A DNA stretch of 60,958 bases from Candidatus Nomurabacteria bacterium (GTDB taxonomy: Bacteria; Patescibacteriota; Minisyncoccia; Phycocordibacterales; UBA9973). The stretch is from the NCBI GenBank assembly GCA_016196605.1, contig JACPXJ010000045.1, forward strand, positions 1 through 60,958, read 5' to 3'. A program made the position numbers and the translations under genes. The notes under the pieces were generated by a model. That model was given only the letters and a program-made list of their open reading frames with translations, did no database searches and was not told the DNA's origin. Shown here piece after piece: positions 1-60,958 of this stretch; positions within the stretch are counted from its first letter, which is position 1; each line of letters opens with the position of its first letter.

Positions 1-52
1 ACGCCTTTTTCTTTACAAACTTCCGTCTCGCAAAGGGCGATAGACATATGAT

Positions 53-505
53 ATGAAAAAAATATTTAAATATTTAAATATTGAAATATCCCCTGCGAAG
101 CAGGGAGGTTTTACTCTAGTGGAAACGCTTGTGGCTGTTTCTATATTTTCGGTGTCCATTCTTGGATTGCTTTCTGTGCTTGCGGATGGTGTTGCCGACT
201 CGAGCTATGCCAAGCAAAAATTAATAGCTGCCTATCTGGCGCAGGAAGGCATCGAATATGTTAGAAATATGCGGGATACTTCTGTTTTGTATTCAGGCGG
301 CGGAAATTGGAATAGCTTCAGAAATACTCCAAACATAAATTACCCTGTCGCTGCTGATTTTACCGGTTTTATTCGTGAAGTTTGGCTGGACAAAAACGGT
401 TTAGGACCAGATCAAGTGAAGATTTATTCAAAGGTTTCCTGGGTGCAAGGCTCCGGGACTCATGATATAACATTCAGAGCGGATCTTTTTAATTGGGTGG
501 AATAA
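53..505 (+). CDS. type IV pilin-like protein (prepilin-type N-terminal motif)
   Basis: N-terminus ...AKQGG/FTLVETLVAVSIFSV fits the G/FTLxE prepilin cleavage-methylation motif and is followed by a hydrophobic helix. Confidence 0.7.
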   Translation: MKKIFKYLNIEISPAKQGGFTLVETLVAVSIFSVSILGLLSVLADGVADSSYAKQKLIAAYLAQEGIEYVRNMRDTSVLYSGGGNWNSFRNTPNINYPVAADFTGFIREVWLDKNGLGPDQVKIYSKVSWVQGSGTHDITFRADLFNWVE

Positions 506-506
506 T

Positions 507-3120
<2,614 letters not shown>

Positions 3121-3128
3121 TTCCGTAT

Positions 3129-3216
3129 GGAACCGTCGCATAGCGGTCGAGTGCGCGCGCTTGGAAAGCGCGTAGGCTGAAAGGTCTCGAGGGTTCGAAT
3201 CCCTCCGGTTCCGCCA
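3129..3216 (+). tRNA. tRNA-Ser (anticodon GGA), long variable arm, CCA encoded
   Basis: Acceptor ggaaccg/cggttcc, anticodon stem cgcgc/gcgcg with loop ttGGAaa, T arm gaggg-ttcgaat-ccctc, discriminator g then cca. Folded by hand. Confidence 0.9.
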
Positions 3217-3217
3217 T

Positions 3218-3817
3218 ATGACTAAATACCATTATTTTTTAATATCTTTGTTTACACTGGCTTGGATAATATCCGCGATAAATCCGGTAACGCCGGAAAA
3301 TTGGCTGCAGGAAAACATTGTGGTTTTTCTTTGGGTGCCGGCGACTATTCTCCTCGGGCGTTATATTGTTAAGCTCTCAAATATCTCGTACACCATCATC
3401 GCAATATTTCTGATGCTTCATCTCTTAGGCGCTCATTATAATTATGGCGGCGTGCCTTTCGGAGAGATTCTTGGCGAATGGATTGGGAGCGGCCGCAATC
3501 AATTTGACCGCTTGATGCATCTTCTTTTTGGATTGATTATGATTTATCCGTTTCGGGAAATGTTTCTTCGAATAACAAATGTTAAGAGATTCTGGGGATA
3601 TTTTTTTCCTATAAATATAATACTATCATTCTCGGCAATGTATGAGATTTACGAATGGGTGAGTGTGAGTTATCTTCCTTCCGAAATCTCGTATCTTTTT
3701 GTCGGGGGCAATGATCCCTGGGATGCAGTAAAAGATATGTCTCTCGCGGCCGTGGGAGCCGTAATTACCACGGTAATTTTAGCTGTCAAAAATAGGCAGG
3801 TAAATAAATCCATGTGA
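3218..3817 (+). CDS. multi-pass membrane protein, DUF2238/YjdF-like
   Basis: Several hydrophobic helices. The pattern SAINP...LHLLGAHYNYGGVPFGE...RNQFDRLMHLLFG resembles the YjdF family. Confidence 0.6.
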   Translation: MTKYHYFLISLFTLAWIISAINPVTPENWLQENIVVFLWVPATILLGRYIVKLSNISYTIIAIFLMLHLLGAHYNYGGVPFGEILGEWIGSGRNQFDRLMHLLFGLIMIYPFREMFLRITNVKRFWGYFFPINIILSFSAMYEIYEWVSVSYLPSEISYLFVGGNDPWDAVKDMSLAAVGAVITTVILAVKNRQVNKSM

Positions 3818-3896
3818 ATAAGTTGTGAATAATATTAATATCACATTAATAGTTTGATGTTGCAAATTTTAATATAAAATGCCATAATTACGCTTT

Positions 3897-4571
3897 ATGG
3901 CAATCCTAATCATCGAAGACGAGAAAAAATTAGTAAATATATTAAAGCGAGCGCTCAAGAGAGAACGCTACTCTGTGGATGTGGCTTATGACGGCGAGGA
4001 GGGCTTAGACAAAGCAATGAAGAATAATTATTCTTTAATCCTTCTCGACATAATGCTTCCCAAAAAAGATGGTTTTACCGTCTGCCGGGAACTTCGAGCT
4101 CACCAGATCCACACCCCTATCATTATGCTGACTGCTCGGGGTATTGTCGAAGACAGGGTAAACGGCCTAGATGTCGGGGCAGACGATTATCTGGTCAAGC
4201 CTTTTGGTCTCAATGAATTATTTGCCAGAATTCGCGCGATCCTGCGCCGCCGCAAAACGAGTGATCCGGATATAGCGAAAATCGCCGATCTTATAATGGA
4301 TAGAAAGAAGCATGAAGTTGCCAGGGCAGGCAAGGTGATTCCTCTGACTCCCAAAGAATATAAGCTTCTGGATGTCCTCCTTTCCAATCATGGGGAAGCG
4401 ATAAATAGGCGTAAGCTCATTGATCATGCTTGGGGGCCGGATTTCAAAGAGACAAATAACGAGCTCAATGTCCACATAAGATATCTTCGCAAGAAAATTG
4501 ATGATGCTTTTTCGGATTCTAAGCCATTGATTCATACAGTCCGAGGCGTAGGTTTCGTCTTAAAGGAATAA
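3897..4571 (+). CDS. OmpR/PhoB-family response regulator (no adjacent histidine kinase)
   Basis: Receiver domain (LLDIMLPKKDG, LTAR, KPF) plus a winged-helix output domain (LTPKEYKLLDVLL...VHIRYLRKKID...TVRGVGF). Confidence 0.9.
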   Translation: MAILIIEDEKKLVNILKRALKRERYSVDVAYDGEEGLDKAMKNNYSLILLDIMLPKKDGFTVCRELRAHQIHTPIIMLTARGIVEDRVNGLDVGADDYLVKPFGLNELFARIRAILRRRKTSDPDIAKIADLIMDRKKHEVARAGKVIPLTPKEYKLLDVLLSNHGEAINRRKLIDHAWGPDFKETNNELNVHIRYLRKKIDDAFSDSKPLIHTVRGVGFVLKE

Positions 4572-4594
4572 TTTAAAAAATTATTCCTTTTTTT
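4563..4594 (+). terminator. putative intrinsic terminator of the response regulator gene
   Basis: aaggaataatt-taaaa-aattattcctt followed by a T run. Overlaps the stop codon. Confidence 0.6.
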
Positions 4595-4648
4595 GCAAAA
4601 TTTTTCTCAAATTAGTCTGATATTTGTTATAGTTAAAACTATATTAAG

Positions 4649-4670
4649 GTTATAAACAGTTTATAAACAG
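4649..4670 (+). promoter_or_regulatory. tandem 11-nt direct repeat (gttataaacag / tttataaacag)
   Basis: Two adjacent copies with an 11-nt period, in the AT-rich spacer between the response regulator gene and ORF 4802. Confidence 0.35.
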
Positions 4671-4801
4671 AATTATGCATATAATACTGCTTTTTTATAT
4701 TGACTTCTTATTTTTATAGGATACGATATTAATGTTAGATTAACATCTAATAAAAAATTAATGTCGAAATATTATAAAAATTAAGTTTATGAAAAAGATT
4801 T

Positions 4802-5014
4802 ATGTTAAAGAAAATTAAGTTTCCTAAAAATTACAAGACCTTAACGATGTGCGAAAAGTGTTACGCTTTCAGATACAGAAATTCCTGGCATTTCAAGAAG
4901 CCGGATTACTTGAATTCAGAGCAAGAAGTGCCGGTTATCTTTACCCAGTGCTCAGCTTGTATCGAACAGGAGAATGCTCTCTATGAAAACGAATCAGAAC
5001 TTGCTTTCGGCTAG
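4802..5014 (+). CDS. hypothetical small Cys-rich protein (CxxC...CxxC)
   Basis: ORF only. Contains CEKC and CSAC pairs. Confidence 0.35.
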   Translation: MLKKIKFPKNYKTLTMCEKCYAFRYRNSWHFKKPDYLNSEQEVPVIFTQCSACIEQENALYENESELAFG

Positions 5015-5075
5015 ATAATATATATATCTAAGTCGTCTTGTAATATTTCGAGCTGCCTCTCGGCTCAAATATATT

Positions 5076-5336
5076 ATGGGAGGCAAAAAGGGCAGACTTG
5101 AGATAATAAATAAAAACCTCGAATCGGATTTTCTTGATCGGCTGTGGGAGGAAGGGTCTGGCGCTGATCCCTTGGAAAATGTTGCAAAAATGATCGTGAA
5201 CCACATAACAAAGTTTGAAAAGGAAATGGCTGATCGGTCGGAAAAGCATGAGAGCGATCTAAAAGAATTAAAGAAAGAGCTAAACGGTCTTAAAAATAAA
5301 TTAAAAAGAAATAAAACGAGGGTTCGGTATTTGTAA
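5076..5336 (+). CDS. hypothetical charged/coiled-coil protein
   Basis: ORF only. Confidence 0.3.
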   Translation: MGGKKGRLEIINKNLESDFLDRLWEEGSGADPLENVAKMIVNHITKFEKEMADRSEKHESDLKELKKELNGLKNKLKRNKTRVRYL

Positions 5337-5396
5337 TACTTTCGGGCTTTTTACGGCGTCACATAGGCAGAGTATTTATTGTTAGCATAGTCATCC

Positions 5397-5966
5397 ATGG
5401 TTACGATAATTAAAATGACAGGGAAAATATCAAAAATATCATTCGCGATGATTTTTGCTTTGGTTTTCTCTTCTGTTGCGCTCGTCAATGCAAATACTGC
5501 TCTTGAGTATTATGAAGAACAAGATGAAAATCCATATAAATATAATGCCCTGGAAAATAAATCTTCTTTTGTCGAGCTGCAAAAAGATGCTGATACCACC
5601 GAAGAGGCTGTGAAGAGGAGAGAATTAGAAAGGCGCATTCAAGGAGAATGGCAAAGCATAATCGAGAAGCAGAACTTTTCCGTCGGAGAAATTGCGAAAG
5701 CCGTAAGCGCCTTGCGGGACAGAAATGGAATGAAAACTTTTCTCGCGGGGAACAATCTATCCGTTCTTAGGTTTCAGCTCGTTCAGATAAAAGAGATTGC
5801 AACATTGCTTAATACTCTCGCAAAAAAGACGGAAGACGAATCAACAAAGATCCAAATAGATAATCAGATAAAGTTCTTGCGGCAGGAACAGAAAAAGGTC
5901 GAGAGTTTCATTTTTGAACAAAAAAATGAATTAAGCCTGTTTGGATGGTTCGTTAATATGCTTTAA
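5397..5966 (+). CDS. hypothetical secreted or membrane-anchored protein
   Basis: N-terminal hydrophobic segment ISFAMIFALVFSSVALVNA, then charged helical sequence. Confidence 0.4.
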   Translation: MVTIIKMTGKISKISFAMIFALVFSSVALVNANTALEYYEEQDENPYKYNALENKSSFVELQKDADTTEEAVKRRELERRIQGEWQSIIEKQNFSVGEIAKAVSALRDRNGMKTFLAGNNLSVLRFQLVQIKEIATLLNTLAKKTEDESTKIQIDNQIKFLRQEQKKVESFIFEQKNELSLFGWFVNML

Positions 5967-5989
5967 TAAGTAATTTCACAAAAAATACT

Positions 5990-6139
5990 ATGCTTACAAC
6001 ATTAGCTGTGATCCTGGTTGTATTGTGGCTTCTCGGCGTGGTCACTTCGTATACGCTGGGCGGTTTCATACACGTGCTTCTGGTAATTGCCATCATAATG
6101 GTTCTCATCCGGCTTATCAGGGGAGAGAAAGTTGTTTAA
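5990..6139 (+). CDS. lmo0937-family small membrane protein (49 aa, below the ORF-track cutoff)
   Basis: Hand translation MLTTLAVILVVLWLLGVVTSYTLGGFIHVLLVIAIIMVLIRLIRGEKVV matches the characteristic two-helix family pattern. Confidence 0.6.
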   Translation: MLTTLAVILVVLWLLGVVTSYTLGGFIHVLLVIAIIMVLIRLIRGEKVV

Positions 6140-6162
6140 ACGGAATAAAATAGTTATATAGA

Positions 6163-9060
6163 GTGTATAATGGTCGTATGCGGAAGGTGACAGAAGCGTT
6201 TGAGAGCGAATACAAAAAGCTCAATTTAGCCCAGCGGGAGGCAGTCGAATCCATACTAGGTCCCGTTATGGTAGTAGCTGGTCCTGGAACCGGGAAAACA
6301 CAGGTTTTAGCTCTTAGAATAGGCAACATTCTTTTAAAAACTGACACGCCGGCAGATGGTGTTTTGTGTCTCACTTTCACTAATTCTGCGGTAGAAGCTA
6401 TGCGCTCGCGCTTAGTGCGCTACATAGGGGAGGCAGGCGAGAAAGTGCGCGTTTTCACTTTTCATAGCTTTGGGATGAAAATCATTGAAGAGAATTTTCC
6501 GGTTTTGGGTCTCAAAGAGTCTCCAAGACTCCTCGATGAAACAGAAGCGGCTACATTTTTTGACGATATTTTCCAGTCTCATGCGTGGGAATATCTGCGG
6601 CCGCGCTCCGACCGCACAAAGTATTACAAAGATTTAAAATTGCTCATCTCACTCCTTAAGCGAGAGCGTATCAGCTCTCGAAAATTTGCGTCTTCTATAG
6701 AAGAGGAAATTCAAATCTTGAAAGATGACAAACAAAATATTTCTTCCCGAGGGGTACGCAAGGGAGAGCTTAAACAAGAGGTACGGCATGAGATCGAAGG
6801 TCTCGAGAAAAGCAGGGAAATTTCTAAATTTCTGGAATTGTACGAAGCGGCAAAGGCAGAGCGGGGAATGATCGATTATGATGATGTGCTGGAGAATTTA
6901 GTGAAAATCGTCGAGAAGTCGGAGGAGGTAAGAGCGGAGATCAGGGAAAAGTATTTATATATTTTAATAGACGAGCACCAAGATTCTTCCCGGGTTCAGA
7001 ACGAATTTATCGCCCGTGTTTGGATGGATGTCGAAAAGCCGGATATTTTTGTGGTCGGCGATGATCGCCAGCTTATTTACGGCTTTAGCGGCGCCTCTAT
7101 TGAGCACTTCAAAAGTTTCCGGAAAACTTTTCCGGGAGCAAAACTCATTCCACTCCTTCTGAACTACCGCTCCACGAAAGTTATATTAGATGCCGCTCAC
7201 ACCCTTCTGCAAAGCGTGATGACAGAAGAGAAGCTTGTAAGCGTACGCAAGGAAAGCCATTCGATAAAATTAGTAGAAGCAGAGACACCTAGAGAAGAAA
7301 TAAGAGCCGCGGCGGAGGATATCAGGGGGAAAATAGGACAGGGCATGCGGCCGGATGATTGCGCGGTTCTCCTGCCAAAAAACGCACAGGTTCGAGACGC
7401 GCTAGAGATACTACACAAGGAAGGAGTGCCCATTGCAACCTTTGAGACTCTGAATATATTCGACCAAAAAGAAATGTCGGCCTTGATGCGTGTTTTGAAG
7501 ATTATCGATTCTGGCGACGCTCCATCGCTCGCTCTTTCTTTTTTTGACGAATACTCTGGTATTTTACCGCTCGAAGCTCACGCATTTTTATCGGATCAAA
7601 AAATGCGGGAATTCTCTTTTGATGCGCTTGTTAACAGATCCTCATCTTTATTTAAAGAAAGCGCGGTAGAGAAATGGATATCGAAGTTGTCAAGTTGGAA
7701 AAAATATTATTTAGATCACGATGTTAAATCGCTAATTCAAAAAATTGCCGAAGAGTTGTTTGCCCCGCAAGAGGGAGGGCTCATTAGCGGTAAAGAGATA
7801 GCTCTCTCTCTGTTTACTTTATTGGAAGGTAGAGAAGATTTGACGCTTCATGATTTTGTTTCATACCTCGGGCGGCTGGAGCTATATGGCGAAATGATTC
7901 CGGTCCTGACGGACAAAAAAAAGGGAGCGCGCGTACTCACAATGCATGCTTCAAAAGGGCTTGAGTTTGATTATGTTTGGATCGCGCACATGGATGAGCG
8001 GTCCTTGGGAGGCGGCAAGAAATTGAGTTTTACCCTGCCCAAGAAAATACGAGAGCTTATCGAAGAGAAAGATATCGATGCTGTCAAGAGAAAACTTTAC
8101 GTAGCCATTACCCGGGCAAAAAGATTTTGCACGCTCTCCTATGCCGGTACTTCACATAAAGGCGCCGAACAAGAGCTTGCTAAAATCATCGCGTCACTTC
8201 CCAAAGAGGTTTTTGAAAAGCATAAAGTGAAAGCAGAAAAAAAACAAAAATCTCCTCCGAAAAATTTATCAGCGTTAGCCAAGCTTGTGGGCGAAAAATA
8301 TAAAGATAGATACATTTCCGCATCATTCCTGAATAATTTTTTTGAGTGCCCATGGAAATGGTATTTTCAAAATCTTCTTCAGCTTCCGGAGGAAGTGAGC
8401 GAGAGTTTGGAGTTTGGCGGTAAAGTCCACGCTGCCATTGATCAAGTGCTTAAGAACAGCGGAGAAGTGACTGAAAAAATACTTGAAGAGATTGCAGGAG
8501 GAGATAAAGTAATTCTAAAAATAATTTCATCATGGGCAAAAAATCGCCTGAAAGAAATTACCAAAAACCGGGAGAATGAACAGCCGATCTCGATAGAGGA
8601 CAAAAATTTTCCACATCTTAAGTTCTACGGACGGCTTGACCTTATCGAGAAGCTGGAGTCTAAAAACGTGCGGGTGACGGATTTTAAAACTGGCAGTCCA
8701 CGAAAAAAACATGAAATCGAAAAATTGGACAATGAGGGGAGGTTGGGCGGGAACCTGCGCCAGCTCGCCATGTATGCATACCTTTTACAAAATAGTCCGG
8801 CCTGGCAGGGAGTAGCTGTGTCCGAGAGCCGGCTGGAATTCCTGGAAGCAAGAGAAAAAAGCGAAAGCATTTACAATTACGTCATTACATCAGAGGAAAT
8901 AAATCTACTGCTTAAAGATATAAAAGACTATGATGATCTGGTCAAAAATGGCGAGTGGATAAATCGCCCTTGCAATTATAATTCTTATGGCAAAAATACG
9001 TCTTGTGAATATTGCAAAACGGCGGAGATTTTTACTGGATCTTCTAAAAAACTGAAATAA
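6163..9060 (+). CDS. UvrD/PcrA-type helicase fused to a C-terminal PD-(D/E)XK (AddB/Cas4-like, Cys-containing) nuclease domain
   Basis: Walker A AGPGTGKT, DEHQD, VGDDRQLIYGFSGA, YRST, TMHASKGLEFD and VAITRAK helicase motifs. C-terminus has FFECPWKWYF...GRLDLIE...DFKTG...QLAMY...CNY...CEYC. Confidence 0.85.
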   Translation: MYNGRMRKVTEAFESEYKKLNLAQREAVESILGPVMVVAGPGTGKTQVLALRIGNILLKTDTPADGVLCLTFTNSAVEAMRSRLVRYIGEAGEKVRVFTFHSFGMKIIEENFPVLGLKESPRLLDETEAATFFDDIFQSHAWEYLRPRSDRTKYYKDLKLLISLLKRERISSRKFASSIEEEIQILKDDKQNISSRGVRKGELKQEVRHEIEGLEKSREISKFLELYEAAKAERGMIDYDDVLENLVKIVEKSEEVRAEIREKYLYILIDEHQDSSRVQNEFIARVWMDVEKPDIFVVGDDRQLIYGFSGASIEHFKSFRKTFPGAKLIPLLLNYRSTKVILDAAHTLLQSVMTEEKLVSVRKESHSIKLVEAETPREEIRAAAEDIRGKIGQGMRPDDCAVLLPKNAQVRDALEILHKEGVPIATFETLNIFDQKEMSALMRVLKIIDSGDAPSLALSFFDEYSGILPLEAHAFLSDQKMREFSFDALVNRSSSLFKESAVEKWISKLSSWKKYYLDHDVKSLIQKIAEELFAPQEGGLISGKEIALSLFTLLEGREDLTLHDFVSYLGRLELYGEMIPVLTDKKKGARVLTMHASKGLEFDYVWIAHMDERSLGGGKKLSFTLPKKIRELIEEKDIDAVKRKLYVAITRAKRFCTLSYAGTSHKGAEQELAKIIASLPKEVFEKHKVKAEKKQKSPPKNLSALAKLVGEKYKDRYISASFLNNFFECPWKWYFQNLLQLPEEVSESLEFGGKVHAAIDQVLKNSGEVTEKILEEIAGGDKVILKIISSWAKNRLKEITKNRENEQPISIEDKNFPHLKFYGRLDLIEKLESKNVRVTDFKTGSPRKKHEIEKLDNEGRLGGNLRQLAMYAYLLQNSPAWQGVAVSESRLEFLEAREKSESIYNYVITSEEINLLLKDIKDYDDLVKNGEWINRPCNYNSYGKNTSCEYCKTAEIFTGSSKKLK

Positions 9061-9065
9061 AATTG

Positions 9066-10208
9066 TTAGCGGACTGTCGCGGAAAAAATTTTGTTGGTCT
9101 CCGCTTCCAGTTTTTTATGGATTTTATCTATTTCAGAAGAGGTAAGGGTTCTTTCTATTGACCTATAGGTAATTCTATAAGCATAACTAATTTTTCCAGC
9201 GCCGAATTTTTCCGCATTTTCATATTTATCTAAAAGCTCCACCTGCTCCACTATGCCGGGAGCAAGTTCCCGCACAAAGTCAAAATAATCGTTTGGAATA
9301 AAATCCTTCTTTACTACAAATGAAATATCTCGCACGATCGGCGGGTACTTGCTGACCTCAACAAATTTTTGTCCCAGTTTCAGTTGTTTTTTTACTCTAG
9401 GATCTTCGGACCAAAGAAGGCGGATATCGGGGAGGTCCATGCTGATGATTGCCAGCCGTTCCAGTCCGAAGCCGAAGGCCCAGTTGCTCCATTTCTCCGG
9501 GTTTATGCCCAAATTACGCATCAAATTGTCTGTCATAATGCCGCAACCCAAGACTTCGATCCAGCGGCCGTTGATTTCGACTTCCATTTCCAAGGACGGG
9601 TCCGTGTATGGAAAGGTATCTTTATTGAATCGGTATTTAATTGTTGGTCCGAACACAGCTTTAGCGATATCGGCTAAAACTTTTTTCAGATCATCCACTG
9701 TGATGACTTTTTTGTCTTTCGGGATCAGAAATCCGCCGTCCATCTGATGAAATACATTCATGTGGTTGCGGTCGATTTCGTCTTTGCGGTATACCTTGCC
9801 GAACGAAAAGAAACCCAGTGCTTTGCCTTTCTCCATACGTTTCTTTATTTCCGGTTGCTGTAAGTAGTAGTACCACATCACTGTAGTATGAGTACGCAAG
9901 AGATTTTTCTCATTGATGAAGTATGTATCAGATCGTGAGCGGGCAGGATGGTCGGCGGGAAATCCGTAAAGGTCGAAGCTTACGTCTGTGGGTACTATCT
10001 CCGGAGATTTTACAATATCAAAATTTTTAAAATCTTGCTGGGATAAAATACGCTGCACGATTTCATAAATCGGGCTTCCGGCAGTCCGCGATAAATCCGG
10101 CATCGAAAGATACCGCTTCATGCGTCTTGAATCCATATCCTGTTTCGCTTCTAAACTTTTTAACAATTCCCCCGCCTCAGGTGAAGCTACTGTGTACGTA
10201 TCTCTCAT
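9066..10208 (-). CDS. phenylalanyl-tRNA synthetase, monomeric mitochondrial-type (PheS core fused to an FDX-ACB anticodon-binding domain)
   Basis: Class II core (HPARSRSDTYF, LRTHTT, VYRKDEIDRNHMNVFHQMDG, GFGLERLAII). C-terminus LWSEDPRV...YPPIVRDISFVV...ISYAYRITYRSIERTLT is like FARS2. Confidence 0.85.
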   Translation of the reverse strand: MRDTYTVASPEAGELLKSLEAKQDMDSRRMKRYLSMPDLSRTAGSPIYEIVQRILSQQDFKNFDIVKSPEIVPTDVSFDLYGFPADHPARSRSDTYFINEKNLLRTHTTVMWYYYLQQPEIKKRMEKGKALGFFSFGKVYRKDEIDRNHMNVFHQMDGGFLIPKDKKVITVDDLKKVLADIAKAVFGPTIKYRFNKDTFPYTDPSLEMEVEINGRWIEVLGCGIMTDNLMRNLGINPEKWSNWAFGFGLERLAIISMDLPDIRLLWSEDPRVKKQLKLGQKFVEVSKYPPIVRDISFVVKKDFIPNDYFDFVRELAPGIVEQVELLDKYENAEKFGAGKISYAYRITYRSIERTLTSSEIDKIHKKLEAETNKIFSATVR

Positions 10209-10292
10209 TTCTCCAGTCTAGAAAAAAATGTCCCAAAAGTAAAGGGTTTTAGAGAAAAAATAACTGGCATTTCAGGCATCTTTTTGATATAA

Positions 10293-12428
<2,136 letters not shown>

Positions 12429-12431
12429 AAA

Positions 12432-12857
12432 ATGAAAGTAGTTTTTATCTGTCGGAGAAATAGATTCAGAAGCCAAATTGCCGAAGGTCTTTTTAATCAT
12501 CTTGCAAAAGATGGTTCGTCTGCTACTTCTGCTGGCGTAGATACTTTACCGGAGGAAAACAATGTACTTTTTTGTGAATACAAGAATAATAAAGTAAAAA
12601 ATACAGTAGAGGCGATGAAAAATAATGGGATAGATATCTCAAAAAAATATGCGAAAGAAATAACGCCTAGAATATTAGAAGGCACAGACAAAATTATTTT
12701 CTTAACTGATGACAAAGAAAAAATACCCGACTGGCTTTACGAATATCCTTATGAGCATTGGAAAATAGACAATTTTCCAGGTGCGCCAACTTTGGCAAAA
12801 TCTGAAGAAGTTATTCATATGTTAGAAGGTAAGATTAAAAATATGCTAGAGGATTAG
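12432..12857 (+). CDS. low-molecular-weight phosphatase family protein (LMW-PTP/ArsC-like)
   Basis: N-terminal CX5R(S) loop VVFICRRNRFRSQIAEG. Confidence 0.7.
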   Translation: MKVVFICRRNRFRSQIAEGLFNHLAKDGSSATSAGVDTLPEENNVLFCEYKNNKVKNTVEAMKNNGIDISKKYAKEITPRILEGTDKIIFLTDDKEKIPDWLYEYPYEHWKIDNFPGAPTLAKSEEVIHMLEGKIKNMLED

Positions 12858-12869
12858 TTTTTGTCATTT

Positions 12870-12903
12870 GTTTACTATCATTACGGCCGTCAGTATGGTA
12901 AAC
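12870..12903. promoter_or_regulatory. 34-nt palindromic site upstream of the PaaX-like gene
   Basis: gtttactat-cattacggccgtcagt-atggtaaac, 7 nt before the ATG. An inverted partner lies at 13508-13541. Confidence 0.5.
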
Positions 12904-12910
12904 TAAAGTC

Positions 12911-13489
12911 ATGAAAGGAAAAATTTTGAAAAAAGCCTTAGAATTACTTTATGATGGAGCTATGACTCAGGTTGATTTTTTCAATGCAGTTTTGTTCGCT
13001 GGTTATGGAGCTAGTTCTAGCCGAATCGAATATGAATATCAGAAACGTAGAAAAATTTCAGAATCCAAAAAATCTAAAGAAGAAATATTTAAGGCTAGAA
13101 AAAGAAGATTAGCCATATTTATGTCTAAAATGAAACACGATGGTCTTATTGAGGAGTTGGAAAATAACCGCCTTTTAATTTCAAAGAGAGGAGTTGCTAA
13201 ACTTGGCAAACTTAAGAATAATTTGCCATCCAAGTTTTATGCAGAAAAAATAGATCAAGGCTTTCCAATCATAATTAGTTTTGATATACCAGAAAAGTTG
13301 CGAAGGAAGCGTAACTGGCTAAGAGAAGTTATAAGAAAACTTGGTTTTGAAATGATCCATCAAAGTGTTTAGGTGGGTAAAGGAAAAATACCGGCGGATT
13401 TTATAGCAGACTTAGAAGAACTTAAAATTTTAGAATTTGTTGAAATTTTTGAGATTAGCAAAACAGGCAGTTTGAAGAAAATAACATAA
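12911..13489 (+). pseudogene. PaaX-like regulator (wHTH plus Cas2-like ferredoxin-fold motif) interrupted by an in-frame TAG at 13370-13372
   Basis: Paralogue of ORF 27431-28093. The TAG aligns with the conserved Trp (QSV*VGKG versus QKSAWIYP). The frame continues for 38 homologous codons to TAA at 13487-13489. Confidence 0.55.
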
Positions 13490-13507
13490 TTTTATTTATA
13501 TTGCATT

Positions 13508-13541
13508 GTTTACTATACTGACGGCCGTCATTGTGGTAAAC
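13508..13541. promoter_or_regulatory. 34-nt palindromic site downstream of the PaaX-like gene and upstream of the ITPase gene
   Basis: gtttactat-actgacggccgtcatt-gtggtaaac. Inverted copy of 12870-12903. Confidence 0.5.
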
Positions 13542-13584
13542 ATTTTATATAAACATTTTGGTGTTATAATAAAGCTATAATACA

Positions 13585-14124
13585 ATGAAACCGAAACTTT
13601 TAATTGTCACAGGAAGTCCTTTCAAGTTTGGCGATTTGGCTTTGCGATTGAATGAGTTTTTTGATTGTGAGCAGAAGGAGTGGGATGAACACGAGATTCA
13701 GGGTGACCCAGAAGAAATTGTTAAACATAAAGCAAAAAGAGCTTATGAAAAGTTTAAACAGCCTGTGTTAGTAGACGATGTTTCAGTTTCGATCGGTGAA
13801 CTCAACGGTTTCCCGGGTCCGTATATGAAGGACTTCTGGAAATGTTTTACGCCTTATGAAATGGGAGTTAAATTTGCGGGTTCACGTGTGAGTGCAACTT
13901 GTTATTTAGGACTTTGCAGAGGAGAAGGAGATGTGTTGATAGCCGAAGGGATGCATGAAGGAAAAATAATTGCCCCTAAACACAATGAACATCAGGGTAG
14001 AAATTTTGAACTTTTCGTTCAGCTGGATGGTACTGATAAAGTAATGCTTGAGTTTACTCCAGAAGAACGAACGAAGTTTTCGCATCGCGGCAAGGCTATC
14101 AGAAATCTTCTAGAGATTCTTTAA
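13585..14124 (+). CDS. non-canonical purine NTP pyrophosphatase (Ham1/ITPase family)
   Basis: LLIVTGSPFKFGD, EIQGDPEEI, VDDVSV...LNGFPGPYMKDF, FSHRGKA. Confidence 0.85.
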   Translation: MKPKLLIVTGSPFKFGDLALRLNEFFDCEQKEWDEHEIQGDPEEIVKHKAKRAYEKFKQPVLVDDVSVSIGELNGFPGPYMKDFWKCFTPYEMGVKFAGSRVSATCYLGLCRGEGDVLIAEGMHEGKIIAPKHNEHQGRNFELFVQLDGTDKVMLEFTPEERTKFSHRGKAIRNLLEIL

Positions 14125-14151
14125 AAAGAGGCTAAGTGACTAATTTCTTAA

Positions 14152-14168
14152 TATATCATATATGATAG
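14152..14168. promoter_or_regulatory. palindrome tatatcatatatgatag, 3' flank of the yerC-like gene
   Basis: Core TATCATA|TATGATA. An identical 17-mer occurs at 14607-14623. Confidence 0.5.
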
Positions 14169-14199
14169 TCTAAAGAATTTGATTTTTCCCTAGATTTTA

Positions 14200-14589
14200 C
14201 TATTTATAAAGGAATTTCCACCTTCCTCGACCAGCGCGGGGAGGCAGTCCAGCCCTTAAAATTTTCTCTAAGATTGTCCATATGTTTTGATTCTTGATCA
14301 TTTTTAAAAGAGAAGAGTATCGTCCTTTCTCATATTTAACAGACATTCTTGAGATGGTAGATGGGCTCATAAGAAGTGCTTCAGAAATGTAGGAAGTCGG
14401 AACATTCTGCGATAATAGATAAATTGCAGCAAACCTTTTTGCTAGCATAATTTTCTCCGTGTGGGTTAGAAAATCATTCAAGAAAAATTTTACAGATTTC
14501 TTGCTTGATTTTTCAAGGGCAATACTAAATTCATTGTAAAGTTTCTGTAAGTGCTCCGTTTTTAATTTTTTGGAGGATACGTGTGGCAT
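14200..14589 (-). CDS. TrpR-like YerC/YecD-family DNA-binding protein
   Basis: LTHTEKIMLAKRFAAIYLL...SYISEALLMSPSTISRMS HTH pattern. Paralogue of 21180-21593. Confidence 0.75.
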   Translation of the reverse strand: MPHVSSKKLKTEHLQKLYNEFSIALEKSSKKSVKFFLNDFLTHTEKIMLAKRFAAIYLLSQNVPTSYISEALLMSPSTISRMSVKYEKGRYSSLLKMIKNQNIWTILEKILRAGLPPRAGRGRWKFLYK

Positions 14590-14606
14590 AAAAGCTTACT
14601 TATTAG

Positions 14607-14623
14607 TATATCATATATGATAG
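14607..14623. promoter_or_regulatory. palindrome tatatcatatatgatag, 5' flank (promoter region) of the yerC-like gene
   Basis: Identical 17-mer about 20 nt upstream of the start codon at 14589. Confidence 0.5.
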
Positions 14624-14659
14624 ATTAAGAAAAATAAAAAGGTGATAAAATGCGCCGAT

Positions 14660-15115
14660 TTACTTTTTAGGAGAATCGTCACTATCTCGCTCTATTCCTA
14701 AATCCTTTTCTACCTCTTTGATTACCTTATCTATTTCCTTTTTTCGATTTTCTCTCCCTTGTTCAATATCCATTTCATGATCTGTGCTCGCTGCGTATAA
14801 CTCGAGAGTAACCATTTTATTTTCTAGTGCTTTTAACCAAGGGGCATCTTTTGAAATTCTTTTTGCCTTCAATAAACCACGAACATCTTTTATAAGTCTT
14901 GAAAATGCAAAAGAGGATTCATTATTTAGTCTAAGCATGTTAAGCATAGAATTTTCACCACGATCTAAAATTCTGGCTATGTTTTCTGCAGCGAATCCTC
15001 TATCAATTTCATCGTCAGCTGTGATAAATGGACTAACTAAATTTTTCACATTGTCCCAATAATGAGAGGATTCTAATGGATTGCCGCTATTTCCTTTTTC
15101 CATTTTGTTTCTCAT
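14660..15115 (-). CDS. hypothetical protein (immediately downstream of thrS)
   Basis: ORF only. Abuts the thrS stop. Confidence 0.4.
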   Translation of the reverse strand: MRNKMEKGNSGNPLESSHYWDNVKNLVSPFITADDEIDRGFAAENIARILDRGENSMLNMLRLNNESSFAFSRLIKDVRGLLKAKRISKDAPWLKALENKMVTLELYAASTDHEMDIEQGRENRKKEIDKVIKEVEKDLGIERDSDDSPKK

Positions 15116-16867
15116 TTAATTCTTATTCTTTATTTCCTCTGAAAGTTTTTTCAAAAGTTCTTCTTTTGACATTTGGCCGAGGTTGCCATTGTCTCTCGAT
15201 TCCAGAGTTATTTTTTTAGCTTCTATTTCTTTGTTACCTATAACTACCCAGTAGGGGATCTTGTTATTTTTTGCATCACGGACTTTAGTGCCGAGGTTTA
15301 GGTCTGCAGTATCAAACTCCGCTCGGATATTGTTTTCTTTCAAGATTTCAAAAACTTCTTTTGCATATTCATTATGCTGTTCGCGGACAGGAATTACTTT
15401 TACTTGTACTGGCGAGAGCCAAAGAGGGAAGGCTCCAGCAGTATGTTCGATCAAAACAGCCAGGAATCTTTCAATTGATCCCATAATTGCTGCGTGTATC
15501 ATAACAATGCGTTCCTGTGCACCTTTTTCGTTGATACAAAAAAGATCGAATCTCTCTGGTTGATTCATATCGAGTTGTATTGTGGCCACTTGGTGTTCTC
15601 GGCCGATAGCATCCTTTGCCATGAAGTCTATCTTTGGTCCGTAAAAAGCGGCTTCGCCGGGAGCTTCGATGGCCTCTTCTCCATTTTGTTTTATTATTTT
15701 TCGTAAAGCATCTTCAGAATTTTGCCAGATTTCTTCCGTTCCTAAATACGCTTTCATATTTTTGGGATCATGGAGAGAGAGACGCGGTTTCAAAATAAAT
15801 CCAAATGTTCCGTAAAATGTTTTAACAATGTTATAAATTTTCCCCATCTCTTCGTTTGATTGGGATAATCGGCAATACACATGGGCATCGTCCTGAGTGA
15901 TAGATCGTACGCGAGAAAGTCCGGAAAGTTCTCCCGTCTGTTCATCGCGATAGACTTTGGTGGTGGCAGCGTATCTTTGCGGAAGCTCTCGGTAGCTCCA
16001 CTGATGCCTGTTGTATATCTGGCAGTGATGCGGGCAGTTCATCGGCTTCATCGCAAAAATATGTCCTTCACGAGTGTTTACCTTAAACAAATCGTCTTTA
16101 AATTTTTCCCAATGTCCCGACGTTTCATAAAGCTCCTTTTTGGTAATGTGGGGGATGTCTACTCGCTCATAACCGGCAACTTTGCGGAGTTCCCAGACGA
16201 AACCGTCCAGGAGATCCCGCACCATTGTGCCTTTAGGAGTAAAAAGGGGAAGGCCGGCTCCGACAAGATCAGAAAAAGTAAACAAGTCTAATTCTTTTCC
16301 TAATTTCTTATGATCTCTTTTTTCGGCCTCCTCACGTTGAGTTATATACGCATCAAGTTCTTCTTTTGTATTGAAGGCAAGTCCATAAATGCGGGTGAGC
16401 ATTTTGTTTTTCTCGTCTCCGCGCCAGTAAGCTCCAGCGACTCGGTCTAGTTTGAAGCTATCAGGAGCGATTTCCTTACTTGGATTTTCCACGTGTCCGC
16501 CTCTGCAGAGATCGGTGAATTTTCCACAAGTGTATGCGGTTATCTTCTCTCTTCGTCCAGCGATTTCATTTATTAGTTCTGCTTTATACTCATTTTTGAA
16601 AAACTGGAGAGCCTCGTCCTTTTTCAGTTTTTTGTATTCCCATTCGGTCCATTTCGGCAGGATTTTTCGCATTCTATCTTCTATCTTCTTTAAATCTGTA
16701 TCCGCTACTTTCTCTCCACCAAAATCAATATCATAATAAAAGCCATTATCTATGGCTGGACCTAGGGTGAGTTTAATCTTGTCGAACTTGTATATTTCTC
16801 CAACCGCCGCCGCGAGCAGATGAGCCAAAGTATGCCTGATATTCCCGAGATTATCTCCTTTTTCCAT
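15116..16867 (-). CDS. thrS: threonyl-tRNA synthetase (lacks the N-terminal TGS domain)
   Basis: Starts in the editing/SAD domain (HTLAHLLAAAV...GPAIDNGFYYD). Class II motifs and an anticodon-binding C-terminus follow. Confidence 0.95.
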   Translation of the reverse strand: MEKGDNLGNIRHTLAHLLAAAVGEIYKFDKIKLTLGPAIDNGFYYDIDFGGEKVADTDLKKIEDRMRKILPKWTEWEYKKLKKDEALQFFKNEYKAELINEIAGRREKITAYTCGKFTDLCRGGHVENPSKEIAPDSFKLDRVAGAYWRGDEKNKMLTRIYGLAFNTKEELDAYITQREEAEKRDHKKLGKELDLFTFSDLVGAGLPLFTPKGTMVRDLLDGFVWELRKVAGYERVDIPHITKKELYETSGHWEKFKDDLFKVNTREGHIFAMKPMNCPHHCQIYNRHQWSYRELPQRYAATTKVYRDEQTGELSGLSRVRSITQDDAHVYCRLSQSNEEMGKIYNIVKTFYGTFGFILKPRLSLHDPKNMKAYLGTEEIWQNSEDALRKIIKQNGEEAIEAPGEAAFYGPKIDFMAKDAIGREHQVATIQLDMNQPERFDLFCINEKGAQERIVMIHAAIMGSIERFLAVLIEHTAGAFPLWLSPVQVKVIPVREQHNEYAKEVFEILKENNIRAEFDTADLNLGTKVRDAKNNKIPYWVVIGNKEIEAKKITLESRDNGNLGQMSKEELLKKLSEEIKNKN

Positions 16868-16960
16868 ATTTCACATCATAACATATTATTTTTTATTCTG
16901 AAGTCGCTGATTCTTTTTGTGAATTGCTTTTAGTATTTATTATGCTAGTATGAGCCCATT

Positions 16961-17185
16961 ATGGTAGTACGAATGAGAAGTACAAGGTCGCATACGGGGA
17001 ACAGGCGATCGCATCACGCGCTCGATAGCACCAGTTTTTCAAAGTGCGAAAATTGCAAAGGGCTGAAGAGGCGTCATACAGTGTGCGCATCCTGCGGTTT
17101 TTACCGTGGGAAAAAAGTAGTGGATTTGGTAAAAAAGATGGAGAAAAAGCAAAAGAAAGAAAAAGCAGCTCTAGCAAAGAGCTAG
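16961..17185 (+). CDS. rpmF: 50S ribosomal protein L32
   Basis: MRSTRSHTGNRRSHHAL...CENCKGLKRRHTVCASCGFYRGKKV. Confidence 0.85.
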   Translation: MVVRMRSTRSHTGNRRSHHALDSTSFSKCENCKGLKRRHTVCASCGFYRGKKVVDLVKKMEKKQKKEKAALAKS

Positions 17186-17272
17186 TTATAAAGTAGAAAG
17201 TTATAAAGTTTGTAAAGTTGAAGAGGATTTCGAATTTCTTTTAACTTTATGAACTTTACAACTTTGAACTAA
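17184..17272. repeat. T array: tandem nTAAAGTT units followed by inverted AACTTTAn units
   Basis: gttataaagtagaaagttataaagtttgtaaagtt ... aactttatgaactttacaactttgaact, between rpmF and nusB. Confidence 0.7.
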
Positions 17273-17275
17273 CGT

Positions 17276-18226
17276 ATGGCAAACAGGCACCTTTCAAGAT
17301 CTATAGTTCTCCAGACTCTCTTCGAGTGGGATTTTCTGCCTGCAGAAAAGAAAGATGCGGCAAAGAGCAGCGAGGAAATAAAAGAAGCTTTAAAAAGAAA
17401 CTTGAAGGAATTTGCCCCCGGTTTGGAGGATGATAATTTTGTTTTCTCTCTTCTTGAGTTGATTTTAAAAAAGCGTGTTACTGTTGATGAGATCATCGAG
17501 AAAGCGGCGCCGGACTGGCCGATTGACAAGATATCTGTCGTTGACCGCAATATTCTCCGGCTCGGACTAACGGAACTCCTTTTCGGCGATCGGAAGGAAG
17601 TGCCTCCGAAAGTAGCGATTAATGAAGCTATTGAACTGGCAAAAACTTTTGGCGGGGAAAATTCTGGCAAATTCGTAAACGGGGTGCTCGGAGCGGTTTA
17701 CAAAGAGATAGGCGAGCCGGATAAAGAGCATCAGAAGACCGATAAAAAAAGAAGTCCGGGTGAGCATGAAAAACCAGTAGACATTAGTAAACTGCCGGTG
17801 GAAAATCTTGGCGGCGCTTTGGTTTATGTGAAAAAGGCCGATTCTTCCTCCGGAATTTTGTTTGCGCTGGTACACGATGTCTTCGGTTACTGGACTCTTT
17901 CTAAAGGGAAAATTGAAGCAGGCGCTGATACAGAAGAAGGAACGGTAAAAGCGATCAAAAAGGAAATCGGACTTGATATAAAAATAGAAGAAAGACTAGG
18001 AACTAATGAATATGTGGCTACCCACCCAGAAAAGGGCAAGAGTTTGAAGAAGGTTGTTTATTTTCTGGCCTCGACTGATTACAAAGAGCTCCAGCTGGAA
18101 AAGTCCGGCGGGCTGGATGGTGCCAGATGGTTCGAAATGTCTGAGATTCCCGAGCTTCGAATCTATAATGATATCATTCCGCTCATAGGAAAGGCGGTAG
18201 AAATAATAAGTAGTAGAAAATTATAA
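17276..18226 (+). CDS. nusB: NusB fused to a C-terminal Nudix-fold domain with a degenerate Nudix box
   Basis: NusB part ([14 protein letters not shown]...[28 protein letters not shown]). C-terminal [23 protein letters not shown] aligns with GX5EX7REUXEEXGU but lacks several of the acidic residues. Confidence 0.8.
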
Positions 18227-18246
18227 ACTTCATAAAGTTATAAAGA
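18221..18246. repeat. T array, short copy between nusB and rnc
   Basis: ttataaacttcataaagttataaag. Confidence 0.5.
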
Positions 18247-18252
18247 AACCAT

Positions 18253-18948
18253 ATGATAAACTTAGGAGACTTTGAGAAAAAAATTAAAATAACTTTTAAA
18301 AATAAAAGTCTTTTGGAGCAGGCTTTTATTCATTGTTCTTACATAAATGAAAATCCGGGCGTCAAACTATCACATAACGAAAGGCTTGAGTTTCTCGGCG
18401 ACGCTGTTCTCGAATTGGTGGTTACGGATTTCCTTTACAAAAAGTATCCCTCTTACACTGAAGGGGAGCTGACATCGCTCCGTTCTGCTTTAGTCAATGC
18501 GGTGATTATCGCCTCGGCGGCCTCCAAAATAGGCATGAATGATTACCTTCTTTTATCGAAAGGCGAGGCGAAAGACAACGGCAAGGCGCGCCAGTACATT
18601 TTGGCAAATACATTCGAGGCGTATGTCGGCGCCCTGTATATCGATCAGGGGCTTCCCGCGACGGAGCAATTCATACACAAGTACCTTTTGCCAAAAACGG
18701 AAGAGATAGTTTCCAAAAAACTCTGGCGCGACGCGAAATCCTTGATTCAGGAAAAAGCGCAGGAATTCGTGAATGTTACGCCGGCGTACAAGGTGCTCTC
18801 CGAATCAGGTCCCGATCACGACAAGCATTTTACGGTTGGTATTTTCTTCGGAACGAGCAAGATTGCCGAAGGTAAAGGACAGTCAAAACAGGAGGCGGAA
18901 CAGAAGGCGGCCGAGGCAGCCCTAAAGGAAAAGAATTGGCTAGATTAA
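18253..18948 (+). CDS. rnc: ribonuclease III
   Basis: NERLEFLGDAVL signature and a C-terminal dsRBD (GPDHDKHFTVGIF...GKGQSKQEAEQKAA). Confidence 0.93.
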   Translation: MINLGDFEKKIKITFKNKSLLEQAFIHCSYINENPGVKLSHNERLEFLGDAVLELVVTDFLYKKYPSYTEGELTSLRSALVNAVIIASAASKIGMNDYLLLSKGEAKDNGKARQYILANTFEAYVGALYIDQGLPATEQFIHKYLLPKTEEIVSKKLWRDAKSLIQEKAQEFVNVTPAYKVLSESGPDHDKHFTVGIFFGTSKIAEGKGQSKQEAEQKAAEAALKEKNWLD

Positions 18949-18949
18949 T

Positions 18950-21112
18950 ATGCGGCTGAAAACTCTTGAATTAAACGGTTTCAAATCTTTTGCTCAAAAA
19001 ACCGTTTTGGAGTTTGATGAAGCAATAGTCGCGGTGGTAGGCCCGAATGGCTCCGGGAAATCTAATGTTGTTGAAGCCATCCGTTATGTCTTGGGGGAGC
19101 AGTCGATGAAATCCATGCGCGGAAAATCCGGTTCCGACCTGATCTTTAAGGGTTCAAAAACATTGCCGAAAGCATCGAAGGCGTCCGTCGCCATATATTT
19201 TGACAATTCTGACAAGATTTTCAAGCTGGGAGGCAGCGACGGCGAAAATATTAATTTAAACTATGAAACCATTGCCATCTCTAGAGAGGTTTTTTCCGAT
19301 GACCTTAATAAATATATTTTAAACGGCTCGGAGGTCCGCCTGAAAGACATCCATAATCTTTTAGCTTCGGTGAATATCGGATCGAGCGGACATCACATCA
19401 TTTCGCAGGGTGAGGCGGATAGGATTTTGAATGCGAATATCACTCTACGCCGGGAAATGGTAGAGGACGCTCTCGGGCTCAAAATTTACCAGTATAAGAT
19501 AAAAGACAGCGCTCGAAAGCTGGAACGGACAGAAGAAAATATGAAGGAGGCAACTCTTCTTCGCAGGGAGAACGCTCCTCATCTGAATTTTTTAAGGAAA
19601 CAAGTGGAGAAATTTGAAAAGGGAAAAGCTATGCAGGCGGAGCTGCTCGCGCTCTACCGCGAATATCTTTACAAAGAGAGCGTTTTCTTGGAAAAAGAAA
19701 AAGAGAATCTAAAAGGAGAAAAAGAAAAAATAGGGCACGAGCTTAAAATTTTGGCAGGAAAAATAAGTTATTCTGGCGGTGAATCTCAAAAGGGCAATAA
19801 GAAAATAGAAGAACTCCGGACGGCAGAGAAGAAAATTAATGAAATTCAAGGGCAAAGGGGGGAGCTGGAGAGGAAGCTCGGCAGAATCGAGGGCATGATC
19901 GAAGCCAAGGAGAGTAGGTTTAGAATCGGCAATATTTGCCCGACTTGCGGCAGAGAGCTCCGTGATATCAAGAATGACGGCTTGGAAACCGCGGCTAACA
20001 GTGAAAAAGAAGTTGCGGAGCTGAAGAATTCCCAGGCCAGCATTCTGGCAGAGATGACAAGGATAGGCAGTGAGGAAAAAAGTCTAGCCGGCGCGATTGA
20101 AAAACTCAAAGAAGATTTAAATAAAGAGGCGGAAGCCTTGCGAGACCTAGAGCGAGAAAAGTTTACATACAGGGTGCGCCATCAGGAGCTTACTTCCGCG
20201 CTTGAACTCGTAAACATCAAGGAAACAAATCTGAAAGCCAGAATGGAAAATTTTGCCAACGAAATAAAAGAAGGCGTGGCCCTCGTTGGGCAGGACATCC
20301 TATCCTACAAGAATCAATCCGCGGACGCCTTGCTTCCGCAAGATGGCGGAAGCAAGGCGTCCGCAACAACCCAAGAGGAATTAAAGAAGAAAATTGATCG
20401 CATCAAGATAAAATTAGAGGACGCTGGCCTCGGGAGCGGCGCGGAGATCATGAAAGAATATAAGGAAACGAGCGAGAGGGATGCATTTTTAGAAAGAGAG
20501 CTCGACGACCTTGCGAAAAGTTTAGAAGCACTCAAGAAGCTTATCGCCGACCTGAAGGAAAAAATAGATCAGGAATTCAAAGAAGGCGTTAAAAAAATAA
20601 ATGTAGAATTTCAAGAGTTCTTCTCGCTTATGTTCGGAGGCGGAACCGGGGCTCTTTCGATCGTCCTTCCGAAAAAGAAGAACAGGCGGGAAAAGGTCGA
20701 ACCTTTAGAGAGTGCAAGGTTCGACTTTGAGGAGCCCGAAGAAGACGTGCCGGAAGAAGAAGGAATAGAGATCAATGTTTCCTTGCCTCATAAAAAAGTC
20801 AAAGAACTTCACGCGCTCTCCGGCGGCGAGCGGTCGCTCACATCCATTGCCCTTCTTTTTGCCATGTCGCAGGTTAATCCGCCGCCGTTTTTAGTCTTAG
20901 ACGAGACGGATGCGGCGCTCGACGAGGCAAACTCCCGCAAATACGGGGACATGCTGGAAAAACTCTCCAAGCACTCGGAGCTTATCGTGGTTACCCACAA
21001 CCGTGAGACCATGTCCCGCGCTGGCGTTCTATATGGAGTGACCGTAGGTTCAAACGGCGCTTCCAAGCTTCTGTCCGTCAAATTCGAAGAAGCCACCCAA
21101 ATTGCCAAATAA
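18950..21112 (+). CDS. smc: short SMC-like ATPase (720 aa) with a central CxxC instead of a recognisable hinge
   Basis: SMC-type N-terminal head (GFKSFA...VVGPNGSGKSNVVEAIRYVLGEQS), C-terminal LSGGERSLTSIALLFAM...LVLDETDAALD, coiled coil between them, and CPTC at 19937-19948. Confidence 0.85.
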   Translation: MRLKTLELNGFKSFAQKTVLEFDEAIVAVVGPNGSGKSNVVEAIRYVLGEQSMKSMRGKSGSDLIFKGSKTLPKASKASVAIYFDNSDKIFKLGGSDGENINLNYETIAISREVFSDDLNKYILNGSEVRLKDIHNLLASVNIGSSGHHIISQGEADRILNANITLRREMVEDALGLKIYQYKIKDSARKLERTEENMKEATLLRRENAPHLNFLRKQVEKFEKGKAMQAELLALYREYLYKESVFLEKEKENLKGEKEKIGHELKILAGKISYSGGESQKGNKKIEELRTAEKKINEIQGQRGELERKLGRIEGMIEAKESRFRIGNICPTCGRELRDIKNDGLETAANSEKEVAELKNSQASILAEMTRIGSEEKSLAGAIEKLKEDLNKEAEALRDLEREKFTYRVRHQELTSALELVNIKETNLKARMENFANEIKEGVALVGQDILSYKNQSADALLPQDGGSKASATTQEELKKKIDRIKIKLEDAGLGSGAEIMKEYKETSERDAFLERELDDLAKSLEALKKLIADLKEKIDQEFKEGVKKINVEFQEFFSLMFGGGTGALSIVLPKKKNRREKVEPLESARFDFEEPEEDVPEEEGIEINVSLPHKKVKELHALSGGERSLTSIALLFAMSQVNPPPFLVLDETDAALDEANSRKYGDMLEKLSKHSELIVVTHNRETMSRAGVLYGVTVGSNGASKLLSVKFEEATQIAK
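20693..20728. repeat. Q element, in-frame in smc
   Basis: aaggtcgaaccttt-agagagtgc-aaggttcgacttt. Translated as KVEPLESARFDFE. Confidence 0.75.
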
Positions 21113-21145
21113 AAGGTCGTACAATAATCAATAATCAGGTATTGC

Positions 21146-21171
21146 TATACATCGATATATCGAAGTATAAT
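21146..21171. promoter_or_regulatory. palindrome TCGATATATCGA plus TATAAT, 5' flank of the second yerC-like gene
   Basis: tatacatcgatatatcgaagtataat. The TATAAT ends 8 nt before the ATG at 21180. Confidence 0.55.
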
Positions 21172-21179
21172 GAAAAAGT

Positions 21180-21593
21180 ATGTCACATGTATCGGGAAAA
21201 AAATTAAAAAGAAAGACTTGGGATAGAATTTCTAAGAAGCTCATTAAAACTTTTGAGGATGCAGGGAAGGATGGGCTACCTTCATTCCTAAATGAGCTTT
21301 TTACTAATACAGAAAAGAAAATGCTTTCCAAGCGCCTAGCCATAATAATTTTACTTCATAAAGAAATTCCTCAACACCGAATCGCTGAAATGCTGCATGT
21401 TAGTTCTTCCACAGTTACTAGAATGTCGTTAAATATTGAGATTGGTAAATATAACTCAATTTTGAAGGTAGTTGGTCGCAGAAAAGGGGAGTTGGTAGGT
21501 TTAATAGAATATATTCTCACAGTTGGTGGAACCATATCTCACCGAGCAGGTCGTGGTCGTTGGACGAGAATTTTCAAAGATCTTAATGGATAA
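21180..21593 (+). CDS. TrpR-like YerC/YecD-family DNA-binding protein
   Basis: FTNTEKKMLSKRLAIIILL...HRIAEMLHVSSSTVTRMS...AGRGRW. Paralogue of 14200-14589. Confidence 0.75.
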   Translation: MSHVSGKKLKRKTWDRISKKLIKTFEDAGKDGLPSFLNELFTNTEKKMLSKRLAIIILLHKEIPQHRIAEMLHVSSSTVTRMSLNIEIGKYNSILKVVGRRKGELVGLIEYILTVGGTISHRAGRGRWTRIFKDLNG

Positions 21594-21616
21594 CTCTAAC
21601 AAACAATGTTAATTCT

Positions 21617-21642
21617 TATACCTCGATATATCGCTATATAAT
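21617..21642. promoter_or_regulatory. second copy of the TCGATATATCG palindrome plus TATAAT, 3' flank of the yerC-like gene
   Basis: tatacctcgatatatcgctatataat. Confidence 0.5.
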
Positions 21643-21681
21643 AAAAGATGACTAATATCAGGCAATGCTTGTCCTTGTGTT

Positions 21682-22731
21682 CTAATTCGCTTTTTTAAAC
21701 TCAATTTTTTCTTCAGCACCTAGAATAATCTCATCCGGCTGGAAGAAATTATTTAATTTAAAAGGGTCTTTTCTTACGGTCATATTACCATCCTTGCTTA
21801 ATTTTATTTCGAGGAGCATGCCTTTCATTGTCGGCTCGCTCCAGGATTGGTCGAATATCAGATTGCCGAGGGAATAGGCGACGAAGCTTTCCTTATAAAT
21901 TTCAAAATCTTGCACTACATGCGGATGGTGGCCGATAATTATTTTTGCGCCGTTGTCTACCGCCTTGTGCGCCAGAAATTCTTGCCTTTTGTCGTGTATT
22001 GGTTTATATTCATCGCCCCAGTGGAAAGAAACAACTAAATAATCTACTATATCGCTAGCGTTTTTGACTATTTCATCAAAGCGGGGATTGTGGGCGAGCA
22101 AGAGTCCCGCCTTCGCTCCCGCTTCGGCGGGCAAGCCCGCTGTGTCTTCTCCCGCTTCCATATCATTTGGTCCCACATCGGAGAATCCGAGAAACCCTAT
22201 CTTGATGCCATTTTTTTCTATAATGGTCGGTGTTTCCGCCTCTTTACCATCCATGCCCCCTCCGGTAAAAAGTATTCCAGTTATTTTCAATTTCTCTAAA
22301 CTATCTATATATGCGCTTCTTCCCCAGTCTCCGACGTGGTTGTTGGCGACCGATACTGCTGTAATGCCCGCATTTTTTAATGCCGGCAAGATTGCCGGAT
22401 CCATGCGGAAAGAGTAAAGATTGCGCTTGTCGCGCCCCTTATCCGACACCGGGCCTTCCAGATTGGCGAAAACAATATCAAAGTTTTTAAATAACCCCAG
22501 ATTTTCAAAGAGTCGGTTATAATCTCCGCCTAAATTTTTAGTTACCGAAGCTTTCACTCCGCGATCCAGCATCATGTCGCCACCAAAAATTAGTTTTACG
22601 TATTCCGGATCTTTATAAGCCGGTATCTGTGTCGCAAGCTGTCCAATCTCTTTTACTTCTTCTTTTTCGAAAAATAAAAAGGGCGCAACTAGAACTATGA
22701 TTCCAAAAATTATATAGAGAAATTTCTTCAT
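21682..22731 (-). CDS. CapA-family (PGA_cap, metallophosphatase-fold) protein, membrane-anchored
   Basis: FGGDMMLDRGV, FANLEGP, VSVANNHVGDWG, VVSFHWGDEY, IIGHHPHVVQ. Start moved to MKKFLY (22731) to avoid overlapping rnr. Confidence 0.8.
   Translation of the reverse strand: MKKFLYIIFGIIVLVAPFLFFEKEEVKEIGQLATQIPAYKDPEYVKLIFGGDMMLDRGVKASVTKNLGGDYNRLFENLGLFKNFDIVFANLEGPVSDKGRDKRNLYSFRMDPAILPALKNAGITAVSVANNHVGDWGRSAYIDSLEKLKITGILFTGGGMDGKEAETPTIIEKNGIKIGFLGFSDVGPNDMEAGEDTAGLPAEAGAKAGLLLAHNPRFDEIVKNASDIVDYLVVSFHWGDEYKPIHDKRQEFLAHKAVDNGAKIIIGHHPHVVQDFEIYKESFVAYSLGNLIFDQSWSEPTMKGMLLEIKLSKDGNMTVRKDPFKLNNFFQPDEIILGAEEKIEFKKAN
22096..22150. repeat. GC-rich hairpin segment in-frame in capA
   Basis: cccgcc...ggcggg and gcgggc-aa-gcccgc stems. 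Encodes TAGLPAEAGAKAG. Shares a 15-mer with gyrB. Confidence 0.4.
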
Positions 22732-22735
22732 GGCT

Positions 22736-24715
22736 TTATGCCAGGGCATAGTCGATTGTCTTCCTTTCCAGATCGACACCCTTTACTCTTACTTTGATCC
22801 GGTCGCCGAGACGGTAGCTTTTTTTCTTCTTTTGTCCGGTCAGTTCCAGTTTTTTTTCATTGAAAACATAAAAGTCATCAGTGAGGTCTCGTACTCGCAC
22901 CAGCCCTTCACATTTTGTTTCTATTTCTTCCACATACATACCCCATTCCGTAATGCCGCTGATTACGCCGTTCATAGTCTGTCCCACGCGCTCGGACATA
23001 TATTCTGCCTGTTTGTATTTTATCGATGCCCGCTCCGCATCGGCGGCGCGTTTTTCCTGCTCGGAAGAAACTCTGGCGATCCTTTCATAGGAGAGGAGAT
23101 GTTCTCTAAATTTTTCTTTAGCGATTTTTGTATTTGCCAGGTGATTTGCGAGAAGCCGGTGCACGATGATATCCGGATATCGCCTGATCGGGGAGGTGAA
23201 ATGAGTATAGTGCTTAAAGGCGAGCCCATAATGCCCGATATTTTGAGTAGAATAAATAGCTTTGGCCATGGATCGGATGACTGCTCTGTGAACGGTATCG
23301 CTCATGGTGCTCTTTTTGTCTTCCTTTTCGGATAAACTTTTAAGCAGTTTATTTATTTCGTGGCTTGGAATGATCCCGTCCACCAGAGACACTTTGTGCC
23401 CTAGCCCTCGCAAAAAGAAAGCTAAGTCGGCCATCTTTTCTTTGCTAGGCAGATCATGGATGCGATAAATAGAGACTGTTTCGTCCTTGTTTTTATGTTT
23501 TAATTCCTTAGTAATTTTGGGTGTTAGTATTTCTGCCACTTTTTTGTTCGCCAGAAGCATGAATTCTTCTATCAGCCGGTTCGAGTCGCCGCGCTCTTTT
23601 CGCATTACTTTTATTGGCACACCCTCCGGGTCTAGTACGAACTTCACTTCTTCTTGATCGAGCGAAATAGCGCCTTCGGCAAACCTTTCCGCTGTAAGTT
23701 TTTTAGCGAGGTTGTTTAGGATCGCGAGCTCTTTATGGAGGGGAGCGCCGGCTTGCTTGATCGATGATTCCGCTTCTTCATAAGTGAATCTATGCCTTGA
23801 ATGGATGACAGTCCGTCCGTACCATTCACCCTTCACATGGGTGTTTTTGTCCATAATGAAAACCGCGCTCATGGTGAGCCGGTCCTTGTTTGGCACCAGA
23901 CTGCACAAATCGTTCGAAAGTTCCTCCGGCAGCATGGGAATCGTTCTGTCCACGAGGTATACCGAAGTTCCGCGTCCGCGCGCCTCCTCGTCTAGGTGGC
24001 TTCCGGGTTTGACATAGTGCGAAACATCAGCAATGTGGATGCCGATTTCATATTCGCCATTGGCAAGTTCTTTAAACGAAATTGCATCATCAAAATCTTT
24101 AGCATCTGATGGATCAATGGTGAAGGTGAGGGTGTTTCTAAAATCCCGCCGACCGGCATAATCGCTTGCCTTGATGCCCTCATGCTTTATAATTCTCGCT
24201 TCGTCTTCCACTTTTGTCGGAAGTTTCGCCTCGAAGCCCTTTTCCAGCGCGATCGCATGCATCTCCGCGTCGTTGTCGCCCGGCTGGCCCAAGATTTTTA
24301 TCACCCGCCCTTCCGGCGCTTTGCGCGCGTTTGTCCACGCTACTATCTCCACAAAAACTTTTTCACCGATCGTGGCCGAGTTCAAACCAGTGAGAGGTAT
24401 CAGAATATCCGTGTACATTTTGGTGTCGTCCGGTTTAAGAAAGGTTAGATGGCCTTCTCGCTCCAGTACTCCGGCGAAGCGCATTTTCGCGCGGGTGATT
24501 ATTTTTGAGACCTCAGCTGTTTGCCTACTCCTGCCTTTCGGATGGAGAATTATTTCCACCAAATCTCCATGCAGGGCGGTATTTAGGTGTTTGAAATCGA
24601 TTTCCGGGTCCTCTTCCAGCGTTGGAATTTTTAAATAACCTGTGCCTTTCGAGGTAATGGAAATAATGCCCTGTTTTCTGCTGCTCTTGTCTTTTTTGGG
24701 GTTGCTTATAGTCAT
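22736..24715 (-). CDS. rnr: ribonuclease R (RNB family exoribonuclease with a C-terminal S1 domain)
   Basis: RNB motifs (DPSDAKDFDDAIS, TSVYLVDRTIPMLP, HFTSPIRRYPD) and an S1 domain (GVISGITEWGMYVEE). Confidence 0.93.
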   Translation of the reverse strand: MTISNPKKDKSSRKQGIISITSKGTGYLKIPTLEEDPEIDFKHLNTALHGDLVEIILHPKGRSRQTAEVSKIITRAKMRFAGVLEREGHLTFLKPDDTKMYTDILIPLTGLNSATIGEKVFVEIVAWTNARKAPEGRVIKILGQPGDNDAEMHAIALEKGFEAKLPTKVEDEARIIKHEGIKASDYAGRRDFRNTLTFTIDPSDAKDFDDAISFKELANGEYEIGIHIADVSHYVKPGSHLDEEARGRGTSVYLVDRTIPMLPEELSNDLCSLVPNKDRLTMSAVFIMDKNTHVKGEWYGRTVIHSRHRFTYEEAESSIKQAGAPLHKELAILNNLAKKLTAERFAEGAISLDQEEVKFVLDPEGVPIKVMRKERGDSNRLIEEFMLLANKKVAEILTPKITKELKHKNKDETVSIYRIHDLPSKEKMADLAFFLRGLGHKVSLVDGIIPSHEINKLLKSLSEKEDKKSTMSDTVHRAVIRSMAKAIYSTQNIGHYGLAFKHYTHFTSPIRRYPDIIVHRLLANHLANTKIAKEKFREHLLSYERIARVSSEQEKRAADAERASIKYKQAEYMSERVGQTMNGVISGITEWGMYVEEIETKCEGLVRVRDLTDDFYVFNEKKLELTGQKKKKSYRLGDRIKVRVKGVDLERKTIDYALA

Positions 24716-24755
24716 ATTGCCCTTTTAATATAGCAAAATATGGCCAAAATAGCGC

Positions 24756-24784
24756 TTGACAATGGGGTCAAAATATGCTATACT
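24756..24784 (+). promoter_or_regulatory. near-consensus sigma70-type promoter (TTGACA-17-TATACT)
   Basis: ttgaca at 24756-24761, a 17-nt spacer, tatact at 24779-24784. About 110 nt upstream of ORF 24898. Confidence 0.65.
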
Positions 24785-24897
24785 CTACGGGATAATAGAT
24801 GAATTTCTTTGTAAAGTAAAGAAGTGTCGTTGGAAGCAATCGACACTCAAATAAACAGCTTCCGGAGACCCGCCCTATCATAAAGGCGGGGAAAAAG

Positions 24898-25308
24898 ATG
24901 TACAAGAGTAACTACCAGGACGAGGCTCCGCAGGAGTCCGTCCACGTCGAGAAGAAAAAGTGGTCGGTGTGGCAATGGACGATCCTGTTCCTTGTCGTCC
25001 CGGTAGGTCTTTACCTGTTGGTGTCACTCACCGGCTGCGTGGCGATGAAGGCAATTGGTGCGATCGCAGACATGGACAACGGCGAAAAAAACAAAATCAA
25101 CGGGGTGGTAGAAGTGGTGAGGGCCGACGCAAGCCGGCCAGTCGTGGTCTACGGCGGGGGTTACTACGGTGGTTATTACGGCGGTGGCGTATATACCTCT
25201 GCCGGCGGTTACTACGGCTACGGCGTGGGGTATGATCCCCACCTCGCGGCCAGTCACGCCCATACGCGCATGCTCATGCGGGAGGCCCTCGAAGAGGGCG
25301 GCCGATAG
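24898..25308 (+). CDS. Gly/Tyr-rich putative lipoprotein in a locally GC-rich patch
   Basis: Hydrophobic segment ending in the lipobox-like LTGC, then GGGYYGGYYGGGVYTSAGGYYGYGVGY. Flanked by a promoter and a terminator. Confidence 0.45.
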   Translation: MYKSNYQDEAPQESVHVEKKKWSVWQWTILFLVVPVGLYLLVSLTGCVAMKAIGAIADMDNGEKNKINGVVEVVRADASRPVVVYGGGYYGGYYGGGVYTSAGGYYGYGVGYDPHLAASHAHTRMLMREALEEGGR

Positions 25309-25360
25309 TCGGGTGGGTAATCGGCGAACACCCAAAACAAAGTTCGCCATCAACTAGACA

Positions 25361-25400
25361 AAGCGCGTTCGCGGATCTCCGCAACGCGCTTGTTTATTTG
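25361..25400 (+). terminator. intrinsic terminator
   Basis: aagcgcgttcgcgga-tc-tccgcaacgcgctt followed by tgtttatttg. Confidence 0.7.
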
Positions 25401-25436
25401 TGTTGCCTTTTTAATAATTTATGCTAAGCTCTCGGT

Positions 25437-25760
25437 ATGTTAATGATACGGCTTCAGAGAATAGGCAGAAAGAACGACCCGGCTTTTCGCGTGGTTTTGA
25501 CTGATTCTAAAAATAGCACCAAGAGCGGAAAATTTCTTGAAGTGCTCGGCACTTACAATCCGAAAGCTTTGGACAAAGGAGGCAGAATGAAACTTATTGA
25601 TGACAGGATAAGGCACTGGATATCGGTGGGCGCGCAATGTTCTGACACTATGCACAATTTCTTAGTGCAGAATAAAATCATAGAAGGCAAAAAAGTGAAT
25701 GTTTTACCCAGAAAGAAACCAACCCAAAAGAAAAAAGAGATGAAGGCGGCGGCAAAATAA
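25437..25760 (+). CDS. rpsP: 30S ribosomal protein S16
   Basis: MIRLQRIGRKNDPAFRVVLTDS...LGTYNP. Confidence 0.9.
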   Translation: MLMIRLQRIGRKNDPAFRVVLTDSKNSTKSGKFLEVLGTYNPKALDKGGRMKLIDDRIRHWISVGAQCSDTMHNFLVQNKIIEGKKVNVLPRKKPTQKKKEMKAAAK

Positions 25761-25886
25761 CCGCCTGCGCTCCCGCTACGGCGGGTCAGGGCTTTTATTT
25801 GAAATATTTTTTAAATTAGTTACAATTACAGGTAAGCAGTAAGTCGTAACACTGCCAATCAGATTAACAGATTTATTTATAATAAT

Positions 25887-26255
25887 ATGCAAGACGCAGA
25901 CAAGGTGTTTTTGGAGTATGTAGTGAAAGCGCTGGTTGATAACCCGAACGATGTTGTGATCGATCGCACTGTGGATGAGATGGGGGTTCTTATAAGTCTT
26001 ACGGTAAATCCTGCCGACATGGGCAAGATCATCGGAAGAATGGGCAATACCGCTAAGGCCATCCGCACGCTTCTTCGAATCATCGGCATGAAAAATAACG
26101 CGCGGGTAAATTTGAAGATCAACGAACCCGAGGGAGGCACTGGCGGCATGAGGCAGGAAGGAAGCTCGAGCTTCACAAGAACTGACAGGCCTATGAGCGC
26201 AACACCTATCATGAAAACGGTGGATGAAGCGATGGAAGATCTGAAAGGCATCTAG
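25887..26255 (+). CDS. KH-domain RNA-binding protein (YlqC/UPF0109-like)
   Basis: VEYVVKALVDNPNDV...MGKIIGRMGNTAKAIRTLL. Sits between rpsP and trmD as in the conserved operon. Confidence 0.8.
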   Translation: MQDADKVFLEYVVKALVDNPNDVVIDRTVDEMGVLISLTVNPADMGKIIGRMGNTAKAIRTLLRIIGMKNNARVNLKINEPEGGTGGMRQEGSSSFTRTDRPMSATPIMKTVDEAMEDLKGI

Positions 26256-26908
26256 TGAATTTTCACGTTATCACAATTTTCCCGGAAATGTTCGATTCTT
26301 ATCTGAAAGAATCTATTATCGGGCGGGCGATAAAGGATAAAAAAATATCCATAAAATTTTACAATCCGATGGACTTCTGCAAGCCGAAGGAGAGAGTGGA
26401 CGGCCGGCCGTATGGCGGCGGTCCGGGGATGGTCCTCCGTCCGGAATTTTTTCTGAAAACGTTTGGAAAAATCAATCTACGCTATGGCGTAGATGTAAAA
26501 AAGAAAGTAAAGATTGTTCTGTTTTCGACAAGTGGCAAAAAGTTTACGACAAGCTATGCAAAAACTGCAGCAAAAAAGTATTCCGACATTATTTTAATTT
26601 CTGGCCGATACGAAGGCATAGACGCGAGAGTGCAGAAAATTCTTAAAGCAGAAGAAATTTCCATCGGGGATTATGTCTTAACCGGAGGGGAATTGCCGGC
26701 AATGGTTTTGATCGATTCCATTTCCCGCCAGATTCCCGGAGTTTTAGGGAAGTATGAATCACTGGAAGAAGAGCGAGTGTCTTCAAGCGAAGTTTACACC
26801 CGTCCAGAGATTTTAAAATACAAAGGTAAAAAATATCGAGTCCCTAAAGTTTTGCTTTCAGGTAATCATAAAAATATAGAGGAGTGGAAAAAGAATAAAA
26901 AAGAATAA
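26255..26908 (+). CDS. trmD: tRNA (guanine37-N1)-methyltransferase
   Basis: ITIFPEMF, VDGRPYGGGPGMV, SGRYEGIDARV, IGDYVLTGGELPAMVLIDS. Confidence 0.93.
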   Translation: MNFHVITIFPEMFDSYLKESIIGRAIKDKKISIKFYNPMDFCKPKERVDGRPYGGGPGMVLRPEFFLKTFGKINLRYGVDVKKKVKIVLFSTSGKKFTTSYAKTAAKKYSDIILISGRYEGIDARVQKILKAEEISIGDYVLTGGELPAMVLIDSISRQIPGVLGKYESLEEERVSSSEVYTRPEILKYKGKKYRVPKVLLSGNHKNIEEWKKNKKE

Positions 26909-26927
26909 AATATGGTATAATATATTC

Positions 26928-27431
26928 GTGAATAAAAAATATGTGTCTGGCTTCACTTTAATAGAACTTCTGGTGGTTGTCGGAATTATTGGGCTGCTTT
27001 CCAGTGTGGTTTTAGCAAGTCTGAATACTGCACGAGCAAAAGCGAGAGACGCAAGAAAACAAGCCGATTTTAAACAGATAAGTACGGCTCTAAATTTTTA
27101 TTATGATAAATACGGAACAATGCCAGCAAATCTTGTTCCTGGAGTTGATGTTTGCGATGGCGGACCTAATCAAATCCAGTATGATCAGCTTATGACAAAT
27201 TTTATTAGCGATGGATTTTTAGGACAGATACCTCGTACTCCGGGTGGTGGAACATATTGTTATTATAATTACGGTGCTAATAGTTCTGCTGGAGCCCTCT
27301 TGGTTACCTCTTTGGAAGCTGTTCCCGATACGACTGCAGGTATTGCTCCATCATGCAGGCCGTGGCCGCCGAATGTGAATTGGTGCAATCAGAGCAGTAG
27401 CAAAGCATATTGCATATGTAATCCGTATTAA
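26928..27431 (+). CDS. type IV pilin / pseudopilin
   Basis: SG/FTLIELLVVVGIIGLLSSVVLASL classic prepilin N-terminus. Confidence 0.8.
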   Translation: MNKKYVSGFTLIELLVVVGIIGLLSSVVLASLNTARAKARDARKQADFKQISTALNFYYDKYGTMPANLVPGVDVCDGGPNQIQYDQLMTNFISDGFLGQIPRTPGGGTYCYYNYGANSSAGALLVTSLEAVPDTTAGIAPSCRPWPPNVNWCNQSSSKAYCICNPY

Positions 27432-28093
27432 TGATCGCTGAGCTTCGTTTATCTAAAAAATCCGCATATGCTATAATTCTAGATATGAACAAGGAAGATG
27501 GATATATTGAAAGACTGAAAGATTTTTTAAATTCCGACACCAACGAAGCGAAAATTGCCTTGGTTGCTCTTTGTGTATTAGCTGTGGCTTCAATGCCTAT
27601 CCTTGTTGCAGGAGCTTCTGTTATGGGCAATGCGGTGCAGTGTTTCAAAATGTTTGAAGGATCCAAAAAATATTCCAATAAGCAGATTAGCAGTGTATTT
27701 GATAGCATGAAACGCCAAAAGTTAATAGAATATGTCTCTGACAAAGGAGGAAAAACAATAGTAAAAATTACAAAAAAGGGCGAGACTAAATTGCGAGCTT
27801 TTGATATCGAGCTTATGAAGATCAGCAAACCAAAGAAATGGGACGGCAAATGGCGACTGGTAATGTTTGATATCCCGATTAGATTCACCAAAGGGAGAGA
27901 AGCGCTCAGGTATCATTTAAAAGATCTAAATTTCTTTCAATTTCAAAAATCTGCCTGGATTTATCCTTATGCGTGTGAGGATGAGATAATTTTTATTGCC
28001 GATTTTTTTGGAGTAGGGAAGCATGTGGATATTTTGACTGTGGATAGTACCTCAAGAGACGAAAAATTAAAAAAACATTTTCATTTATCTTAA
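27431..28093 (+). CDS. PaaX-like regulator (WDGKW...FDIP...QKSAWIYP motif). Alternative start at 27485
   Basis: KKWDGKWRLVMFDIPIRFTKGREALRYHLKDLNFFQFQKSAWIYPY matches the PaaX-family central motif. Paralogue of 12911. Confidence 0.65.
   Translation: MIAELRLSKKSAYAIILDMNKEDGYIERLKDFLNSDTNEAKIALVALCVLAVASMPILVAGASVMGNAVQCFKMFEGSKKYSNKQISSVFDSMKRQKLIEYVSDKGGKTIVKITKKGETKLRAFDIELMKISKPKKWDGKWRLVMFDIPIRFTKGREALRYHLKDLNFFQFQKSAWIYPYACEDEIIFIADFFGVGKHVDILTVDSTSRDEKLKKHFHLS
27451..27484. promoter_or_regulatory. 34-nt palindromic site (ATCT...GCATATGC...AGAT) at the 5' end of the PaaX-like gene
   Basis: atctaaaaaatccgcatatgctataattctagat. A partner lies at 28104-28137. Confidence 0.45.
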
Positions 28094-28103
28094 ACTGTTT
28101 TCT

Positions 28104-28137
28104 ATCTAAGATTCTAGCATATGCGAGAAAGTCAGAT
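28104..28137. promoter_or_regulatory. 34-nt partner site 3' of the PaaX-like gene
   Basis: atctaagattctagcatatgcgagaaagtcagat. 28104-28124 is 18/21 reverse-complementary to 27464-27484. Confidence 0.45.
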
Positions 28138-28402
28138 ATGGAATTTTAATGAGATTTAATGACTAGAAAAGAAAAATTATCGATTTTCCATAATCCCCAA
28201 ACTGAGGTTGACAAAAAAACCTCATTAGTGTAGGGTACTTTTGATTCACTGATTGAGTAACGGATGGAATCTTAGTGTTATACGGTGCTTATATTACTAG
28301 GGTTTTTAACTTAATCATATCTAAATAATTTTAAGAAGCTAAAGAAAAGTAATTTCTCTATTTTTCTTTCGTTTTTTTAACTTATCGCAGATAAATGCAA
28401 AT

Positions 28403-31400
28403 ATGCATACAATTGCCAAGCGTCCGAAGAAATATTTTTCTAGGTACAAGAAGCCGCTCGCTCCGTTTCCAAATCTAATAGAGTCGCAAGTGAAAAGTTT
28501 CAAATGGCTAGTGGAAAAAGGCATCGGAGAGGTCTTCAAAGAATTTTCTCCGATCGCGGACTATTCCGCAAAAAAATTTCAGCTTGAGTTCACGTCTTTT
28601 TCGCTTTCGGAATGCAAGTACGATGAAAGTAATGCAAAAATAAATAAACTTTCCTATCAGGGGTTACTCAAGGCAAGGGTAAAGTTGACGAATAAAATTT
28701 TAGGTACTGTCAAAGAGCAGGAAATTTTTATGTCTGAGCTGCCTCTGATGACTTCCCACGGCACCTTTATCATCAACGGCGTAGAGCGCGTGATCGTGCC
28801 CCAGCTCGCGCGAAGCTTCGGGGTTTTCTTTACCGAGAGTGAAAACAAAGGCAGCAGGTACTTTGGCGCCAAAATTATCCCGGCTCGTGGCGTCTGGATA
28901 GAAATAGAATCCGAAGCTGACGGCGGCATTTACATAAGAATAGACAAAAAAAGAAAGTTTCCGACTACCGCCCTGCTTCGAGCCATGGGCTACGAAAATA
29001 ACGACGCTATTTTAAAGGCATTTAACGACTTGGCGGTTAAACCGCCACTTGGCGGTTTAACCGCCAAGTTAGTTGAGGAGGCGATAAAAAATAGTTTGGC
29101 AAAAGACGGGATTAAAAGCGTGAATGACGCTTACATCGAAATGTACAAGCGCCTGCGGGACGGCGATATGGCAACGGCGGAAAATGCGAAAGAGTTTATT
29201 GACTCATTATTTACGCCGGAAAGATATGATCTGTCTCCGGTTGGTCGTTTCCGATTCAACCAGCGTTTCTCTAAGGGAATGGATGAAGCAGCTCTCGCGC
29301 GAAGAACTATCTCCAAGGAAGATTTGGCTACAGTTGTTGCGCATATCATAACTTTAAACAATACCCCGGGCGCAAAGAGCGACGACATCGATCACCTCGG
29401 CCAGAGGCGTGTGCGATTTGTCGGCGAAATACTCCAGCAAAAAGTGCGCACCGGCATGATGCAGATCAAGAGAAATATCCAGGACCGAATGTCTATTATT
29501 GATGTCGATACGGCCATGCCTATCGCCATCATCAATCAGCGTCCGCTGCAGGCTCGCATCAAGGAATTTTTCACCACCAACCAGCTCTCGCAATTCATGG
29601 CGCAGGAAAATGTGCTTTATGAAATAGAGCATCTGCGCACTCTCTCGGCGCTCGGTCCGGGCGGCCTTACCCGCGAACGCGCCGGACTGGAAGTCCGCGA
29701 CGTGCATCCTTCGCACTACGGGCGAGTCTGCCCAATACACACTCCGGAAGGTCCTAACATCGGACTTATTCTTCACCTCTCCACCTATGCCAAAATAAAT
29801 GATTTTGGGATAATTGAAGCTCCGTACGTAAAGGTTTCCAAGGGGAAAATCACCGGCGAAGTGGTTTATCTGAACGCTTTGGAAGAAGAAAAATACAACA
29901 TCGCGCATGCCGCGACTCCTTATGACGAGAAAGGCGTTATAACCGAAGAAAAAGTGGAAGCTAGAATCAAAACAGAACCGGGCGCTATTTCCCGAGACCA
30001 AGTTGACTTCATCGATGTGTCTCCGAATCAGGCATTTTCCATCGCGACTTCCATGATCCCGTTTTTAGAACATAACAATGCGAATCGCGCGCTGATGGGT
30101 TCGAACATGCAGAAGCAGGCGGTGCCCTGCGTTTTGCCGGAGGCTCCCTTGGTAGCGACAGGTACGGAAGAATTAGCCTCCCGAGACTCCGGCCGCCTAA
30201 TTATCGCTCTCGAGGAAGGCGCTGTTTCTTATTTGGATGCGAAGAAAATAGTGGTAGGAGGTAAAAAAGAAAAAACTTATAACCTCGTTAATTTTATGAG
30301 GAACAATAACTTTGCCGTATTCCATCAGCGTCCGCTGGTCAACATCGGCGATAAAGTAAAGAAAGGGGAAGTGTTAGCGGATACATCGAGCACGGTGGGC
30401 GGACAGATTTCCCTCGGCCAAAATGTTTTTGTGGCTTTCTTGTCCTGGTCCGGGTCTACTTACGAAGACGCGATCATAGTTTCTGAGCGACTGGTTAAGA
30501 AGAGTAAATTCACGTCTATTTATGTGGAAGAATTTACCTGCGTGGTTCGCGATACCAAGCTTGGACCGGAAATAACGACCCGCGATATACCGAATGTGGG
30601 AGAATTCAAACTTAAAGATTTAGATGAAGATGGCGTGGTTCGCATCGGGGCAGAAGTGAGAGAAAACGATATTCTAGTCGGAAAAATTACTCCGAAAGGC
30701 GAGACAGAGCTGACACCCGAAGAGCGCCTTCTTCGCTCCATCTTCGCTGAAAAAGCGCGCGATGTGAAAGATACGTCTCTCCGGGTAGAGCACGGCAAGC
30801 GCGGGCGCATCATCGGAGTAAAAATTTTCTCACGCGACTTGGGGCACACACTCGAAGCTGGTATTATCAAAAAGATAGTCATCGAAGTAGCCCAGATACG
30901 CAATATTTCCGTAGGCGATAAACTATCCGGCCGGCACGGCAACAAGGGAGTTATTTCCACTATTCTGCCGGAGGAAGATATGCCATACATGGCAGACGGC
31001 ACCCCGATTGATATCATTCTATCGCCCTTAGGCGTGCCTTCCCGAATGAACTTGGGACAGATTTTGGAAATGCATCTCGGTATGGCGGCAAACTCGCTCG
31101 GATATCAGGCCATTGTCCCTCCGTTCCTTGGAGCAAAGCACGAAGAGATCAAAGAAGAATTAGTAAAAGCAGGATTGCCGGAAAACGGAAAATTAAAGCT
31201 TTTTGACGGGCGCACCGGAGAGCCATTCGAGCAGGATGTCGCGGTAGGGTACATGTACATGCTCAAACTGCACCACATGGTGGAAGACAAGATCCACATG
31301 CGTTCGATCGGCCCTTATTCTCTTATTACCCAGCAGCCGCTCGGCGGCAAGGCCCAGGGCGGAGGGCAGAGATTCGGAGAAATGGAAGTCTGGGCGCTCG

Positions 31401-31612
31401 AAGGCTATGGCGCCGCCTATACCTTGCGTGAAATGTTGACGATCAAGTCTGATGACATACTCGGAAGATCTGCGACTTTCGATTCCATTATTAAAAATGA
31501 GACTATCCGGCCGCCGAACAGTCCGGCATCTTTCAACGTGCTTCTCAACTATCTGCGAGGGTTGGCGTTGGATGTCGACTTAAAAAAGAGTGAAAAGTCA
31601 TCAAGTTCATAA
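28403..31612 (+). CDS. rpoB: DNA-directed RNA polymerase subunit beta
   Basis: Full-length RpoB motifs (SQLSQFMAQENVL, GRHGNKGVIS, GGQRFGEMEVWALE). Confidence 0.97.
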   Translation: MHTIAKRPKKYFSRYKKPLAPFPNLIESQVKSFKWLVEKGIGEVFKEFSPIADYSAKKFQLEFTSFSLSECKYDESNAKINKLSYQGLLKARVKLTNKILGTVKEQEIFMSELPLMTSHGTFIINGVERVIVPQLARSFGVFFTESENKGSRYFGAKIIPARGVWIEIESEADGGIYIRIDKKRKFPTTALLRAMGYENNDAILKAFNDLAVKPPLGGLTAKLVEEAIKNSLAKDGIKSVNDAYIEMYKRLRDGDMATAENAKEFIDSLFTPERYDLSPVGRFRFNQRFSKGMDEAALARRTISKEDLATVVAHIITLNNTPGAKSDDIDHLGQRRVRFVGEILQQKVRTGMMQIKRNIQDRMSIIDVDTAMPIAIINQRPLQARIKEFFTTNQLSQFMAQENVLYEIEHLRTLSALGPGGLTRERAGLEVRDVHPSHYGRVCPIHTPEGPNIGLILHLSTYAKINDFGIIEAPYVKVSKGKITGEVVYLNALEEEKYNIAHAATPYDEKGVITEEKVEARIKTEPGAISRDQVDFIDVSPNQAFSIATSMIPFLEHNNANRALMGSNMQKQAVPCVLPEAPLVATGTEELASRDSGRLIIALEEGAVSYLDAKKIVVGGKKEKTYNLVNFMRNNNFAVFHQRPLVNIGDKVKKGEVLADTSSTVGGQISLGQNVFVAFLSWSGSTYEDAIIVSERLVKKSKFTSIYVEEFTCVVRDTKLGPEITTRDIPNVGEFKLKDLDEDGVVRIGAEVRENDILVGKITPKGETELTPEERLLRSIFAEKARDVKDTSLRVEHGKRGRIIGVKIFSRDLGHTLEAGIIKKIVIEVAQIRNISVGDKLSGRHGNKGVISTILPEEDMPYMADGTPIDIILSPLGVPSRMNLGQILEMHLGMAANSLGYQAIVPPFLGAKHEEIKEELVKAGLPENGKLKLFDGRTGEPFEQDVAVGYMYMLKLHHMVEDKIHMRSIGPYSLITQQPLGGKAQGGGQRFGEMEVWALEGYGAAYTLREMLTIKSDDILGRSATFDSIIKNETIRPPNSPASFNVLLNYLRGLALDVDLKKSEKSSSS
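29028..29069. repeat. 42-nt near-perfect palindrome (two tandem 21-nt hairpin units), in-frame in rpoB
   Basis: acttggcggttaaaccgcca-cttggcggtttaaccgccaagt. Translated as LAVKPPLGGLTAKL. Confidence 0.8.
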
Positions 31613-31682
31613 AGTCCATAAAGTAAATGCATTCTGAATCCAACTTTATAACTTTCAACTTTATAACTTTAAGAACTTAACT
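31597..31682. repeat. T array between rpoB and rpoC
   Basis: aagttcataaagtccataaagt ... actttataactttcaactttataactt. The left arm overlaps the rpoB stop. Confidence 0.7.
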
Positions 31683-31686
31683 ATAT

Positions 31687-35361
<3,675 letters not shown>

Positions 35362-35369
35362 GAAAAAAC

Positions 35370-35391
35370 GAAACCCCCTTTCGGGGGTTTC
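35370..35391 (+). terminator. putative terminator hairpin after rpoC
   Basis: aaaccccc-tttc-gggggttt. Confidence 0.55.
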
Positions 35392-35564
35392 TCGGGGTCT
35401 CCGACAAGGGAGACGTTTACAGGATAACTATAGCAAATAGAAATCAAATGTCAAGCGAAATTATCAACAATTTAATAACATATGGAAAATAACAAAAAAG
35501 TGCTCGGAGCGGTAGTCTTGATTGCAATTATTGACATTTCATTTCAATCAAATTCACCAAATAG

Positions 35565-35586
35565 CATCTACGCTATAGCGTAGATG
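35565..35586. promoter_or_regulatory. perfect 22-nt palindrome 9 nt upstream of the dnaG start
   Basis: catctacgcta|tagcgtagatg. Confidence 0.4.
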
Positions 35587-35594
35587 AAAAATTT

Positions 35595-37406
35595 ATGAGT
35601 TCATCGGTTGATCAAATAAAATCAAGAATAGATATCGTCTCGCTCGTGTCTTCCTATATGAAGCTCGACAAGTCGGGGAAAAGCTGGAAGGGCAAATGCC
35701 CGTTTCACAATGAAAAAACGCCGTCATTCTTTGTTTCGCCGGAGCGGGGCAGCTATTATTGTTTCGGCTGCGGGGCTTCGGGAGATATTTTTACTTTTGT
35801 CGAAGAGTTTGAGGGGCTGGACTTTAAAGGCGCGCTCAAACTTCTGGCTGACCGAGCCGGAGTGGTTCTCGAAGTTTACAGCAGGGAGAAGCAGGAAGAT
35901 AAAAGCGAAAAGGAAAAATTGTGTGAGGTGATGGAAGAGGCTACGAATTTCTTTGAGACTAATCTTGAAAGTAATATACAAGCGCAAGAATATTTGAAAT
36001 CCCGCGGACTTACAGAAAAAACTATCAAAGATTTCAGGATCGGCTGGGCTATTCTGGATTGGCGAAAGCTATATGATCACCTCAAATCCAAAAACTTTAC
36101 TGATAAAGAAATAGAGCTTGCGGGGCTGGCCAAGACCCCCTCCGCCCTTGGCACCTCCCCCTTATTGAGGGGGAGGGAGGGTGGGGGTCGTATGTATGAC
36201 CGCTTTCGCGGCCGAATTATGTTCCCTATTTCTGATCCAAGCGGCCGAATTATTGCCTTTTCAGGGCGCATTTTGGCGGATGACCCTTCGACAAGCTCAG
36301 GGCAGGTGGTAAGTCAAGCCAAGTATCTAAACAGTCCGGAGACTCCGATCTTTAATAAATCTTCGGTGCTTTTTGGCATAGACAAAGCGAAAGAATCGAT
36401 CCGCAAGAATAATTTTTCAATTCTGGTCGAAGGGCAGATGGACTTAGTCTTATCGCATCAGGCGGGATACAGAAATACGGTAGCCACTTCCGGTACCGCC
36501 TTGTCTGACTCTACAGTTTCCAAAGAAAATGTTATTTCGAATTTAGGGCTGGTACGCCGGCTTTCGCCCAATATTGTGCTCGCATTTGATGCCGATAAAG
36601 CGGGTTTCAACGCCGCTAACAGGGCCGGCAGGATCGCCCTATCCCTCGGCATGGATGTAAAGGTGGCGTCTTTGCCCGAAGGAGTCGATCCGGCGGATCT
36701 TATCTCAAAAAATGGAGGTGATGCATGGAAGGAAGCGATTAAAAATTCCAAGCATATTATCGAATTTATTCTTGGAAAGGTGATAAAAGACGCAGGAGAA
36801 GACACCCGCAAGGCTGGTAGACTTATCCGGGAAAAAGTATTACCTTATATAGATGCGATTGAAAGTTCAATCGAGCGGATGCACTTTCTTAAAAAGACAG
36901 CCGATGCTTCGGGGATAGGAGAGCAAGCGCTCAAGGATGATCTGGAGAAGGTAGCCCGGGATCAGAGGCATGAGAGGCGCGAGATCGAAGAAGCCAAAGA
37001 GTTTTCGAGAGAATCCAGAAAGGAATACATCTTAAGGAAACTGCTGGGGATTATTCTTTGGCAAAAAAGTTTGAAAGATAGCATTGCGGATCCGGATAAG
37101 GTAATGGAAAAAGTTAATCTTATTTTGAACGCGAGCAAGCAGGAATTATTGGAAAAAATAAAAACGAGCAGGGGAGATTTAATTTTCGAAGCAGAGGTGT
37201 TTTATGGGGAAAAGAAAGATAATTTAGAAAAAGATGTGAGCGAGCTTCTAAGAAATCTTGAAAAAGAGCATCTGAATGAAAAATTAGGGTTAAAAATGAG
37301 GGAATTGCATCATGCGGAAGAGATGAAAGATGCGGCAAAGTCTGAATTGATCATGAAAGAGATAAAAGAAATTAGCGCCAGAAAAGAAGAAATAAATAGG
37401 ATATGA
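35595..37406 (+). CDS. dnaG: DNA primase
   Basis: Zn ribbon [11 protein letters not shown]...CFGCG, RNA polymerase domain and Toprim (EGQMD, DADKAG). Confidence 0.93.
36134..36190. repeat. P element, in-frame in dnaG
   Basis: gaccccctccgccc-ttggca-cctccccctt-att-gagggggagg-gagggtgggggtc. Translated as [18 protein letters not shown]. Confidence 0.8.
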
Positions 37407-38608
37407 ACGCAAAAACAAAAAAGAAAAAGAAGGCCAAAGGCAATAAATCCCGACCCAAATCCAGGATCAAAAAAAGGAGAGCAAAAGTTTTCAGAAAAAA
37501 CAGGGCATCTGTAAAACTCATCAAACTAACGGGAGCGGAACGGAAACAGCAGAATCTCTCCGCAATGGCAAACGACCTTATAGAAAAAGGGCGGAAGCGG
37601 GGTTTTATCACTTACGATGAGATACTAAAAACATTTCCGGATATTGAGAATAATATCCTATTTTTGGACGAGCTTTATGAGAAATTTGCCATTGCCGGGA
37701 TAGATGTTCTCGAAGGAGGAAATTTACTCAATCTTAGCGCCGAACTCTCCGACAAGGATCTCAACAAGTCCACCATGCATGATTCCATTCAGATGTACCT
37801 GAAGGAGATCGGACAGTATCCGCTCATCCGCGCGAGCGACGAAAAAGACCTGGCCAAGCGCATCGAACATGGAGATCTGGAGGCGAAGAACCTGCTCGCG
37901 AGAGCGAACCTCCGTCTGGTGGTTTCCATTGCCAAAAAATATGTCGGACGTTCCGCCAATCTCACCTTGCTCGATCTTATTCAGGAAGGGAATCTGGGGC
38001 TGTTCAAGGCGGTGGAAAAATTTGACTGGACCAAGGGCTATAAATTTTCCACCTATGCGACCTGGTGGATCCGCCAGTCCATCACCCGCGCCCTGGCTGA
38101 CCAGTCCCGCACTATCCGCATACCTGTGCATATGGTGGAAACTATTTCTAAGTACAAACAAACTCACCGTAGGCTTTCACAAGATTTAGGACGAGAACCT
38201 CTAGCTGAAGAGATTGCCACCGAAATGGGTATTCCTGTGGAAAAAATACATGTGATTGAAAATATTTCTCAAGAGACCGTTTCGCTCGAACAGCCGGTCG
38301 GAGACGATGATGACAAATCAACCCTCGAAAACTTTATTCCGGATGACAAAATTTTGCGTCCCGATCAGGAATCTTCCCGTCGCATTCTTTCTGATCAAAT
38401 CCGCGAAGTTCTGAACGAGCTCAATCCGAAAGAAAAAAAAATTCTTGAAATGCGCTACGGGCTTCTGGATGGCATTCAGCATACTTTGGAACGAGTAGGA
38501 GAGGAGTTCGGCGTCACCCGCGAGCGCATCCGCCAAATCGAAGCCAAAGTTCACGAAAAGCTCCGCCAGCACGAAAAAATTTCTCGGTTGAAAAACTACT
38601 TTGACTAA
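37403..38608 (+). CDS. rpoD: RNA polymerase sigma factor RpoD (Lys-rich N-terminus)
   Basis: Regions 2-4 ([50 protein letters not shown]). Overlaps the dnaG stop by 4 nt. Confidence 0.95.
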
Positions 38609-38618
38609 GTTTTTTCTC

Positions 38619-38654
38619 TGTCAAACATCTTTGTCAAACATCGGGTGTTTGACA
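38619..38654. repeat. S-type REP: half site plus full palindrome TGTCAAACATCGGGTGTTTGACA, 5' of RAYT-1
   Basis: tgtcaaacatc (38619-38629) and tgtcaaacatcgggtgtttgaca (38632-38654). Confidence 0.8.
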
Positions 38655-38683
38655 TTTGATATTGTTTAGTATAGAGTTGATTC

Positions 38684-39364
38684 ATGAACAGAGATAATAT
38701 TTCAGTTGATGAGTATTACCATATTTATAATAGGGGAGTAGGTAAAAAGATAATTTTCAAGGACGACAGAGATAGGATCCGTTTCTTGTTTCTTATTTTG
38801 TATTTTCAAGCAGAAAATAACTTTCCACAAATTTCGAGAATTATATCCTCTTTTGTCAAACATCGAGTGTTTGACATTGATAATAAAATTATAAATAATA
38901 TAATCTCGAAAAGATTTGTCGAGTTGGCAGGTTTTGCTCTGGTGTCTAACCACTTTCATCTAATTGTTAAAGAAGCAAAAGAGGGTGGTATTGGAAAATA
39001 TATGCAAAGGGTTTTGAATTCTTATACAAAATATTTTAATACTCGTTATGGAGTTACGGGGCATCTTTTTGAAGGTCCTTATAAAGCGGTTCATGTTGAA
39101 GACAATGAACAGTTGTTGCACCTTTCCGCTTACGTACATCTAAATCCGCGAGAATTAAGCGAATGGAGAAAGAGGGAAGATAGCTTTCCTTGGTCAAGCT
39201 ATCAAGATTATGTAAAAGAAAATCGTTGGGGATATCTTCTGAAGAATGAAATTATCGTTGAGCAGTTTAGAAATAAAAAAGAATATAAAGATTTTGTCGA
39301 AACCAGTGGCGCAAAAGAGCTAGAAGAGGAGCTTGCTATAGACTGTCAAACATCGGGTGTTTGA
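38684..39364 (+). CDS. REP-associated tyrosine transposase-like protein (IS200/Y1 HUH family), RAYT-1
   Basis: YHIYNRGV N-terminus, HUH motif SNHFHLIV, conserved GHLFEGPYKAV and catalytic-Tyr region LSAYVHLNP. Confidence 0.75.
   Translation: MNRDNISVDEYYHIYNRGVGKKIIFKDDRDRIRFLFLILYFQAENNFPQISRIISSFVKHRVFDIDNKIINNIISKRFVELAGFALVSNHFHLIVKEAKEGGIGKYMQRVLNSYTKYFNTRYGVTGHLFEGPYKAVHVEDNEQLLHLSAYVHLNPRELSEWRKREDSFPWSSYQDYVKENRWGYLLKNEIIVEQFRNKKEYKDFVETSGAKELEEELAIDCQTSGV
38854..38876. repeat. S-type REP copy inside the RAYT-1 coding sequence
   Basis: tgtcaaacatcgagtgtttgaca. Translated as FVKHRVFDI. Confidence 0.75.
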
Positions 39365-39366
39365 CA
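39344..39366. repeat. S-type REP at the 3' end of RAYT-1 (supplies the last codons and the stop)
   Basis: tgtcaaacatcgggtgtttgaca. Confidence 0.8.
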
Positions 39367-39394
39367 ATTATTCTACCCAAAGAGTTATTTTAAT

Positions 39395-40066
39395 TTAAAT
39401 TTCAAAGACTTTGTCGGTGTATTTCCAGAAGCCGTCGTTGCCTTTCTGTTCGGAGGCGCACTCTGTTTCCTCTGCTTTTCTCTTTGCATTAGGATGAAGC
39501 TTGGGTATAGGGAAGTGCCGGTAGACCCACGCGACATCAGTGTTTTCTTTTACAATTCGATGCATGGTGTTATGAAATGTCTTGCAGAACGGGCAGTCGA
39601 GGTCGGAATATTCCACTACTATTATTTTTGCGTCCGCGCTTCCCAAAATATGGTCGTCAGGTGAGACTGGCTTCAGCTGTTTTTCTATTGGCTCTGGAGT
39701 GCCGTCTTTTATCCTTTTTATATTTTGCATTACTATTTCATATGGCTGAGCTCCGGGTATGGAGTCATACGCCTTGCCGTCGGGTCCCTCGAAGGAGTAA
39801 ACCTTGCCGTCTTTCAATATAAATGATGTCGGGGTGCCGTTAACTCCTGCTGCGATCCCTCCACTTATGTCTGCTTCAACTTTGTTTTTAAACTTCCCTT
39901 CCGCCACGCAGGAATTAAAAGCTTTTTCTTTAAGCCCTATTTGTTTTGCGATTGAAGCTTCTGCTTTCGGGGCACTATTGTTTTTTAATAAAATAGCTCC
40001 GGCGATAAGGACTCCAGCAATGATAATGGCCCCAGCTATCTGTTTTGCAGCATCATTTTTTTCCAT
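39395..40066 (-). CDS. membrane-anchored DsbA-like thiol:disulfide oxidoreductase
   Basis: N-terminal TM helix. Thioredoxin-fold CPFC active site (YSDLDCPFCKTFH). Confidence 0.75.
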   Translation of the reverse strand: MEKNDAAKQIAGAIIIAGVLIAGAILLKNNSAPKAEASIAKQIGLKEKAFNSCVAEGKFKNKVEADISGGIAAGVNGTPTSFILKDGKVYSFEGPDGKAYDSIPGAQPYEIVMQNIKRIKDGTPEPIEKQLKPVSPDDHILGSADAKIIVVEYSDLDCPFCKTFHNTMHRIVKENTDVAWVYRHFPIPKLHPNAKRKAEETECASEQKGNDGFWKYTDKVFEI

Positions 40067-40174
40067 ATCCCCATTATAGCATTGTTTTAAAAAAGTAGTA
40101 TAATTAGGGTATTAAAATTACTGTCCCTGTGGTCGAAAGGACACGCGCTATTATTAATTTTTTAAAATATATTT

Positions 40175-40462
40175 ATGTGTCATGGAAATTGGGGTGGACG
40201 CTGCACTACTGGCCTGATCGCTAAGATCCTGCTTGTAGTGGGCGGCATTAACTGGGGTTTGGTGGGTGTGGGAATGCTCATGGATGCCGACTGGAACGTT
40301 ATCAATATGCTCCTCGGATCCTGGTCGGCTGTAGAAGCTATAGTCTACATCTTGGTGGGCATCGCGGCTATTGTCAAGATTTTTGGCTGCAGATGCAAGG
40401 TCTGTATGGCCGGATGCTCTTGCGAACCGAACACTATGGACAATGCTAATAAGCCAATGTAG
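40175..40462 (+). CDS. DUF378-like small membrane protein with a Cys-rich tail
   Basis: GGINWGLVGVGML motif. C-terminal GCRCKVCMAGCSC. Confidence 0.6.
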   Translation: MCHGNWGGRCTTGLIAKILLVVGGINWGLVGVGMLMDADWNVINMLLGSWSAVEAIVYILVGIAAIVKIFGCRCKVCMAGCSCEPNTMDNANKPM

Positions 40463-40482
40463 TTTTAACAGCTTATTTCCTT

Positions 40483-40510
40483 AAAAAGCCCTTTAAAAAG
40501 GGCTTTTTTG
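40483..40510 (+). terminator. intrinsic terminator
   Basis: aaaaagccctttaaaaagggctttttt. Confidence 0.7.
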
Positions 40511-40546
40511 TTGCTTTTTATGTGAAAAAATGATACAGTCAAACCG

Positions 40547-41791
40547 ATGTTTTTGTTGCAGGATATAATCTTTTATGTTTTGGCCTTTTTGTCCGTTTAC
40601 ATACAGGTCTTTTTTTTCGTCACTTTTCTGGAGAACAGAAAAAGAATAGTCGTTCGAGAAGGCCATCCCGAGCTGTCGAGCTATCCGGCAGTTACCATCG
40701 CTGTGCCATGCTGGAACGAAGAGCATACGCTCCCGGCGACCATACAGTCGCTACGCGATTTAAATTATCCGAAAAACAAGCTCACGATATTTCTTATTGA
40801 CGACGGGTCTACTGACGGCACCTGGAATATAATCCAAAAATTTGCCCAGTATCCAAATGTAAAAATTTTTCGGAAAGAAAATGGGGGAAAGCATACAGCG
40901 CTTAACCTCGCGCTTGAAAATACGGAGACTGACTTTTTCGGCGGCCTCGATGCGGATTCCACTATCCATCCGGAATCTCTTGCCCGCATTATGAGCTATT
41001 TTGAGAAAGATAAAAGCGCTATGGCTGTGGCTCCTTCCGTTATCGTGTATAATCCTAAAAAATTCATCCAGAATGCCCAGAAGACAGAATACGACATGGG
41101 TGTTTATTTAAAAAAGATGCTAGGGTTTCTCGGCGCGATACCGGTGACCCCCGGTCCCTTAACCATCTTTCGCAAAAAAGTTTTTGACGATTTAGGGCAT
41201 TACCGTCACGGCCACAATACCGAAGATATGGAGATCGCTTATCGGATGCATAAGAACCATTACAAGATCGAGTATTGCAACGATGCCTTCGTCTATACCA
41301 ATTCTCCCTCGGATGTAAAAAAGCTCTACAGGCAGAGACTCCGCTGGATCTATGGTTTCATCAATAATACTATCGACTATCGCCAAGTCCTGTTTGATAA
41401 AAAATATGGCAATTTCTCTTTCTTTACCCTTCCGGTGGGGGTCATTTCCATCTTAGCAGTCTCTTATCTTTTTGTGAGAATTATTCTTTTTTTTGGATAT
41501 TTTGTTTATTCAAAAATTGTAGTTTTAAGCGCGCTCGGATGGAATTTTGATTTTCGCGTTCCCAGCTTTGATTTTTTCTTTATCCATGCCCCCGCCTTCA
41601 GTTTCCTTATCGCTCTTATATATTCCTTGGTGATTTTCTCGATGATTTTCGGAAGAAAGATGACCAATGAAAAGCGGATTTTTTCACTCGACATACTTTA
41701 TTTCTTTCCGGTCTTCATTCTCATAGCTCCATTTTGGTTTTTTCAAGCGATTTACAGCACCATTATCAGAAGGCGGCCGGCCTGGCGATAA
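40547..41791 (+). CDS. processive family-2 glycosyltransferase (PgaC/NodC/cellulose-synthase-like)
   Basis: IDDGSTD, GGKHTALN, LDADS, and the QxxRW motif (RQRLRWIYG), flanked by TM helices. Confidence 0.85.
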   Translation: MFLLQDIIFYVLAFLSVYIQVFFFVTFLENRKRIVVREGHPELSSYPAVTIAVPCWNEEHTLPATIQSLRDLNYPKNKLTIFLIDDGSTDGTWNIIQKFAQYPNVKIFRKENGGKHTALNLALENTETDFFGGLDADSTIHPESLARIMSYFEKDKSAMAVAPSVIVYNPKKFIQNAQKTEYDMGVYLKKMLGFLGAIPVTPGPLTIFRKKVFDDLGHYRHGHNTEDMEIAYRMHKNHYKIEYCNDAFVYTNSPSDVKKLYRQRLRWIYGFINNTIDYRQVLFDKKYGNFSFFTLPVGVISILAVSYLFVRIILFFGYFVYSKIVVLSALGWNFDFRVPSFDFFFIHAPAFSFLIALIYSLVIFSMIFGRKMTNEKRIFSLDILYFFPVFILIAPFWFFQAIYSTIIRRRPAWR

Positions 41792-41794
41792 GCT

Positions 41795-42439
41795 ATGAAT
41801 AACAATATAGATTGGAAAAAATATTTAATTGTGTTCTTGATTACGGCGGGTCTTTTTGTGACTGCTATTTATTTGGGTAATTATTTCGGCGACAAAAAGC
41901 TTAGCCAGCTGGAATTTATTCAGGATCAGATATCAATTGACATTCTTTCAACCGAGACCCAATTCTCTTTGCTTTCCGAGCTGTCGTGCAAAAACATCTC
42001 TGACTCGGTATTTGCCCCGGAGCTCGGAGAGCTGGGCAGCAAGCTGGAGTGGAGCGAGAACAACATCGGCGCGACCAAGGAAGTGGTATACCTCCGGAAA
42101 TATTACTCTCTGCTTCAAATCAAGGATTACCTTTTGGCAAAAAAGATTTCCGAGCGCTGCGGCGCAAAGTCCGCGTTTATCCTTTATTTTTACACCACGC
42201 TGGAAAATTGTCGGGAGTGCAAAAGGCAGGAAATAGTGCTGACGAATCTGCGCGAGCGCTACCCGGAGCTCAAGGTTTATTCGTTTGATTACAGCACCAA
42301 GCTCGGGGCGGTGGAAGCGATGCTCCAGATTTACAAGATAAAGGATACCGAGCTTCCGGCTCTGGTGGTGAATGAAGACGTGCTGTCCGGCTTTCAGTCA
42401 ATAGATGAACTTGAGAAAAGAATAGAAAAGGTTCTTTGA
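41795..42439 (+). CDS. hypothetical membrane-anchored protein with CxxC (thioredoxin-like?)
   Basis: N-terminal TM helix. CRECKRQ motif. Confidence 0.4.
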   Translation: MNNNIDWKKYLIVFLITAGLFVTAIYLGNYFGDKKLSQLEFIQDQISIDILSTETQFSLLSELSCKNISDSVFAPELGELGSKLEWSENNIGATKEVVYLRKYYSLLQIKDYLLAKKISERCGAKSAFILYFYTTLENCRECKRQEIVLTNLRERYPELKVYSFDYSTKLGAVEAMLQIYKIKDTELPALVVNEDVLSGFQSIDELEKRIEKVL

Positions 42440-42511
42440 GCCACCTCTCGGGCTTGAACCGAGGACCTTCGCTTTACAAAAGCGTTGCTCTACCAACTGA
42501 GCTAAGGTGGC
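42439..42511 (-). tRNA. tRNA-Thr (anticodon UGU), no encoded CCA
   Basis: Reverse complement gccacct-ta-gctcagttggtagagc-a-acgct-ttTGTaa-agcga-aggtc-ctcgg-ttcaagc-ccgag-aggtggc-t. Folded by hand. Confidence 0.9.
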
Positions 42512-42544
42512 TTATGAGTCAGACTAGCATATTTTTTACATCAT

Positions 42545-42940
42545 TTACAAGTTTTCTTCCTCGCTGATCCGGTGCTTGATCTCCCGTATTTTGTGCTTAT
42601 ATTCTCCGATAATTCGCAGGAATTTGGAAATTTCCTTCTTTTCTCCATTCATATTGCTTGCTTCTGTTTTTTGTTTTATTTTCGCCTTTAGAGATTCGTA
42701 TTTATATTTCAAGAAATTAGTTCCCCGGATATACCATCGAAGCGTCATTACCAGGGCGGCGTATCCGTGTTTTTTCGCATTCTGCAAGGCCTTTTCCTTT
42801 ACTTCTTTGAAATAGGGGAGTTCAAGCGGAAATTGTTCATTCTCCGTCAAAGATTCCTTTGGGACAGTCGGGAGTTTTCTCGCGATCATCGTTATGATGG
42901 AGAGGAGGGAGGCCGAGAATAAAATTAAAGGAATAGACAT
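42545..42940 (-). CDS. hypothetical membrane protein
   Basis: ORF with an N-terminal TM helix. Confidence 0.4.
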   Translation of the reverse strand: MSIPLILFSASLLSIITMIARKLPTVPKESLTENEQFPLELPYFKEVKEKALQNAKKHGYAALVMTLRWYIRGTNFLKYKYESLKAKIKQKTEASNMNGEKKEISKFLRIIGEYKHKIREIKHRISEEENL

Positions 42941-42957
42941 TTTGGCTGGATTAACGG

Positions 42958-43620
42958 TTAAATTGAACAGCGCCTGACTTCTTTTATCGCGGCTTTGGAT
43001 TTCTTCAGAAGTTTCCCGACAGTTTCATCCGGATTCTTGATGAATGGCTGCTCCAGAAGTTCTGGAATGTTTTCCGATTGCATGGCGGCAACATGCATGG
43101 CGACATCTTTGGCGAGCTCTGTGTTGCCGCCGGAGAGAGAAACTATCACTGCTATCTTGCTGTTGTGGACATAATCACCTAGAACATCGCCGCTTGCCTC
43201 ATATACTTCGCCCAATTGGATATTCTCCCCGGTTTTTTGGATAACGGGGTCGATCATATCTTTTGCCTCTTTTTTCCAGCCCAAGGCTGGTCCGCCTTGG
43301 GCGGACATTTTTTCCAAAGCCAAATCTGCAAGATCACTAAGCAGCTTCAAAAAATCCGCGTTTCTGGAAACAAAGTCGGTCTCACAGTGTAAAGACACCA
43401 AGACTGCTTTTTTGCCGCTCTTTTTAATCATTACCGCGCCGTCCAATGCTACCCGGCCTCCTTTCTTCTCTGCGATATCCGAGCTTACCTTTTTAAGTAT
43501 TGCCAGCGCCTTTTTTTGGTCGCCCTCGGCTTCTTCTAGAGCGCGCTTGCATTGCATGACGGAAATGCCGGTCGCATCTCTCAATTCTTTTATTTGTTCT
43601 GTTGTAATCTGAATTGGCAT
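42958..43620 (-). CDS. tsf: elongation factor Ts (short form)
   Basis: IKELRDATGISVMQCKRALEEAEGDQKKALAILKK UBA-like N-terminus. Lies downstream of rpsB. Confidence 0.9.
   Translation of the reverse strand: MPIQITTEQIKELRDATGISVMQCKRALEEAEGDQKKALAILKKVSSDIAEKKGGRVALDGAVMIKKSGKKAVLVSLHCETDFVSRNADFLKLLSDLADLALEKMSAQGGPALGWKKEAKDMIDPVIQKTGENIQLGEVYEASGDVLGDYVHNSKIAVIVSLSGGNTELAKDVAMHVAAMQSENIPELLEQPFIKNPDETVGKLLKKSKAAIKEVRRCSI
43276..43305. repeat. GC-rich double hairpin in-frame in tsf
   Basis: ccagcc-caa-ggctgg and tccgcc-ttg-ggcgga (alternatively cccaaggc/gccttggg). Encodes SAQGGPALGW on the minus strand. Confidence 0.55.
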
Positions 43621-43624
43621 GATT

Positions 43625-43713
43625 GTAAGTTATAAAGTTATAAAGTTGAAAGTTATAAAGTTTAATTCAGCAGTACACTTACTTGATGGACTTTATAACT
43701 TTACACTTTCAAC
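43625..43713. repeat. T array between rpsB and tsf
   Basis: aagttataaagttataaagttgaaagttataaagtt ... gactttataactttacactttcaac. Confidence 0.7.
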
Positions 43714-44474
43714 TAATTCTGTGGTACAGAATTCTGGCCCGACTTGTAGGCGTCTACGAGGTGCTCTGTGAAAAACTTTACGGAAGGCACGCTCCCATCA
43801 TTGCCCAGGATGGGGTAATCGACGCCTTTTATGTTTGAGTCGGAATTTACCAGAGCCACGATAGGCACACCTCTCTTTTTTGCCTCGGTGGCCGCGATGT
43901 GCTCCGCTTTGGCATCTATCACCAAGAGCGCATCCGGAGCCTTCTTGAGCCCCAAAAGGCCGGTGTAGTACCGCGCCAGCTTTTCCATTTTTTTAGCCAT
44001 GACCACTCGTTCTTTTTTGGTGTATTTATCGAGTCCGCCTTCTCTGCTATCTCTCTGGTAATTTTCAAGCTCGGTGATCCTCTTCTTTATTTCGACAAAG
44101 TTGCTGAGCGTGCCCCCGATCCAGCGTTCCGTGACATAGGGCATATTCAAAGATTCTGCCGCATTTTTGGTTATCTCCTTAGCTTCCGGCTTAGTGCCTA
44201 CAAAAAGGACAATTTTGCCCTCCGCGCCCAGCTTACGGAGAAATTCGGAGGCGTTTTCGAGCATGGCGCTTGTCTTTTCAAGGTCGATCACATCGCTTTT
44301 GTTTTTTGTGGCGTAGATATATTTTGCGAGGCTAGGATGGCGTCTGGTCTTGGAATAGCCATAATGCGCTCCCGCCTTGAACATTTTTTCGATAATGTTT
44401 TCAGTATCTATTTTTTTTATATCTGTCTTTTGCATCCCGTTAGAGGCAGGTCGCGTTCGCTTTGACTCTGACAC
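43713..44474 (-). CDS. rpsB: 30S ribosomal protein S2
   Basis: MFKAGAHYGYSKTRRHP, LFVGTK, ERWIGGTLSNF, DPILGNDG-type motifs. Confidence 0.93.
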   Translation of the reverse strand: MSESKRTRPASNGMQKTDIKKIDTENIIEKMFKAGAHYGYSKTRRHPSLAKYIYATKNKSDVIDLEKTSAMLENASEFLRKLGAEGKIVLFVGTKPEAKEITKNAAESLNMPYVTERWIGGTLSNFVEIKKRITELENYQRDSREGGLDKYTKKERVVMAKKMEKLARYYTGLLGLKKAPDALLVIDAKAEHIAATEAKKRGVPIVALVNSDSNIKGVDYPILGNDGSVPSVKFFTEHLVDAYKSGQNSVPQN

Positions 44475-44607
44475 TGCCTTAAATTAAAACTAGTAATGAT
44501 TTTCAAATTTTTGTTCCCGTATGCGACCGCGGTCTCTAACGGGATTGCATATGGGTCAATATAGCAGAAAGGAATCGATTTTGCAAACTCACTCAAGCTT
44601 TTTTTCC

Positions 44608-44634
44608 AGTGGTCAACCTGCCAGGTTGACCACT
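44608..44634. repeat. R-type REP (aGTGGTCAACCTGcCAGGTTGACCACt), 5' of RAYT-2
   Basis: The central base is C here and G in the other copies, so this copy is in the opposite orientation. Confidence 0.85.
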
Positions 44635-44660
44635 TTGATTATCGGGTATACAATAAAGGC

Positions 44661-45314
44661 ATGATTGGAGATATTGCTCATGTATGCAACAGGGGAGTTG
44701 AGAAGCGAAAAATTTTCATTAATGAGAGTGATTATTCTAGATTTGTGAACAATTTACTTTTGCTGAATAATAAGGAGGGTAAAATCAGAACGCGCAGGAA
44801 AAATCCGTTTGAAGAAGTCGAGGAAGTTTTACATGGCAGGAAAAAGTTGGTGGAAATACTCAAATGGAGCTTGTTGCCTAATCATTATCATTTATTGTTA
44901 TATGAAGTTGCTGAAGGCGGTATTTTAGAATTTACGAAACGTTTAGGCAATGCTTATACAAAATATTTTAATATTAAAAACAGCGGCAGAAGCGGATATT
45001 TATTTCAGAACAGTGCAAAAATAATTCCAGTCTCAAATAATAGCCAATTTCTTTATATACCGATTTACATCGATCTTAATTGTGCTGATCTAACATATCC
45101 AAATTGGAAAAATTCAAAAAATAACGATTCGAAGAAAATCATAAATTTTTTGGAATCGTACATGTGGTCAAGTTTTAGAGATTATTTTGGGAAAGGTGAG
45201 TTTTCGGCTGTCGTCAATAAAGAACTATTTTACGATTTGTTTGATACCAATGAGAAAGAATACAAAAAAGATATGGAAGGTTTTATCAGAGAACCAATCG
45301 TTCAAGATTTCTAA
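44661..45314 (+). CDS. REP-associated tyrosine transposase-like protein, RAYT-2
   Basis: HVCNRGV N-terminus, HUH motif PNHYHLLL, GNAYTKYFN...GYLFQNSAK, and a Tyr-containing IYIDLN region. Confidence 0.7.
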   Translation: MIGDIAHVCNRGVEKRKIFINESDYSRFVNNLLLLNNKEGKIRTRRKNPFEEVEEVLHGRKKLVEILKWSLLPNHYHLLLYEVAEGGILEFTKRLGNAYTKYFNIKNSGRSGYLFQNSAKIIPVSNNSQFLYIPIYIDLNCADLTYPNWKNSKNNDSKKIINFLESYMWSSFRDYFGKGEFSAVVNKELFYDLFDTNEKEYKKDMEGFIREPIVQDF

Positions 45315-45340
45315 GTGGTCAACCTGGCAGGTTGACCACT
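45314..45340. repeat. R-type REP directly 3' of RAYT-2
   Basis: agtggtcaacctggcaggttgaccact. Starts at the stop codon. Confidence 0.85.
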
Positions 45341-45393
45341 TCTGCGGATAATAATTCTTTGACCTGGATGTCTTTTTCGGTTAAGATGCAGCT

Positions 45394-46659
45394 ATGAGAC
45401 AAAGCATACTTTTCACTAAAACCAAGAAAGAAAGTCCCGCGGACGAAGTCTCACGGAATGCGGAGCTTCTCATCCGCGCGGGATTTATCCACAAAGAGCT
45501 TGCCGGAGTTTACAGCTTTTTGCCGCTGGGCCTCCGAGTGCTCAAGAAAATTGAAAATATAATCCGGGAAGAAATGAACAAGGCGGGCGGGCAGGAAGTT
45601 TTGCTCTCTTCCATGCAGCCGAAAGAAAATTGGGAAAAGACCGGCCGCTGGGAGACGCTCGATATTCTGTATAAAGTTTCCGATGGAGAAGGGCGGGAGG
45701 TAGCGCTCGGTCCCACTCACGAAGAAATCATTGTTCCCATTTTGAAAAATTATCTTTCTTCATATAAAGATCTTCCGAAGGACAACCCTCTCGCTCTCTA
45801 CCAGATCCAGAACAAATTCCGGATGGAGCTCCGCCCTAAGTCTGGCATTTTGCGCGGCCGGGAATTTATCATGAAAGACATGTATTCCTTTCATGCATCC
45901 AAGGAAGATTTTGAAGAATTTTACGAGAAAATGAAAGCCGTTTACAAAAATATTTTTGCCCGGGTCGGCATCGGGCATCTGACCTACCTCACTTTTGCTT
46001 CCGGCGGGACTTTTTCAAAGTATTCCCATGAGTTTCAGACGATTACCTCGGTCGGGGAAGACACTATATATGTAGATGAGGAAAAGGGCGTGGCAGTGAA
46101 CAAGGAGGTCATGAATGATGAAATTTTGTCCCAGCTTGGCTTGAAAAAGGAAAAGCTGGTAGAGCATAAATCCATCGAAGTCGGGAACATTTTTGACCTC
46201 AAAAGCAAGTATTCCAAGCCATTTGACTTGTTCTTCACGGACGAAAAGGAGGAAAAGCACAATGTTTTGATGGGCTGTTATGGGATAGGCCTGTCCCGCC
46301 TTTTGGGAACTGTTGTTGAGGTTATGTCTGATGATAAGGGGTTGATCTGGCCGCCCGCAATTGCTCCGTTTAGAGCGCATCTTCTTTCGGTCGGGAAGGA
46401 CGCTGGGGCGAGAAAGGAGGCGCAGCATATTTATGAAAACCTCCTCAAAAATAATATTGAAGTCTTGTTCGATGACCGGGAAGAAGTTTCTGCCGGAGAG
46501 AAATTTGCGGATTCGGATCTTCTCGGTATTTCATATCGGGCAGTCGTCTCCGCGCGCAGCATTAAGGAAGGAGGCATAGAAGTAAAAAAGCGAACGGAAG
46601 AAAAAGCCACAATAATACCGCTCGAAGAATTAATAAAACTGTTAAAAGATAAAAGCTAG
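45394..46659 (+). CDS. proS: prolyl-tRNA synthetase (short form without an editing insertion)
   Basis: AGFIHKELAGVYSFLPLG, YQIQNKFRMELRPKSGILRGREFIMKD, and an anticodon-binding C-terminus. Confidence 0.93.
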   Translation: MRQSILFTKTKKESPADEVSRNAELLIRAGFIHKELAGVYSFLPLGLRVLKKIENIIREEMNKAGGQEVLLSSMQPKENWEKTGRWETLDILYKVSDGEGREVALGPTHEEIIVPILKNYLSSYKDLPKDNPLALYQIQNKFRMELRPKSGILRGREFIMKDMYSFHASKEDFEEFYEKMKAVYKNIFARVGIGHLTYLTFASGGTFSKYSHEFQTITSVGEDTIYVDEEKGVAVNKEVMNDEILSQLGLKKEKLVEHKSIEVGNIFDLKSKYSKPFDLFFTDEKEEKHNVLMGCYGIGLSRLLGTVVEVMSDDKGLIWPPAIAPFRAHLLSVGKDAGARKEAQHIYENLLKNNIEVLFDDREEVSAGEKFADSDLLGISYRAVVSARSIKEGGIEVKKRTEEKATIIPLEELIKLLKDKS

Positions 46660-46661
46660 AA

Positions 46662-46686
46662 AGTGGTCAACCTGGCAGGTTGACAC
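46662..46686. repeat. R-type REP (slightly truncated) between proS and mreB
   Basis: agtggtcaacctggcaggttgacac. Confidence 0.8.
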
Positions 46687-46703
46687 GGGTCAAGCGAATC
46701 AAA

Positions 46704-47750
46704 ATGCTCGAAAAACTTTACAAATTAATATCGAACGACATCGGCATTGATCTGGGCACTTCAAATACCTTGGTATATCTCAAAGGTCACGGCATCGTGA
46801 TCAACGAGCCGTCGGTGGTGGCGGTCAATCAGAAGACCAATCAGGTAGTGGCTGTCGGAGGCAAGGCAAAAGAGATGCTCGGGCGCACTCCGGGGCACAT
46901 CAGGGCGGTGCGCCCCTTGGTAGACGGCGTCATCTCTGATTTTGAAGTTACCGAAGAAATGCTTTCCTACCTCATCAACAAGGCGGATAAAATGTCGAAG
47001 AAGCTGGCGCGGCCCCGAGTGCTCGTTGGCGTACCGACTTCGACGACCAATGTGGAGACGCGGGCGGTCTATGATGCGACCCGATCGGCGGGCGCGAGGG
47101 AAGTATTCTTAGTAGAGGAGCCGATGGCGGCCGCTATCGGCGTGCGCCTCCCGATCAAAGACCCAGTCGGCTCGATGATCATCGATGTCGGCGGGGGAAC
47201 GACGGATATAGCGGTGATCTCTCTCGGCGGAGTCGTAAAATCGAAGAATCTGAAGATCGCCGGCGACCGGCTGAATAACGACATCATTACTTACATGCGC
47301 GATGAATTCAAGATATTGATCGGCGATCGGACCGCAGAAACGGTCAAAATAGCCATTGGTTCCGTTATTGAGGGTCCTTATATGGAGACGGAAGTGCATG
47401 GACGCGATCTTCTGACCGGTTTGCCGCGGGCGGTGGTGGTGACGGATGCGGATATTCGCGAGGCGCTTTCATCCTCGATTAAGGGGCTGGTAGACGGGGT
47501 CAAAGATATGCTGGAGACGACTCCGCCGGAAATTCTCTCGGACATCATGCATCGCGGCATCACTCTCTCCGGAGGGGGAGCCCTGATACCCGGGCTTGCC
47601 GAGCTTCTACAGCGGGTTCTCAAGATTCCGGTTTATGTGGTGGAAGACCCACTTACGGCAGTTGCGAGGGGGACTGGGATAATTCTCGACGACCTTCCTT
47701 TTTATAAAGAAGTTTTGATCGGCAATCAGGATGAGCTACCTCCTAGATAA
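46704..47750 (+). CDS. mreB: rod-shape-determining protein MreB
   Basis: DIGIDLGTSNTLVY, EPMAAAIG, IDVGGGTTD. ATG at 46704 preferred over the TTG at 46680, which lies inside the REP. Confidence 0.93.
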   Translation: MLEKLYKLISNDIGIDLGTSNTLVYLKGHGIVINEPSVVAVNQKTNQVVAVGGKAKEMLGRTPGHIRAVRPLVDGVISDFEVTEEMLSYLINKADKMSKKLARPRVLVGVPTSTTNVETRAVYDATRSAGAREVFLVEEPMAAAIGVRLPIKDPVGSMIIDVGGGTTDIAVISLGGVVKSKNLKIAGDRLNNDIITYMRDEFKILIGDRTAETVKIAIGSVIEGPYMETEVHGRDLLTGLPRAVVVTDADIREALSSSIKGLVDGVKDMLETTPPEILSDIMHRGITLSGGGALIPGLAELLQRVLKIPVYVVEDPLTAVARGTGIILDDLPFYKEVLIGNQDELPPR

Positions 47751-48537
47751 GAAAACTAAACAGAAAAAATTTCTTCGCATAGGCCTAGCGGTCGTCCTTC
47801 TTGTTGTCCTGTTTTATTTTCGTTCCGGGATTTTCGGCGGCCTCTCTAGTGTTGCCCATGTTGTTTTTCGTCCTGTATTAATTTTAGGCGAGAGTATAGG
47901 AGAAAAAATAAAAAACATCGGGAATTTCTTTGCTTCCAAGAATTATTTAGAGGATAAGATAGAGAATCTAGAGTCAAAAATATCCGAGGGGGAGGGAAGA
48001 ATATCCAATTACAATTCTATTCTTGCGGAGAATCTTTCTTTGAAGGAAATTCTTGGCAGAAAAAATTTGAAAACCGAGATGATTCTCGCTGCGATTTTAG
48101 CGAAGCCGAATCAGAGTCCCTATGACACTCTCTTGATCGATATCGGAGTGAACGAGGGAGTAGAAAAAGGGGATATGGTTTTCGCGCTTATGGATGTTCC
48201 GCTTGGGGTTGTTTCTGAAGTTTACGCGAATACTTCAAAAGTGATTTTATTTTCATCAGCAGGCGTCAAAACGCAAGCGATAATCGAAAAAAATATTTTT
48301 GTGGAGCTTGTCGGGCGGGGCGGGGGCAATTTTGAAATGATATTGCCGAGAAATTTTACTCCGGAGAGGGGCGACGAGGCGGTGATCCCCGGCATCATGC
48401 CGTATGCGCTGGGAGTAGTCGAGACGATAATTTCCGATCCGCGCGATCCCTTTGTCAAAGCTCTGCTCGTCTCTCCCGTCAACATCCAAGAACTCAAATT
48501 CGTGCAAGTGGAGAGGTCCCGAGATCAGCCGAGATAG
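47731..48537 (+). CDS. mreC: rod-shape-determining protein MreC
   Basis: N-terminal TM helix, coiled coil, and beta domains (GDMVFA...GVVSEV, GDEAVIPG...LGVVETI). Overlaps the mreB end. Confidence 0.85.
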   Translation: MSYLLDKKTKQKKFLRIGLAVVLLVVLFYFRSGIFGGLSSVAHVVFRPVLILGESIGEKIKNIGNFFASKNYLEDKIENLESKISEGEGRISNYNSILAENLSLKEILGRKNLKTEMILAAILAKPNQSPYDTLLIDIGVNEGVEKGDMVFALMDVPLGVVSEVYANTSKVILFSSAGVKTQAIIEKNIFVELVGRGGGNFEMILPRNFTPERGDEAVIPGIMPYALGVVETIISDPRDPFVKALLVSPVNIQELKFVQVERSRDQPR

Positions 48538-48570
48538 GTTTATTTTTCGACCTATCTCGGCAGTTTTTTT
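48518..48570 (+). terminator. Z element copy 1, doubling as the mreC terminator
   Basis: ccgagatcagccgagatagg-tttatttttcga-cctatctcgg followed by cagttttttt. Supplies the last mreC codons (SRDQPR*). Confidence 0.7.
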
Positions 48571-48615
48571 ATCTCCTTCTCCTTTACAAGGAGAGGGTAA
48601 GGTGAGGTGAATTCT
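48571..48615. repeat. P element, intergenic
   Basis: atctccttctcctt-tac-aaggagagg-gtaaggtgaggtgaattctc. Confidence 0.8.
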
Positions 48616-48695
48616 CTAAGAACCTCCGATCTGAATTAGTCTGCGTTAGGTCTTGCCTAACGCATTACTCGAGTCTCTAAAAACATTACTTTGCC
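48585..48695 (+). repeat. degenerate relative of the X element (X3)
   Basis: The 3' part cgagtctctaaaaacattactttgccttcgc is about 26/30 identical to 57595-57624. The P-element tail can pair with it if G-U pairs are allowed. Contains the inner hairpin gcgttagg-tcttg-cctaacgc. Confidence 0.4.
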
Positions 48696-48767
48696 TTCGC
48701 AATATTAAGCTGGAGATTTATTTTTTGAACAAACCTTCCTAAACCATTTTCTATTATCTTTTTCTTG

Positions 48768-48811
48768 CCGAGATCAGCCGAGATATCTTGAAAACAAAGA
48801 ATATCTCGGTC
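48768..48811 (+). repeat. Z element copy 2 (left boundary of the giant-gene segment)
   Basis: gccgagatcagccgagatatc-ttgaaaacaaaga-atatctcggtc. Confidence 0.8.
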
Positions 48812-48817
48812 ATTACA

Positions 48818-48917
48818 GCTAGGGCAGTATAAAAAGGGTACGCATAAAATTCTACTGAATTTTTGCGCTGGGTACGGCCTACCCGGCCTGCGTAGCCCCT
48901 TTTTATACTGCCCTAGC
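48818..48917 (+). repeat. X element copy X1 (about 26-bp outer stem, conserved core)
   Basis: gctagggcagtataaaaagggtacgc ... gcgtagcccctttttatactgccctagc. The core contains aaaattc-tact-gaatttt and tacccggcct. Confidence 0.75.
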
Positions 48918-48943
48918 TTTCATAAATCTTGCATTACTAAAAA

Positions 48944-49056
48944 AAATCCCCGTTTTGACAAAAATTCTAGGAGTCGTATCAACCTGCTAAAGCAGTCCTG
49001 TCCTCATGGTCCTCGAGGGCGAAGGCGGGGGAATTTTTCGGTCAAAATGGGGATTT
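48944..49056 (+). repeat. Y hairpin (about 24-bp outer stem enclosing about 64 nt)
   Basis: aaatccccgttttgac+aaaaattc ... gaattttt+cg+gtcaaaatggggattt. One G-T position in the stem. Confidence 0.7.
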
Positions 49057-49065
49057 TGCTCTTAA

Positions 49066-49084
49066 CCGAGAATTACCGAGAAAG
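49066..49084 (+). repeat. partial Z-like direct repeat CCGAGA-N5-CCGAGA upstream of the giant ORF
   Basis: ccgagaattaccgagaaag. Confidence 0.4.
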
Positions 49085-49143
49085 CTGGAGTTATCCACAT
49101 ATCTTGCTACTTTTGCACTTGTTATCAAGGTATAATTAACACA

Positions 49144-52100
49144 ATGGATTCAGGTATATTTTCGCAAAATAATTCTAGTGAAAAAAAATATATCTCGACT
49201 AAGGAGGCGAGTATCCGTACGGGCTACTCCAAAGACTACATCGGGCAGCTCGCTCGGGCAGGAAAAATCGATTCCAAGAAAATTAATCGCGCCTGGTATG
49301 TGGAAGAAAGTTCGCTGTTTAGCTACAAAGACGTATCGGCTGAATTAAAGAAAGAGAATGGAAAAATTTTTGCTGAAGCAAATTCTCCTCTTGCGATTCC
49401 TCCCCTCCTTGTGGAGGAGGGGGTAAGGGGTGGTGATTCAGAAATTACCACCTCGCCCTTCGGGCACTCCTCCTTCATCAAGGAGGAGAGGGTAGCAGAA
49501 ATTTCCGATGTCTCTTCGGTTTTGAAAGTTTATCAGCACCAGCCGCAAAAAAATTATTTGGGCAAGCAAATTTTTTCAAAGTCGAGGGAGTTCCTCACCA
49601 TCGTCCTCACAGTCGGCGCGGCCGCGGGCATCATCTATGCGAATAATTTAAAACTCCCGAATTTTTTACAGGATTTTATCGGTCCGGAAAATTCTCAAAC
49701 TGCCAATACCATAGACTCCCTCAAAGATGCTTATGGGAATTTTGTTACCGATCCTGCGAATGCAAGCGTGAGCGAGAGTGTAGCGGTAAACATAAAGCAG
49801 GATGACTTGCTGAACGCTTACAAAAATTATCTAACCAAACCCGGGACCCCCTCTTCAATTCTCCCCCTTAACAAGGGGGAGAGGCCGAAGGCAGAAGGGG
49901 TAATTTCTTCTCTCCGCGCTGTCTCCCCGTCAATAAGCAATGCCAATCTGGTCTCCGCTATAAAAACTATTCTTGCCCAGAAAGAATTTCGGGATCAGCT
50001 TCGCGGACCGGAAGGACCACAGGGAGCATCGGGACTTCAGGGACCGCAAGGACCAACCGGAGTTCCTTCTATCTTTTCCATTCCCAGCGCGCCGACTGTC
50101 AACACTTTGGCTTATGTTCCCGCCACTGTCATTCCTCCCAATCCGTCGTCTAACTTTGCCGGCGCCACTTTGTTGGGAGCTACTAATCTATCTTCCGGCA
50201 GTTTTTCAACCACTACCGCCAGCATTGACACTTTGACGGTAAACGGGCAAGCCACCATTGGCGGAACATTAACAGTCACCGGCACGGCGACAATACCGAC
50301 CGTGGCCGCCACCGCTTCCACCACCGACACCCTCGCCGTGGGCGGGGGCTATGGCTCGACCGGAGCATCCATCTCGGCTATCGGCGACATTGAGGCGAAT
50401 GGCGCGCTCACTATAGACGGCGCTTCCACCCTGACCGGCTCGACAGTGATCGGCTCGGCCGCTTCGTCCACCACCACCATCGGCTCGACCACGACCCCGG
50501 GAGCGCTCACTTTGCGCGGAGCCACAACTTTGGATAATAATTTTTCGCAGACCGGCGCGAATACTTTCAGCACCGGCACGGGAGCGATCAGCCTAAACGG
50601 CGCGACCACGGTAACCGGCAGTAATACATTTGCAACCGGTACCGGCGCAGTCACGTTCAATAACGTCACCACAAACATCGCTTCTGACAATCCAATTATC
50701 GATCTTACTTCCGCCACGACGCTCTCTATCAACACCACGACTAACCGCCCGATAACCACCGGCACCGGACTCTTTACCGCCGGCGGCGATGTAACCATCG
50801 CCGGCACCACCGGCGCCACTCTCTCCGGTATCGGCGCGGGCATCACTTTCACCGGCACCGGCAATCACGACATCACCGCAAGTTCCGGTACTTTGCGTAT
50901 CGGATCAAATACCATCATCGGCAGTATCGAAGCGCTGGACGAAACGGTAGACATCGGCACGCCCGCTGTCCGTTTTGATAAATTTTACGCGAATGAAGTG
51001 AATGCGACGACCCTGGTCGGAACTATCACCGGAGGAAACTCCTCCGCCGAAACTTTCACCATCAATTCCGACAATGCCACCGCCGACACTGAAAATTCCT
51101 ATCTCTCTTTTGAAAGAGGCTCCAGCATTCCGAACGCTCTCCTCGGCTGGGATTCCACCAATGATGAGTTTGATTTGAATTCTGGGCTAAATGTTACCAA
51201 TACTATTGGATCAGCTGCGCATTTGCGACTGAGTTATGACGCTTCCAACTACAATAGTTTCACCACATCTTCGACCGGAGATCTGGCGATTAGTTCAACA
51301 GGTACCAATGGAAACATCACTTTAACTCCAAGCGGAACAGGCAAAACCGTCATCGCCTCAAACAGCACCTCATGGACGTATGCGTCCACAAATTTGACTC
51401 TGTCCACCCGCAGTAATGGCAGAGGATTGACGTTTGCGACCACGGATGCCAATGACTTCACCCTTTCGGTGTTCAGGAATTCAATACCGGCGGCGCCTAC
51501 AGGCATTACAGCGCTGGAATTTGAGGGGCTGGACGATGCCGGCGGATCAGTCGCTTATGGACAATTGACCGTTAATGCAACGGACATTGCCGCGGCCACT
51601 GTTACAGGAGAAATGGTGCTGTCGCTGGAAAAATCCAATGTGCATTCTCATGTTCTCCGTGTCCAACCAGCGACCATCCGGTTTTTCAATACTCGCACTA
51701 GCGATACCGTTTTCGAAGCGTTGCAACTCGACTGGACATCGAACATAGCGCGTATTTTCACTAATTATTCCGGCGGCGGTTCGGCGCGCGCTCTGCAACT
51801 TGGCGGCGGCGGCAGCACGCAATGGGAGTTTGCGGATGATGCGACCGGGTTCCGTCCGCTGACGGATGATTCGTCGTCCACTGGATTGCTTGGTACCACC
51901 ACGAAGCGAGTTTACCACGGGCGTTTTGGGACTGGCGGTGTGTGGATTGGCAACATGACGAGCGCGGCGGGTTTGCTCAATGTGCGTTCTTCAAGTGGCG
52001 GAACTTTTCGCGTCGACGCAACGTCCGGTGCGGCTTCTATTACGGACACCACCGCCTCCTCCTCCACCACCACTGGATCGCTCATCAACGCTGGAGGGTT

Positions 52101-55100
52101 TGGGAATGCGGGGGCGGCGTATTTTGGGGGAGCGTTGAATGTGGCAGGAACAACGGGTTCAACTTTTACTCCATCTGCTGCGGCAGATATGACCCATACC
52201 TTTACGTCCGCCAACGATGCAAACTTTGTAAGACTCTTTTTCGGACGTGCTTCGGCTACGGCTATGATTGGCGTAGCTGCAAGTGCCGCACAGTTTACGA
52301 CCTCGGATGTGGCGGGTGACCTGACCATTCGAAATGCTTCTGGCAAAATAAATTTCTCTAATGATGGTGGCATAACTACTGGAATGTCTTTGGGAGCTAG
52401 CAATCTTCTGACCCTCACCGCCGACCTCACCGTCACTGGTGGGAATGTGGGGGTGGGGACGGCGACAGTCGCATCACAGGCAATTCGTCTTGGTTCTACT
52501 GGGCTTACAGGGACAACTCAATATGGTATTGCCAATGTTATCGTGTTTGATAGTACGGTGGCGACTGTTGCAGCGCATGGAATTTATCTTGGCCAAAGAA
52601 CAGCGGCGACCCCTGGCACATTACCTGTAAGTGATTCTATCTTTATTGATGGGCCGACCATCGGATCTTCATCTGCTATCACAACCAACACCGGGTTGAG
52701 GATCGCCAACCAAGGCGCAACAGGCATCACTAACGCCTACGGCATAGACATCGCCGCACAGAGTGGTGCCGCGACAGTGAATGTGGGATTGAGGAATGCG
52801 GGGACGACGTTGCTTACCAATACTACAGCTTCAACCTCTTCGGCTACCGGAGCGTTGCAAGTTTCCGGCGGCGTTGGCATCGCGACGGCCGTCACCACAG
52901 CAACCAGCATGGGTCTCAATGTTGCCCATACTGGAGCCATCACCGGCACAGGATACGGAGGATATTTCAGCAAAACAGGCGCAAGCACGACCAATGTGGG
53001 GTTGTACGCCACCGCCTCGGGAGCCACCAACAACTACGCGGCTATTTTTGAAAGCGGCAATGTCGGTATCGGGACGACAGCGCCAAGCACGAAATTACAT
53101 ATCAGTGGAACTGGAAGTGGCACATATCTAAGAATAGAAGAGACTACGGCCGGTGAAGAAACCACGATTCAGTTGTTAGGTGACGCAACCAGAAAGAACT
53201 GGGAAATCGGCAAACAGCAAATAGGTAATGCTTTAACCTTTGCTTCTTCTACAGCAAATGGAGGTACGACTTTCACGAATTATAGGATGACTATTTTAGA
53301 TACAGGAGAAGTCGGCATCGGGACGACGAGTCCGGCGGGACTTCTCCACGTATCTTCCGACACCGTGGACTTAGGCAAAGGATATTTCACGCAAGCCAAC
53401 GCTTCCGCCGACAGCTTTGACTTCAACTTTAGAAAAGCGAGAGGCACGGGAGCCGTACCCACCGTCATCACCACTGCCGATGAACTGGGAGTTATCAACT
53501 TCACCGGCTACGGCGGAGCGGCCGGATACATTACCGGCGCCGCCATCAAAGGCATATCGAGCGGCACCATCGCCGACTCCAGAGTTCCCGGACAATTATC
53601 CTTCTGGACAGGCACCGACGCCGCGCCTTCTGTCTTGACGGAGAGAATGAGAATAGATAACGCGGGACAGGTGAATGTTTTGGCTACCACCGCCTCCACT
53701 TCCTCCACCACCGGCTCCCTCATCAACGCCGGAGGGTTTGGGAATGCGGGGGCGGCGTATTTTGGGGGAGCGTTGAATGTGGCAGGAACAACGGGTTCAA
53801 CTTTTACTCCATCTGCTGCGGCAGATATGACCCATACCTTTACGTCCGCCAACGATGCTAATTACGCACGCTTAAACATAGGCCGCGCATCAGCATCATT
53901 CATGCTTGGAGTGGCCGCTTCACTAGGACAATTTATCGCAACCGATGCGGCTGGGGACGCTGTGATTAGGACTCTGTCGGGGAACATCAATTTCTCAAAC
54001 GATGGTGGTGCAACACTGGGAATGCGGTTGGGGACGAGTAATTTGCTGACACTCGCTGGCGACCTCACTGTCACTGGCGGGAATGTGGGGGTGGGGGCGG
54101 CGACGAATTCAAGTATCGGCGTATTTGTCACTGGTGCGTCTCTGCTGAGCGGGGTTTCTCAGACTGGACTCTACAGTGACTCAACTTTCAGCAGTGCCGC
54201 TACCACATCTGCTCAGGCGGGACGATTTGAAGTCAGGACTGCAGCGGCTTCGTTTACTGTAACTAATGCTCGTGCATTGTTTCTCGTGGCTCCAACATTA
54301 GGGTCTGGTTCTGCTATTACGAACAACTATGGTATTCAGATACAGAATATGGGCGCGACAGGCGTTACCAATGCTTACGGCCTCGACATAGCAGCACAGT
54401 CCGGCGCGGCGACGACGAATGTGGGATTGAGGAATGCGGGGACGACGAGTCTGCTGGCCCAGCTTTCCGTTTCACTAGACCTAGCTTCCGATTATGCCGC
54501 CACTTTCTTCAACGATGGCAACAATGCCAACCGGAGCGGACTCTTGGTCAAAGCCGGCCTGGATGACAGCACCCTCGCCGGACCTTCCACCTTAATTGAT
54601 TTCCAAGACGGGGATGGCGGCGCGATCGGTTCCATTTCTTTCGGCTCTTCCGCCACCGCCTACAACACCACTTCCGATGAACGCTTGAAGAATCTAGTTA
54701 ATGAACAAACTACTTCTTCCCTTAACATCTTAAATCAAATCAAAATACATGATTTCACCTGGAAAGACGATGTCAGCAGCAATCTCTATACCGGAGTCTT
54801 CGCTCAAGAGCTCTACACTATCTATCCCCACGCCGTTACCAAGCCGATCAATCCTGCCGACAGCTGGATGGTGGACTATTCCAAACTCACTCCGGTCATG
54901 ATCGCTTCTATTCAGGAGCTGGATCTTACCCTAGAGGGACTGGAGGAGAGAGTGGCGGCCCTCGAAGAGGGCAGTCCTTCGTTGGGTTCAGGATCTTCGA
55001 GTATTTTAGACACGGTGAAAAACTGGCTCGCCTCTGCGGGGAACGGCATAACCGATATATTTGCCGGAACGCTTCACGTGACAAACCAGCTCTGCATCGG

Positions 55101-55536
55101 CAATACCTGCGTAAACGAAGCTCAGCTGCAGCAGATTCTGCAGAGTACTGGGCAAGCGAGCGCGAACAGTTCTTCTTCGACAAGCGGAGGGGGAAGCACA
55201 ACCGATACTACAGATACGACCCCCTCTGACTCCCCCTTAGCAGGTGGAGAGGAGACCCTCACCCCCGACCCCTCTCCATCTACGGATGGAGAGGGTGGCA
55301 AAGCAGTAGCAGAGCCGGGTGAGGCAGATCCTACAACCACGATTTCAGAAGAAACCACGACGACTCTCTCCGCCTCAGCTGAGGAGGGGGCCGCGCCAGA
55401 GGGCGGGCAAGCAGGGGGTGGTGATGTTACAACCACGGATTTGACTCTTTCGGCTGACTCAGGGCAAGCAAGCTCAACAGAGGCAACACCAACTCCGGAA
55501 CCAACTCCTGCACCTACCCCTGAAGTAACCCCGTAA
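49144..55536 (+). CDS. giant (2130 aa) membrane-anchored fibre protein: N-terminal HTH, TM helix, collagen-like triplets, repetitive T/G/S/A-rich region, S74-type intramolecular chaperone domain and a low-complexity tail
   Basis: HTH-like YISTKEASIRTGYSKDYIGQLARAGKIDSKKINRAWYV. TM helix FLTIVLTVGAAAGIIY. GPEGPQGASGLQGPQGPTGVP. Repeated GNVGIGTT motifs. TSDERLKN...VFAQELYTIYPHAV...VDYSKLTPVMIASIQEL. Confidence 0.85.
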   Translation: MDSGIFSQNNSSEKKYISTKEASIRTGYSKDYIGQLARAGKIDSKKINRAWYVEESSLFSYKDVSAELKKENGKIFAEANSPLAIPPLLVEEGVRGGDSEITTSPFGHSSFIKEERVAEISDVSSVLKVYQHQPQKNYLGKQIFSKSREFLTIVLTVGAAAGIIYANNLKLPNFLQDFIGPENSQTANTIDSLKDAYGNFVTDPANASVSESVAVNIKQDDLLNAYKNYLTKPGTPSSILPLNKGERPKAEGVISSLRAVSPSISNANLVSAIKTILAQKEFRDQLRGPEGPQGASGLQGPQGPTGVPSIFSIPSAPTVNTLAYVPATVIPPNPSSNFAGATLLGATNLSSGSFSTTTASIDTLTVNGQATIGGTLTVTGTATIPTVAATASTTDTLAVGGGYGSTGASISAIGDIEANGALTIDGASTLTGSTVIGSAASSTTTIGSTTTPGALTLRGATTLDNNFSQTGANTFSTGTGAISLNGATTVTGSNTFATGTGAVTFNNVTTNIASDNPIIDLTSATTLSINTTTNRPITTGTGLFTAGGDVTIAGTTGATLSGIGAGITFTGTGNHDITASSGTLRIGSNTIIGSIEALDETVDIGTPAVRFDKFYANEVNATTLVGTITGGNSSAETFTINSDNATADTENSYLSFERGSSIPNALLGWDSTNDEFDLNSGLNVTNTIGSAAHLRLSYDASNYNSFTTSSTGDLAISSTGTNGNITLTPSGTGKTVIASNSTSWTYASTNLTLSTRSNGRGLTFATTDANDFTLSVFRNSIPAAPTGITALEFEGLDDAGGSVAYGQLTVNATDIAAATVTGEMVLSLEKSNVHSHVLRVQPATIRFFNTRTSDTVFEALQLDWTSNIARIFTNYSGGGSARALQLGGGGSTQWEFADDATGFRPLTDDSSSTGLLGTTTKRVYHGRFGTGGVWIGNMTSAAGLLNVRSSSGGTFRVDATSGAASITDTTASSSTTTGSLINAGGFGNAGAAYFGGALNVAGTTGSTFTPSAAADMTHTFTSANDANFVRLFFGRASATAMIGVAASAAQFTTSDVAGDLTIRNASGKINFSNDGGITTGMSLGASNLLTLTADLTVTGGNVGVGTATVASQAIRLGSTGLTGTTQYGIANVIVFDSTVATVAAHGIYLGQRTAATPGTLPVSDSIFIDGPTIGSSSAITTNTGLRIANQGATGITNAYGIDIAAQSGAATVNVGLRNAGTTLLTNTTASTSSATGALQVSGGVGIATAVTTATSMGLNVAHTGAITGTGYGGYFSKTGASTTNVGLYATASGATNNYAAIFESGNVGIGTTAPSTKLHISGTGSGTYLRIEETTAGEETTIQLLGDATRKNWEIGKQQIGNALTFASSTANGGTTFTNYRMTILDTGEVGIGTTSPAGLLHVSSDTVDLGKGYFTQANASADSFDFNFRKARGTGAVPTVITTADELGVINFTGYGGAAGYITGAAIKGISSGTIADSRVPGQLSFWTGTDAAPSVLTERMRIDNAGQVNVLATTASTSSTTGSLINAGGFGNAGAAYFGGALNVAGTTGSTFTPSAAADMTHTFTSANDANYARLNIGRASASFMLGVAASLGQFIATDAAGDAVIRTLSGNINFSNDGGATLGMRLGTSNLLTLAGDLTVTGGNVGVGAATNSSIGVFVTGASLLSGVSQTGLYSDSTFSSAATTSAQAGRFEVRTAAASFTVTNARALFLVAPTLGSGSAITNNYGIQIQNMGATGVTNAYGLDIAAQSGAATTNVGLRNAGTTSLLAQLSVSLDLASDYAATFFNDGNNANRSGLLVKAGLDDSTLAGPSTLIDFQDGDGGAIGSISFGSSATAYNTTSDERLKNLVNEQTTSSLNILNQIKIHDFTWKDDVSSNLYTGVFAQELYTIYPHAVTKPINPADSWMVDYSKLTPVMIASIQELDLTLEGLEERVAALEEGSPSLGSGSSSILDTVKNWLASAGNGITDIFAGTLHVTNQLCIGNTCVNEAQLQQILQSTGQASANSSSSTSGGGSTTDTTDTTPSDSPLAGGEETLTPDPSPSTDGEGGKAVAEPGEADPTTTISEETTTTLSASAEEGAAPEGGQAGGGDVTTTDLTLSADSGQASSTEATPTPEPTPAPTPEVTP
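49396..49496. repeat. P element inverted pair (tails facing inwards), in-frame in the giant ORF
   Basis: cctcccctcc-ttgt-ggaggaggggg-taaggggtggtgattc aga aattaccacctcgccc...ctcctcctt-catc-aaggaggag. Confidence 0.75.
49847..49905. repeat. P element, in-frame in the giant ORF
   Basis: accccctcttc-aat-tctccccctt-aac-aagggggaga-ggccgaaggcagaaggggt. Translated as TPSSILPLNKGERPKAEGV. Confidence 0.8.
52093..52220 (+). repeat. 128-nt block identical to 53731-53858 (internal duplication of the giant ORF)
   Basis: ggagggtttgggaatgcggggg...gtccgccaacgatgc read identically at both places. The offset is 1638 nt (in-frame). Confidence 0.85.
53731..53858 (+). repeat. second copy of the 128-nt identical block
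   Basis: See 52093-52220. Confidence 0.85.
55218..55299. repeat. P-like elements in the C-terminal tail of the giant ORF
   Basis: gaccccctctgactccccctt...; cctctccatc-tac-gatggagagg. Translated as [27 protein letters not shown]. Confidence 0.6.
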
Positions 55537-55580
55537 TAATTTGTTAGGATTTTCGGCATAGCTATGGTAAAATACAAAAT

Positions 55581-55844
55581 ATGAAAAATTTGAGAAACCA
55601 AAATTTAACATTTTCGATAATTGTTGAAAAAGACAACAACGGCTATTTTGCTGAGTGCAGGGAGCTTCAGGGATGCTATACAGAGGGTAAAACATACGAA
55701 GAAGCGATAAAAAATATCAAAGAAGTTATCGAACTCCACATCGAAGATAGAAAAGAACGCGGGGATTTTAAGGTTCTGCAAAATCAAAAAGATCATGTTT
55801 CTCTAACTACTTTTTCTATCTCTGTGCCGCAGTATGTCTCCTAA
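55581..55844 (+). CDS. hicB: HicB-family antitoxin
   Basis: FSIIVEKDNNGYFAECRELQGCYTEGKTYEEAIKNIKEVIELHIE (UPF0150/HicB fold pattern). Confidence 0.85.
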   Translation: MKNLRNQNLTFSIIVEKDNNGYFAECRELQGCYTEGKTYEEAIKNIKEVIELHIEDRKERGDFKVLQNQKDHVSLTTFSISVPQYVS

Positions 55845-56061
55845 ACAAATACCCAAAAATTGCAAGCAGTTAATAACCTTAGCGGAAAAAGCTGGTTTTG
55901 TGTTTTCTCGTCAGAAAGGATCGCATATGATTTTTTACCATGAGAGAGGTCTTAGGTTAACTATTCCAAATCATGGAACAAAGGCTCTGCATCCAAAAAT
56001 AGTGAAAAGCGTTTTAAGAGACATTGAAAATGCAAGCTTATTTACTCACGACGAAGTTTGA
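55834..56061 (+). CDS. hicA: HicA-family mRNA interferase toxin
   Basis: LITLAEKAGFVFSRQKGSHMIFYH...LTIPNHGTKALHPKIVKSVLRDI. Overlaps hicB by 11 nt. Confidence 0.85.
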   Translation: MSPKQIPKNCKQLITLAEKAGFVFSRQKGSHMIFYHERGLRLTIPNHGTKALHPKIVKSVLRDIENASLFTHDEV

Positions 56062-56107
56062 AACTAAGTTTTGTAGTTGTTAGATCTTGCCTTACAATTT
56101 TAATACA

Positions 56108-56151
56108 GCCGAGATATCTTTAAAAGACAAGCTATCTCGGCTGATCTCGGC
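56108..56151 (-). repeat. Z element copy 3, inverted (right boundary of the giant-gene segment)
   Basis: Reverse complement gccgagatcagccgagatagc-ttgtcttttaaag-atatctcggc matches 48768-48811. Confidence 0.8.
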
Positions 56152-56167
56152 GTGGAAAATTCAAAAG

Positions 56168-56197
56168 TCCCCTTGATAAGGGGGATTTAGGGGGTTA
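56168..56197. repeat. partial P element, intergenic
   Basis: gtcccctt-gat-aaggggga-tttagggggtt. Confidence 0.6.
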
Positions 56198-56208
56198 TAT
56201 TTGAATCA

Positions 56209-57534
56209 ATGCATTTTGAGATAAAGAAAAAACTAAAGAATAGTCTCGGTCGCGCTGGAGTTTTAACCACAGCTCATGGAGCCATAGAAACTCCGGCCTT
56301 TGTCTCAGTTGGCACAAAAGGAACAATAAAATCTCTAAACCCAGAGCAGGTAAAAGAAGCTGGAGCGCAGGTAGTTCTTGCGAATACTTATCATTTATAT
56401 TTGCAGCCCGGAGACGAGCTGGTGCGGGATGCCGGCGGACTGCATAAATTTATGAATTGGCCGGGACCTCTCATGACCGACTCCGGCGGCTTCCAGGTTT
56501 TTTCTCTCGGCGCGGCTTATGGCAAGGATGTCTCCAAGATAATACCCCTACCCAACCTCCCCCTTAATAAGGGGGAGGAGAAAGGAGGGGGTCCGGAACG
56601 TTTTGACGATTCGGCTGCCCCTCGTTTGGCAAAAATCGGGGCTGATGGCGTTTCCTTTAAATCGCACCTTGATGGTTCTATTCATTACATTACTCCGGAA
56701 AAATCAATCCAGATCCAGCACAATCTCGGCGCGGATATAATTTTCGCTTTTGATGAAGCCACCAGTCCAGCGGAGGATTACAAATATCAGGAGGAAGCTC
56801 TTGCCCGCACTCATGCTTGGGCGAAGCGAAGTCTAGAACATCATCAGAAATTATGTTTCACGCCAGAAGCTTTCTTTTCGGGGTCGCCATTTTCCTGCTG
56901 GAAAATTTGGCTCCATCCTCAGCTCGCCAGCCTGCGGAGACCCCGCAAAGAAACTTCTGTCGCTTCACATCCTGCGCTTTTTGGCATAGTTCAGGGCGGA
57001 CTGGAGAAGAATCTGCGCAAAAAGTCAGCGGAATATATCGGGAGCCTGCCTTTTGATGGCTTCGGCATCGGCGGCTCATATACCAAGGAGCACATGGAAG
57101 TAGTGGTTAAACTCGTAAATGAAATCCTGCCGGAAGAAAAGCCTCGCCACCTGCTCGGCATCGGCGAGCCGGAGGATCTTTTCATGGGCGTGGAAAATGG
57201 CGTGGATCTTTTCGACTGCGTGGCGCCGACTCGTCTCGGCAGAAACGGAACTATTTATACCCACCAAGGAAAAATGATTATTATGAATAAAGAATTTAGA
57301 AAAGATTTTAATCCCATCGAGTCTGATTGCAGTTGCTACACTTGCAAAAATTATACTAGAGCATATGTTGCTCATTTATTTCACGGCAAAGAAATGCTCG
57401 CTGGGACTTTGGCTTCAATCCACAATTTATATTTCATCGTCAACTTGGTGAAAAATATCCGGCAATCTATTCTCGACGAAAATTTTTTCGAATTTAAGGA
57501 GGAGTTTTTAAAAAATTACAGGAAGGTAAAGTAA
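56209..57534 (+). CDS. tgt: queuine tRNA-ribosyltransferase (with two repeat-derived insertions)
   Basis: TPAFVSVGT, LANTYHL, LMTDSGGFQVFSL, ALFGIVQGG, GFGIGG, CxCxxC Zn site (CSCYTCKNYTRAY). Confidence 0.93.
   Translation: MHFEIKKKLKNSLGRAGVLTTAHGAIETPAFVSVGTKGTIKSLNPEQVKEAGAQVVLANTYHLYLQPGDELVRDAGGLHKFMNWPGPLMTDSGGFQVFSLGAAYGKDVSKIIPLPNLPLNKGEEKGGGPERFDDSAAPRLAKIGADGVSFKSHLDGSIHYITPEKSIQIQHNLGADIIFAFDEATSPAEDYKYQEEALARTHAWAKRSLEHHQKLCFTPEAFFSGSPFSCWKIWLHPQLASLRRPRKETSVASHPALFGIVQGGLEKNLRKKSAEYIGSLPFDGFGIGGSYTKEHMEVVVKLVNEILPEEKPRHLLGIGEPEDLFMGVENGVDLFDCVAPTRLGRNGTIYTHQGKMIIMNKEFRKDFNPIESDCSCYTCKNYTRAYVAHLFHGKEMLAGTLASIHNLYFIVNLVKNIRQSILDENFFEFKEEFLKNYRKVK
56543..56594. repeat. P element, in-frame in tgt
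   Basis: acccctacccaa-cctccccctt-aat-aagggggagg-agaaaggagggggtcc. Translated as IPLPNLPLNKGEEKGGGP. Confidence 0.8.
56864..56959 (+). repeat. X element copy X5, in-frame in tgt (96 nt)
   Basis: Arms cagaagctttcttttcggggtc / gagaccccgcaaagaaacttctg. Core attttcc-tgc-tggaaaat...tcgccagcctgcg. Translated within CFTPEAFFSGSPFSCWKIWLHPQLASLRRPRKETSV. Confidence 0.75.
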
Positions 57535-57623
57535 TATTTTAAAGCACGTATAATTTTCTGCTGAAAATTTACTCCGTCTCGGTTACCCGCCTCCGAAGTC
57601 TCTAAAATATTACTTTACCTTCC
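57521..57623 (+). repeat. X element copy X2 at the tgt stop codon (perfect 21-bp arms, 61-nt core)
   Basis: ggaaggtaaagtaatatttta ... taaaatattactttaccttcc, followed by tttttt. Core aattttc-tgct-gaaaatt...ctcggttacccgcctccgaag. Confidence 0.8.
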
Positions 57624-57676
57624 TTTTTTACTTTACTTTCTTTACTTAGCTGTTATATACTAAACAAATTAAAGAA

Positions 57677-59077
57677 ATGAAAAAGCTAGCGAAGAAAAAG
57701 GGCGCGCAGAAAAATTGTAGAAAATTTTGGAAGCTCGGAGTGGAAGAATGGAATACTCAGTTTTTTAATGTGAGCCGCGATGCGGAGCTCACCGTGACTG
57801 AAGGCCATCATATTTACAATCTTGCCGACATGGCCCGGAAGTATGGCACGCCGCTCCAGGTGGTTTTCCCTTTTATTCTAGAAGACCGGCTGAAGGATCT
57901 CATCGGCTATTTTCAGGCCTACATGAAGATTTACGGATACAAAGGAAAGTTCTTTTACCATTATCCGATGAAGGTGAATCAAAACAAAGAATTTGTCCTG
58001 CCGCTTATCTCCGAAGGCGCAAACTTGGAAGTGACTTCTGCCAACGAACTCTGGCTGGTGAAGAAGCTCTGGGAAGGAGAAAGATTTAACAGCAAAATAC
58101 GCGTGCTTTGCAACGGGCCGAAAACTCACGCCTATCTCGATCTGATAGAGGAACTGCGCTCTAAGGGGATGAATGTAGCGCCGATCATCGAGGGTCCCGA
58201 GGAAATCGAGCGGCTCACAAAATATAAGGGGGACATAGGGCTTCGCATAGACCTCGCGATCAAGGCGGACACGCACTGGGATAAAAAATTTGACCGCTTC
58301 GGCCTTTCCGAAAAAGACGCGCTCTCGATGCCAAAGATAAAGAACCTGAAGATCATGCATTATCATATGGGATCGCAGATAAAAACGCAGAAAAGCATTT
58401 TTGACGCGGTCAAGCGGGCTTTCGGAATTTATGCGCAATTGCAAAAAATACATCCCGGGCTCGACACCCTCGATATCGGCGGCGGGTTCGGCGTTCCTTA
58501 TGAAAAGAAAAAGTTTTATACCGCGAAAGGCGTTTCCAGCAAGATCATTAAAATATTGAAGAATTTATCCGACAAAGCCGGCATTCGCCATCCGAACTTG
58601 GTGGTGGAATGGGGGCAGTATATCGTCGCTCCGGCGGAGATAACGATCTATAAAGTGCTCTCTGAAAAAATAATACCTAAGGCGAATGCCAAGAGCTGGT
58701 ATGTCATTGACGGAAGTTTTATGAATGATCTGAAAGACACCTGGGCAATCCATCAGAAGTGGCATGCCATACCAGCAAACAATATGCACGGAGGGCTGAA
58801 GACCACATGGCTCGCGGGCAGCACTTGCGATTCGGATGATAAGTATACCGCCGGCGGCAACTATATCCTTTTGCCGAAACTTCATGATAACGAGGAGCAA
58901 TATGTGGCAGTTCTCGACACCGGCGCCTATCAGGACGGGCTTTCTTCGCACCATTGCCTTCTTTCGAGTCCCATGAAGCTGGTCGTTGCCGACGGCACAG
59001 TCAGTATCTCCAGAAAGCGCGAGACCGCGGACTCTATCGGCAAACTTTTCGGCTGGACCAACGGGACAAAAAATTGA
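57677..59077 (+). CDS. PLP-dependent decarboxylase, Orn/DAP/Arg decarboxylase family (SpeA-like)
   Basis: YPMKVNQNKEF (PLP lysine), HYHMGSQI, DIGGGFGVPY, GSTCDSDD. Confidence 0.75.
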   Translation: MKKLAKKKGAQKNCRKFWKLGVEEWNTQFFNVSRDAELTVTEGHHIYNLADMARKYGTPLQVVFPFILEDRLKDLIGYFQAYMKIYGYKGKFFYHYPMKVNQNKEFVLPLISEGANLEVTSANELWLVKKLWEGERFNSKIRVLCNGPKTHAYLDLIEELRSKGMNVAPIIEGPEEIERLTKYKGDIGLRIDLAIKADTHWDKKFDRFGLSEKDALSMPKIKNLKIMHYHMGSQIKTQKSIFDAVKRAFGIYAQLQKIHPGLDTLDIGGGFGVPYEKKKFYTAKGVSSKIIKILKNLSDKAGIRHPNLVVEWGQYIVAPAEITIYKVLSEKIIPKANAKSWYVIDGSFMNDLKDTWAIHQKWHAIPANNMHGGLKTTWLAGSTCDSDDKYTAGGNYILLPKLHDNEEQYVAVLDTGAYQDGLSSHHCLLSSPMKLVVADGTVSISRKRETADSIGKLFGWTNGTKN

Positions 59078-59090
59078 AAATTTTTCTGAT

Positions 59091-59570
59091 ATGAATCAAA
59101 AAATTTTAATAAGTTTTGCTCTTGTAGTTATTTTTATACCCTTATTTTACTTGACTATTTACCCAAGTGGTCAACCTGGCAGGTTGACCACTACCAGTTA
59201 CTACGTAAAGATTGCCGGGCAGAATATCAAAGTGGAAATTGCCGACACACCAGACAAACAAGCGCAAGGACTTTCCGCAAGGCAAGGCCTTTCAGAAGAT
59301 GAGGGAATGCTGTTTGTTTTTGAAAATGCCAGCGTGTATCCGTTTTGGATGAAAGATATGAAGTTTGCAATTGATATAATTTGGTTGAATGAGGATAAAG
59401 AAGTGATTTATATAAAGAAAGATGCGCGGCCCGAGCTTTTTCCGGAAACTTATGGCCTCAAGAATGAGCAAGGGGAGTCCTTGCTCACGAAATATGTGCT
59501 GGAGGTTGTCTCTGGATTTTCTGAAAAAAATAATCTGAAGGTGGGGGACAGGGCGGAATTTTCGTATTGA
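59091..59570 (+). CDS. DUF192-family protein (signal-anchored)
   Basis: ADTPDKQAQGLSARQGLSEDEGMLFVF...PFWMKDMKFAIDIIWL. Start at MNQKIL preferred over the ORF-track start at 58986. Confidence 0.7.
   Translation: MNQKILISFALVVIFIPLFYLTIYPSGQPGRLTTTSYYVKIAGQNIKVEIADTPDKQAQGLSARQGLSEDEGMLFVFENASVYPFWMKDMKFAIDIIWLNEDKEVIYIKKDARPELFPETYGLKNEQGESLLTKYVLEVVSGFSEKNNLKVGDRAEFSY
59166..59192. repeat. R-type REP, in-frame in the DUF192 gene
   Basis: agtggtcaacctggcaggttgaccact. Translated as SGQPGRLTT just after the signal anchor. Confidence 0.85.
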
Positions 59571-59671
59571 TTTAGCAATAAGAAACGGTCGTTTGCTAAT
59601 GCTAAATTAGATGATGTGAGTCAGCATTTTGGCCGTAGTCGGGGCTAACGTTGTTTGTGTGAAATTTTTTA

Positions 59672-59766
59672 GAAATCAAACTTTTTCCGGTACGGAATTT
59701 TTGAAGCTTAAAAATTCCTGAAATTCTCGGTTCGCCAGCCTCGAAACTCCTCCAAAAGTTTATTTC
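59672..59766 (+). repeat. X element copy X4 (AT-rich 13-bp arms with one bulge)
   Basis: gaaatcaaactttt ... aaaagtttatttc. Core ggaattttt-gaagctt-aaaaattcc ... ctcggttcgccagcctcgaa. Confidence 0.55.
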
Positions 59767-59794
59767 CAAAAAATTATTAAAAACTTAGATTTTT

Positions 59795-59980
59795 ATGGCA
59801 AAATACGGACCAAAAGCTCAAAAGAAAGTCGCAAAGGTGATGCACGAATGGAAAGAAGGCAAGCTGCATAGCGGCCGGAGTGGCAAAAAAGTGAAAAGCC
59901 AGAAGCAGGCCGTGGCTATCGCTATCTCGGAAGCGAGAAAGGCTGGGGCCAAGGTGCCCAAGCAGAAAAAAGCCACTTGA
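59795..59980 (+). CDS. small basic protein (KVAKVMHEWKEGKLHSG...KQAVAIAISEARKAG family, possibly DUF6496)
   Basis: Characteristic conserved motif. The family name is recalled from memory. Confidence 0.55.
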   Translation: MAKYGPKAQKKVAKVMHEWKEGKLHSGRSGKKVKSQKQAVAIAISEARKAGAKVPKQKKAT

Positions 59981-60080
59981 TAGATTCAAAACAGAATATA
60001 TGCTATTATATAGGTATATTACTAATTAATATATAGCCGCCTTCGCTAAAAAAATTAGCTCCGGCGAGCCAAAAAATATC

Positions 60081-60269
60081 ATGGTAGAATTAAAAGCTTT
60101 GTGTATGAAGTGTAGGGATGCGAATAACAAGCCGACGATGCAGACGATGACCAACGTCAAAGTCGAGGAAAAGAACGGCCGATATTCCGCCAAGGGGCAG
60201 TGCGCTACCTGCGGAGGCAATCAGTTCAAGTTTATGTCCAAGGCAGACGCTGAGGCCATGAAGAAGTAG
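60081..60269 (+). CDS. small zinc-ribbon protein (DUF5679-like)
   Basis: CMKC...GQCATCGG with an intervening NGRYSAKG. Confidence 0.5.
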   Translation: MVELKALCMKCRDANNKPTMQTMTNVKVEEKNGRYSAKGQCATCGGNQFKFMSKADAEAMKK

Positions 60270-60298
60270 CTTAATTTTTCTGAAAATTAATAAAAATT

Positions 60299-60472
60299 AT
60301 GGCTTACAGCAATTCATCGGTAAAGTTTTTGGTGTGGCTGCTTCTTATATACGGGGCAATAGTCCTTATCCTTGCCCTCTACCCTCCTTTTCGCCCATGG
60401 TTCGGGCCGAATATGGGGATATGGACGCTCTTTTTTTTGTACTGGATTATAAAAGTCACTTCGCAGCATTAG
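60299..60472 (+). CDS. hypothetical 57-aa two-helix membrane protein (below the ORF-track cutoff)
   Basis: Hand translation MAYSNSSVKFLVWLLLIYGAIVLILALYPPFRPWFGPNMGIWTLFFLYWIIKVTSQH. Confidence 0.3.
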   Translation: MAYSNSSVKFLVWLLLIYGAIVLILALYPPFRPWFGPNMGIWTLFFLYWIIKVTSQH

Positions 60473-60545
60473 AATTTAAGAAGATAAGATATTATTAGTT
60501 AGTTAAATCGCCTCTACGGCGATCCGCCGAGGAGGCGGAAATCAT

Positions 60546-60602
60546 ATGGCAAAAGGCGACGGGCACAGAAAAGAGAAGAAGAAACCAAAGAAGAATAAAT
60601 AG
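60546..60602 (+). CDS. possible 18-aa Lys-rich micro-ORF (MAKGDGHRKEKKKPKKNK)
   Basis: Preceded by gaggagg, which lies in the loop/stem of ccgcc-gagga-ggcgg. Followed by a terminator. Confidence 0.3.
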   Translation: MAKGDGHRKEKKKPKKNK

Positions 60603-60616
60603 CAAAAAGAAAGAAG

Positions 60617-60646
60617 AAAAAACGGAAGCAAGGCTTCCGTTTTTTC
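60617..60646. terminator. bidirectional-looking intrinsic terminator
   Basis: aaaaaa-cggaagc-aag-gcttccg-tttttt. Confidence 0.7.
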
Positions 60647-60687
60647 TTCAAAAATACCCTTATTTCAAGGGTATTTTTGAAGATTCC

Positions 60688-60716
60688 TTGACTTTTACCT
60701 AATTTGGGTGTATAAT
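60688..60716 (+). promoter_or_regulatory. consensus sigma70-type promoter (TTGACT-17-TATAAT)
   Basis: ttgact at 60688-60693, a 17-nt spacer, tataat at 60711-60716. Followed by a structured region with no convincing ORF, running to the window end. Confidence 0.65.
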
Positions 60717-60958
60717 GTAAGGATAAGGTTAGTTCATTGAAAAGAGCGTGAGTATGGCTTTTTGGGCACACTTAAGTATGCGCTTATGAAGCCATACTTA
60801 GCAATAAGTTCGACAAATTTTACCCGCGAGGGTGTTGGGAGCGCAAGATGGCTCTCGTTGTTAGTGGCGGTAAAATGAGGTTCGGAATTTTCTTGGCATA
60901 CGCCAGGGACGGACTTCATAACAAAATCCAACGCCACCTTCGCGGGTGGCATAGTTCT

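Follow-up and report, generated by a model that had tools for sequence, protein, structure and literature searches.

We consider it an even bet that three hairpin-forming repeats around a giant fibre gene, here called Z elements, are operator-type clusters of a CCGAGAT box for a winged helix of the Xis/BldC type, that the box is a cis signature of such fibre genes, and that the clusters belong to a block inserted between mreC and tgt. A preliminary description of this DNA had offered protein-binding sites as one of several options, with the N-terminal helix-turn-helix of the giant protein as candidate binder; this option is the best supported, since the box is kept upstream of HTH-headed giant genes in five other genomes and the head has an Xis/BldC-type fold. 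The following features of the window (the whole stretch of DNA analysed, 60,958 nucleotides) define the block and its flanks:

47731..48537, plus strand: mreC, the left flank (Pfam MreC), with its last 6 codons (RSRDQP R*) within Z1
48518..48563, plus strand: Z1, boxes at 48519 (+), 48529 (+) and 48554 (-); left edge of the inserted block
48576..48612, no strand: P-element palindrome, CTCCTTCTCCTTTACAAGGAGAGGG..GGTGAGG, homologous to the entire mreC-tgt spacer of L029
48767..48810, plus strand: Z2, boxes at 48768 (+), 48778 (+) and 48803 (-); hairpin without a T-run
56108..56151, minus strand: Z3, boxes at 56109 (+), 56134 (-) and 56144 (-); right edge of the inserted block
56165..56201, plus strand: P-element palindrome, CCCCTTGATAAGGGGG, which gives a TTGATA -35 followed by a TATATT -10, a leaderless tgt promoter
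56209..57534, plus strand: tgt, the right flank (Pfam TGT), 100% identical to P0001

The insertion was evident from synteny. In two related lineages (L029-31 and L039/40) mreC lies immediately before tgt, at a distance of 0-56 bp, and the backbone is otherwise collinear; because of this adjacency, the block from Z1 to Z3 (48518-56151) is an insertion into the ancestral mreC-tgt junction, for which both lineages provide the empty site. The comparison proposed in the preliminary description thus found the two genes adjacent where the segment is absent. Homology of mreC stops at 48517, exactly where Z1 begins, and the end of Z3 lies 57 bp from tgt, so that of the two segment edges first proposed, Z2 and Z3, the right one stands and the left one moves to Z1. 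Likewise, Z2 and Z3 do form the inverted repeat described (51 nt, 76%), but the best pair is Z1 and Z3 (49 nt, 80% complementary), which bound the inserted DNA as terminal inverted repeats. The final mreC codons come from Z1 as had been suggested: orthologous MreC proteins end in ...FVQVE plus 1-2 residues, and the protein encoded here in ...FVQVERSRDQPR*. The closest relative, L027, has another giant gene at this mreC-tgt site and no Z there.

Base composition contributed little to the case for insertion. The enclosed coding DNA had been judged GC-rich, which is true of the giant ORF (0.53 compared to 0.42-0.48 for most genes) but not of hicBA (0.36, with deviantly low GC3). The excess in the giant ORF is confined to codon position 2 (0.556 compared to ~0.34), while its GC3 of 0.54 falls inside the window range of 0.40-0.63; the high GC is therefore due to amino-acid composition and fails as an argument for an inserted cassette. 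The two genes at the right edge carry the domains of a HicAB toxin-antitoxin pair and overlap by 11 nt; in the short HicB, Pfam recognised the HicB/UPF0150 fold alone and no separate DNA-binding domain:

55581..55844, plus strand: hicB-like antitoxin, 87 aa (Pfam HicB_lk_antitox, PF15919, E 5e-8)
55834..56061, plus strand: hicA toxin, 75 aa (Pfam HicA_toxin, PF07927, E 2e-16)

Repeats at the edges of inserted DNA raise the question of recombination. It is quite unlikely, in our judgement, that a recombinase encoded elsewhere acts on Z1/Z2 and Z3 as recombination sites at the ends of a 7.4-7.6-kb cassette that can be mobilised or inverted, with the Xis-like head in a directionality or architectural role and hicBA for an addiction module. 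The repeats lie exactly at the insertion edges, Z3 being the mirror image of Z1 and Z2; the fold of the head is of the type found in excisionases, whose direct-repeat targets adjoin att sites; at one edge there is a toxin-antitoxin pair of deviant GC; and the different giant gene in L027 suggests a hotspot. Pfam scans, however, found no recombinase or transposase in the segment, as first reported, and no integrase, invertase or DDE transposase among the ~50 ORFs of the 61-kb window, where candidates are limited to two IS200/RAYT-like Y1 genes that lie outside the segment with other cognate hairpins. No convincing target-site duplication was found at the block ends, a 5-bp GTGGA at loose offsets having a chance probability of ~3-4%. 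Searches of genome, metagenome, viral, phage, plasmid and protein collections turned up neither another copy of the cassette nor anything closely related to it, the best homologue of the giant protein being 39% identical over 25% of the length. The inverted arms are separated by a 16-nt spacer, unlike the core sites of tyrosine and serine recombinases, and homologous genes elsewhere have boxes at the promoter end only. Since the promoters of the giant gene (49066-49136) and of hicBA both lie inside the segment, inversion would switch nothing, which, together with the lack of an invertase in the window, speaks against the invertible segment proposed earlier. With no recombinase in the window, no convincing target duplication, no other copy in the collections searched and a promoter inside the block, a transposon or an invertible switch is a weak reading; what survives of the inserted cassette is the insertion, supported by synteny, and not Z as its enzymatic ends.

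The Z elements themselves point to the box as the conserved unit. The 44-nt repeats of the preliminary description are real, although Z2 starts at 48767 and not at 48768, and the window contains three such elements, each with CCGAGAT boxes and a hairpin. A search with GCCGAGATCAGCCGAGATA allowing ≤3 mismatches matched at 48518 (plus strand, 1 mismatch), 48767 (plus strand) and 56133-56151 (minus strand), with no further match elsewhere in the 61-kb window and 0.01 expected by shuffling. The full layout is [G/C]CCGAGATcagCCGAGATA-16 nt-TATCTCGG, in which two head-to-tail boxes at 10-bp spacing are followed 16 nt further on by a single box in inverted orientation, which completes a stable hairpin (-> -> 16 nt <-, convergent). 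Between copies the boxes are 26-27/27 identical and the 16-nt loops only 3-8/16, which suggests that the box sequence itself is constrained and that neither recent duplication nor mere pairing accounts for the pattern.

Folding of the three Z elements is stable (-25.8, -15.9 and -21.1 kcal/mol; z-scores -6.3 to -3.9), and beyond the boxes each copy lengthens its stem with compensating bases of its own (GGT/ACC, TCTT/AAGA and CTT/AAG), features that support an action of Z at the RNA level only, as terminator or insulator hairpins that keep mreC and tgt apart from a very long gene under separate regulation. Z1 is indeed the mreC terminator that had been described, a textbook intrinsic one with a 13-bp hairpin followed by T7 (48564-48570), but neither Z2 nor Z3 is followed by a T-run, leaving Z1 as the sole canonical terminator among them. 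Moreover, hairpin function leaves both the extra unpaired 5' box and the strict conservation of the stem sequence unexplained, and in other genomes the same box forms unstructured direct repeats upstream of promoters, which makes a purely RNA-level role very unlikely.

Z could also be another small mobile palindromic (REP/MITE-like) family, spread perhaps by a Y1/RAYT-type enzyme, with its position and terminator use as by-products. The genome is hairpin-rich, and two other hairpin families bracket the inserted RAYT-like genes (GTGGTCAACCTGsCAGGTTGACCAC at RAYT#1, GTCAAACATCgggtGTTTGAC at RAYT#2); three blocks of the window, RAYT#2, RAYT#1 and Z1 to Z3, are missing from L039/40, and each lies between its own hairpin pair. 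The hairpin upstream of RAYT#2 is laid out like Z, with an extra direct 5' arm and then the hairpin, the mreC stop codon was overwritten by Z1, and other palindromes lie in-frame in tgt and also within rpoB, smc and DUF192. We nevertheless regard this origin as unlikely. Like REP/RAYT and REPIN sequences, Z elements are short conserved intergenic hairpins that sometimes serve as terminators in DNA that also encodes RAYT-like genes with hairpins, but they flank neither RAYT-like gene and lack a conserved 5' GTAG-type tetranucleotide. All three are confined to one locus among the ~55 intergenic regions in 61 kb, and exact 18-mer scans of ~186,000 species genomes and JGI metagenomes gave no match. 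Their box sequence is kept while their loops have diverged, and their arms are those of an operator box whose position at the promoter is constant in five other genomes, which is unexpected for a random REP family.

The operator reading of Z gains most from the promoter of the giant gene, which lies downstream of two large hairpins, neither of which matched Rfam:

48812..48923, no strand: X1 large hairpin (27-nt arms, 93% complementary, -62 kcal/mol, z -9.1)
48943..49057, no strand: Y large hairpin (22-nt arms, -47.8 kcal/mol, z -5.3)
49066..49082, plus strand: putative promoter-proximal operator, CCGAGAAttaCCGAGAA, two degenerate head-to-tail boxes
49094..49102, plus strand: TCCACATAT, invariant across six aligned promoters
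49131..49136, plus strand: -10 hexamer TATAAT, 7 nt ahead of the ATG in a leaderless layout

The operator was assigned by alignment to the CCGAGAT repeats of L032, L033, L034, L036 and L038, and spans roughly -78 to -62 relative to the ATG of the giant gene, which is also the putative transcription start. It corresponds to the remnant first described as CCGAGA-N5-CCGAGA; the remnant is present, but its spacing is N4 (49066-49081, 10-bp period). No -35-type match, and hence no sigma-70-type -35/-10 pair, was found at this promoter, which fits activator dependence.

In those five loci, from other Patescibacteria, 2-3 direct copies of CCGAGAT recur every 10-11 bp, always at the same place upstream of a leaderless promoter that is itself conserved, and the giant genes encode the same HTH_17 head. 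Judged from these sequences, the box is conserved across the giant-gene family. Six upstream regions of HTH-headed giant genes, from different genomes and neighbourhoods, align with 70% mean column identity and share the layout [inverted ATCTCG]-N5-6-[CCGAGAT]-N3-4-[CCGAGAT] (x2-3)-GTTTTTnGTTnTCCACATAT-~37 nt-TATAAT-7/8 nt-ATG. Within 150 bp upstream of seven homologues from outside the window, exact CGAGAT hexamers numbered 11 compared to 0.34 expected (Poisson P ~1e-13). A fixed distance from the promoter in six genomes argues for transcription control rather than recombination. L035 and L034 also have box clusters just within the 5' coding region. Against the operator reading, L035 and L037 lack upstream direct repeats despite similar heads. 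The promoter modules are arranged <- -> -> (divergent), unlike the convergent Z, and no Z-type triple-box hairpin was seen 3' of giant genes in other loci. In the window, the promoter-proximal boxes are degenerate (CCGAGAA).

Direct repeats of this period can be bound by more than one kind of protein. Tandem repeats with a period of 10-11 bp are the targets of OmpR-family regulators (PMC5859096), and one OmpR/PhoB-type response regulator is encoded in the window at 3897-4571. That an unrelated direct-repeat binder of this kind uses the boxes as operators is the least probable reading of all, because its gene is unlinked to the giant gene, whereas the head, and a small MerR-like gene in 8/8 other loci, are physically linked to the boxes. 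The small gene is divergent from and adjoins the giant gene in those eight loci and is absent from this contig; its product likewise resembles BldC and Xis.

The operator reading further depends on the head of the giant protein, whose parts are, in order, the HTH_17 head, a linker, one transmembrane segment, a collagen-like G-X-Y run, a repetitive fibre containing a 1638-bp internal duplication in the gene, an S74 chaperone and an acidic tail:

49144..55536, plus strand: giant fibre gene, 2130 aa, from HTH_17 head to acidic tail
49189..49326, plus strand: N-terminal HTH_17 winged helix, aa 16-61, candidate box binder
49591..49641, plus strand: single hydrophobic segment FLTIVLTVGAAAGIIYA, aa 150-166, with K/R residues just before it, as read from the translation
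54673..54837, plus strand: Peptidase_S74 intramolecular chaperone, aa 1844-1898, E 5e-9

The hydrophobic segment following K/R residues suggests that the head is cytoplasmic and the remainder outside the cell, while the S74 domain, which has an established link with trimeric fibres, suggests a trimer. Within the window an HTH_17-type head was found in the giant ORF only; among family members Pfam HTH_17 matched 11/11 heads, which share 44-64% identity with 18 invariant positions. An AlphaFold2 model of the head gave a b-a-a-b-b-a winged helix (pLDDT 77), for which Foldseek returned Pukovnik Xis (rmsd 1.4), BldC (rmsd 1.7) and also RdfS, RacA and TraN; the probabilities for Xis, BldC, RdfS and RacA were 0.95-1.0 with weak E-values (0.07-0.5) for a 60-aa domain. 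As modelled, the head is an Xis/BldC-type winged helix with no dimerisation or effector domain.

Several known systems resemble this arrangement in part. Streptomyces BldC is a MerR-like monomeric winged helix that binds 2-4 head-to-tail direct repeats (PMC5859096; PDB 6AMA/6AMK). The head, a small MerR/Xis-type winged helix without dimerisation domain, superposes on BldC at 1.7 A, and its candidate targets, like the targets of BldC, are head-to-tail repeats of variable number about one helical turn apart. However, BldC is a free cytoplasmic protein of 68 aa and the head forms the first 60 aa of a membrane-anchored fibre of 2130 aa, the BldC box is AT-rich (AATTxxxxC) and not CCGAGAT plus an inverted box, and sequence identity between the two is only ~15%. 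Excisionases and other RDFs (lambda and Pukovnik Xis, RdfS, TorI) share the HTH_17-type fold, Pukovnik Xis best (1.4 A), and bind direct repeats cooperatively at the edge of inserted DNA, but here no partner integrase or att core was detectable. ToxR, TcpP and CadC also join a DNA-binding domain, N-terminal and cytoplasmic, through a single membrane span to an extracytoplasmic part, and their targets are direct repeats upstream of a promoter; their domain is an OmpR-type winged helix with a small periplasmic sensor, in contrast to HTH_17 with a collagen/S74 part of ~2000 aa outside, where autoregulation is predicted to be likely. Finally, phage tail spikes, tail fibres and endosialidases share the C-terminal Peptidase_S74, although here the gene is cellular and chromosomal, has no further phage genes around it and matched nothing in phages, and we know of no phage fibre with a DNA-binding head of this kind.

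What we infer about the identity of the binder, the sign of regulation and looping or tethering is as follows. CCGAGAT would be the cis-regulatory signature of giant surface-fibre genes with an HTH_17 head in Patescibacteria, bound head-to-tail by an Xis/BldC-type winged helix. The simplest candidate would be the giant protein's own head, and the small MerR-like protein of the other loci would be an equally plausible binder. Binding at the -78 to -62 pair would set transcription from the leaderless promoter without a -35, and the three perfect triple-box clusters at the block edges may be auxiliary high-affinity sites that, for instance, act as a sink, form a loop or tether the locus to the membrane. 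Z1 would also serve as the mreC terminator, since its inverted box makes a hairpin.

Heads of this class are numerous, with 7,623 cluster representatives ranging from double-head proteins of ~320 aa to fibres of 1,200-3,900 aa. Tentatively, and with more doubt than for the operators themselves, we propose an undescribed large class of Patescibacteria membrane proteins with a cytoplasmic Xis/BldC-type head, in which the giant-fibre heads are predicted to bind the CCGAGAT repeats of their own promoters and, in this genome, the flanking triple-box hairpins, making the fibre its own membrane-tethered transcription factor. If so, fibre assembly or host contact would be coupled to fibre expression, or the locus would be pinned to the membrane during insertion of the 2,130-aa chain, and the predicted trimer (collagen run and S74) would bring three heads to three boxes. 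The giant protein, named 'tail fiber domain-containing protein' by NCBI, and its contig each occur only once in the collections.

In the window the gene order runs proS, mreB, mreC, Z1, P, Z2, X1, Y, the 2130-aa ORF, hicB, hicA, Z3, a second P and tgt, followed 3′ of tgt by an Orn/Arg decarboxylase gene and then a DUF192 gene. Here Z1 to Z3 are hairpin elements built of CCGAGAT boxes, X1 and Y are large hairpins, and P is a palindromic element. The features at the locus are:

47731-48537, mreC
48518-48563, plus strand, Z1
48767-48810, plus strand, Z2
49066-49082, degenerate box pair CCGAGAAttaCCGAGAA
49144-55536, giant ORF, 2130 aa
55581-56061, hicB and hicA
56108-56151, minus strand, Z3
56209-57534, tgt

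The nearest available relatives are distant, with Tgt just 73–76% identical. In related loci without the segment, mreC adjoins tgt: in L039 and L040, which read dnaG-rpoD-dsbA-DUF378-GT2-...-tsf-rpsB-proS-mreB-mreC-tgt-OrnDC-DUF192, the tgt start is overlapped by the mreC stop, and in L029–L031 the mreC–tgt spacer is 56 bp, consisting of one P-type palindrome. Relative to the L039/L040 backbone the window has three extra blocks, namely two IS200/RAYT-like Y1 genes (RAYT#1, 44661-45314, and RAYT#2, 38684-39364) and the stretch from Z1 to Z3, which on this synteny is an insertion between mreC and tgt. Box clusters flank the inserted giant-gene block on both edges. Z1 itself is the left edge, because MreC orthologues end ...FVQVE plus one or two residues and the window frame continues into Z1, adding RSRDQPR; the last mreC codons do come from Z1, as had been noticed earlier. 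At the right edge, 57 bp separate the end of Z3 from tgt, and the P palindrome within them contributes the -35 to a leaderless tgt promoter. L027, the closest relative judged by Tgt, likewise has a giant S74 gene at the mreC–tgt junction. Its product has a signal peptide in place of the HTH head and has only the C-terminal 185 aa in common with the window protein (35% identity), and its gene is accompanied by two other genes, Z and hicBA being absent there. Since L027 carries a different giant gene at this junction, mreC–tgt is a variable site for fibre genes.

The preliminary description of three repeat elements, two of them bracketing the segment in inverted orientation, was accurate except that Z2 had been placed 1 nt off and the spacer of the degenerate box pair is N4 instead of N5. 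The motif GCCGAGATCAGCCGAGATA occurs three times in the window, all in these elements, against 0.01 expected. All three share the layout [G/C]CCGAGATcagCCGAGATA-16 nt-TATCTCGG, in which two 7-bp boxes stand head-to-tail, 10 bp apart, and a third, inverted box closes a hairpin (−16 to −26 kcal/mol, z-scores −3.9 to −6.3). The box parts are 26–27/27 identical among copies and the 16-nt loops just 3–8/16, each loop lengthening the stem with differing complementary bases. Z1 and Z3 form the best inverted pair (49 nt, 80%). Loop similarity between the Z3 hairpin core and Z2 slightly favours direct orientation, on data too weak to decide; the mirror symmetry of the boxes stands whichever orientation the Z3 core has. 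Of the three, Z1 alone has a T-run behind it and scores as an intrinsic terminator, in agreement with its earlier reading as the mreC terminator, a role that its hairpin would play independently of the box binding proposed below. A 17-nt motif, GTTAGGTCTTGCCTAAC, has two copies, left of Z2 and of Z3 (1/100 shuffles), and is possibly a chance match. Rfam gave no family match for Z, X1 or Y, only spurious miRNA-type hairpin matches far under threshold, and exact Z 18-mers found only chance matches, lacking the hairpin, in ~186,000 species genomes and JGI metagenomes.

The box recurs upstream of genes for related giant proteins. The HTH_17 domain at the N terminus of the window protein, here called the head, begins 10 of 23 distant homologues, with the consensus M..SLFF.NKKYISAKEAS.ITGYS.DYIGQLAR..KIDSK.I.R.WYV.EESLL.YK; homologue heads are 44–64% identical to that of the window, with 18 invariant positions, and 11/11 heads match HTH_17. 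We compared eight other HTH-headed loci, seven with DNA (L032–L038) and an eighth as a gene list, spanning at least three neighbourhoods (prfB, gatB and another). Each of the eight has, ~300 bp upstream of the giant gene, a divergent gene for a MerR-like protein of 78–96 aa:

L032 5383-5622, minus strand, small MerR-like gene
L033 2422-2658, minus strand, small MerR-like gene
L034 2427-2717, minus strand, small MerR-like gene
L035 2405-2647, minus strand, small MerR-like gene
L036 1921-2160, minus strand, small MerR-like gene
L037 1994-2230, minus strand, small MerR-like gene
L038 1899-2141, minus strand, small MerR-like gene

This partner is highly conserved (signature YITIKQASKILGV..LTLRNWDKNGKL, also YITIKQASKILGV.PLTLRNWDKNGKL.A.RHP.NNYRVYK) and a conserved motif of its own, TTAGCAAT..GTGGATAAGT, stands upstream of its gene. 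In the window, tblastn shows neither the gene nor a relic of it, and no ORF of ≥30 aa lies between Z2 and the giant gene; the partner may be encoded elsewhere in the source genome.

When aligned, the upstream DNA of five of the seven DNA loci (L032, L033, L034, L036 and L038) and of the window has 70% mean column identity and a common layout: an inverted ATCTCG, 5–6 nt, two or three head-to-tail CCGAGAT boxes with a 10–11-bp period, GTTTTTnGTTnTCCACATAT, ~37 nt, TATAAT, 7–8 nt and ATG. A TATAAT 7–8 nt before the ATG is a leaderless layout. The seven non-window genes have 11 exact CGAGAT hexamers in their 150-bp upstream regions, against 0.34 expected from the remainder of the same loci (P ~1e-13). 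In L035 the upstream repeats are absent and a cluster TTCTCG-N5-CCGAGAT-N25-ATCTCGG lies within the ORF, 215 nt in; L034 combines its upstream module with a comparable cluster in the ORF, and L037, of a divergent subfamily, has one box, beside the -10. The box is kept family-wide at a fixed promoter position, and the Z arms are thus the conserved box, a putative operator, of the giant-gene family. Covariation of head with box sequence was not usable, there being a single case each: L034 boxes read CCAAGAT with an essentially unchanged head, and in the L035 head an R of the wing is changed to D. As a separate observation, -10 hexamers 7–8 nt ahead of ATG, without a Shine-Dalgarno, occur in the window (49131-49146, 55566-55583 and 56196-56211) and at the L032–L038 giant promoters, an indication that these organisms often use leaderless mRNAs.

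The segment had also been read as a mobilisable cassette or an invertible segment. The cassette reading holds as far as an insertion with Z at its edges, and signs of a transposition or inversion apparatus are missing: Pfam scans of ~50 window ORFs found no integrase, invertase or DDE transposase, in line with the earlier impression that the segment has no recombinase or transposase gene, and a search for a target-site duplication at the block flanks gave just a non-significant GTGGA match. Inversion would change nothing, because the giant gene and hicBA both have their promoters inside the segment, and this, with the lack of an invertase in those scans, speaks against a switch. Nothing was found in support of either the transposon or the invertible-switch reading. 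Although the Z elements lie at the edges of an insertion, we think it very unlikely that they are recombination sites; their inverted arms are 16 nt apart, a gap unlike known recombinase core sites. Searches of viral, phage and plasmid collections gave nothing related to head or operator, and the best match to the giant protein covers one quarter of its length at 39% identity. An unlikely alternative is that the block arrived by a hairpin-based mechanism like that which moved the two RAYT blocks. Each of those blocks is bracketed by its own hairpin, and the hairpin upstream of RAYT#2 has an additional direct 5′ arm, giving a Z-like -> -> .. <- layout. That Z is an unrelated repeat is very hard to uphold, since the Z arms match the box conserved upstream of the family genes. 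Best supported is the reading of Z as protein-binding sites, which was among those first offered and which can be widened to a regulatory module conserved across a large, uncharacterised family of proteins. The locus shows that a "cassette" bounded by repeats may, in a reduced genome, be an insertion and yet no transposon.

The head itself is predicted to be of Xis/BldC type. Its AlphaFold model (pLDDT 77) is built as strand-helix-helix-wing-helix, like excisionase/MerR-type winged helices, with mycobacteriophage Pukovnik Xis as best structural match (rmsd 1.4 Å), BldC at 1.7 Å, and RdfS excisionase, RacA and TraN as other matches; Foldseek probabilities were 0.95–1.0, with E-values that are weak for so small a domain. 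Xis proteins oligomerise head-to-tail on direct repeats, beside att sites. The paradigm is BldC, a MerR-like winged helix that is monomeric and assembles head-to-tail along 2–4 direct repeats (PMC5859096). The direct-repeat binding that we propose for the boxes resembles that of both. The head is always linked in cis to boxes, and no window protein other than the giant ORF product carries it. The small MerR-like partner is an equally legitimate candidate binder, because it also resembles the CarH N-domain, Xis and BldC; an OmpR-type regulator (3897-4571) is a weaker candidate. In an exhaustive profile search the head turned up in 7,623 cluster representatives with a cutoff of E ≤ 1e-3, and in 4,037 with E ≤ 1e-10. 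The majority are ~320 aa long and carry the head twice in tandem, with a membrane span at the C terminus; giant fibres are a minority. Besides these very numerous ~320-aa proteins (P0145–P0293), P0125 also has the head tandemly duplicated (L032 6027-6324; 92% DNA identity).

The giant protein has a single hydrophobic span (aa 150-166) with basic residues just before it, a short collagen-like G-X-Y run, a long, repetitive body rich in Thr, Gly, Ala and Ser, and a Peptidase_S74 intramolecular chaperone (aa 1844-1898). The head would be cytoplasmic, held by the single membrane span, as in ToxR-like membrane-tethered regulators. Collagen runs and S74 domains form trimers, so three heads per fibre are probable. 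The head may bind the direct repeats at -78 to -62 and control transcription of its own gene, whose promoter has no -35 match; this model predicts two heads at the promoter site and three on each Z. The three perfect triple-box clusters could then be auxiliary high-affinity sites, serving titration, looping or the holding of the locus at the membrane while the very long product inserts. We give the operator explanation of the Z boxes about an even chance, and are less confident about which protein binds them.

The prevailing view has CPR/Patescibacteria living attached to host cells, and their giant surface proteins are foremost among the candidates for making this contact; to our knowledge, almost nothing is known of how these proteins are regulated. 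A conserved operator box, leaderless promoters of shared layout and a fibre that carries its own DNA-binding head make up a concrete regulation model, testable by EMSA and searchable by computation in thousands of genomes. Our literature search, of incomplete coverage, found no paper on the head, the box or the giant-gene promoter.

Base composition offers no evidence for foreign origin. The enclosed DNA had been judged GC-richer than its surroundings, which is true of the giant gene (0.53) and not of hicBA (0.36; GC3 0.29–0.36). Because the giant-gene excess is confined to codon position 2 (0.556 vs ~0.34 in other genes), with GC3 (0.54) inside the window's range, and the giant genes of four other loci depart from their flanking genes in the same way, we rejected foreign DNA as its explanation; the excess is driven by Gly/Ala/Thr/Ser richness. 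Tgt and the giant protein are each present a single time in the protein collection, and NCBI names the latter 'tail fiber domain-containing protein'. An internal tandem duplication of 1638 bp (546 aa) reaches at most 95% identity over 176 nt (52048-52466 vs 53686-54104; also 52714 vs 54352). Toxin-antitoxin pairs that differ in kind adjoin HTH-headed giant genes in three genomes: MNT/HepT (L038 7188-7806), MazEF (L032 3597-4171) and HicBA (window 55581-56061).

The genome is unusually rich in palindromic insertions, coding frames included. A nested family, CCTCACC..CCCTCTCCTTnnnAAGGAGAGGG..GGTGAGG / CCCCTTnnnAAGGGG, has 11 window matches against 2.3 expected. Copies in the window and at other loci include:

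48576-48612 and 56165-56200, intergenic
56557-56594, in tgt
49399-49491 and 49844-49908, in the giant ORF
55230-55293, 1265, 2341 and 36158, in other ORFs
L029 9944-10000 and L038 ~2180-2215, at other loci

One intergenic copy is the source of the tgt -35. The copy within tgt is a 9-aa in-frame insertion (PLNKGEEKGGG), not present in nine homologues, and resembles Rickettsia palindromic elements, which insert into coding genes. The two RAYT proteins are 28% identical. The RAYT#1 hairpin, GTGGTCAACCTGsCAGGTTGACCAC, lies at 44609 and 45315, with a half copy at 46663 and a copy at 59167-59191 within the DUF192 ORF, which there reads SGQPGRLTT, part of a weakly conserved linker past the membrane span; the RAYT#2 hairpin, GTCAAACATCgggtGTTTGAC, lies at 38632 and 39345. 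Perfect 19–20-bp palindromes within an rpoB-like ORF (28403-31612) and an SMC ORF, at 29028-29069 and 20321-20364, may be further in-frame hairpin insertions. Very stable long hairpins are X1 (48812-48923; −62 kcal/mol, z −9), Y (48943-49057) and a third at 57509-57635, which overlaps the tgt 3′ end, where the spacer is 80 bp longer than in L039; like X1 and Y, the third matches no Rfam family. Lastly, related palindrome pairs near two PaaX_M-domain genes (12911-13372 and 27431-28093) are likely operators: in the first pair, 12862-12911 ends at the gene start and 13507-13542 lies just past the gene end, before a Ham1-like gene, and in the second, 27450-27485 lies just inside the 5′ end and 28103-28138 just beyond the gene end.

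Follow-up and report, generated by a model that had tools for sequence, protein, structure and literature searches.

A giant Candidatus Nomurabacteria protein with an HTH head, a predicted membrane anchor and a non-terminal Peptidase_S74 domain: a candidate surface fibre

The eukaryotic membrane-bound transcription factor MYRF is arranged as DBD-ICA-TM, with its DNA-binding domain (DBD) and its ICA domain both in the cytoplasm, and the cut frees the DBD. In RodZ, a cytoplasmic helix-turn-helix (HTH) binds MreB, while Xis, RdfS, BldC, RacA and TraN are soluble DNA-binding proteins. Collagen-like runs and S74 domains are both trimer-forming. Very large surface proteins of Patescibacteria have been reported as candidate host-interaction factors (e.g., PMC13059738), and the adhesin-type domains listed for such giants include fibronectin III, integrin and concanavalin A; we found neither an N-terminal HTH anchor nor an S74 ending in the literature on these proteins, and no published description of the HTH plus transmembrane (TM) anchor module presented below.

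The gene lies in a 60,958-nt stretch of DNA (the window) from Candidatus Nomurabacteria (Patescibacteria), an ultra-small bacterium. The ORF at 49144..55536 (+ strand, as are all coordinates given here), to which an earlier reading of the sequence alone (the sequence-only reading) had drawn attention, starts with ATG and encodes 2130 aa plus a stop codon; its NCBI name is 'tail fiber domain-containing protein [Candidatus Nomurabacteria bacterium]'. The order of parts is HTH, TM helix, G-X-Y run, body, S74 domain and about 170 further residues, and all four earlier domain calls (HTH, TM helix, collagen-like run and non-terminal S74) were correct. The head (49183..49341, aa 14-66) is a winged helix-turn-helix of the excisionase/MerR (HTH_17) type, predicted to be cytoplasmic. 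In the window protein the Pfam HTH_17 match (aa 16-61, 22.3-23.9 bits) falls under the gathering score of 27; HTH_17 is matched by 29 of 31 family members (best E 1.4e-7). AlphaFold assigns a pLDDT of ~95 across aa 11-65, in the order strand-helix-helix-strand-strand-helix, and the modelled HTH superposes on Pukovnik Xis (rmsd 1.4 A, target TM-score 0.70, probability 1.0) as well as on RdfS, BldC, RacA and TraN, with Foldseek E-values that are weak for this 50-residue domain (0.04-0.6). The family matches, the fold and the Xis superposition uphold the proposed excisionase/MerR-type HTH. The family signature reads YIS..A...GY..DYIGQLAR.GKI....G..WYV, and because the presumed recognition helix 'DYIGQLAR' is near-invariant over thousands of proteins, one common ligand would be expected, whether DNA in general, a single shared DNA site or a single conserved protein; paralogue-specific operators would not be expected. 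The head is followed by a variable cytoplasmic linker (49342..49578, aa 67-145), into which hairpin elements have been inserted in frame at 49402-49422 and at 49467-49488; homologues have neither insertion. Another in-frame hairpin element at 49860..49882 is translated as LPLNKGERPKAEG, and hairpin-element-derived stretches occur around 55235-55310 in the C-terminal tail, confirming in tail and linkers the hairpin repeats earlier called 'P-element' repeats.

A single transmembrane helix (49579..49647, aa 146-168; modelled by AlphaFold as helix 145-168) is the predicted signal anchor, oriented N-in. A Kyte-Doolittle scan agrees with the earlier claim of one hydrophobic helix and no signal peptide: within the first 60 aa the top score of any 19-residue window is -0.41, and the sole strong hydrophobic window of the whole protein is aa 151-169 (1.58), a value that makes the segment, which is short, only moderately hydrophobic, a point against the anchored-fibre reading given below. 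Three K/R residues precede the helix and one follows it. Homologues carry their TM helix at the corresponding place; in relatives that lack the HTH, a TM helix or signal peptide is found at aa 10-38 instead. These features suggest a type-II (N-in) topology. The predicted extracellular juxtamembrane region (49711..49842) contains two 'AYKNY(L/V)xP'-type motifs (aa 190-205 and 219-233), of which homologues have 2-5 copies. Seven collagen-like G-X-Y triplets follow at 50005..50067 (aa 288-308), exactly where they had been placed before. The run is short and its position is conserved in 11 of 14 relatives, for which reason it is probably a trimer clasp and not a stalk. The fibre body (50074..54672, aa 311-1843, about 1530 aa) has zero matches in Pfam, PHROG and PDB. 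It had been described as T/G/S/A-rich repeats; the composition holds (54% T/G/S/A), but 'repeats' was an overstatement. Tandem Repeats Finder detected no tandem repeats, and the body contains four GNVG(I/V)G motifs (starting at aa 1100, 1305, 1388 and 1646) and one duplication of ~276 aa (copy A, 52006..52833, aa 955-1230; copy B, 53647..54474, aa 1502-1777). The copies are offset by 1638 nt, range in DNA identity from 95% down to 71%, and have in common an exact 128-nt stretch at 52093 and 53731.

The Peptidase_S74 intramolecular-chaperone/autoprocessing domain, including its helical coiled-coil part, spans 54673..55023 (aa 1844-1960), with a predicted scissile Ser1844 (54673-54675) and Lys1849 (54688-54690) as the other member of the predicted dyad. 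The earlier assignment is upheld by three methods. Pfam PF13884 hits aa 1844-1898 and, at 36.8-40 bits, clears its gathering score of 22; a profile built on this part of the protein matches the solved chaperone domains 8jov (3e-16) and 6f45 (1e-13), as well as the MyRF ICA domain 7dc3 (7.5e-10), T5 pb1 (8hqz) and phi29 gp12 (3gud); and Foldseek matches the modelled S74 to 7dc3 (E 2.7e-5). Across 10 aligned relatives the S-D-x-R-x-K motif never varies at its Ser, Asp and Lys. The premise of a normally C-terminal position for S74 holds only in part. The fold has ~120 aa, of which the Pfam model covers no more than the initial ~58. Residues beyond the domain are present as claimed, but the chaperone fold itself reaches about aa 1960, which leaves an excess of ~170 aa and not 200 or more. 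It comprises a conserved post-S74 module (55015..55146, aa 1958-2001, WLAxAGNGIxxIFA...LCIxxTCxxEAQLQ), found in at least 12 relatives and containing the only cysteines of the whole protein (Cys1984 and Cys1989), and an acidic T/S/P/E-rich tail (55153..55533, aa 2004-2130). AlphaFold modelling was of the monomer only and gave low confidence for the post-S74 part. Past Ser1844 there is a conserved Cys-loop module here and an Ig-like domain in relatives, which is odd content for a throwaway chaperone; the S74 domain may be uncleaved, or the released fragment may have a role of its own.

The HTH+TM head belongs to a family of 8183 clusters (E<=1e-3) found at 586 or more genome loci; the best 80 of these carry Patescibacteria or unclassified 'bacterium' labels, bar one labelled Gammaproteobacteria. 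It has zero matches in 50,697 phage records and a single, weak and partial match in IMG/VR. The head is an apparently undescribed membrane module that is widespread in Patescibacteria. It precedes two kinds of protein, long fibres and short proteins of ~300 aa with nearly no ectodomain, the latter forming the majority of the family. The usual locus follows obg-gatB (some relatives adjoin prfB-ftsEX instead), where the gene is partnered by either a short paralogue or a MerR gene of ~80 aa that points the other way; the window copy lacks both partners. Among the best 80 loci, 27 have the small divergent MerR gene upstream (as do L001 and L002), at least 24 have short and long HTH-TM genes side by side, the long genes having an HTH and a TM helix of their own, and secA is nearby in 31. 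The HTH-TM-S74 architecture recurs, as the sequence-only reading had proposed to check, in other giant Patescibacteria proteins: P0021-25, 30, 32, 33, 37, 38, L006 and L072 combine an HTH (aa ~9-61), a TM helix, S74 and a 100-290-aa tail. In relatives both ends, anchor and chaperone, are conserved and colinear, and the middle is variable. In other giant relatives a different DNA-binding-type head stands ahead of the TM helix: MerR in P0031 and an integrase SAM-like head in P0043.

The surroundings of the gene are core chromosome (mreB, mreC, hicBA and tgt), and phage genes are absent from the whole 61-kb window. GC3 of the giant gene is 0.54, inside the core-gene range of 0.42-0.63; the adjoining hicBA toxin-antitoxin pair has low GC3, and a 45-nt element lies on either side of the block formed by the giant gene and hicBA. 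The gene is directly downstream of mreB-mreC, and a terminator-like hairpin with a T-run 3' of mreC (48528..48571) indicates that it is a separate transcription unit. No Shine-Dalgarno sequence precedes the ATG, and a consensus promoter scan did not find a full promoter. A TATAAT hexamer can be read at 49131..49136, ending 7 nt ahead of the ATG; its position and the absent Shine-Dalgarno sequence suggest that the mRNA may be leaderless.

The best explanation, in which we place moderate confidence, is that the protein is a type-II membrane-anchored, probably homotrimeric surface fibre, folded from its C-terminal end and self-cut by S74. Here we infer each of trimer formation, S74 cleavage and adhesion, the trimer being proposed because the collagen-like run and S74 are both of trimer-forming types. 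The N-terminal ~145 residues (winged HTH and variable linker) would be kept in the cytoplasm, one TM helix would anchor the chain, and the other ~1960 residues would be exported. The S74 domain would then trimerise and nucleate folding of the beta-rich fibre, with the short, membrane-proximal collagen-like run perhaps acting as a clasp. A cut at Ser1844, using Lys1849, would split off a 287-aa fragment (chaperone, Cys-loop module and acidic T/P/E tail) and leave aa ~1780-1843 exposed as the new distal tip, which would bind a surface, most plausibly that of a host or partner cell. A tail-fibre-like adhesin would fit all findings, namely the organism, the phage-free core-chromosome site, and the conserved ends with a variable middle. 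The 'receptor-binding tip' is argued by likeness to phage fibres, the body being in no known family.

The sequence-only reading had offered as an alternative a ToxR-like regulator freed by S74 autoproteolysis. This is contradicted by the topology and was rejected: the TM helix sits between the HTH and Ser1844, so the membrane separates HTH from S74, and cleavage would shed just the extracellular C-terminal 287 aa. A membrane-tethered transcription regulator would instead need a site-1/site-2 cleavage of its own, in the TM helix or close to it, after which the HTH would act on DNA and the fibre would serve as a contact or force sensor, comparable to RsgI/SigI, ToxR/CadC or Notch-type signalling. 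A DNA-binding-type fold cytoplasmic of a single TM helix, the different DNA-binding-type heads of other giants, the divergent MerR genes and the tandem-HTH short paralogues, which resemble the dsDNA-binding protein TraN, are all consistent with it. However, the near-invariant presumed recognition helix is unlike that of sequence-specific regulator families, most family members have hardly any ectodomain for sensing, and neither a protease partner nor a DNA target was identified; we consider such a regulator unlikely, and it would supplement the fibre reading, not supplant it. The near-invariant surface residues could equally indicate a single common partner, the HTH being a protein-docking domain that couples the cytoplasmic end of the fibre to paralogues or to a conserved machine; RodZ sets the precedent, and MreB, SecA, the divisome or the short HTH-TM proteins would be candidate partners. 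The position next to mreBC, the adjacent short and long genes and the proximity of secA point this way, but the mreBC neighbourhood is confined to the window, a terminator-like hairpin intervenes, the HTH of RodZ is Xre-type and not HTH_17, and secA/gatB linkage may be just ancestral housekeeping synteny. This docking role too seems improbable.

Far less credible is the idea that a tail-fibre gene of a phage or prophage, or one captured recently, lies in the chromosome by chance. Such an origin could account for the matches of the C-terminal 321 aa to PHROG tail-fibre families (up to E 4e-23) and of the S74 region to 191 phage records, and for the low-GC3 hicBA pair and the flanking 45-nt element; against it stand the phage-free window, the core-like GC3, an anchor all but unmatched among phage sequences, and the relatives at a conserved housekeeping locus across Patescibacteria. 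An assembly or gene-calling artefact, either an HTH-TM gene fused to a fibre gene or a miscounted 1638-nt unit, is given equally little weight. The exact 128-nt repeat inside otherwise diverged copies, the separate short HTH-TM genes often just upstream of fibre genes, and the breakage of relative L002 into five ORFs could suggest one, but copies A and B are distinct (71-81% identity on both flanks), the frame stays open for 6.4 kb, long genes beside short ones have their own HTH and TM helix, and a continuous HTH-TM-collagen-fibre N-terminus of 380-670 aa is colinear in seven independent relatives from different samples. A fusion artefact is very unlikely, and the protein is not chimeric, the same ends occurring in at least 10 other giant Patescibacteria proteins.

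Compared with known systems, the surface fibre proposed here can be set beside phage tail fibres and tailspikes (endosialidase K1F/endoNF, phi29 gp12 and T5 pb1), with which it shares a long beta-rich fibre that ends in S74 with its Ser-x4-Lys dyad, GNVGIGTT-type motifs, and conserved ends around a variable middle. Unlike these, the Nomurabacteria gene is cellular and chromosomal, its N-terminus has a predicted cytoplasmic HTH and a TM helix where the phage proteins have a baseplate-attachment domain, and ~170 residues with a Cys-loop module, covered by no phage match, follow the chaperone. MYRF, too, has a DNA-binding-type domain and a TM helix together with an S74/ICA that is not terminal, and its ICA is the best structural match; however, the order here is HTH-TM-fibre-S74, so that the predicted cut is extracellular and the HTH stays, and the DNA-binding domain is HTH_17 and not Ndt80-like. 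The cytoplasmic N-terminal HTH, one TM helix and extracytoplasmic C-terminal part recall RodZ and ToxR/CadC-type bitopic proteins, and in the window alone the likeness to RodZ extends to a place beside mreBC, a linkage not conserved in relatives; the HTH is excisionase/MerR-type whereas those of RodZ and ToxR are Xre- and OmpR-type, and the ectodomain is a ~1960-aa fibre. In fold and size aa 14-66 resemble Pukovnik Xis, RdfS, BldC, RacA and TraN, and the tandem HTH copies of short paralogues resemble the internal dimer of TraN, but the Nomurabacteria HTH is fused to a membrane anchor and has its own near-invariant signature, DYIGQLAR. Finally, the giant surface proteins reported from Patescibacteria are likewise large, carry a TM helix or signal sequence, and are predicted to lie at the surface.

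The open reading frame at 49144-55536 (+) is real and encodes a giant protein of 2130 aa, for which NCBI holds an identical entry named 'tail fiber domain-containing protein [Candidatus Nomurabacteria bacterium]'. Its surroundings are those of a core chromosome, the window also containing ligA, a UvrD/PD-(D/E)XK helicase-nuclease, gyrB, thrS, an SMC-like ATPase, RNase R, rpoB, rpoC, dnaG, rpoD, mreBC and tgt. A class II aminoacyl-tRNA synthetase, mreB and mreC lie upstream of the giant gene, in that order, and hicB, hicA, tgt and an Orn/DAP decarboxylase gene follow downstream. A prophage origin was considered and rejected, since no phage genes are present in the 61-kb window and GC3 is normal. 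The terminator-like hairpin found 3' of mreC indicates that the giant gene forms its own transcription unit, and a TATAAT hexamer ending 7 nt 5' of its ATG, combined with the lack of a Shine-Dalgarno sequence before that ATG, hints at a leaderless mRNA. An Rfam scan of the whole window returned two tRNAs and nothing else.

The sequence-only reading had proposed an N-terminal excisionase/MerR-type HTH, and this is borne out at the level of the family and by the modelled fold, the window sequence itself scoring below threshold with Pfam HTH_17 (aa 16-61, 22.3-23.9 bits against a gathering score of 27). HTH_17 is matched by 29 of the 31 family members at E<=0.01 (best 1.4e-7), and many homologues carry a precomputed PF12728 match. 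The N-terminus also gives weak matches to PHROG excisionase families and to NCBIfam TIGR01764, the latter being the only NCBIfam match of any kind, with none for the whole protein or its C-terminus; a PDB profile search with the N-terminal alignment returned no match. An AlphaFold model based on 22 aligned relatives has a pLDDT of ~95 over aa 11-65, where the order strand-helix-helix-strand-strand-helix corresponds to a strand-helix-helix-wing fold, and places a further helix at aa 145-168. The closest superposition of the modelled HTH is Pukovnik Xis (rmsd 1.4 A, target TM-score 0.70, probability 1.0), and other excisionase/MerR-type winged helices (RdfS, BldC, RacA and TraN) also superpose; Foldseek E-values for these matches are weak (0.04-0.6), as expected for an HTH of only ~50 residues. 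A net charge of about +5, counted from the sequence, is compatible with DNA binding but is not evidence for it. The first 60 aa hold no hydrophobic stretch, the sole strong hydrophobic window in the whole protein is at aa 151-169, and three K/R residues precede this helix versus one after it. As had been suggested from the missing signal peptide and single helix, the predicted topology is thus most likely N-in, with the HTH in the cytoplasm.

Seven G-X-Y triplets follow at aa 288-308, as originally described, and the run is kept at the equivalent position in 11 of 14 relatives. It is too short for the Pfam collagen family PF01391, which gave no match at E<=1. The fibre body beyond it (about aa 311-1835) matches nothing in Pfam, PHROGs or PDB, and a sequence search of the full-length protein against PDB likewise found no match. 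Its proposed T/G/S/A-rich character holds (54%), while its proposed repetitiveness holds only in part: Tandem Repeats Finder detected no arrays in the gene, there are four GNVG(I/V)G motifs in the protein, and there is one internal duplication of ~276 aa (aa 955-1230 versus 1502-1777, offset 1638 nt) whose copies fall from 95% to 71% DNA identity. A 128-nt exact stretch common to both copies is the sole spot where the assembly might be doubted; the copy number is at stake there, and the architecture is unaffected.

At the other end, the Peptidase_S74 domain seen in the earlier reading scores above threshold (PF13884, aa 1844-1898, 36.8-40 bits against a gathering score of 22). Its motif S1844-D-E-R-L-K1849 places the catalytic Ser and Lys five residues apart (S-D-x-R-x-K), and Ser1844, Asp1845 and Lys1849 are invariant in 10 relatives. 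The best structural match of the modelled region is the MyRF ICA (7dc3; Foldseek E 2.7e-5, probability 1.0), with 3gud and 3gw6 also matched and a beta part plus long helix present in the model. A profile of ten relatives matches the solved chaperone domains 8jov, 6f45, MyRF ICA 7dc3, T5 pb1 8hqz and phi29 gp12 3gud, and matches to PHROG tail-fibre families cover aa ~1826-1942 and extend no further. Because the chaperone fold, including the long helix, extends to about aa 1960, the residues in excess of a terminal S74 domain number ~170 rather than the ~200 first estimated. This excess opens with a module, WLAxAGNGIxxIFA...LCIxxTCxxEAQLQ, that contains the only two cysteines of the giant protein and lies at a fixed distance after the chaperone in at least 12 relatives, as counted by an HMM search of a retrieved set of related proteins. 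None of the phage matches to the S74 region covers it, and we found no description of it in literature on Patescibacteria giant proteins, tail fibre or S74. The module is followed in relatives by a Bact_surface_Ig-like (PF16403) domain and a P/E/T-rich tail, and in the window protein by a P/E/T-rich tail only. A subset of Patescibacteria fibres ends in a phage-type, predicted self-cleaving chaperone extended by a conserved extra module.

The same architecture recurs in at least ten other giant Patescibacteria proteins (P0021-25, 30, 32, 33, 37, 38), which have the HTH at aa ~9-61 and, in most, a TM helix at aa ~75-175. Many giant relatives also share juxtamembrane 'AYKNY(L/V)xP' motifs, and in many the S74 domain lies 100-290 aa before the C-terminus. 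Over the first 380-670 aa and the last ~170-250 aa these proteins are colinear with the window protein, but not in the middle; a fibre whose anchor and assembly module are conserved and whose binding region varies would show this pattern. Since both ends are colinear with giant relatives (the N-termini in seven), artefactual fusion of an HTH-TM gene to a fibre gene can be dismissed; of the chimerism that the sequence-only reading had warned of, only the copy number at the repeat is left in question. The closest double-HTH relative, P0001 (locus L002, 10001-20508), is broken up into five successive ORFs (379, 874, 522, 879 and 635 aa), the last bearing the S74 and Ig-like domains, and is either a pseudogene or the product of long-read assembly frameshift errors. 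Two further giant relatives carry other DNA-binding-type domains before a TM helix at aa ~170-200, namely a MerR domain (PF00376/PF13411) in P0031 (3562 aa) and a phage-integrase SAM-like N-terminal domain (PF13495/PF02899) in P0043 (2455 aa). Cytoplasmic DNA-binding-type heads on giant surface proteins may be a more general theme.

The HTH-TM head extends far beyond giant proteins. A search with the first 280 aa returned mostly proteins of ~300 aa in which the HTH is present once or twice and a TM helix lies close to the C-terminus, and a family profile of the HTH domain, built from 31 sequences and searched against 1.84 billion cluster representatives, matched 8183 representative clusters at E<=1e-3 and 4529 at E<=1e-10. 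The domain lies at aa ~5-65 and bears the signature YIS..A...GY..DYIGQLAR.GKI....G..WYV, with eight invariant positions; the window ORF scores 93.7 bits against this profile and has its TM helix at the equivalent position. HTH module loci were confirmed in species-representative genomes at least 586 times, and the labels of the best 80 are all Patescibacteria or unclassified 'bacterium' except for one Gammaproteobacteria, which is probably mis-binned. The HTH-TM module found no match in 50,697 phage genomes and one, weak and partial, in 2.9 million viral contigs. The 107 HTH-bearing ORFs in the best 80 loci are of two kinds: short ones of 250-350 aa with a TM helix near the end, and long ones in which a large ectodomain comes after a TM helix at aa ~90-190 (complete ORFs include ones of 3303, 2673, 2519, 2139, 1080, 988 and 764 aa; ~50 more end at contig ends, leaving their lengths incomplete).

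Upstream neighbours of the module among these 80 loci are gatB (64), obg (58), secA (31) and murB (19). Short and long HTH-TM genes are adjacent in at least 24 of the 80. In many Patescibacteria the short gene comes first, after obg-gatB and immediately 5' of the long HTH-TM-fibre gene, and its ~300-aa product combines a single or double HTH with a C-terminal TM helix (for example L079, L026, L071 and L053 within L005-L084, as well as L003 6001-9184 and L004 6001-8547). The short proteins P0004, P0007 and P0008 share the ending W(I/F)VPE(I/L)xYxR or similar. A divergent MerR gene of ~80 aa lies immediately 5' of the HTH-TM-fibre gene, ~350-700 nt upstream, in 27 of the 80 loci (L005-L084) and also in L001 (7383-7622, -) and L002 (9361-9609, -). 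Its product is highly conserved (YITIKQASxILGVSPLTLRNWDKxGKLxALRHPMNNYRVY) and is likely a dedicated regulator. The window contains no gatB, obg, secA, short HTH-TM paralogue or MerR gene, and the 606-nt spacer 5' of the giant gene showed no degraded MerR gene. We accordingly read the window copy as an out-of-locus paralogue, or else the canonical locus lies beyond the reach of the contig. Fibrous surface proteins, S74 endings and the NCBI tail-fibre-domain label were already known. Literature on Patescibacteria giant proteins, tail fibre, S74 and HTH+transmembrane yielded no prior description of a phylum-wide HTH-TM head, nor of a conserved locus at which it is paired with short paralogues or a small MerR gene.

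Several additional elements were noted in the window. A long, very stable hairpin at 48817-48919 in the 606-nt spacer (27-nt arms, 93% complementary; RNA minimum free energy -62.1 kcal/mol, z-score -8.8) matches no Rfam family, has no second copy in the window, and occupies the position held in the closest relatives by the divergent small MerR gene. Directly 3' of the giant gene, the hicB-hicA toxin-antitoxin pair (55581-56061) was probably acquired horizontally, given its GC3 of 0.29-0.36 versus 0.42-0.63 in surrounding genes. An element of ~45 nt, consisting of CCGAGATCAGCCGAGATA and a hairpin after it, has just three copies in the 61-kb window, against 0.05 expected by chance, at 48519-48567 (+), 48759-48809 (+) and 56102-56159 (-); they flank the giant gene plus hicBA, with opposite orientations on the two sides. 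The first also serves as the mreC terminator, and the copies could mark a mobile or recombined cassette. The 'P-elements' noted in the tail of the giant protein correspond to short pyrimidine/purine hairpins (stem 8-9, loop 4-7, e.g. CCCCTCCTTGTGGAGGAGGGG), often followed by GG-rich sequence; inside genes they sit in frame and are translated. They occur in the giant gene (49402-49422, 49467-49488, 49860-49882 and ~55235-55310), within housekeeping genes (1260-1284 and 2307-2358 in ligA, 36154-36176 in dnaG, 56556-56578 in tgt) and between genes (48575-48610 and 56168-56200). The stretches they encode are missing from homologues of the giant protein, and the elements resemble Rickettsia palindromic elements, which insert into coding sequence.

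Taken together, these data make it fairly probable that the giant protein is an N-in, trimeric, membrane-anchored surface fibre that is folded by its C-terminal S74 domain and cut at Ser1844; a collagen-like run and an S74 domain both imply a trimer, given what is established about those folds. The S74 domain would fold the fibre starting at the C-terminus and then cleave the chain at Ser1844, leaving a new distal tip to bind the surface of a host or partner. We infer the cleavage, the surface exposure and the binding. The 287-aa piece that would be released carries conserved extra parts and so may remain bound to the fibre or act in its own right, and cleavage could also be absent. A ToxR-like regulator set free by S74 autoproteolysis, the other possibility raised initially, is excluded by the order HTH (14-66)-TM (146-168)-S74 (1844-1960): with the TM helix between the two domains, the cut cannot release the HTH, and no hydrophobic segment follows S74.

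What the HTH itself does is a separate matter. The head might serve throughout the phylum to link extracellular fibres physically to the DNA or transcription of the cell, which we regard as unlikely. Contact or force on the fibre would then trigger regulated proteolysis that frees the excisionase-type HTH, or a trimeric HTH cluster would tether the nucleoid beneath the attachment site, with either the small divergent MerR protein or the short paralogue with tandem HTHs as partner; if true, ultra-small episymbiotic bacteria would have a signalling route of their own that responds to host contact. Contact-triggered release by a separate protease, taken on its own, is equally improbable. The presumed recognition helix is near-invariant across thousands of proteins, which argues against many specific operators and for one common partner, either generic or shared DNA or one conserved protein. 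A protein-docking role like that of RodZ is also doubtful, to the same degree. RodZ homology itself was rejected, since the HTH is of the wrong class (HTH_17-type) and the adjacency to mreBC is seen in the window only and in none of the 80 related loci.

A large part of bacterial diversity belongs to Patescibacteria, most of which are thought to live attached to other cells; to our knowledge, how they attach and how they sense attachment are largely unexplained. One cytoplasmic winged-helix and TM head is common to many of their surface fibres and to short relatives numbering in the thousands; it usually sits in a conserved housekeeping locus, has no phage-genome match, and its sampled labels are Patescibacteria or unclassified bar one. 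The Ser1844/Lys1849 dyad, the DYIGQLAR helix, the MerR partner and the short paralogue offer concrete, testable handles on the envelope biology of organisms that for the most part cannot be cultured.

The giant protein differs from each of the known systems that it recalls. A phage tail fibre is encoded with other virion genes, whereas the giant gene lies in a core chromosome and its N-terminal module has no phage-genome match. RodZ, which binds MreB, has an Xre-type HTH, unlike the HTH_17-type domain found here. MYRF offers the natural comparison, as the two kinds of domain are alike. Its order is DBD-ICA-TM, with DBD and ICA on one membrane side, so that the cut frees the DNA-binding domain; in the giant protein the TM helix precedes S74 and separates it from the HTH, an arrangement that bars cleavage from freeing the DNA-binding part.

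Follow-up and report, generated by a model that had tools for sequence, protein, structure and literature searches.

The window, by which we mean the whole stretch of 60,958 nt of Candidatus Nomurabacteria DNA analysed here, carries four copies of a palindromic element of about 100 nt, termed X, all on the forward strand and co-oriented with the surrounding genes. Two copies involve tgt (56209–57534, forward strand), the gene for queuine tRNA-ribosyltransferase (TGT). X5 (56864–56959) lies inside it, in frame, its 96 nt forming 32 codons that encode PEAFFSGSPFSCWKIWLHPQLASLRRPRKETS, and X2 (57521–57623) adjoins the 3' end of the gene, which overlaps it. The predicted translation of the X5 insert also includes GALPLGSSACETPR. 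The other two copies are intergenic: X1 (48817–48918) lies between mreC and a 2130-aa S74-peptidase gene, and X4 (59672–59766), the weakest hairpin, lies 3' of a DUF192 gene. An earlier note on this DNA had described these copies and had read X2 correctly, with the end of tgt in its left arm (the final codons and the TAA stop) and a T run after its right arm (TTTTTT, leading into the next gene's promoter at 57632–57661); it had missed that X5 lies in frame within the tgt ORF.

Other hairpins accompany X. The fifth, degenerate copy proposed in the note, X3 (48578–48700, forward strand), gave no covariance-model match and is a mosaic rather than a member of X; its local alignments beat all 300 shuffles. 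Its left part (48589–48614) is similar to 49414–49439, within a different hairpin family, Z. Its centre (48642–48664) is a REP-like hairpin, GCGTTAGGTCTTGCCTAACGC, resembling those that flank a Y1 transposase gene in a related locus (L174), and its right part (48672–48698) is homologous to the 3' end and right arm of X2 (24 of 27 positions matching). Z itself (49399–49491, forward strand) consists of 93 nt, or 31 codons, in frame in the 2130-aa ORF; the N-terminal region of that ORF, where Z sits, could not be aligned with the orthologue in L166. A third family, Y (48943–49057, forward strand), has arms of 17–22 bp and a core of 71–81 nt. By eye, its translation resembles the '..SHSILEGQ..SG.SED..' tgt-loop inserts of other genomes.

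The window also holds two Y1 transposase genes on the forward strand. The first, Y1_Tnp (38684–39364), encodes an IS200/RAYT-like HUH transposase (Pfam PF01797, E = 2e-7). Its flanking hairpin, GTCAAACATCGGGTGTTTGAC, occurs at 38633 and 39345 and a third time within the ORF, at 38855. The second (44661–45314) is a homologue found by tblastn against the Y1_Tnp of locus L170 (E = 4e-27), for which a Pfam search gave no match. Here the flanking sequence is GTGGTCAACCTGSCAGGTTGACCAC (44609 and 45315), of which more copies lie at 46663 and 59167, the last falling inside a mechanically called ORF (58986–59570). Other Y1 transposase genes occur in the X-bearing loci L170, L174 and L003. A 7-mer likeness between the inner arms of X and the REP hairpin of L170 was set aside as probably due to chance.

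Architecture and membership of the X family

X folds as a three-way junction formed by a long copy-specific stem (P1), a hairpin with a UGCU-type loop (P2) and a conserved hairpin (P3). In X1, the P1 arms (48817–48838 and 48897–48918) make 22 of 22 Watson-Crick pairs around P2 (48841–48867) and P3 (48873–48894). X2 likewise makes 22 of 22 stem pairs, between its left arm (57521–57541) and right arm (57603–57623), with P2 at 57548–57572 and P3 at 57577–57598. In X5, the P1 arms lie at 56864–56885 and 56939–56959, P2 at 56886–56911 and P3 at 56916–56938; in X4, the arms lie at 59672–59685 and 59754–59766, P2 at 59694–59718 and P3 at 59724–59745. X1, X2 and X5 fold far better than shuffled sequences (z from −6.4 in X5 to −9.9 in X1), and the fold of X4 is weak (z = −1.7).

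A covariance model (R2) trained on 15 copies, all from outside the window, matched X1, X2, X4 and X5 and nothing else in the 61 kb (E = 5e-5, 2e-7, 1e-5 and 3e-13, respectively), and at least 15 further copies were found in related loci. Four of the five related copies listed in the earlier note are thus upheld, X3 being the exception. Most of the extra copies came from exact-protein look-ups, because scans of genome and metagenome contigs with TGT gave mostly distant TGTs and few close relatives. Copy number is low, with four copies in the 61-kb window and one or two per 21-kb locus elsewhere. An assembly artefact was rejected, as these elements turn up again in assemblies made independently (NCBI, JGI, ENA and Logan).

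The helices covary. In P2 stems cut by hand, 98.9% of cells were paired, both sides had changed in seven of seven pairs, and none of 500 shuffles did as well, which bears out the claim that differences between the A/T hairpins are compensatory. P1 and P3 are backed by RNAalifold, and between the copies in L175 and L176 P3 shows a compensatory change from GGCC/GGCC to GCGC/GCGC. The conserved unit spans about 75–85 nt, with an inner inverted repeat, TTTTnGGGGTC ... GACCCCnAAAA, enclosing P2 and P3. Its 60-nt core, with the same P2/P3 architecture, recurs in unrelated genes and spacers; core identity among tgt-site copies is 0.79–0.92, against 0.57–0.77 in the flanking tgt coding DNA. The cores of the window copies are similar, as the note had said, but modestly so (identity 0.51–0.62 versus 0.47–0.48 when shuffled), with only three of the six pairs exceeding every shuffle.

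In-frame copies and the tgt loop

The X5 insert replaces residues 185–191 of Z. mobilis TGT, a placement made by sequence alignment, the AlphaFold2 model of TGT being too poor for this (pLDDT 46). Most Paceibacteria TGTs have an insert at this loop; among the 21 tgt loci examined, eight carry one, with the reading frame preserved in all eight, and the other 13 are insert-less. The loop is a hotspot: it may be empty, or hold X in forward or reverse orientation, or a hairpin from any of at least four other families, and its state differs between TGTs that are 92–97% identical. KsgA shows the same pattern of loop states, with the same families. Many tgt-site copies share ancestry, so these counts are not independent.

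A peptide-profile search with the element gave matches inside KsgA, UvrD, TsaD and a second TGT site (P0123), and the in-frame sites of X comprise two in TGT and two in UvrD as well as those in KsgA and TsaD. In proteins, X uses only two of its five open frames; the other three are almost absent among 5.8 billion proteins (one spurious ORF), a comparison that, drawing on lists of full-length proteins, is biased towards in-frame copies. The X copy in TsaD may split the gene (P0124, P0127). X thus has the features of a coding palindrome like the RPEs of Rickettsia: a palindromic unit of about 100–150 bp repeated in several copies, and copies that stand in frame and stop-free in the ORFs of unrelated genes. 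From their reading frames, the inserts are predicted to be translated as loop peptides rich in Gly, Ser, Ala and Pro. Programmed ribosomal bypass was rejected: inserts that keep the frame and contain no stop codon make it unnecessary. An archaeal-type bulge-helix-bulge intron was also rejected, as the flanks of X5 do not pair past P1.

Stem, orientation and competing explanations

The arms of X are 13–29 nt long and mostly pair perfectly within each copy, as had been claimed, and G·U pairs are not in excess. Compared with one another, the arms of the window copies show identities of 0.30–0.48, at the level of shuffles (0.35–0.48). The reported lack of arm similarity therefore holds among X1, X2, X4 and X5; it fails for X2 and X3, because the right part of X3 is homologous to the end and right arm of X2. 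The contrast that the earlier note drew with transposons and REPINs, whose termini are conserved, was overstated, because TTTTnGGGGTC ... GACCCCnAAAA is common to the copies and the inner 10–15 nt of the stem are thereby conserved.

In five of ten tgt-site copies the palindrome comes within 0–1 nt of the codon for Phe in LFGIVQ, an invariant motif; the stem of these copies includes Ala-Leu codons of the host, and the left arm agrees with the way each lineage spells them. In these five TGT lineages, about three of them independent, the stem thus extends over invariant codons, so that host sequence appears to have become part of it by copying. At two unrelated loci, L175 and L176, X copies carry identical 26-nt arms and are 93% identical, arms included, so arms also move with the element. 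The earlier suggestion of an insertion mechanism that duplicates flanking DNA in inverted form is supported in part, by the five tgt copies, with the reservation set by the L175/L176 pair. A link between the inner arm of X and the 'LFG' codons of tgt, examined by eye, is unproven.

Where the same gene site carries the element antisense, the core is as conserved as in plus-strand copies (92–96 bits), and between L173 and L174 the arms are the same and the core is flipped, being 90% identical to its reverse complement. X is constrained at the DNA level, in fold as in core sequence, whichever the orientation. A search of Rfam 15 at the gathering threshold matched only two tRNAs, and at E up to 10 nothing relevant appeared over 56800–57700, in agreement with the note, which had recognised no named RNA family. 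Conservation on either strand, the flip and the lack of an Rfam match together argue for a selfish palindromic element acting at the DNA level rather than an RNA gene. We conclude that X is probably a family of selfish palindromic DNA elements, small and non-autonomous, that belongs to Paceibacteria (Candidatus Nomurabacteria and relatives) and whose stem partly absorbs host flank.

It is conceivable, though unlikely, that X is instead of REP/REPIN type or derived from IS200/IS605 elements, mobilised by Y1 (HUH) transposases of the same genome that recognise P2 and P3. Miniature derivatives of IS200/IS605 insert 3' of a fixed tetra- or pentanucleotide, carry subterminal hairpins, a part that P2 and P3 could play, and do not duplicate their flanks. 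The two Y1 genes in the window and those in other X-bearing loci are consistent with such an origin, as are the dispersed REP-like hairpins associated with Y1 genes (including those at 38855, in the Y1 ORF, and at 59167), the REP-like centre of X3, the conserved bulge of P2 with an unpaired C in the 5' arm of X, and the ATTACAG directly 5' of both X1 and X2. That left-flank motif is absent at other copies, however, and every Y1 gene examined (38684, 44661, L170 and L174) has other hairpins where X-like flanks would be expected; the REP/REPIN–RAYT arrangement, in which repeats flank a Y1 gene together with its hairpin, was not found for X. Like these systems, whose short hairpins are acted on as folded single strands, X is a short hairpin, and it shares its window with Y1 genes and REP-like hairpins. 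Unlike them, the X core flanks no Y1 gene, the element comprises three helices in about 100 nt, its termini lack conservation and many of its copies lie in coding sequence. We also know of no flank duplication in IS200/IS605 transposition, which counts against such an origin.

A functional structured RNA (cis-regulatory, protein-binding or ribozyme) with a variable closing helix, acting through the sense transcript, was among the options offered earlier, and we consider it quite unlikely. It draws on the covariation of P2 and P3, the conservation of their loops and the few G·U pairs they contain on the element strand; all four window copies agree in orientation with the surrounding genes, and X2 with its U-run could terminate tgt transcription. 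Stem mismatches on the element strand, however, are A·C (11) rather than G·U (2), and the reverse strand of X2, X4 and X5 folds equally well or better. X lacks the strand-specific conservation and structure of a structured RNA gene, being equally conserved in either orientation at the same gene site, with one flipped pair, and in at least four protein families the ORF continues through it in frame, some frames being strongly preferred. The covarying helices thus stand, but antisense conservation, the flip, in-frame reading, the lack of an Rfam match even at E up to 10 and the excess of A·C over G·U make an RNA gene unlikely. The core motifs of hammerhead, twister or similar ribozymes are absent, again with no Rfam match. 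Nor does X look like an intrinsic terminator: a T run follows only X2, the loops measure 55–85 nt, and a terminator scan picked none of the copies.

The remaining option in the note, a small core element that has loops of already existing hairpins or terminators as its target and whose arms are old host hairpins, is very unlikely. Some insertion sequences do target REP loops, X2 is located where a terminator would be expected, and plain hairpins occur at the tgt loop (L008) and after tgt (L002). Yet the tgt loop of an insert-less orthologue (L172) has no hairpin, and none lies between the tgt stop and the next promoter in L001 and L164; the invariant Ala-Leu codons in the arms could not have formed half of an older palindrome, and arms identical at unrelated loci are equally hard to reconcile with it. 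It is highly improbable that the hairpins are immobile, arising by local template switching at fragile loops, inherited vertically and sharing a core through gene conversion or convergence: palindromes extending into host codons, simple coreless hairpins at the same tgt loop (L008) and the one-step formation of perfect stems by template switching (PMC5453318; 10.1101/2023.04.19.537475) would fit, but the same 60-nt core and P2/P3 architecture in unrelated genes and spacers, the near-identical L175/L176 copies and the scrambled state of the tgt loop among near-identical TGTs would not.

Mobilisation, related systems and significance

Copies of X occupy intergenic spacers and, in frame, loops of housekeeping proteins that tolerate insertion. 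Within the hairpin, templated copying by fold-back or template-switch synthesis may keep the stem perfectly Watson-Crick and lengthen it, and the same copying may convert neighbouring host sequence into stem and invert the core relative to the arms. The mobile unit would be the whole hairpin with its acquired arms. We propose that the arms look copy-specific because they mix captured flank with fast co-evolving sequence.

The leading candidate for the mobilising enzyme is an HUH/Y1 transposase that would act on the folded single strand of X; the Y1_Tnp at 38684–39364, unlinked to X, is a candidate only as a class of enzyme. About 2.5 Mb of related loci yielded no gene, transposase or other, bounded by X-like ends, and a scan of viral contigs for the X core gave no matches. 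X also departs from a MITE: its outer termini differ at chance level in place of conserved terminal inverted repeats, and the same 2.5 Mb held no related autonomous element with its ends. The flanks of eight X copies, inspected by eye, showed only repeats of 4–5 nt at inconsistent offsets, which did not define a target-site duplication. A further and rather unlikely proposal is that X and its sister families form a new, structure-defined class of mobile DNA hairpin in CPR bacteria, the T-shaped fold being processed by an HUH-type enzyme along a hairpin-primed, rolling-hairpin-like route.

Several known systems share parts of this picture. Parvovirus ITRs are T-shaped rolling-hairpin ends with flip and flop forms, whose stem is nicked by an HUH enzyme; the T/Y shape, the flip and the HUH genes in the genome make this a resemblance only. 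An integron attC site was rejected because in attC the ends are conserved and the centre varies, whereas X shows the reverse. Work on bacterial quasi-palindromes and chloroplast inversions bears on stem perfection, stem growth and loop inversion. Quasi-palindrome correction, template switching and loop inversion would explain perfect arms, growth of the stem into the flank and inversion of the core (PMC5453318); these are mutational processes rather than element families, and leave a core common to unrelated loci unexplained.

Compared by features rather than by RPE consensus sequences, X appears to work like an RPE without being a member. Many Rickettsia genes contain RPEs inserted in frame (PMC10969869). 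Like X, RPEs are palindromic repeats of about 100–150 bp in a reduced genome, form several families and encode no transposase, and they occur between genes and in frame within unrelated housekeeping genes, adding a peptide segment (PMC10969869). X differs in its host, CPR/Patescibacteria being another phylum, in conserving a three-way-junction core while its outer stem varies among copies, and in that X and its sister families hit the same protein loops repeatedly in both orientations. Flank absorption and core flipping, both seen in X, are to our knowledge undescribed in RPEs. The hairpin elements of fungal and sponge mitochondria are located in genes and stay in transcripts, occupying spacers, variable rRNA regions and occasionally protein genes (PMC2800124). 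These hairpin and double-hairpin elements are, like X, mobile-looking repeats in compact genomes; they differ from X in being organellar and in having stems as their conserved part, and no enclosing copy-specific long stem is reported. Mitochondrial genes of Nematomorpha contain long perfect inverted repeats that are translated, both arms coding (PMC6649704), but these arms, unlike those of X, encode conserved protein regions, and no common mobile core is described.

CPR/Patescibacteria genomes are tiny and streamlined, yet this lineage tolerates several selfish hairpin families in the essential genes tgt, ksgA, uvrD and tsaD, and the same protein loops record rapid gain, loss, replacement and inversion of hairpins. 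X constitutes a second, independent case of the phenomenon seen in Rickettsia, one that appears widespread in metagenomic data and provides a large natural data set on palindromic DNA making new protein segments. For annotation it carries a warning: the inserts inflate protein lengths, create spurious small ORFs (P0121, P0122, P0128) and could pass for RNA genes. The behaviour of the stem, in which host codons become palindrome, arms are carried to new sites and the core flips, may be the broader lesson, showing a route by which hairpin elements acquire and relocate short host sequence. If the rolling-hairpin-like route is correct, it alone would explain the flip/flop forms, the perfect stems, the capture of host flank and the repeated in-frame remodelling of loops in essential enzymes, and these elements would continually supply the smallest bacterial genomes with new protein segments.

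Membership and fold of the X family

The long hairpins reported in the earlier note are present where it placed them, with RNA-fold z-scores against dinucleotide shuffles of -9.9 for X1 (48817-48918), -8.5 for X2 (57521-57623), -6.4 for X5 (56864-56959), -1.7 for X4 (59672-59766) and -1.6 for X3 (48578-48700). Reverse strands folded about as well as forward strands, and better for X2, X4 and X5. Each good copy forms a three-way junction of a long outer stem (P1, 13-22 bp, with 22/22 Watson-Crick pairs in both X1 and X2), a one-base-bulged hairpin whose tetraloop is UGCU, UACU or UCCU (P2), and a smaller hairpin (P3, CTCGGCT-CGYC-AGCC...GAG).

We searched the window, filters off, with R2, a covariance model built from 15 copies in related genomes and none from the window; further copies exist in relatives, where the earlier note had proposed looking. 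R2 matched X5 (E 3e-13), X2 (2e-7), X4 (1e-5) and X1 (5e-5), all on the + strand. The sole further match in the window below an E of about 1 was the reverse strand of X5, and there was none at X3. Across 13 distinct copies, with P2 stems hand-cut as 7+4+7 nt about the loop, 98.9% of P2 cells were paired and both sides had changed in 7/7 pairs, bearing out the compensatory differences first described; 0/500 shuffles and no slid register came close. RNAalifold also backed P1 and P3. Plain core identity among window copies was modest (0.51-0.62 vs 0.47-0.48 in shuffles), and Rfam held no matching family, in line with the claims of similar cores unlike any named RNA. The X family exceeds chance, and the original observation largely stands, with four of its five copies being real.

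X3 is a mosaic. Its left part resembles hairpin family Z (49399-49491; 93 nt, in frame within a 2130-aa S74-peptidase-domain ORF), the 5' part of which recurs at 48589-48614; its centre is a REP-like hairpin, and its final 27 nt match the 3' end and right arm of X2. An 18-nt direct repeat, CCGAGATCAGCCGAGATA, occurs at 48519-48537, where it is the 3' end of mreC, and at 48768-48786, each copy followed by its own hairpin made from that sequence; the repeats enclose a 230-bp stretch with X3 inside. A third hairpin family, Y, lies at 48943-49057 (arms 17-22 bp), and its translation resembles, by eye, tgt-loop inserts of other genomes ('..SHSILEGQ..SG.SED..').

X in the loops of tgt, ksgA and other host genes

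X5, as the earlier note had missed, lies inside the tgt ORF (56209-57534) as 96 nt, or 32 stop-free codons. The TGT protein of this CPR/Paceibacteria contig is identical to an NCBI entry named Candidatus Nomurabacteria. Aligned to Z. mobilis TGT, query residues 211-250 take the place of seven loop residues, and at precisely this position most Paceibacteria TGTs among the best 120 homologues contain an insert of 25-35 residues. Classed by motif, 43 of these 120 hold a forward-read X core (e.g. SLAGSLSP..ALPLGSSACETPRKE), eight a backward-read core (e.g. GVSQADEPRGSAP..SGDSDP), 49 another recurring peptide type or an unclassified insert, and 20 no insert. The DNA of related loci agrees, with forward X in L001, L003, L084, L161, L164, L166 and L174, reverse X in L170 and L173, other hairpins in L002, L004 and L008, and no hairpin in the tgt loop of L172. 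The loop differs in state among TGTs that share 92-97% identity beyond the insert, so elements are gained, lost, replaced and inverted fast relative to protein divergence. A second insertion of ~37 residues relative to Z. mobilis TGT (residues 103-139, window 56515-56625; between chain residues 113/114) is present in all Paceibacteria TGTs, conserved in sequence and with no obvious palindrome.

A forward-frame X peptide profile searched against 1.84 billion representative proteins gave 26 matches, including several short spurious ORFs covering intergenic copies. With DNA look-ups added, X was found within KsgA/RsmA (L169, 924-1012), TsaD (P0124, P0127), a second TGT site (P0123) and UvrD/PcrA (L168; two copies on opposite strands, 3309-3397 and 2398-2484). 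In L168 (contig_281, ENA ERZ1286166) uvrD is split into four ORFs; the contig appears to come from error-prone long-read assembly, which makes its uvrD frames untrustworthy. In an alignment of KsgA, one loop bounded by DIL.F and YKIIANIPYNITG contains either forward X, reverse X, one of several other families shared with TGT, or nothing, repeating the TGT picture. At least four further insert families occur at both loops, tgt and ksgA, in different Paceibacteria (among them ..LGRSDGDGQRKFSAENFRGE.., ..FSGPRFSGSLSRPDHSKNL.., ..NGLAG.GT.RTEDL.K.. and ..FSSLRPS..WDPREAQN...), and TGT P0081 carries two elements in tandem. X has three further open frames, which were essentially absent from 5.8 billion proteins. 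The choice of frame is therefore non-random, and this argues for translation of the X inserts, with survival of two benign readings only.

Constraint on the core and origin of the arms

The 74-nt core has 0.79-0.92 identity from one tgt-site copy to another, vs 0.57-0.77 for flanking tgt coding DNA, indicating constraint at the nucleotide level. This constraint is independent of orientation: in L170 and L173 the reverse copies score 92-96 bits, equal to forward ones. L173 and L174 share site and arms, and the core of one is 90% identical to the reverse complement of the other (51% directly), a clean flip. Stem mismatches on the element strand comprised 2 G.U, 11 A.C and 10 others, counts that are not phylogenetically independent; the excess of A.C over G.U is the opposite of what selection on a sense RNA predicts. 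Together with fast turnover and predicted in-frame translation, these features make a selfish palindromic element at the DNA level by far the best reading. An RNA gene or ribozyme, as the earlier note had also offered, is unlikely given the same mismatches, the orientation-independent constraint, the flipped core, the in-frame reading and the lack of an Rfam match.

Conservation of the stem over copies is confined to its inner 10-15 nt (TTTTnGGGGTC ... GACCCCnAAAA); at the boundary with the unconserved outer part, the 5' arm of many copies holds a single unpaired C. At five loci (L001, L003, L084, L173 and L174) 0-1 nt separate the end of the palindrome from the Phe codon that follows in the invariant host motif LFGIVQ, and in four of the five the palindrome starts directly after the conserved Leu of K-x-L, placing host Ala-Leu codons inside it. 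The left arm fits each lineage's own codon spelling (GCGCTT with AAGCGC, GCATT with AATGC, TTTTTTG with CAAAAAA), and host sequence is thus part of the stem. The left arm of X2 does include the final tgt codons and stop, as originally noted; in relatives the next gene's promoter follows the tgt stop directly or past a short spacer, with nothing X2-like between. Arms also travel. The L175 and L176 copies are 93% identical, 26-nt arms included, and their flanks and neighbours are unrelated. Among the four window copies, arm similarity does not exceed that of shuffled arms, as claimed, but the right arm of X2 reappears within X3.

These two sets of observations pull in different directions, and the proposal of an inverted duplication of flanking DNA is partly right: the host codons in the stem at five loci favour it, but the shared 26-nt arms of L175 and L176 show that arms move with the element too. 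The selfish palindrome may keep its stem perfect and grow outwards by fold-back or template-switch copying, growth that purifying selection on host codons would halt. The core could flip by that copying or by recombination between arms, and a moving element would carry its current stem along.

Y1 transposases and known elements

No genes with X-like ends were found in ~2.5 Mb of loci, and the X core was absent from viral contigs. The window encodes an IS200/RAYT-like Y1_Tnp (38684-39364; PF01797) and a second HUH Y1, IS200/RAYT-like homologue (44661-45314), each with its own flanking hairpin, further copies of which are scattered in the window. The first is flanked by GTCAAACATCGGGTGTTTGAC at 38633-38653 and 39345-39365, with a third copy (38855-38875; 21 nt, 1 mismatch) within the transposase ORF itself. 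The second, flanked in inverted loop orientation by GTGGTCAACCTGSCAGGTTGACCAC at 44609 and 45315, looks like a small REP/RAYT system with its copies; one more adjoins the mreB start (46663) and another (59167) falls past the Orn decarboxylase stop (59077) and ahead of the likely DUF192 start, within ORF 58986-59570 as called mechanically. Y1 genes also occur in L170, L174 and L003. In the X-bearing L170 and L174 they share a syntenic position adjoining a DsbA-like gene, where L164 and L172 have none, and the hairpin flanking that of L174 (CGACTAGGTCTTGCCTAGTCG) resembles the centre of X3. Single-strand hairpin mobilisation therefore exists in X-bearing genomes; no link between the Y1 system and X was found in the window or related loci.

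Unlike a MITE, X lacks conserved termini, and no target-site duplication could be defined by eye, the flanks of eight copies showing 4-5-nt repeats at inconsistent offsets. Whereas REP flanks a transposase gene in REP/RAYT systems, X does not. In function, its closest counterparts are the Rickettsia palindromic elements (PMC10969869) and the mitochondrial hairpin and double-hairpin elements (PMC2800124). Our literature search turned up no account of elements of this kind in CPR bacteria. The biology of the X stem is unusual, and the hotspot pattern in essential genes is striking.

Follow-up and report, generated by a model that had tools for sequence, protein, structure and literature searches.

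Two unrelated families of hairpin-forming repeats lie in frame within the tgt gene of a Candidatus Nomurabacteria bacterium

The stretch of DNA analysed here (the window) is the whole 60,958-nt contig JACPXJ010000045.1 of a Candidatus Nomurabacteria bacterium, a member of the CPR/Patescibacteria. It contains a tgt gene whose ORF matches the Pfam TGT profile (PF01702) at E=5e-136 in a profile search. In a comparison with PDB, its product matches the TGT structures of Z. mobilis and T. maritima at E about 1e-92. Outside two segments the protein is a normal bacterial Tgt, so the preliminary description of this DNA was right to call it otherwise typical. The same description reported two unrelated repeat elements in frame in tgt, and this holds: P and X1 belong to separate dispersed families. 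It gave X1 as a complete 96-nt element at 56864-56959, and both the length and the frame proved exact. The P element is real as well; the coordinates given for it (56543-56594) were one base short at each end and are corrected here. Further copies of both families, together with two transposase-like genes, lie in the same window:

56209..57534, + strand: tgt (queuine tRNA-ribosyltransferase), 441 aa; houses P and X1, and its end overlaps X2
56542..56595, + strand: P in tgt, a nested G/C-rich palindrome of about 54 nt, ATACCCCTACCCAACCTCCCCCTTAATAAGGGGGAGGAGAAAGGAGGGGGTCCG, with the peptide IPLPNLPLNKGEEKGGGP
56167..56195, + strand: truncated P-like palindrome, intergenic, just upstream of tgt
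36134..36189, + strand: P copy in dnaG, in frame; 19-letter peptide, in a frame that differs from that of the tgt copy
49845..49901, + strand: P copy in a 2130-aa ORF, in frame; peptide ILPLNKGERPKAEGV
56864..56959, + strand: X1, 96 nt, 32 codons, in frame in tgt; CAGAAG...CTTCTG
57520..57624, + strand: X2, arms 57520-57541 and 57603-57624; overlaps the 3' end of tgt
48815..48920, + strand: X3, intergenic, downstream of mreC
59663..59775, + strand: X4, intergenic, downstream of a DUF192 gene
38684..39364, + strand: Y1_Tnp gene (IS200-like or REP-associated-transposase-like), a candidate trans-acting mobiliser on circumstantial grounds
44661..45314, + strand: second, weaker Y1_Tnp-like gene, likewise a circumstantial candidate mobiliser

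In X1 the long outer stem is combined with a P2 hairpin, whose loop is TGCT, and with the core CAGCTCGCCAGCCTGCGGAG. Its folding energy is −47.3 kcal/mol (z = −5.4), and the fold z-scores of X lie between −5 and −10. Since MAFFT/RNAalifold misaligned the P2 loop when applied to raw X copies, a seed model of two sequences with a hand-written structure was used instead and then iterated. The covariance model made from two other genomes only (loci L001 and L003) finds X1 at 53 bits (E = 1.6e-9). Its other hits in the window number three, each likewise on the + strand (48822-48914, 57530-57615 and 59675-59765), and bring the total to exactly four. X4 was recovered by model R2, from whose training it was absent, at E=1.4e-5. 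The arms of the four copies are unrelated in sequence. Before P2, GTAG or GTAC is present in X3, X4 and locus L005, and GTCGC occupies the equivalent spot in X1, L001 and L003. X2 does begin at the last tgt codons, as had been described: its 5' arm contains the final four codons (RKVK) and the TAA stop (57532-57534), and a T run follows its 3' arm.

The 19-mer core of X was found in at least 120 metagenome loci, and tgt accounts for only 7 of the 123 matches listed. A set of 96 copies, picked via the exact 19-mer and confirmed by the covariance model, was used for structural counts; because of this choice, core conservation inside the set is circular. Pairing was present in 87.1% of the pair cells of these copies; shuffled sequences gave 59.4% and slid controls 42-54%. 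Covariation extends to every one of the 7 P2 pairs and 14 outer pairs. The pair counts are taken from model-fitted alignments, which favour the modelled structure. At the tgt site the core reads ASLRRP in the window, SACETP in L001 and L003 and SQADEP when reversed. As the core is read in different frames, conservation applies to its nucleotides and not to the peptide. What X conserves is an architecture of nucleic acid, made up of the long outer stem, the covarying P2 hairpin (loop YTGCTR) and the near-invariant core CTCGGCTCGYCAGCCTGCG.

Of the 96 X copies, 37 (39%) lie within an ORF of 150 aa or more; the orientation agrees with that of the ORF in 20 and is opposite to it in 17. Among random 90-nt windows, 72% lie inside such an ORF. 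Intergenic copies between co-directional genes follow the gene orientation in 21 cases and oppose it in 7. Judged from motifs recognised by eye in the flanks only, the hosts resemble IleRS, UvrD/PcrA, RecG and TsaD. In several orthologues of host proteins, UvrD and RecG included, X sits at the same loop in either orientation. A model search of 80 loci from relatives found no X in the 51 that are non-CPR. Arm sequences are common to two X copies of L005 and are also shared among copies of subfamily iii, which indicates that X elements duplicate as whole units. X is apparently a large and so far undescribed family, found in frame in many CPR housekeeping genes; a literature search of incomplete coverage returned no paper on such CPR elements.

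Several known identities were considered for these elements and rejected. Rfam 15 gave only tRNAs and noise, with X and P unmatched, both for the whole window at gathering and for 56100-57700 at E up to 10. The reverse strand of X reads CUGAYGAG, reminiscent of a hammerhead, but by inspection the Y leaves A6, which a hammerhead needs, variable, and GAAA is missing. The RYYYAAC/GTTRRRY boxes of an integron attC site were not seen by eye. A pseudoknot pairing the core with the P2 loop was dismissed because the complementarity is inconsistent among X copies. X2 has a T run, yet intrinsic termination fails as a general role of X, since a T run follows only 7 of 65 non-ORF copies. Ordinary terminators occur elsewhere in the window, e.g. 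at 48528-48561.

P forms a family of its own. The window has 4 matches to its palindrome core CCCCTTRATAAGGGGGA, where chance would give 0.01, and 7 of 8 exact-palindrome copies are inside ORFs. Near-identical copies are present in other CPR contigs (L157, L001 and L206), the one in L157 within a different gene. Fold z-scores of P range from −2.7 to −3.4.

Both segments of Tgt had been proposed to be insertions, and they are indeed extra relative to unrelated Tgt structures and to the closest orthologues. At the second site the net gain of 33-34 residues is consistent with the 32 codons of X1. Site 1 has 37 extra residues compared with Z. mobilis TGT. A 37-aa segment is found there in 102 of the 120 close Tgt orthologues, which means that most of the extra residues are a loop native to the lineage. 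P itself brings 17 residues in place of about 10 native ones, which lengthens the protein by a net 7 aa, and is carried by only 3 of the 120 closest orthologues, the other 117 being without it.

The AlphaFold2 model of Tgt has a pTM of 0.79 and a TM score of 0.92 to 1q2r_A. Its only long segments with pLDDT below 50 are residues 97-139 and 222-251, and both inserts lie within them. This supports the earlier proposal of surface loops, and the P and X1 segments are predicted to be disordered. D91, D182, D336 and C374/C376/C379/H405 are invariant among 59 aligned Tgt orthologues; by position, we take these to be the catalytic aspartates and zinc ligands of the Z. mobilis enzyme. Judging by its sequence, Tgt with both inserts is probably still a working enzyme.

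The X1 site is occupied in a patchy way. Some insert, from one of several families, is present in 100 of the 120 closest Tgt orthologues (83%), a protein-based list biased towards intact ORFs. In 20 of 120 the site is empty and the linker measures 12-19 aa; most of these orthologues have KLN(T/K)ExKIS, and for this reason the empty state looks ancestral. The remaining ones carry X forward in frame a (36), forward in frame b (4) or reversed (8), or have something else (52). Sister taxa are often in different states on a rough neighbour-joining tree of the orthologues. Where the site-2 inserts were read as DNA, 7 of 7 are long hairpins, in frame and free of stops, with varying lengths and sequences. 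The insert in the tgt of L081 is the reverse complement of that in L003, and GALPLGSSACETPR is a common peptide among relatives. Empty, forward, reversed, tandem and replaced states of this site are all seen in close relatives. In the tgt of L023, a check for an out-of-frame element turned up instead one TGA where a Trp codon is conserved.

Dispersed palindromes within coding genes have been described before. Rickettsia palindromic elements (RPEs; Ogata et al. 2000, 2002), according to the summary in PMC10969869, form several unrelated families; many of them lie in frame in unrelated housekeeping genes, where they are translated as additional stretches of peptide that the protein fold can accommodate. 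X and P are likewise multi-copy and hairpin-forming, and they are unrelated to each other. They are found in tgt, dnaG and the 2130-aa ORF (P) and in tgt and the IleRS-, UvrD-, RecG- and TsaD-like ORFs (X), and for Tgt the inserts are predicted to be compatible with the fold and exposed at the surface. RPE hosts and CPR bacteria also resemble each other in genome size, which is small, and in living as symbionts or parasites. There are also clear differences. The host lineage is CPR/Patescibacteria, and no obvious resemblance to RPE sequences was recognised. Each RPE family has a conserved peptide, whereas X is read in several frames and both orientations with no conserved peptide. X combines a near-invariant 19-nt core with highly variable arms, and different elements fill one and the same tgt site in about 83% of the orthologues.

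Other classes share some of these features. X shares with MITEs (e.g. ERIC, Correia/NEMIS, RUP and BOX) a size of about 100-140 bp, a non-coding and hairpin-forming nature and a large number of copies, intergenic as well as intragenic. Subfamily iii of X has terminal inverted repeats GAATTACGAAACTC...GAGTTTCGTAATTC that are conserved across loci. Most X copies, the four of the window included, conserve the internal core only and have variable ends. Direct repeats indicative of a target-site duplication were not seen at the X junctions compared, and the loci read contained no parent IS with ends matching X. Like the REP/REPIN-RAYT system, X and P are structure-defined palindromes with long hairpins, in a genome that also has Y1_Tnp-family genes. 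REPs have a GTAG or CGTC head 5' of the palindrome, a place that in X holds GTAG or GTAC in some copies and GTCGC in others. In contrast to REPs, which are extragenic, 39% of X copies and the majority of P copies lie within ORFs. The unit of X has three helices and is not a doublet of identical REPs, and the Y1 genes of the window are not flanked by X or P, unlike RAYT genes. The Y1/HUH transposase-like genes of the window are the sole candidate mobilisers seen for X and P, and the case for them is circumstantial. They are weakly similar to REP_Tyr_transpos, with an NCBIfam score of 22 bits against a cut-off of 80 bits. Besides the window, 4 of 86 loci with X have Y1_Tnp homologues, and in no case does an X or P copy adjoin them.

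We consider it probable (about 0.78) that P and X are unrelated selfish hairpin repeat families of CPR, similar in kind to RPEs, which are translated as surface loops of Tgt and not spliced out. Such elements may spread, or may have spread in the past, as folded single-stranded DNA bound by a trans-acting enzyme. Insertion would favour the apex of small palindromes already in place, and the elements could invert via their own arms. Intra-element template switching or selection may keep the arms complementary. A copy within a gene would persist only if it kept the frame, contained no stop and fell in a loop that the protein can dispense with. P (net +7 aa) and X1 (+32 aa) would then be transcribed and translated within tgt, as the preservation of the ORF suggests. 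X2 would have landed at the end of the gene, which now takes its last four codons and stop from the element. No autonomous parent element of X or P was found in the loci read. Against a selfish nature, the core of X is conserved far more than decaying selfish DNA would be.

This conservation leads to another explanation, which we regard as unlikely: X could be mainly a functional structured RNA or ssDNA module with a protein-binding, mRNA-stabilising or regulatory role, and the hairpin in tgt could be kept for the sake of the mRNA or the protein. A near-invariant core, stems that covary over many lineages and a core that stays constant while the frame, and hence the peptide, changes would all fit such a module. 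The orientation bias of intergenic copies (21 vs 7) could mean a function at the RNA level, but coding copies have no orientation preference (20 vs 17), and either orientation occurs at the same tgt, UvrD and RecG sites. The T run is found in a small minority of non-ORF copies, and X has no match among Rfam families. The 83% occupancy of the tgt site, where 100 of 120 orthologues retain some hairpin-coding insert, could reflect selection for a hairpin or a linker; against this, the inserts belong to many unrelated families and 20 orthologues do without any.

The preliminary description left two possibilities for Tgt, that the enzyme is still functional or that the elements are removed at the RNA level. 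The first is likely in view of the invariant residues. The second is highly improbable; it would have the elements excised in the manner of introns, or the tgt mRNA processed at its long stems, so as to leave a protein without inserts. A long perfect stem does bring both junctions together, and CPR rRNA genes are known to carry intervening sequences. RNA removal, however, requires neither a kept frame nor avoidance of stops, yet both are found in the seven tgt inserts and in 37 copies from other genes, which argues against it. So do the inverted copies at identical sites, and group I/II introns and small ribozymes are unmatched. Least credible of all is the explanation that the segments are native fast-evolving linkers of the Tgt lineage or assembly artefacts: the 37-aa loop at site 1 is truly lineage-specific and absent from Z. 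mobilis TGT, but unrelated genes and intergenic DNA, both in the window and in many independent assemblies, contain this X core and this P sequence too, and the empty-site orthologues have a conserved short linker in common.

X might further represent a new, CPR-specific class of genetic element defined by structure. It would be a three-helix ssDNA/RNA module with a deeply conserved 19-nt core that is recognised by an enzyme, inserts at the apices of small palindromes already in place, flips by way of its arms and has given rise to new surface loops in a large fraction of CPR housekeeping proteins. We put this forward tentatively and think it doubtful rather than likely. If it were true, X would be an important and so far overlooked origin of the insertions typical of CPR proteins.

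CPR is a huge, mostly uncultivated branch of bacteria with tiny genomes. In-frame "protein-coding palindromes", described as a peculiarity of Rickettsia, are now found in this branch as well, seemingly at a larger scale. X and P would account for part of the odd insertions in CPR proteins that hamper annotation and structure prediction, and CTCGGCTCGYCAGCCTGCG together with the covarying hairpin gives a nucleotide signature by which such insertions can be found and masked. With X defined as a conserved structured element, a search for its partner enzyme and for how it moves becomes feasible. The tgt site offers a natural system for the study of element gain, loss and inversion.

Two unrelated repeat elements lie in frame in tgt, as the preliminary description had placed them to within one base: P, from a family of small nested G/C palindromes, and X1, from a family of long-stem hairpins (X). 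A second X copy, X2, begins at the end of the gene, its 5' arm holding the last four codons and the TAA stop.

56209-57534, + strand: tgt, ORF of 441 aa
56542-56595, + strand: P, nested G/C-rich palindrome in tgt, peptide IPLPNLPLNKGEEKGGGP
56864-56959, + strand: X1, 96 nt (32 codons), from CAGAAG to CTTCTG
57520-57541 and 57603-57624, + strand: arms of X2, related to X1

X1 folds as a long hairpin (-47.3 kcal/mol, z = -5.4). Outside the elements the product is a typical Tgt, matching Pfam TGT (E=5e-136) and solved bacterial tRNA-guanine transglycosylases (E about 1e-92). Its alignment with Z. mobilis TGT is interrupted at two places, at query residues 103-139 (between Z. mobilis chain residues 113 and 114) and 211-250 (opposite chain residues 185-191). 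The nearest Tgt genes come from metagenome-assembled genomes of Candidatus Nomurabacteria and other Patescibacteria (CPR), and the closest 120 proteins (69-76% identical, 396-493 aa) were aligned. D91, D182, D336, C374, C376, C379 and H405 are invariant across 59 aligned orthologues; by position we take them to be the residues that in Z. mobilis TGT are D102, D156, D280 and the ligands of zinc. The enzyme with both inserts is probably functional.

The proposal that the elements occupy surface loops agrees with an AlphaFold2 model (input alignment of 59 orthologues), which predicts a confident TGT fold (pTM 0.79; TM 0.92 and rmsd 2.2 A to 1q2r_A) with only two long low-confidence segments, residues 97-139 and 222-251, containing P and X1. 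X1 follows a long helix (191-222) and precedes the strand ALFGIVQGG (256-261), and it sits where a barrel strand has its N-terminal end. Such strand ends form, in enzymes with a TIM barrel, the face opposite the active site, and by analogy X1 would lie on the face of Tgt away from it. P is located in a long excursion after the TDSGGFQ active-site strand and would therefore be nearer the catalytic face, yet within a loop already long and variable in the lineage.

The view of both segments as insertions holds. At the position of X1 (site 2) 20 of the 120 orthologues have a linker of only 12-19 aa. At the position of P (site 1) 17 residues stand in place of about 10 native ones in the window, and 102 of the 120 orthologues share the 37-aa segment AAYGKDISKITKITDPSLLIPERFDDSDAPRLAKIGQ, which indicates that the residues additional to Z. 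mobilis are mostly a native loop of the lineage. The P peptide occurs in only three of the 120 proteins (the window's, P0023 and P0103), which form no monophyletic group in a rough neighbour-joining tree and each have a different right-hand P junction; the site sequences of P0103 are common to locus L001. Within the window the P core motif CCCCTTRATAAGGGGGA is found at 4 places vs 0.01 expected by chance, and P copies lie in other genes:

36134-36189: P copy in dnaG, in frame
49845-49901: P copy in a 2130-aa ORF, in frame

ORFs on other contigs hold near-identical copies, and 7/8 exact-palindrome copies are within ORFs. More small G/C-rich palindromes are translated within the 2130-aa ORF at 49399-49491 and 55230-55293 (peptides IPPLLVEEGVRGGD...SSFIKEE and SPLAGGEE...STDGEG), and the orthologue P0035 has at site 2 a similar, P-like peptide, SPLLVEEGAGGGDS. 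Upstream of tgt, at 56167-56201, a truncated P-like palindrome overlaps a promoter-like TTGATA-17-TATATT; such promoter-like sites showed no excess over shuffled sequence in the whole scan.

The short linker at site 2 looks ancestral, since it mostly reads LEEHKKLNTENKIS or similar. The other 100 orthologues have inserts of several families, which bring the segment to 26-83 aa, and these states are scattered over an approximate tree, with sister taxa often unlike. Inserts in the relatives' loci L001 and L003 are the same element as X1, with related arms and the common core CTCGGCTCG(C/T)CAGCCTGCGAGAC. The stems of the internal hairpin P2 differ (TTTTCC/GGAAAA in the window, CTCCGTC/GACGGAG in L003, TTCGCG/CGCGGA in L001) around a constant TGCT loop. 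The reading frame at both arms is identical in these three genes, and the core is translated as ASLRRP in the window vs SACETP in L001 and L003, which argues that nucleotides and not the peptide are conserved. L082 has the window-type frame again. L081 carries the L003-type element at this position in reverse complement, which yields EGVSQADEPRGSA, and the reversed form is present in 8 of the 120 proteins. Other long hairpins occupy site 2 in L002, L004 and L206, and P0081 has two elements in tandem. Despite their unlike length and sequence, all site-2 inserts read as DNA (7/7) are in frame and stop-free. Two loci with an empty site are:

L204 3598-3657 and L205 1033-1092: empty tgt site 2, AGAAAAT..AATTTCT

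The empty site, ACA GAA AAT AAA ATT TCT, is a small AT-rich quasi-palindrome, and in filled sites the arms retain GAA.../...TTC at their outer ends; this suggests that X may insert into the apex of small palindromes already present.

A covariance model trained on L001 and L003 alone scores X1 at 53 bits and detects three more copies in the window, all on the + strand (48822-48914, 57530-57615 and 59675-59765; E 0.007-0.016), the next-best matches being merely simple hairpins. The four window copies have one architecture and unrelated arm sequences. A second model, trained on six copies with X4 (downstream of the DUF192 gene) left out, recovers X4 (E=1.4e-5) and finds copies in L003 and L005, and none in the 51 non-CPR loci among the 80 relatives' loci. 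Two L005 copies have a common arm sequence, indicating that whole elements are duplicated. A metagenome scan with the core CTCGGCTCGYCAGCCTGCG gave at least 120 loci; among the matches listed, 7/123 are in tgt, a few are chance matches in GC-rich DNA and the rest are X elsewhere. An alignment of 96 copies was fitted to the X model.

Pairing in the 96 model-confirmed X copies
Standard pairs among pair cells: 87.1%
Standard pairs, shuffled control: 59.4%
Standard pairs, slid controls: 42-54%
Covarying P2 pairs: 7/7
Covarying outer-stem (arm) pairs: 14/14
P2 paired: 96.5%

A predicted helix of three pairs has poor support (57% paired). It is important to note that the 96 copies were chosen by an exact 19-mer, which makes core invariance within the set circular; nine copies detected ahead of the metagenome scan are the independent basis for regarding the core as conserved.

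As many as 37 of the 96 copies lie wholly within an ORF of 150 aa or more (20 copies in the orientation of the ORF, 17 opposite), compared with 72% of random 90-nt windows from the same loci; X is thus under-represented in genes, yet by no means absent from them. Judged by eye from flanking motifs only, the host ORFs resemble isoleucyl-tRNA synthetase, UvrD/PcrA, RecG and TsaD. Several UvrD-like and RecG-like orthologues carry X in the same loop, in opposite orientations in the former and in different frames in the latter. Coding copies tend to a GC-rich subfamily (mean GC 0.52 vs 0.45), in which, by inspection, five of six frames lack stop codons.

Regarding how the elements move, no target duplication was found at the junctions compared, and no parent element in the loci read. 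The window encodes two candidate enzymes:

38684-39364 and 44661-45314: Y1_Tnp (IS200-like) genes

One is weakly similar to REP-associated tyrosine transposases (22 bits vs a cut-off of 80). Homologues occur in L081, L096, L112, L126, L003 and some X-bearing loci, never adjoining X or P. An enzyme of this type, specific for hairpins of single-strand DNA, would suit a family whose defining features are its structure and a few conserved loops. The presence of both orientations at one site could be due to inversion via the element's own inverted arms or, equally well, to independent insertions of forward and reversed copies. A functional RNA is a reading of X that we keep alive: where the flanking genes are co-directional, intergenic copies mostly point the same way as these genes (21 vs 7), which is also compatible with a replication-strand effect. 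A T run follows X2, but only 7/65 non-ORF copies have one, and X is not a general terminator. The suggestion that the elements might be removed from the tgt message at the RNA level is unlikely, because the copies seen in genes all preserve the frame and lack stops in both orientations, as selection on the translated product, unlike removal from the RNA, predicts, and the elements match no intron or ribozyme family.

In the relatives' loci L082, L083, L204 and L206 mreC is directly followed by tgt; in the window about 7.6 kb (48538-56208) separates them, holding X3 (48815-48920), another long hairpin, the repetitive 2130-aa ORF (49144-55536) and a hicB/hicA pair (55581-56061). In L206 an ORF of > 2138 aa stands just after tgt instead. 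The long hairpin adjoining X3 (48943-49057, 115 nt, arms AAAATCCCCGTTTTGAC.../...GTCAAAATGGGGATTTT) has a different internal sequence, no Rfam match and no detection by the X model, and may represent a further family of elements. Hairpins of a third family, GCCGAGATA...TATCTCGGC, lie at 48528-48561, 48780-48810 and 56101-56134; the copy after mreC has a T run behind it and resembles an ordinary intrinsic terminator. In the Tgt orthologue at L023 7741-9036 a single in-frame TGA stands precisely where FMNW has its conserved Trp, the frame being otherwise intact; possible explanations are a sequencing error, a pseudogene or the decoding of TGA as an amino acid.

Rickettsia palindromic elements are by analogy the closest precedent for X and P. 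As far as PMC10969869 (citing Ogata et al. 2000, 2002) describes them, they form several families of palindromic repeats, about half of them inserted in frame into unrelated genes in a way that protein folds tolerate, and X and P behave likewise. The present elements differ in host lineage, and X differs in conserving a nucleic-acid core rather than a peptide, in both orientations and several frames, with highly variable arms. Definitions of MITE and REP/REPIN cover X and P only in part. The literature searched, the coverage of which is incomplete, yielded no account of elements like these from CPR bacteria.

Other tgt genes of CPR bacteria have further small in-frame G/P/S/R-rich insertions at other positions, such as TCGGERQDLKGVQGLALRNKGY in the zinc-site region of L003, RGSPREALAKWG in L004 and a 28-aa insert in L060, and in-frame insertion therefore seems general in CPR genomes. 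The finding is real and the main inference drawn from it holds; the phenomenon is of a kind already known, here in a new lineage, with an X family that is apparently undescribed and very widespread.
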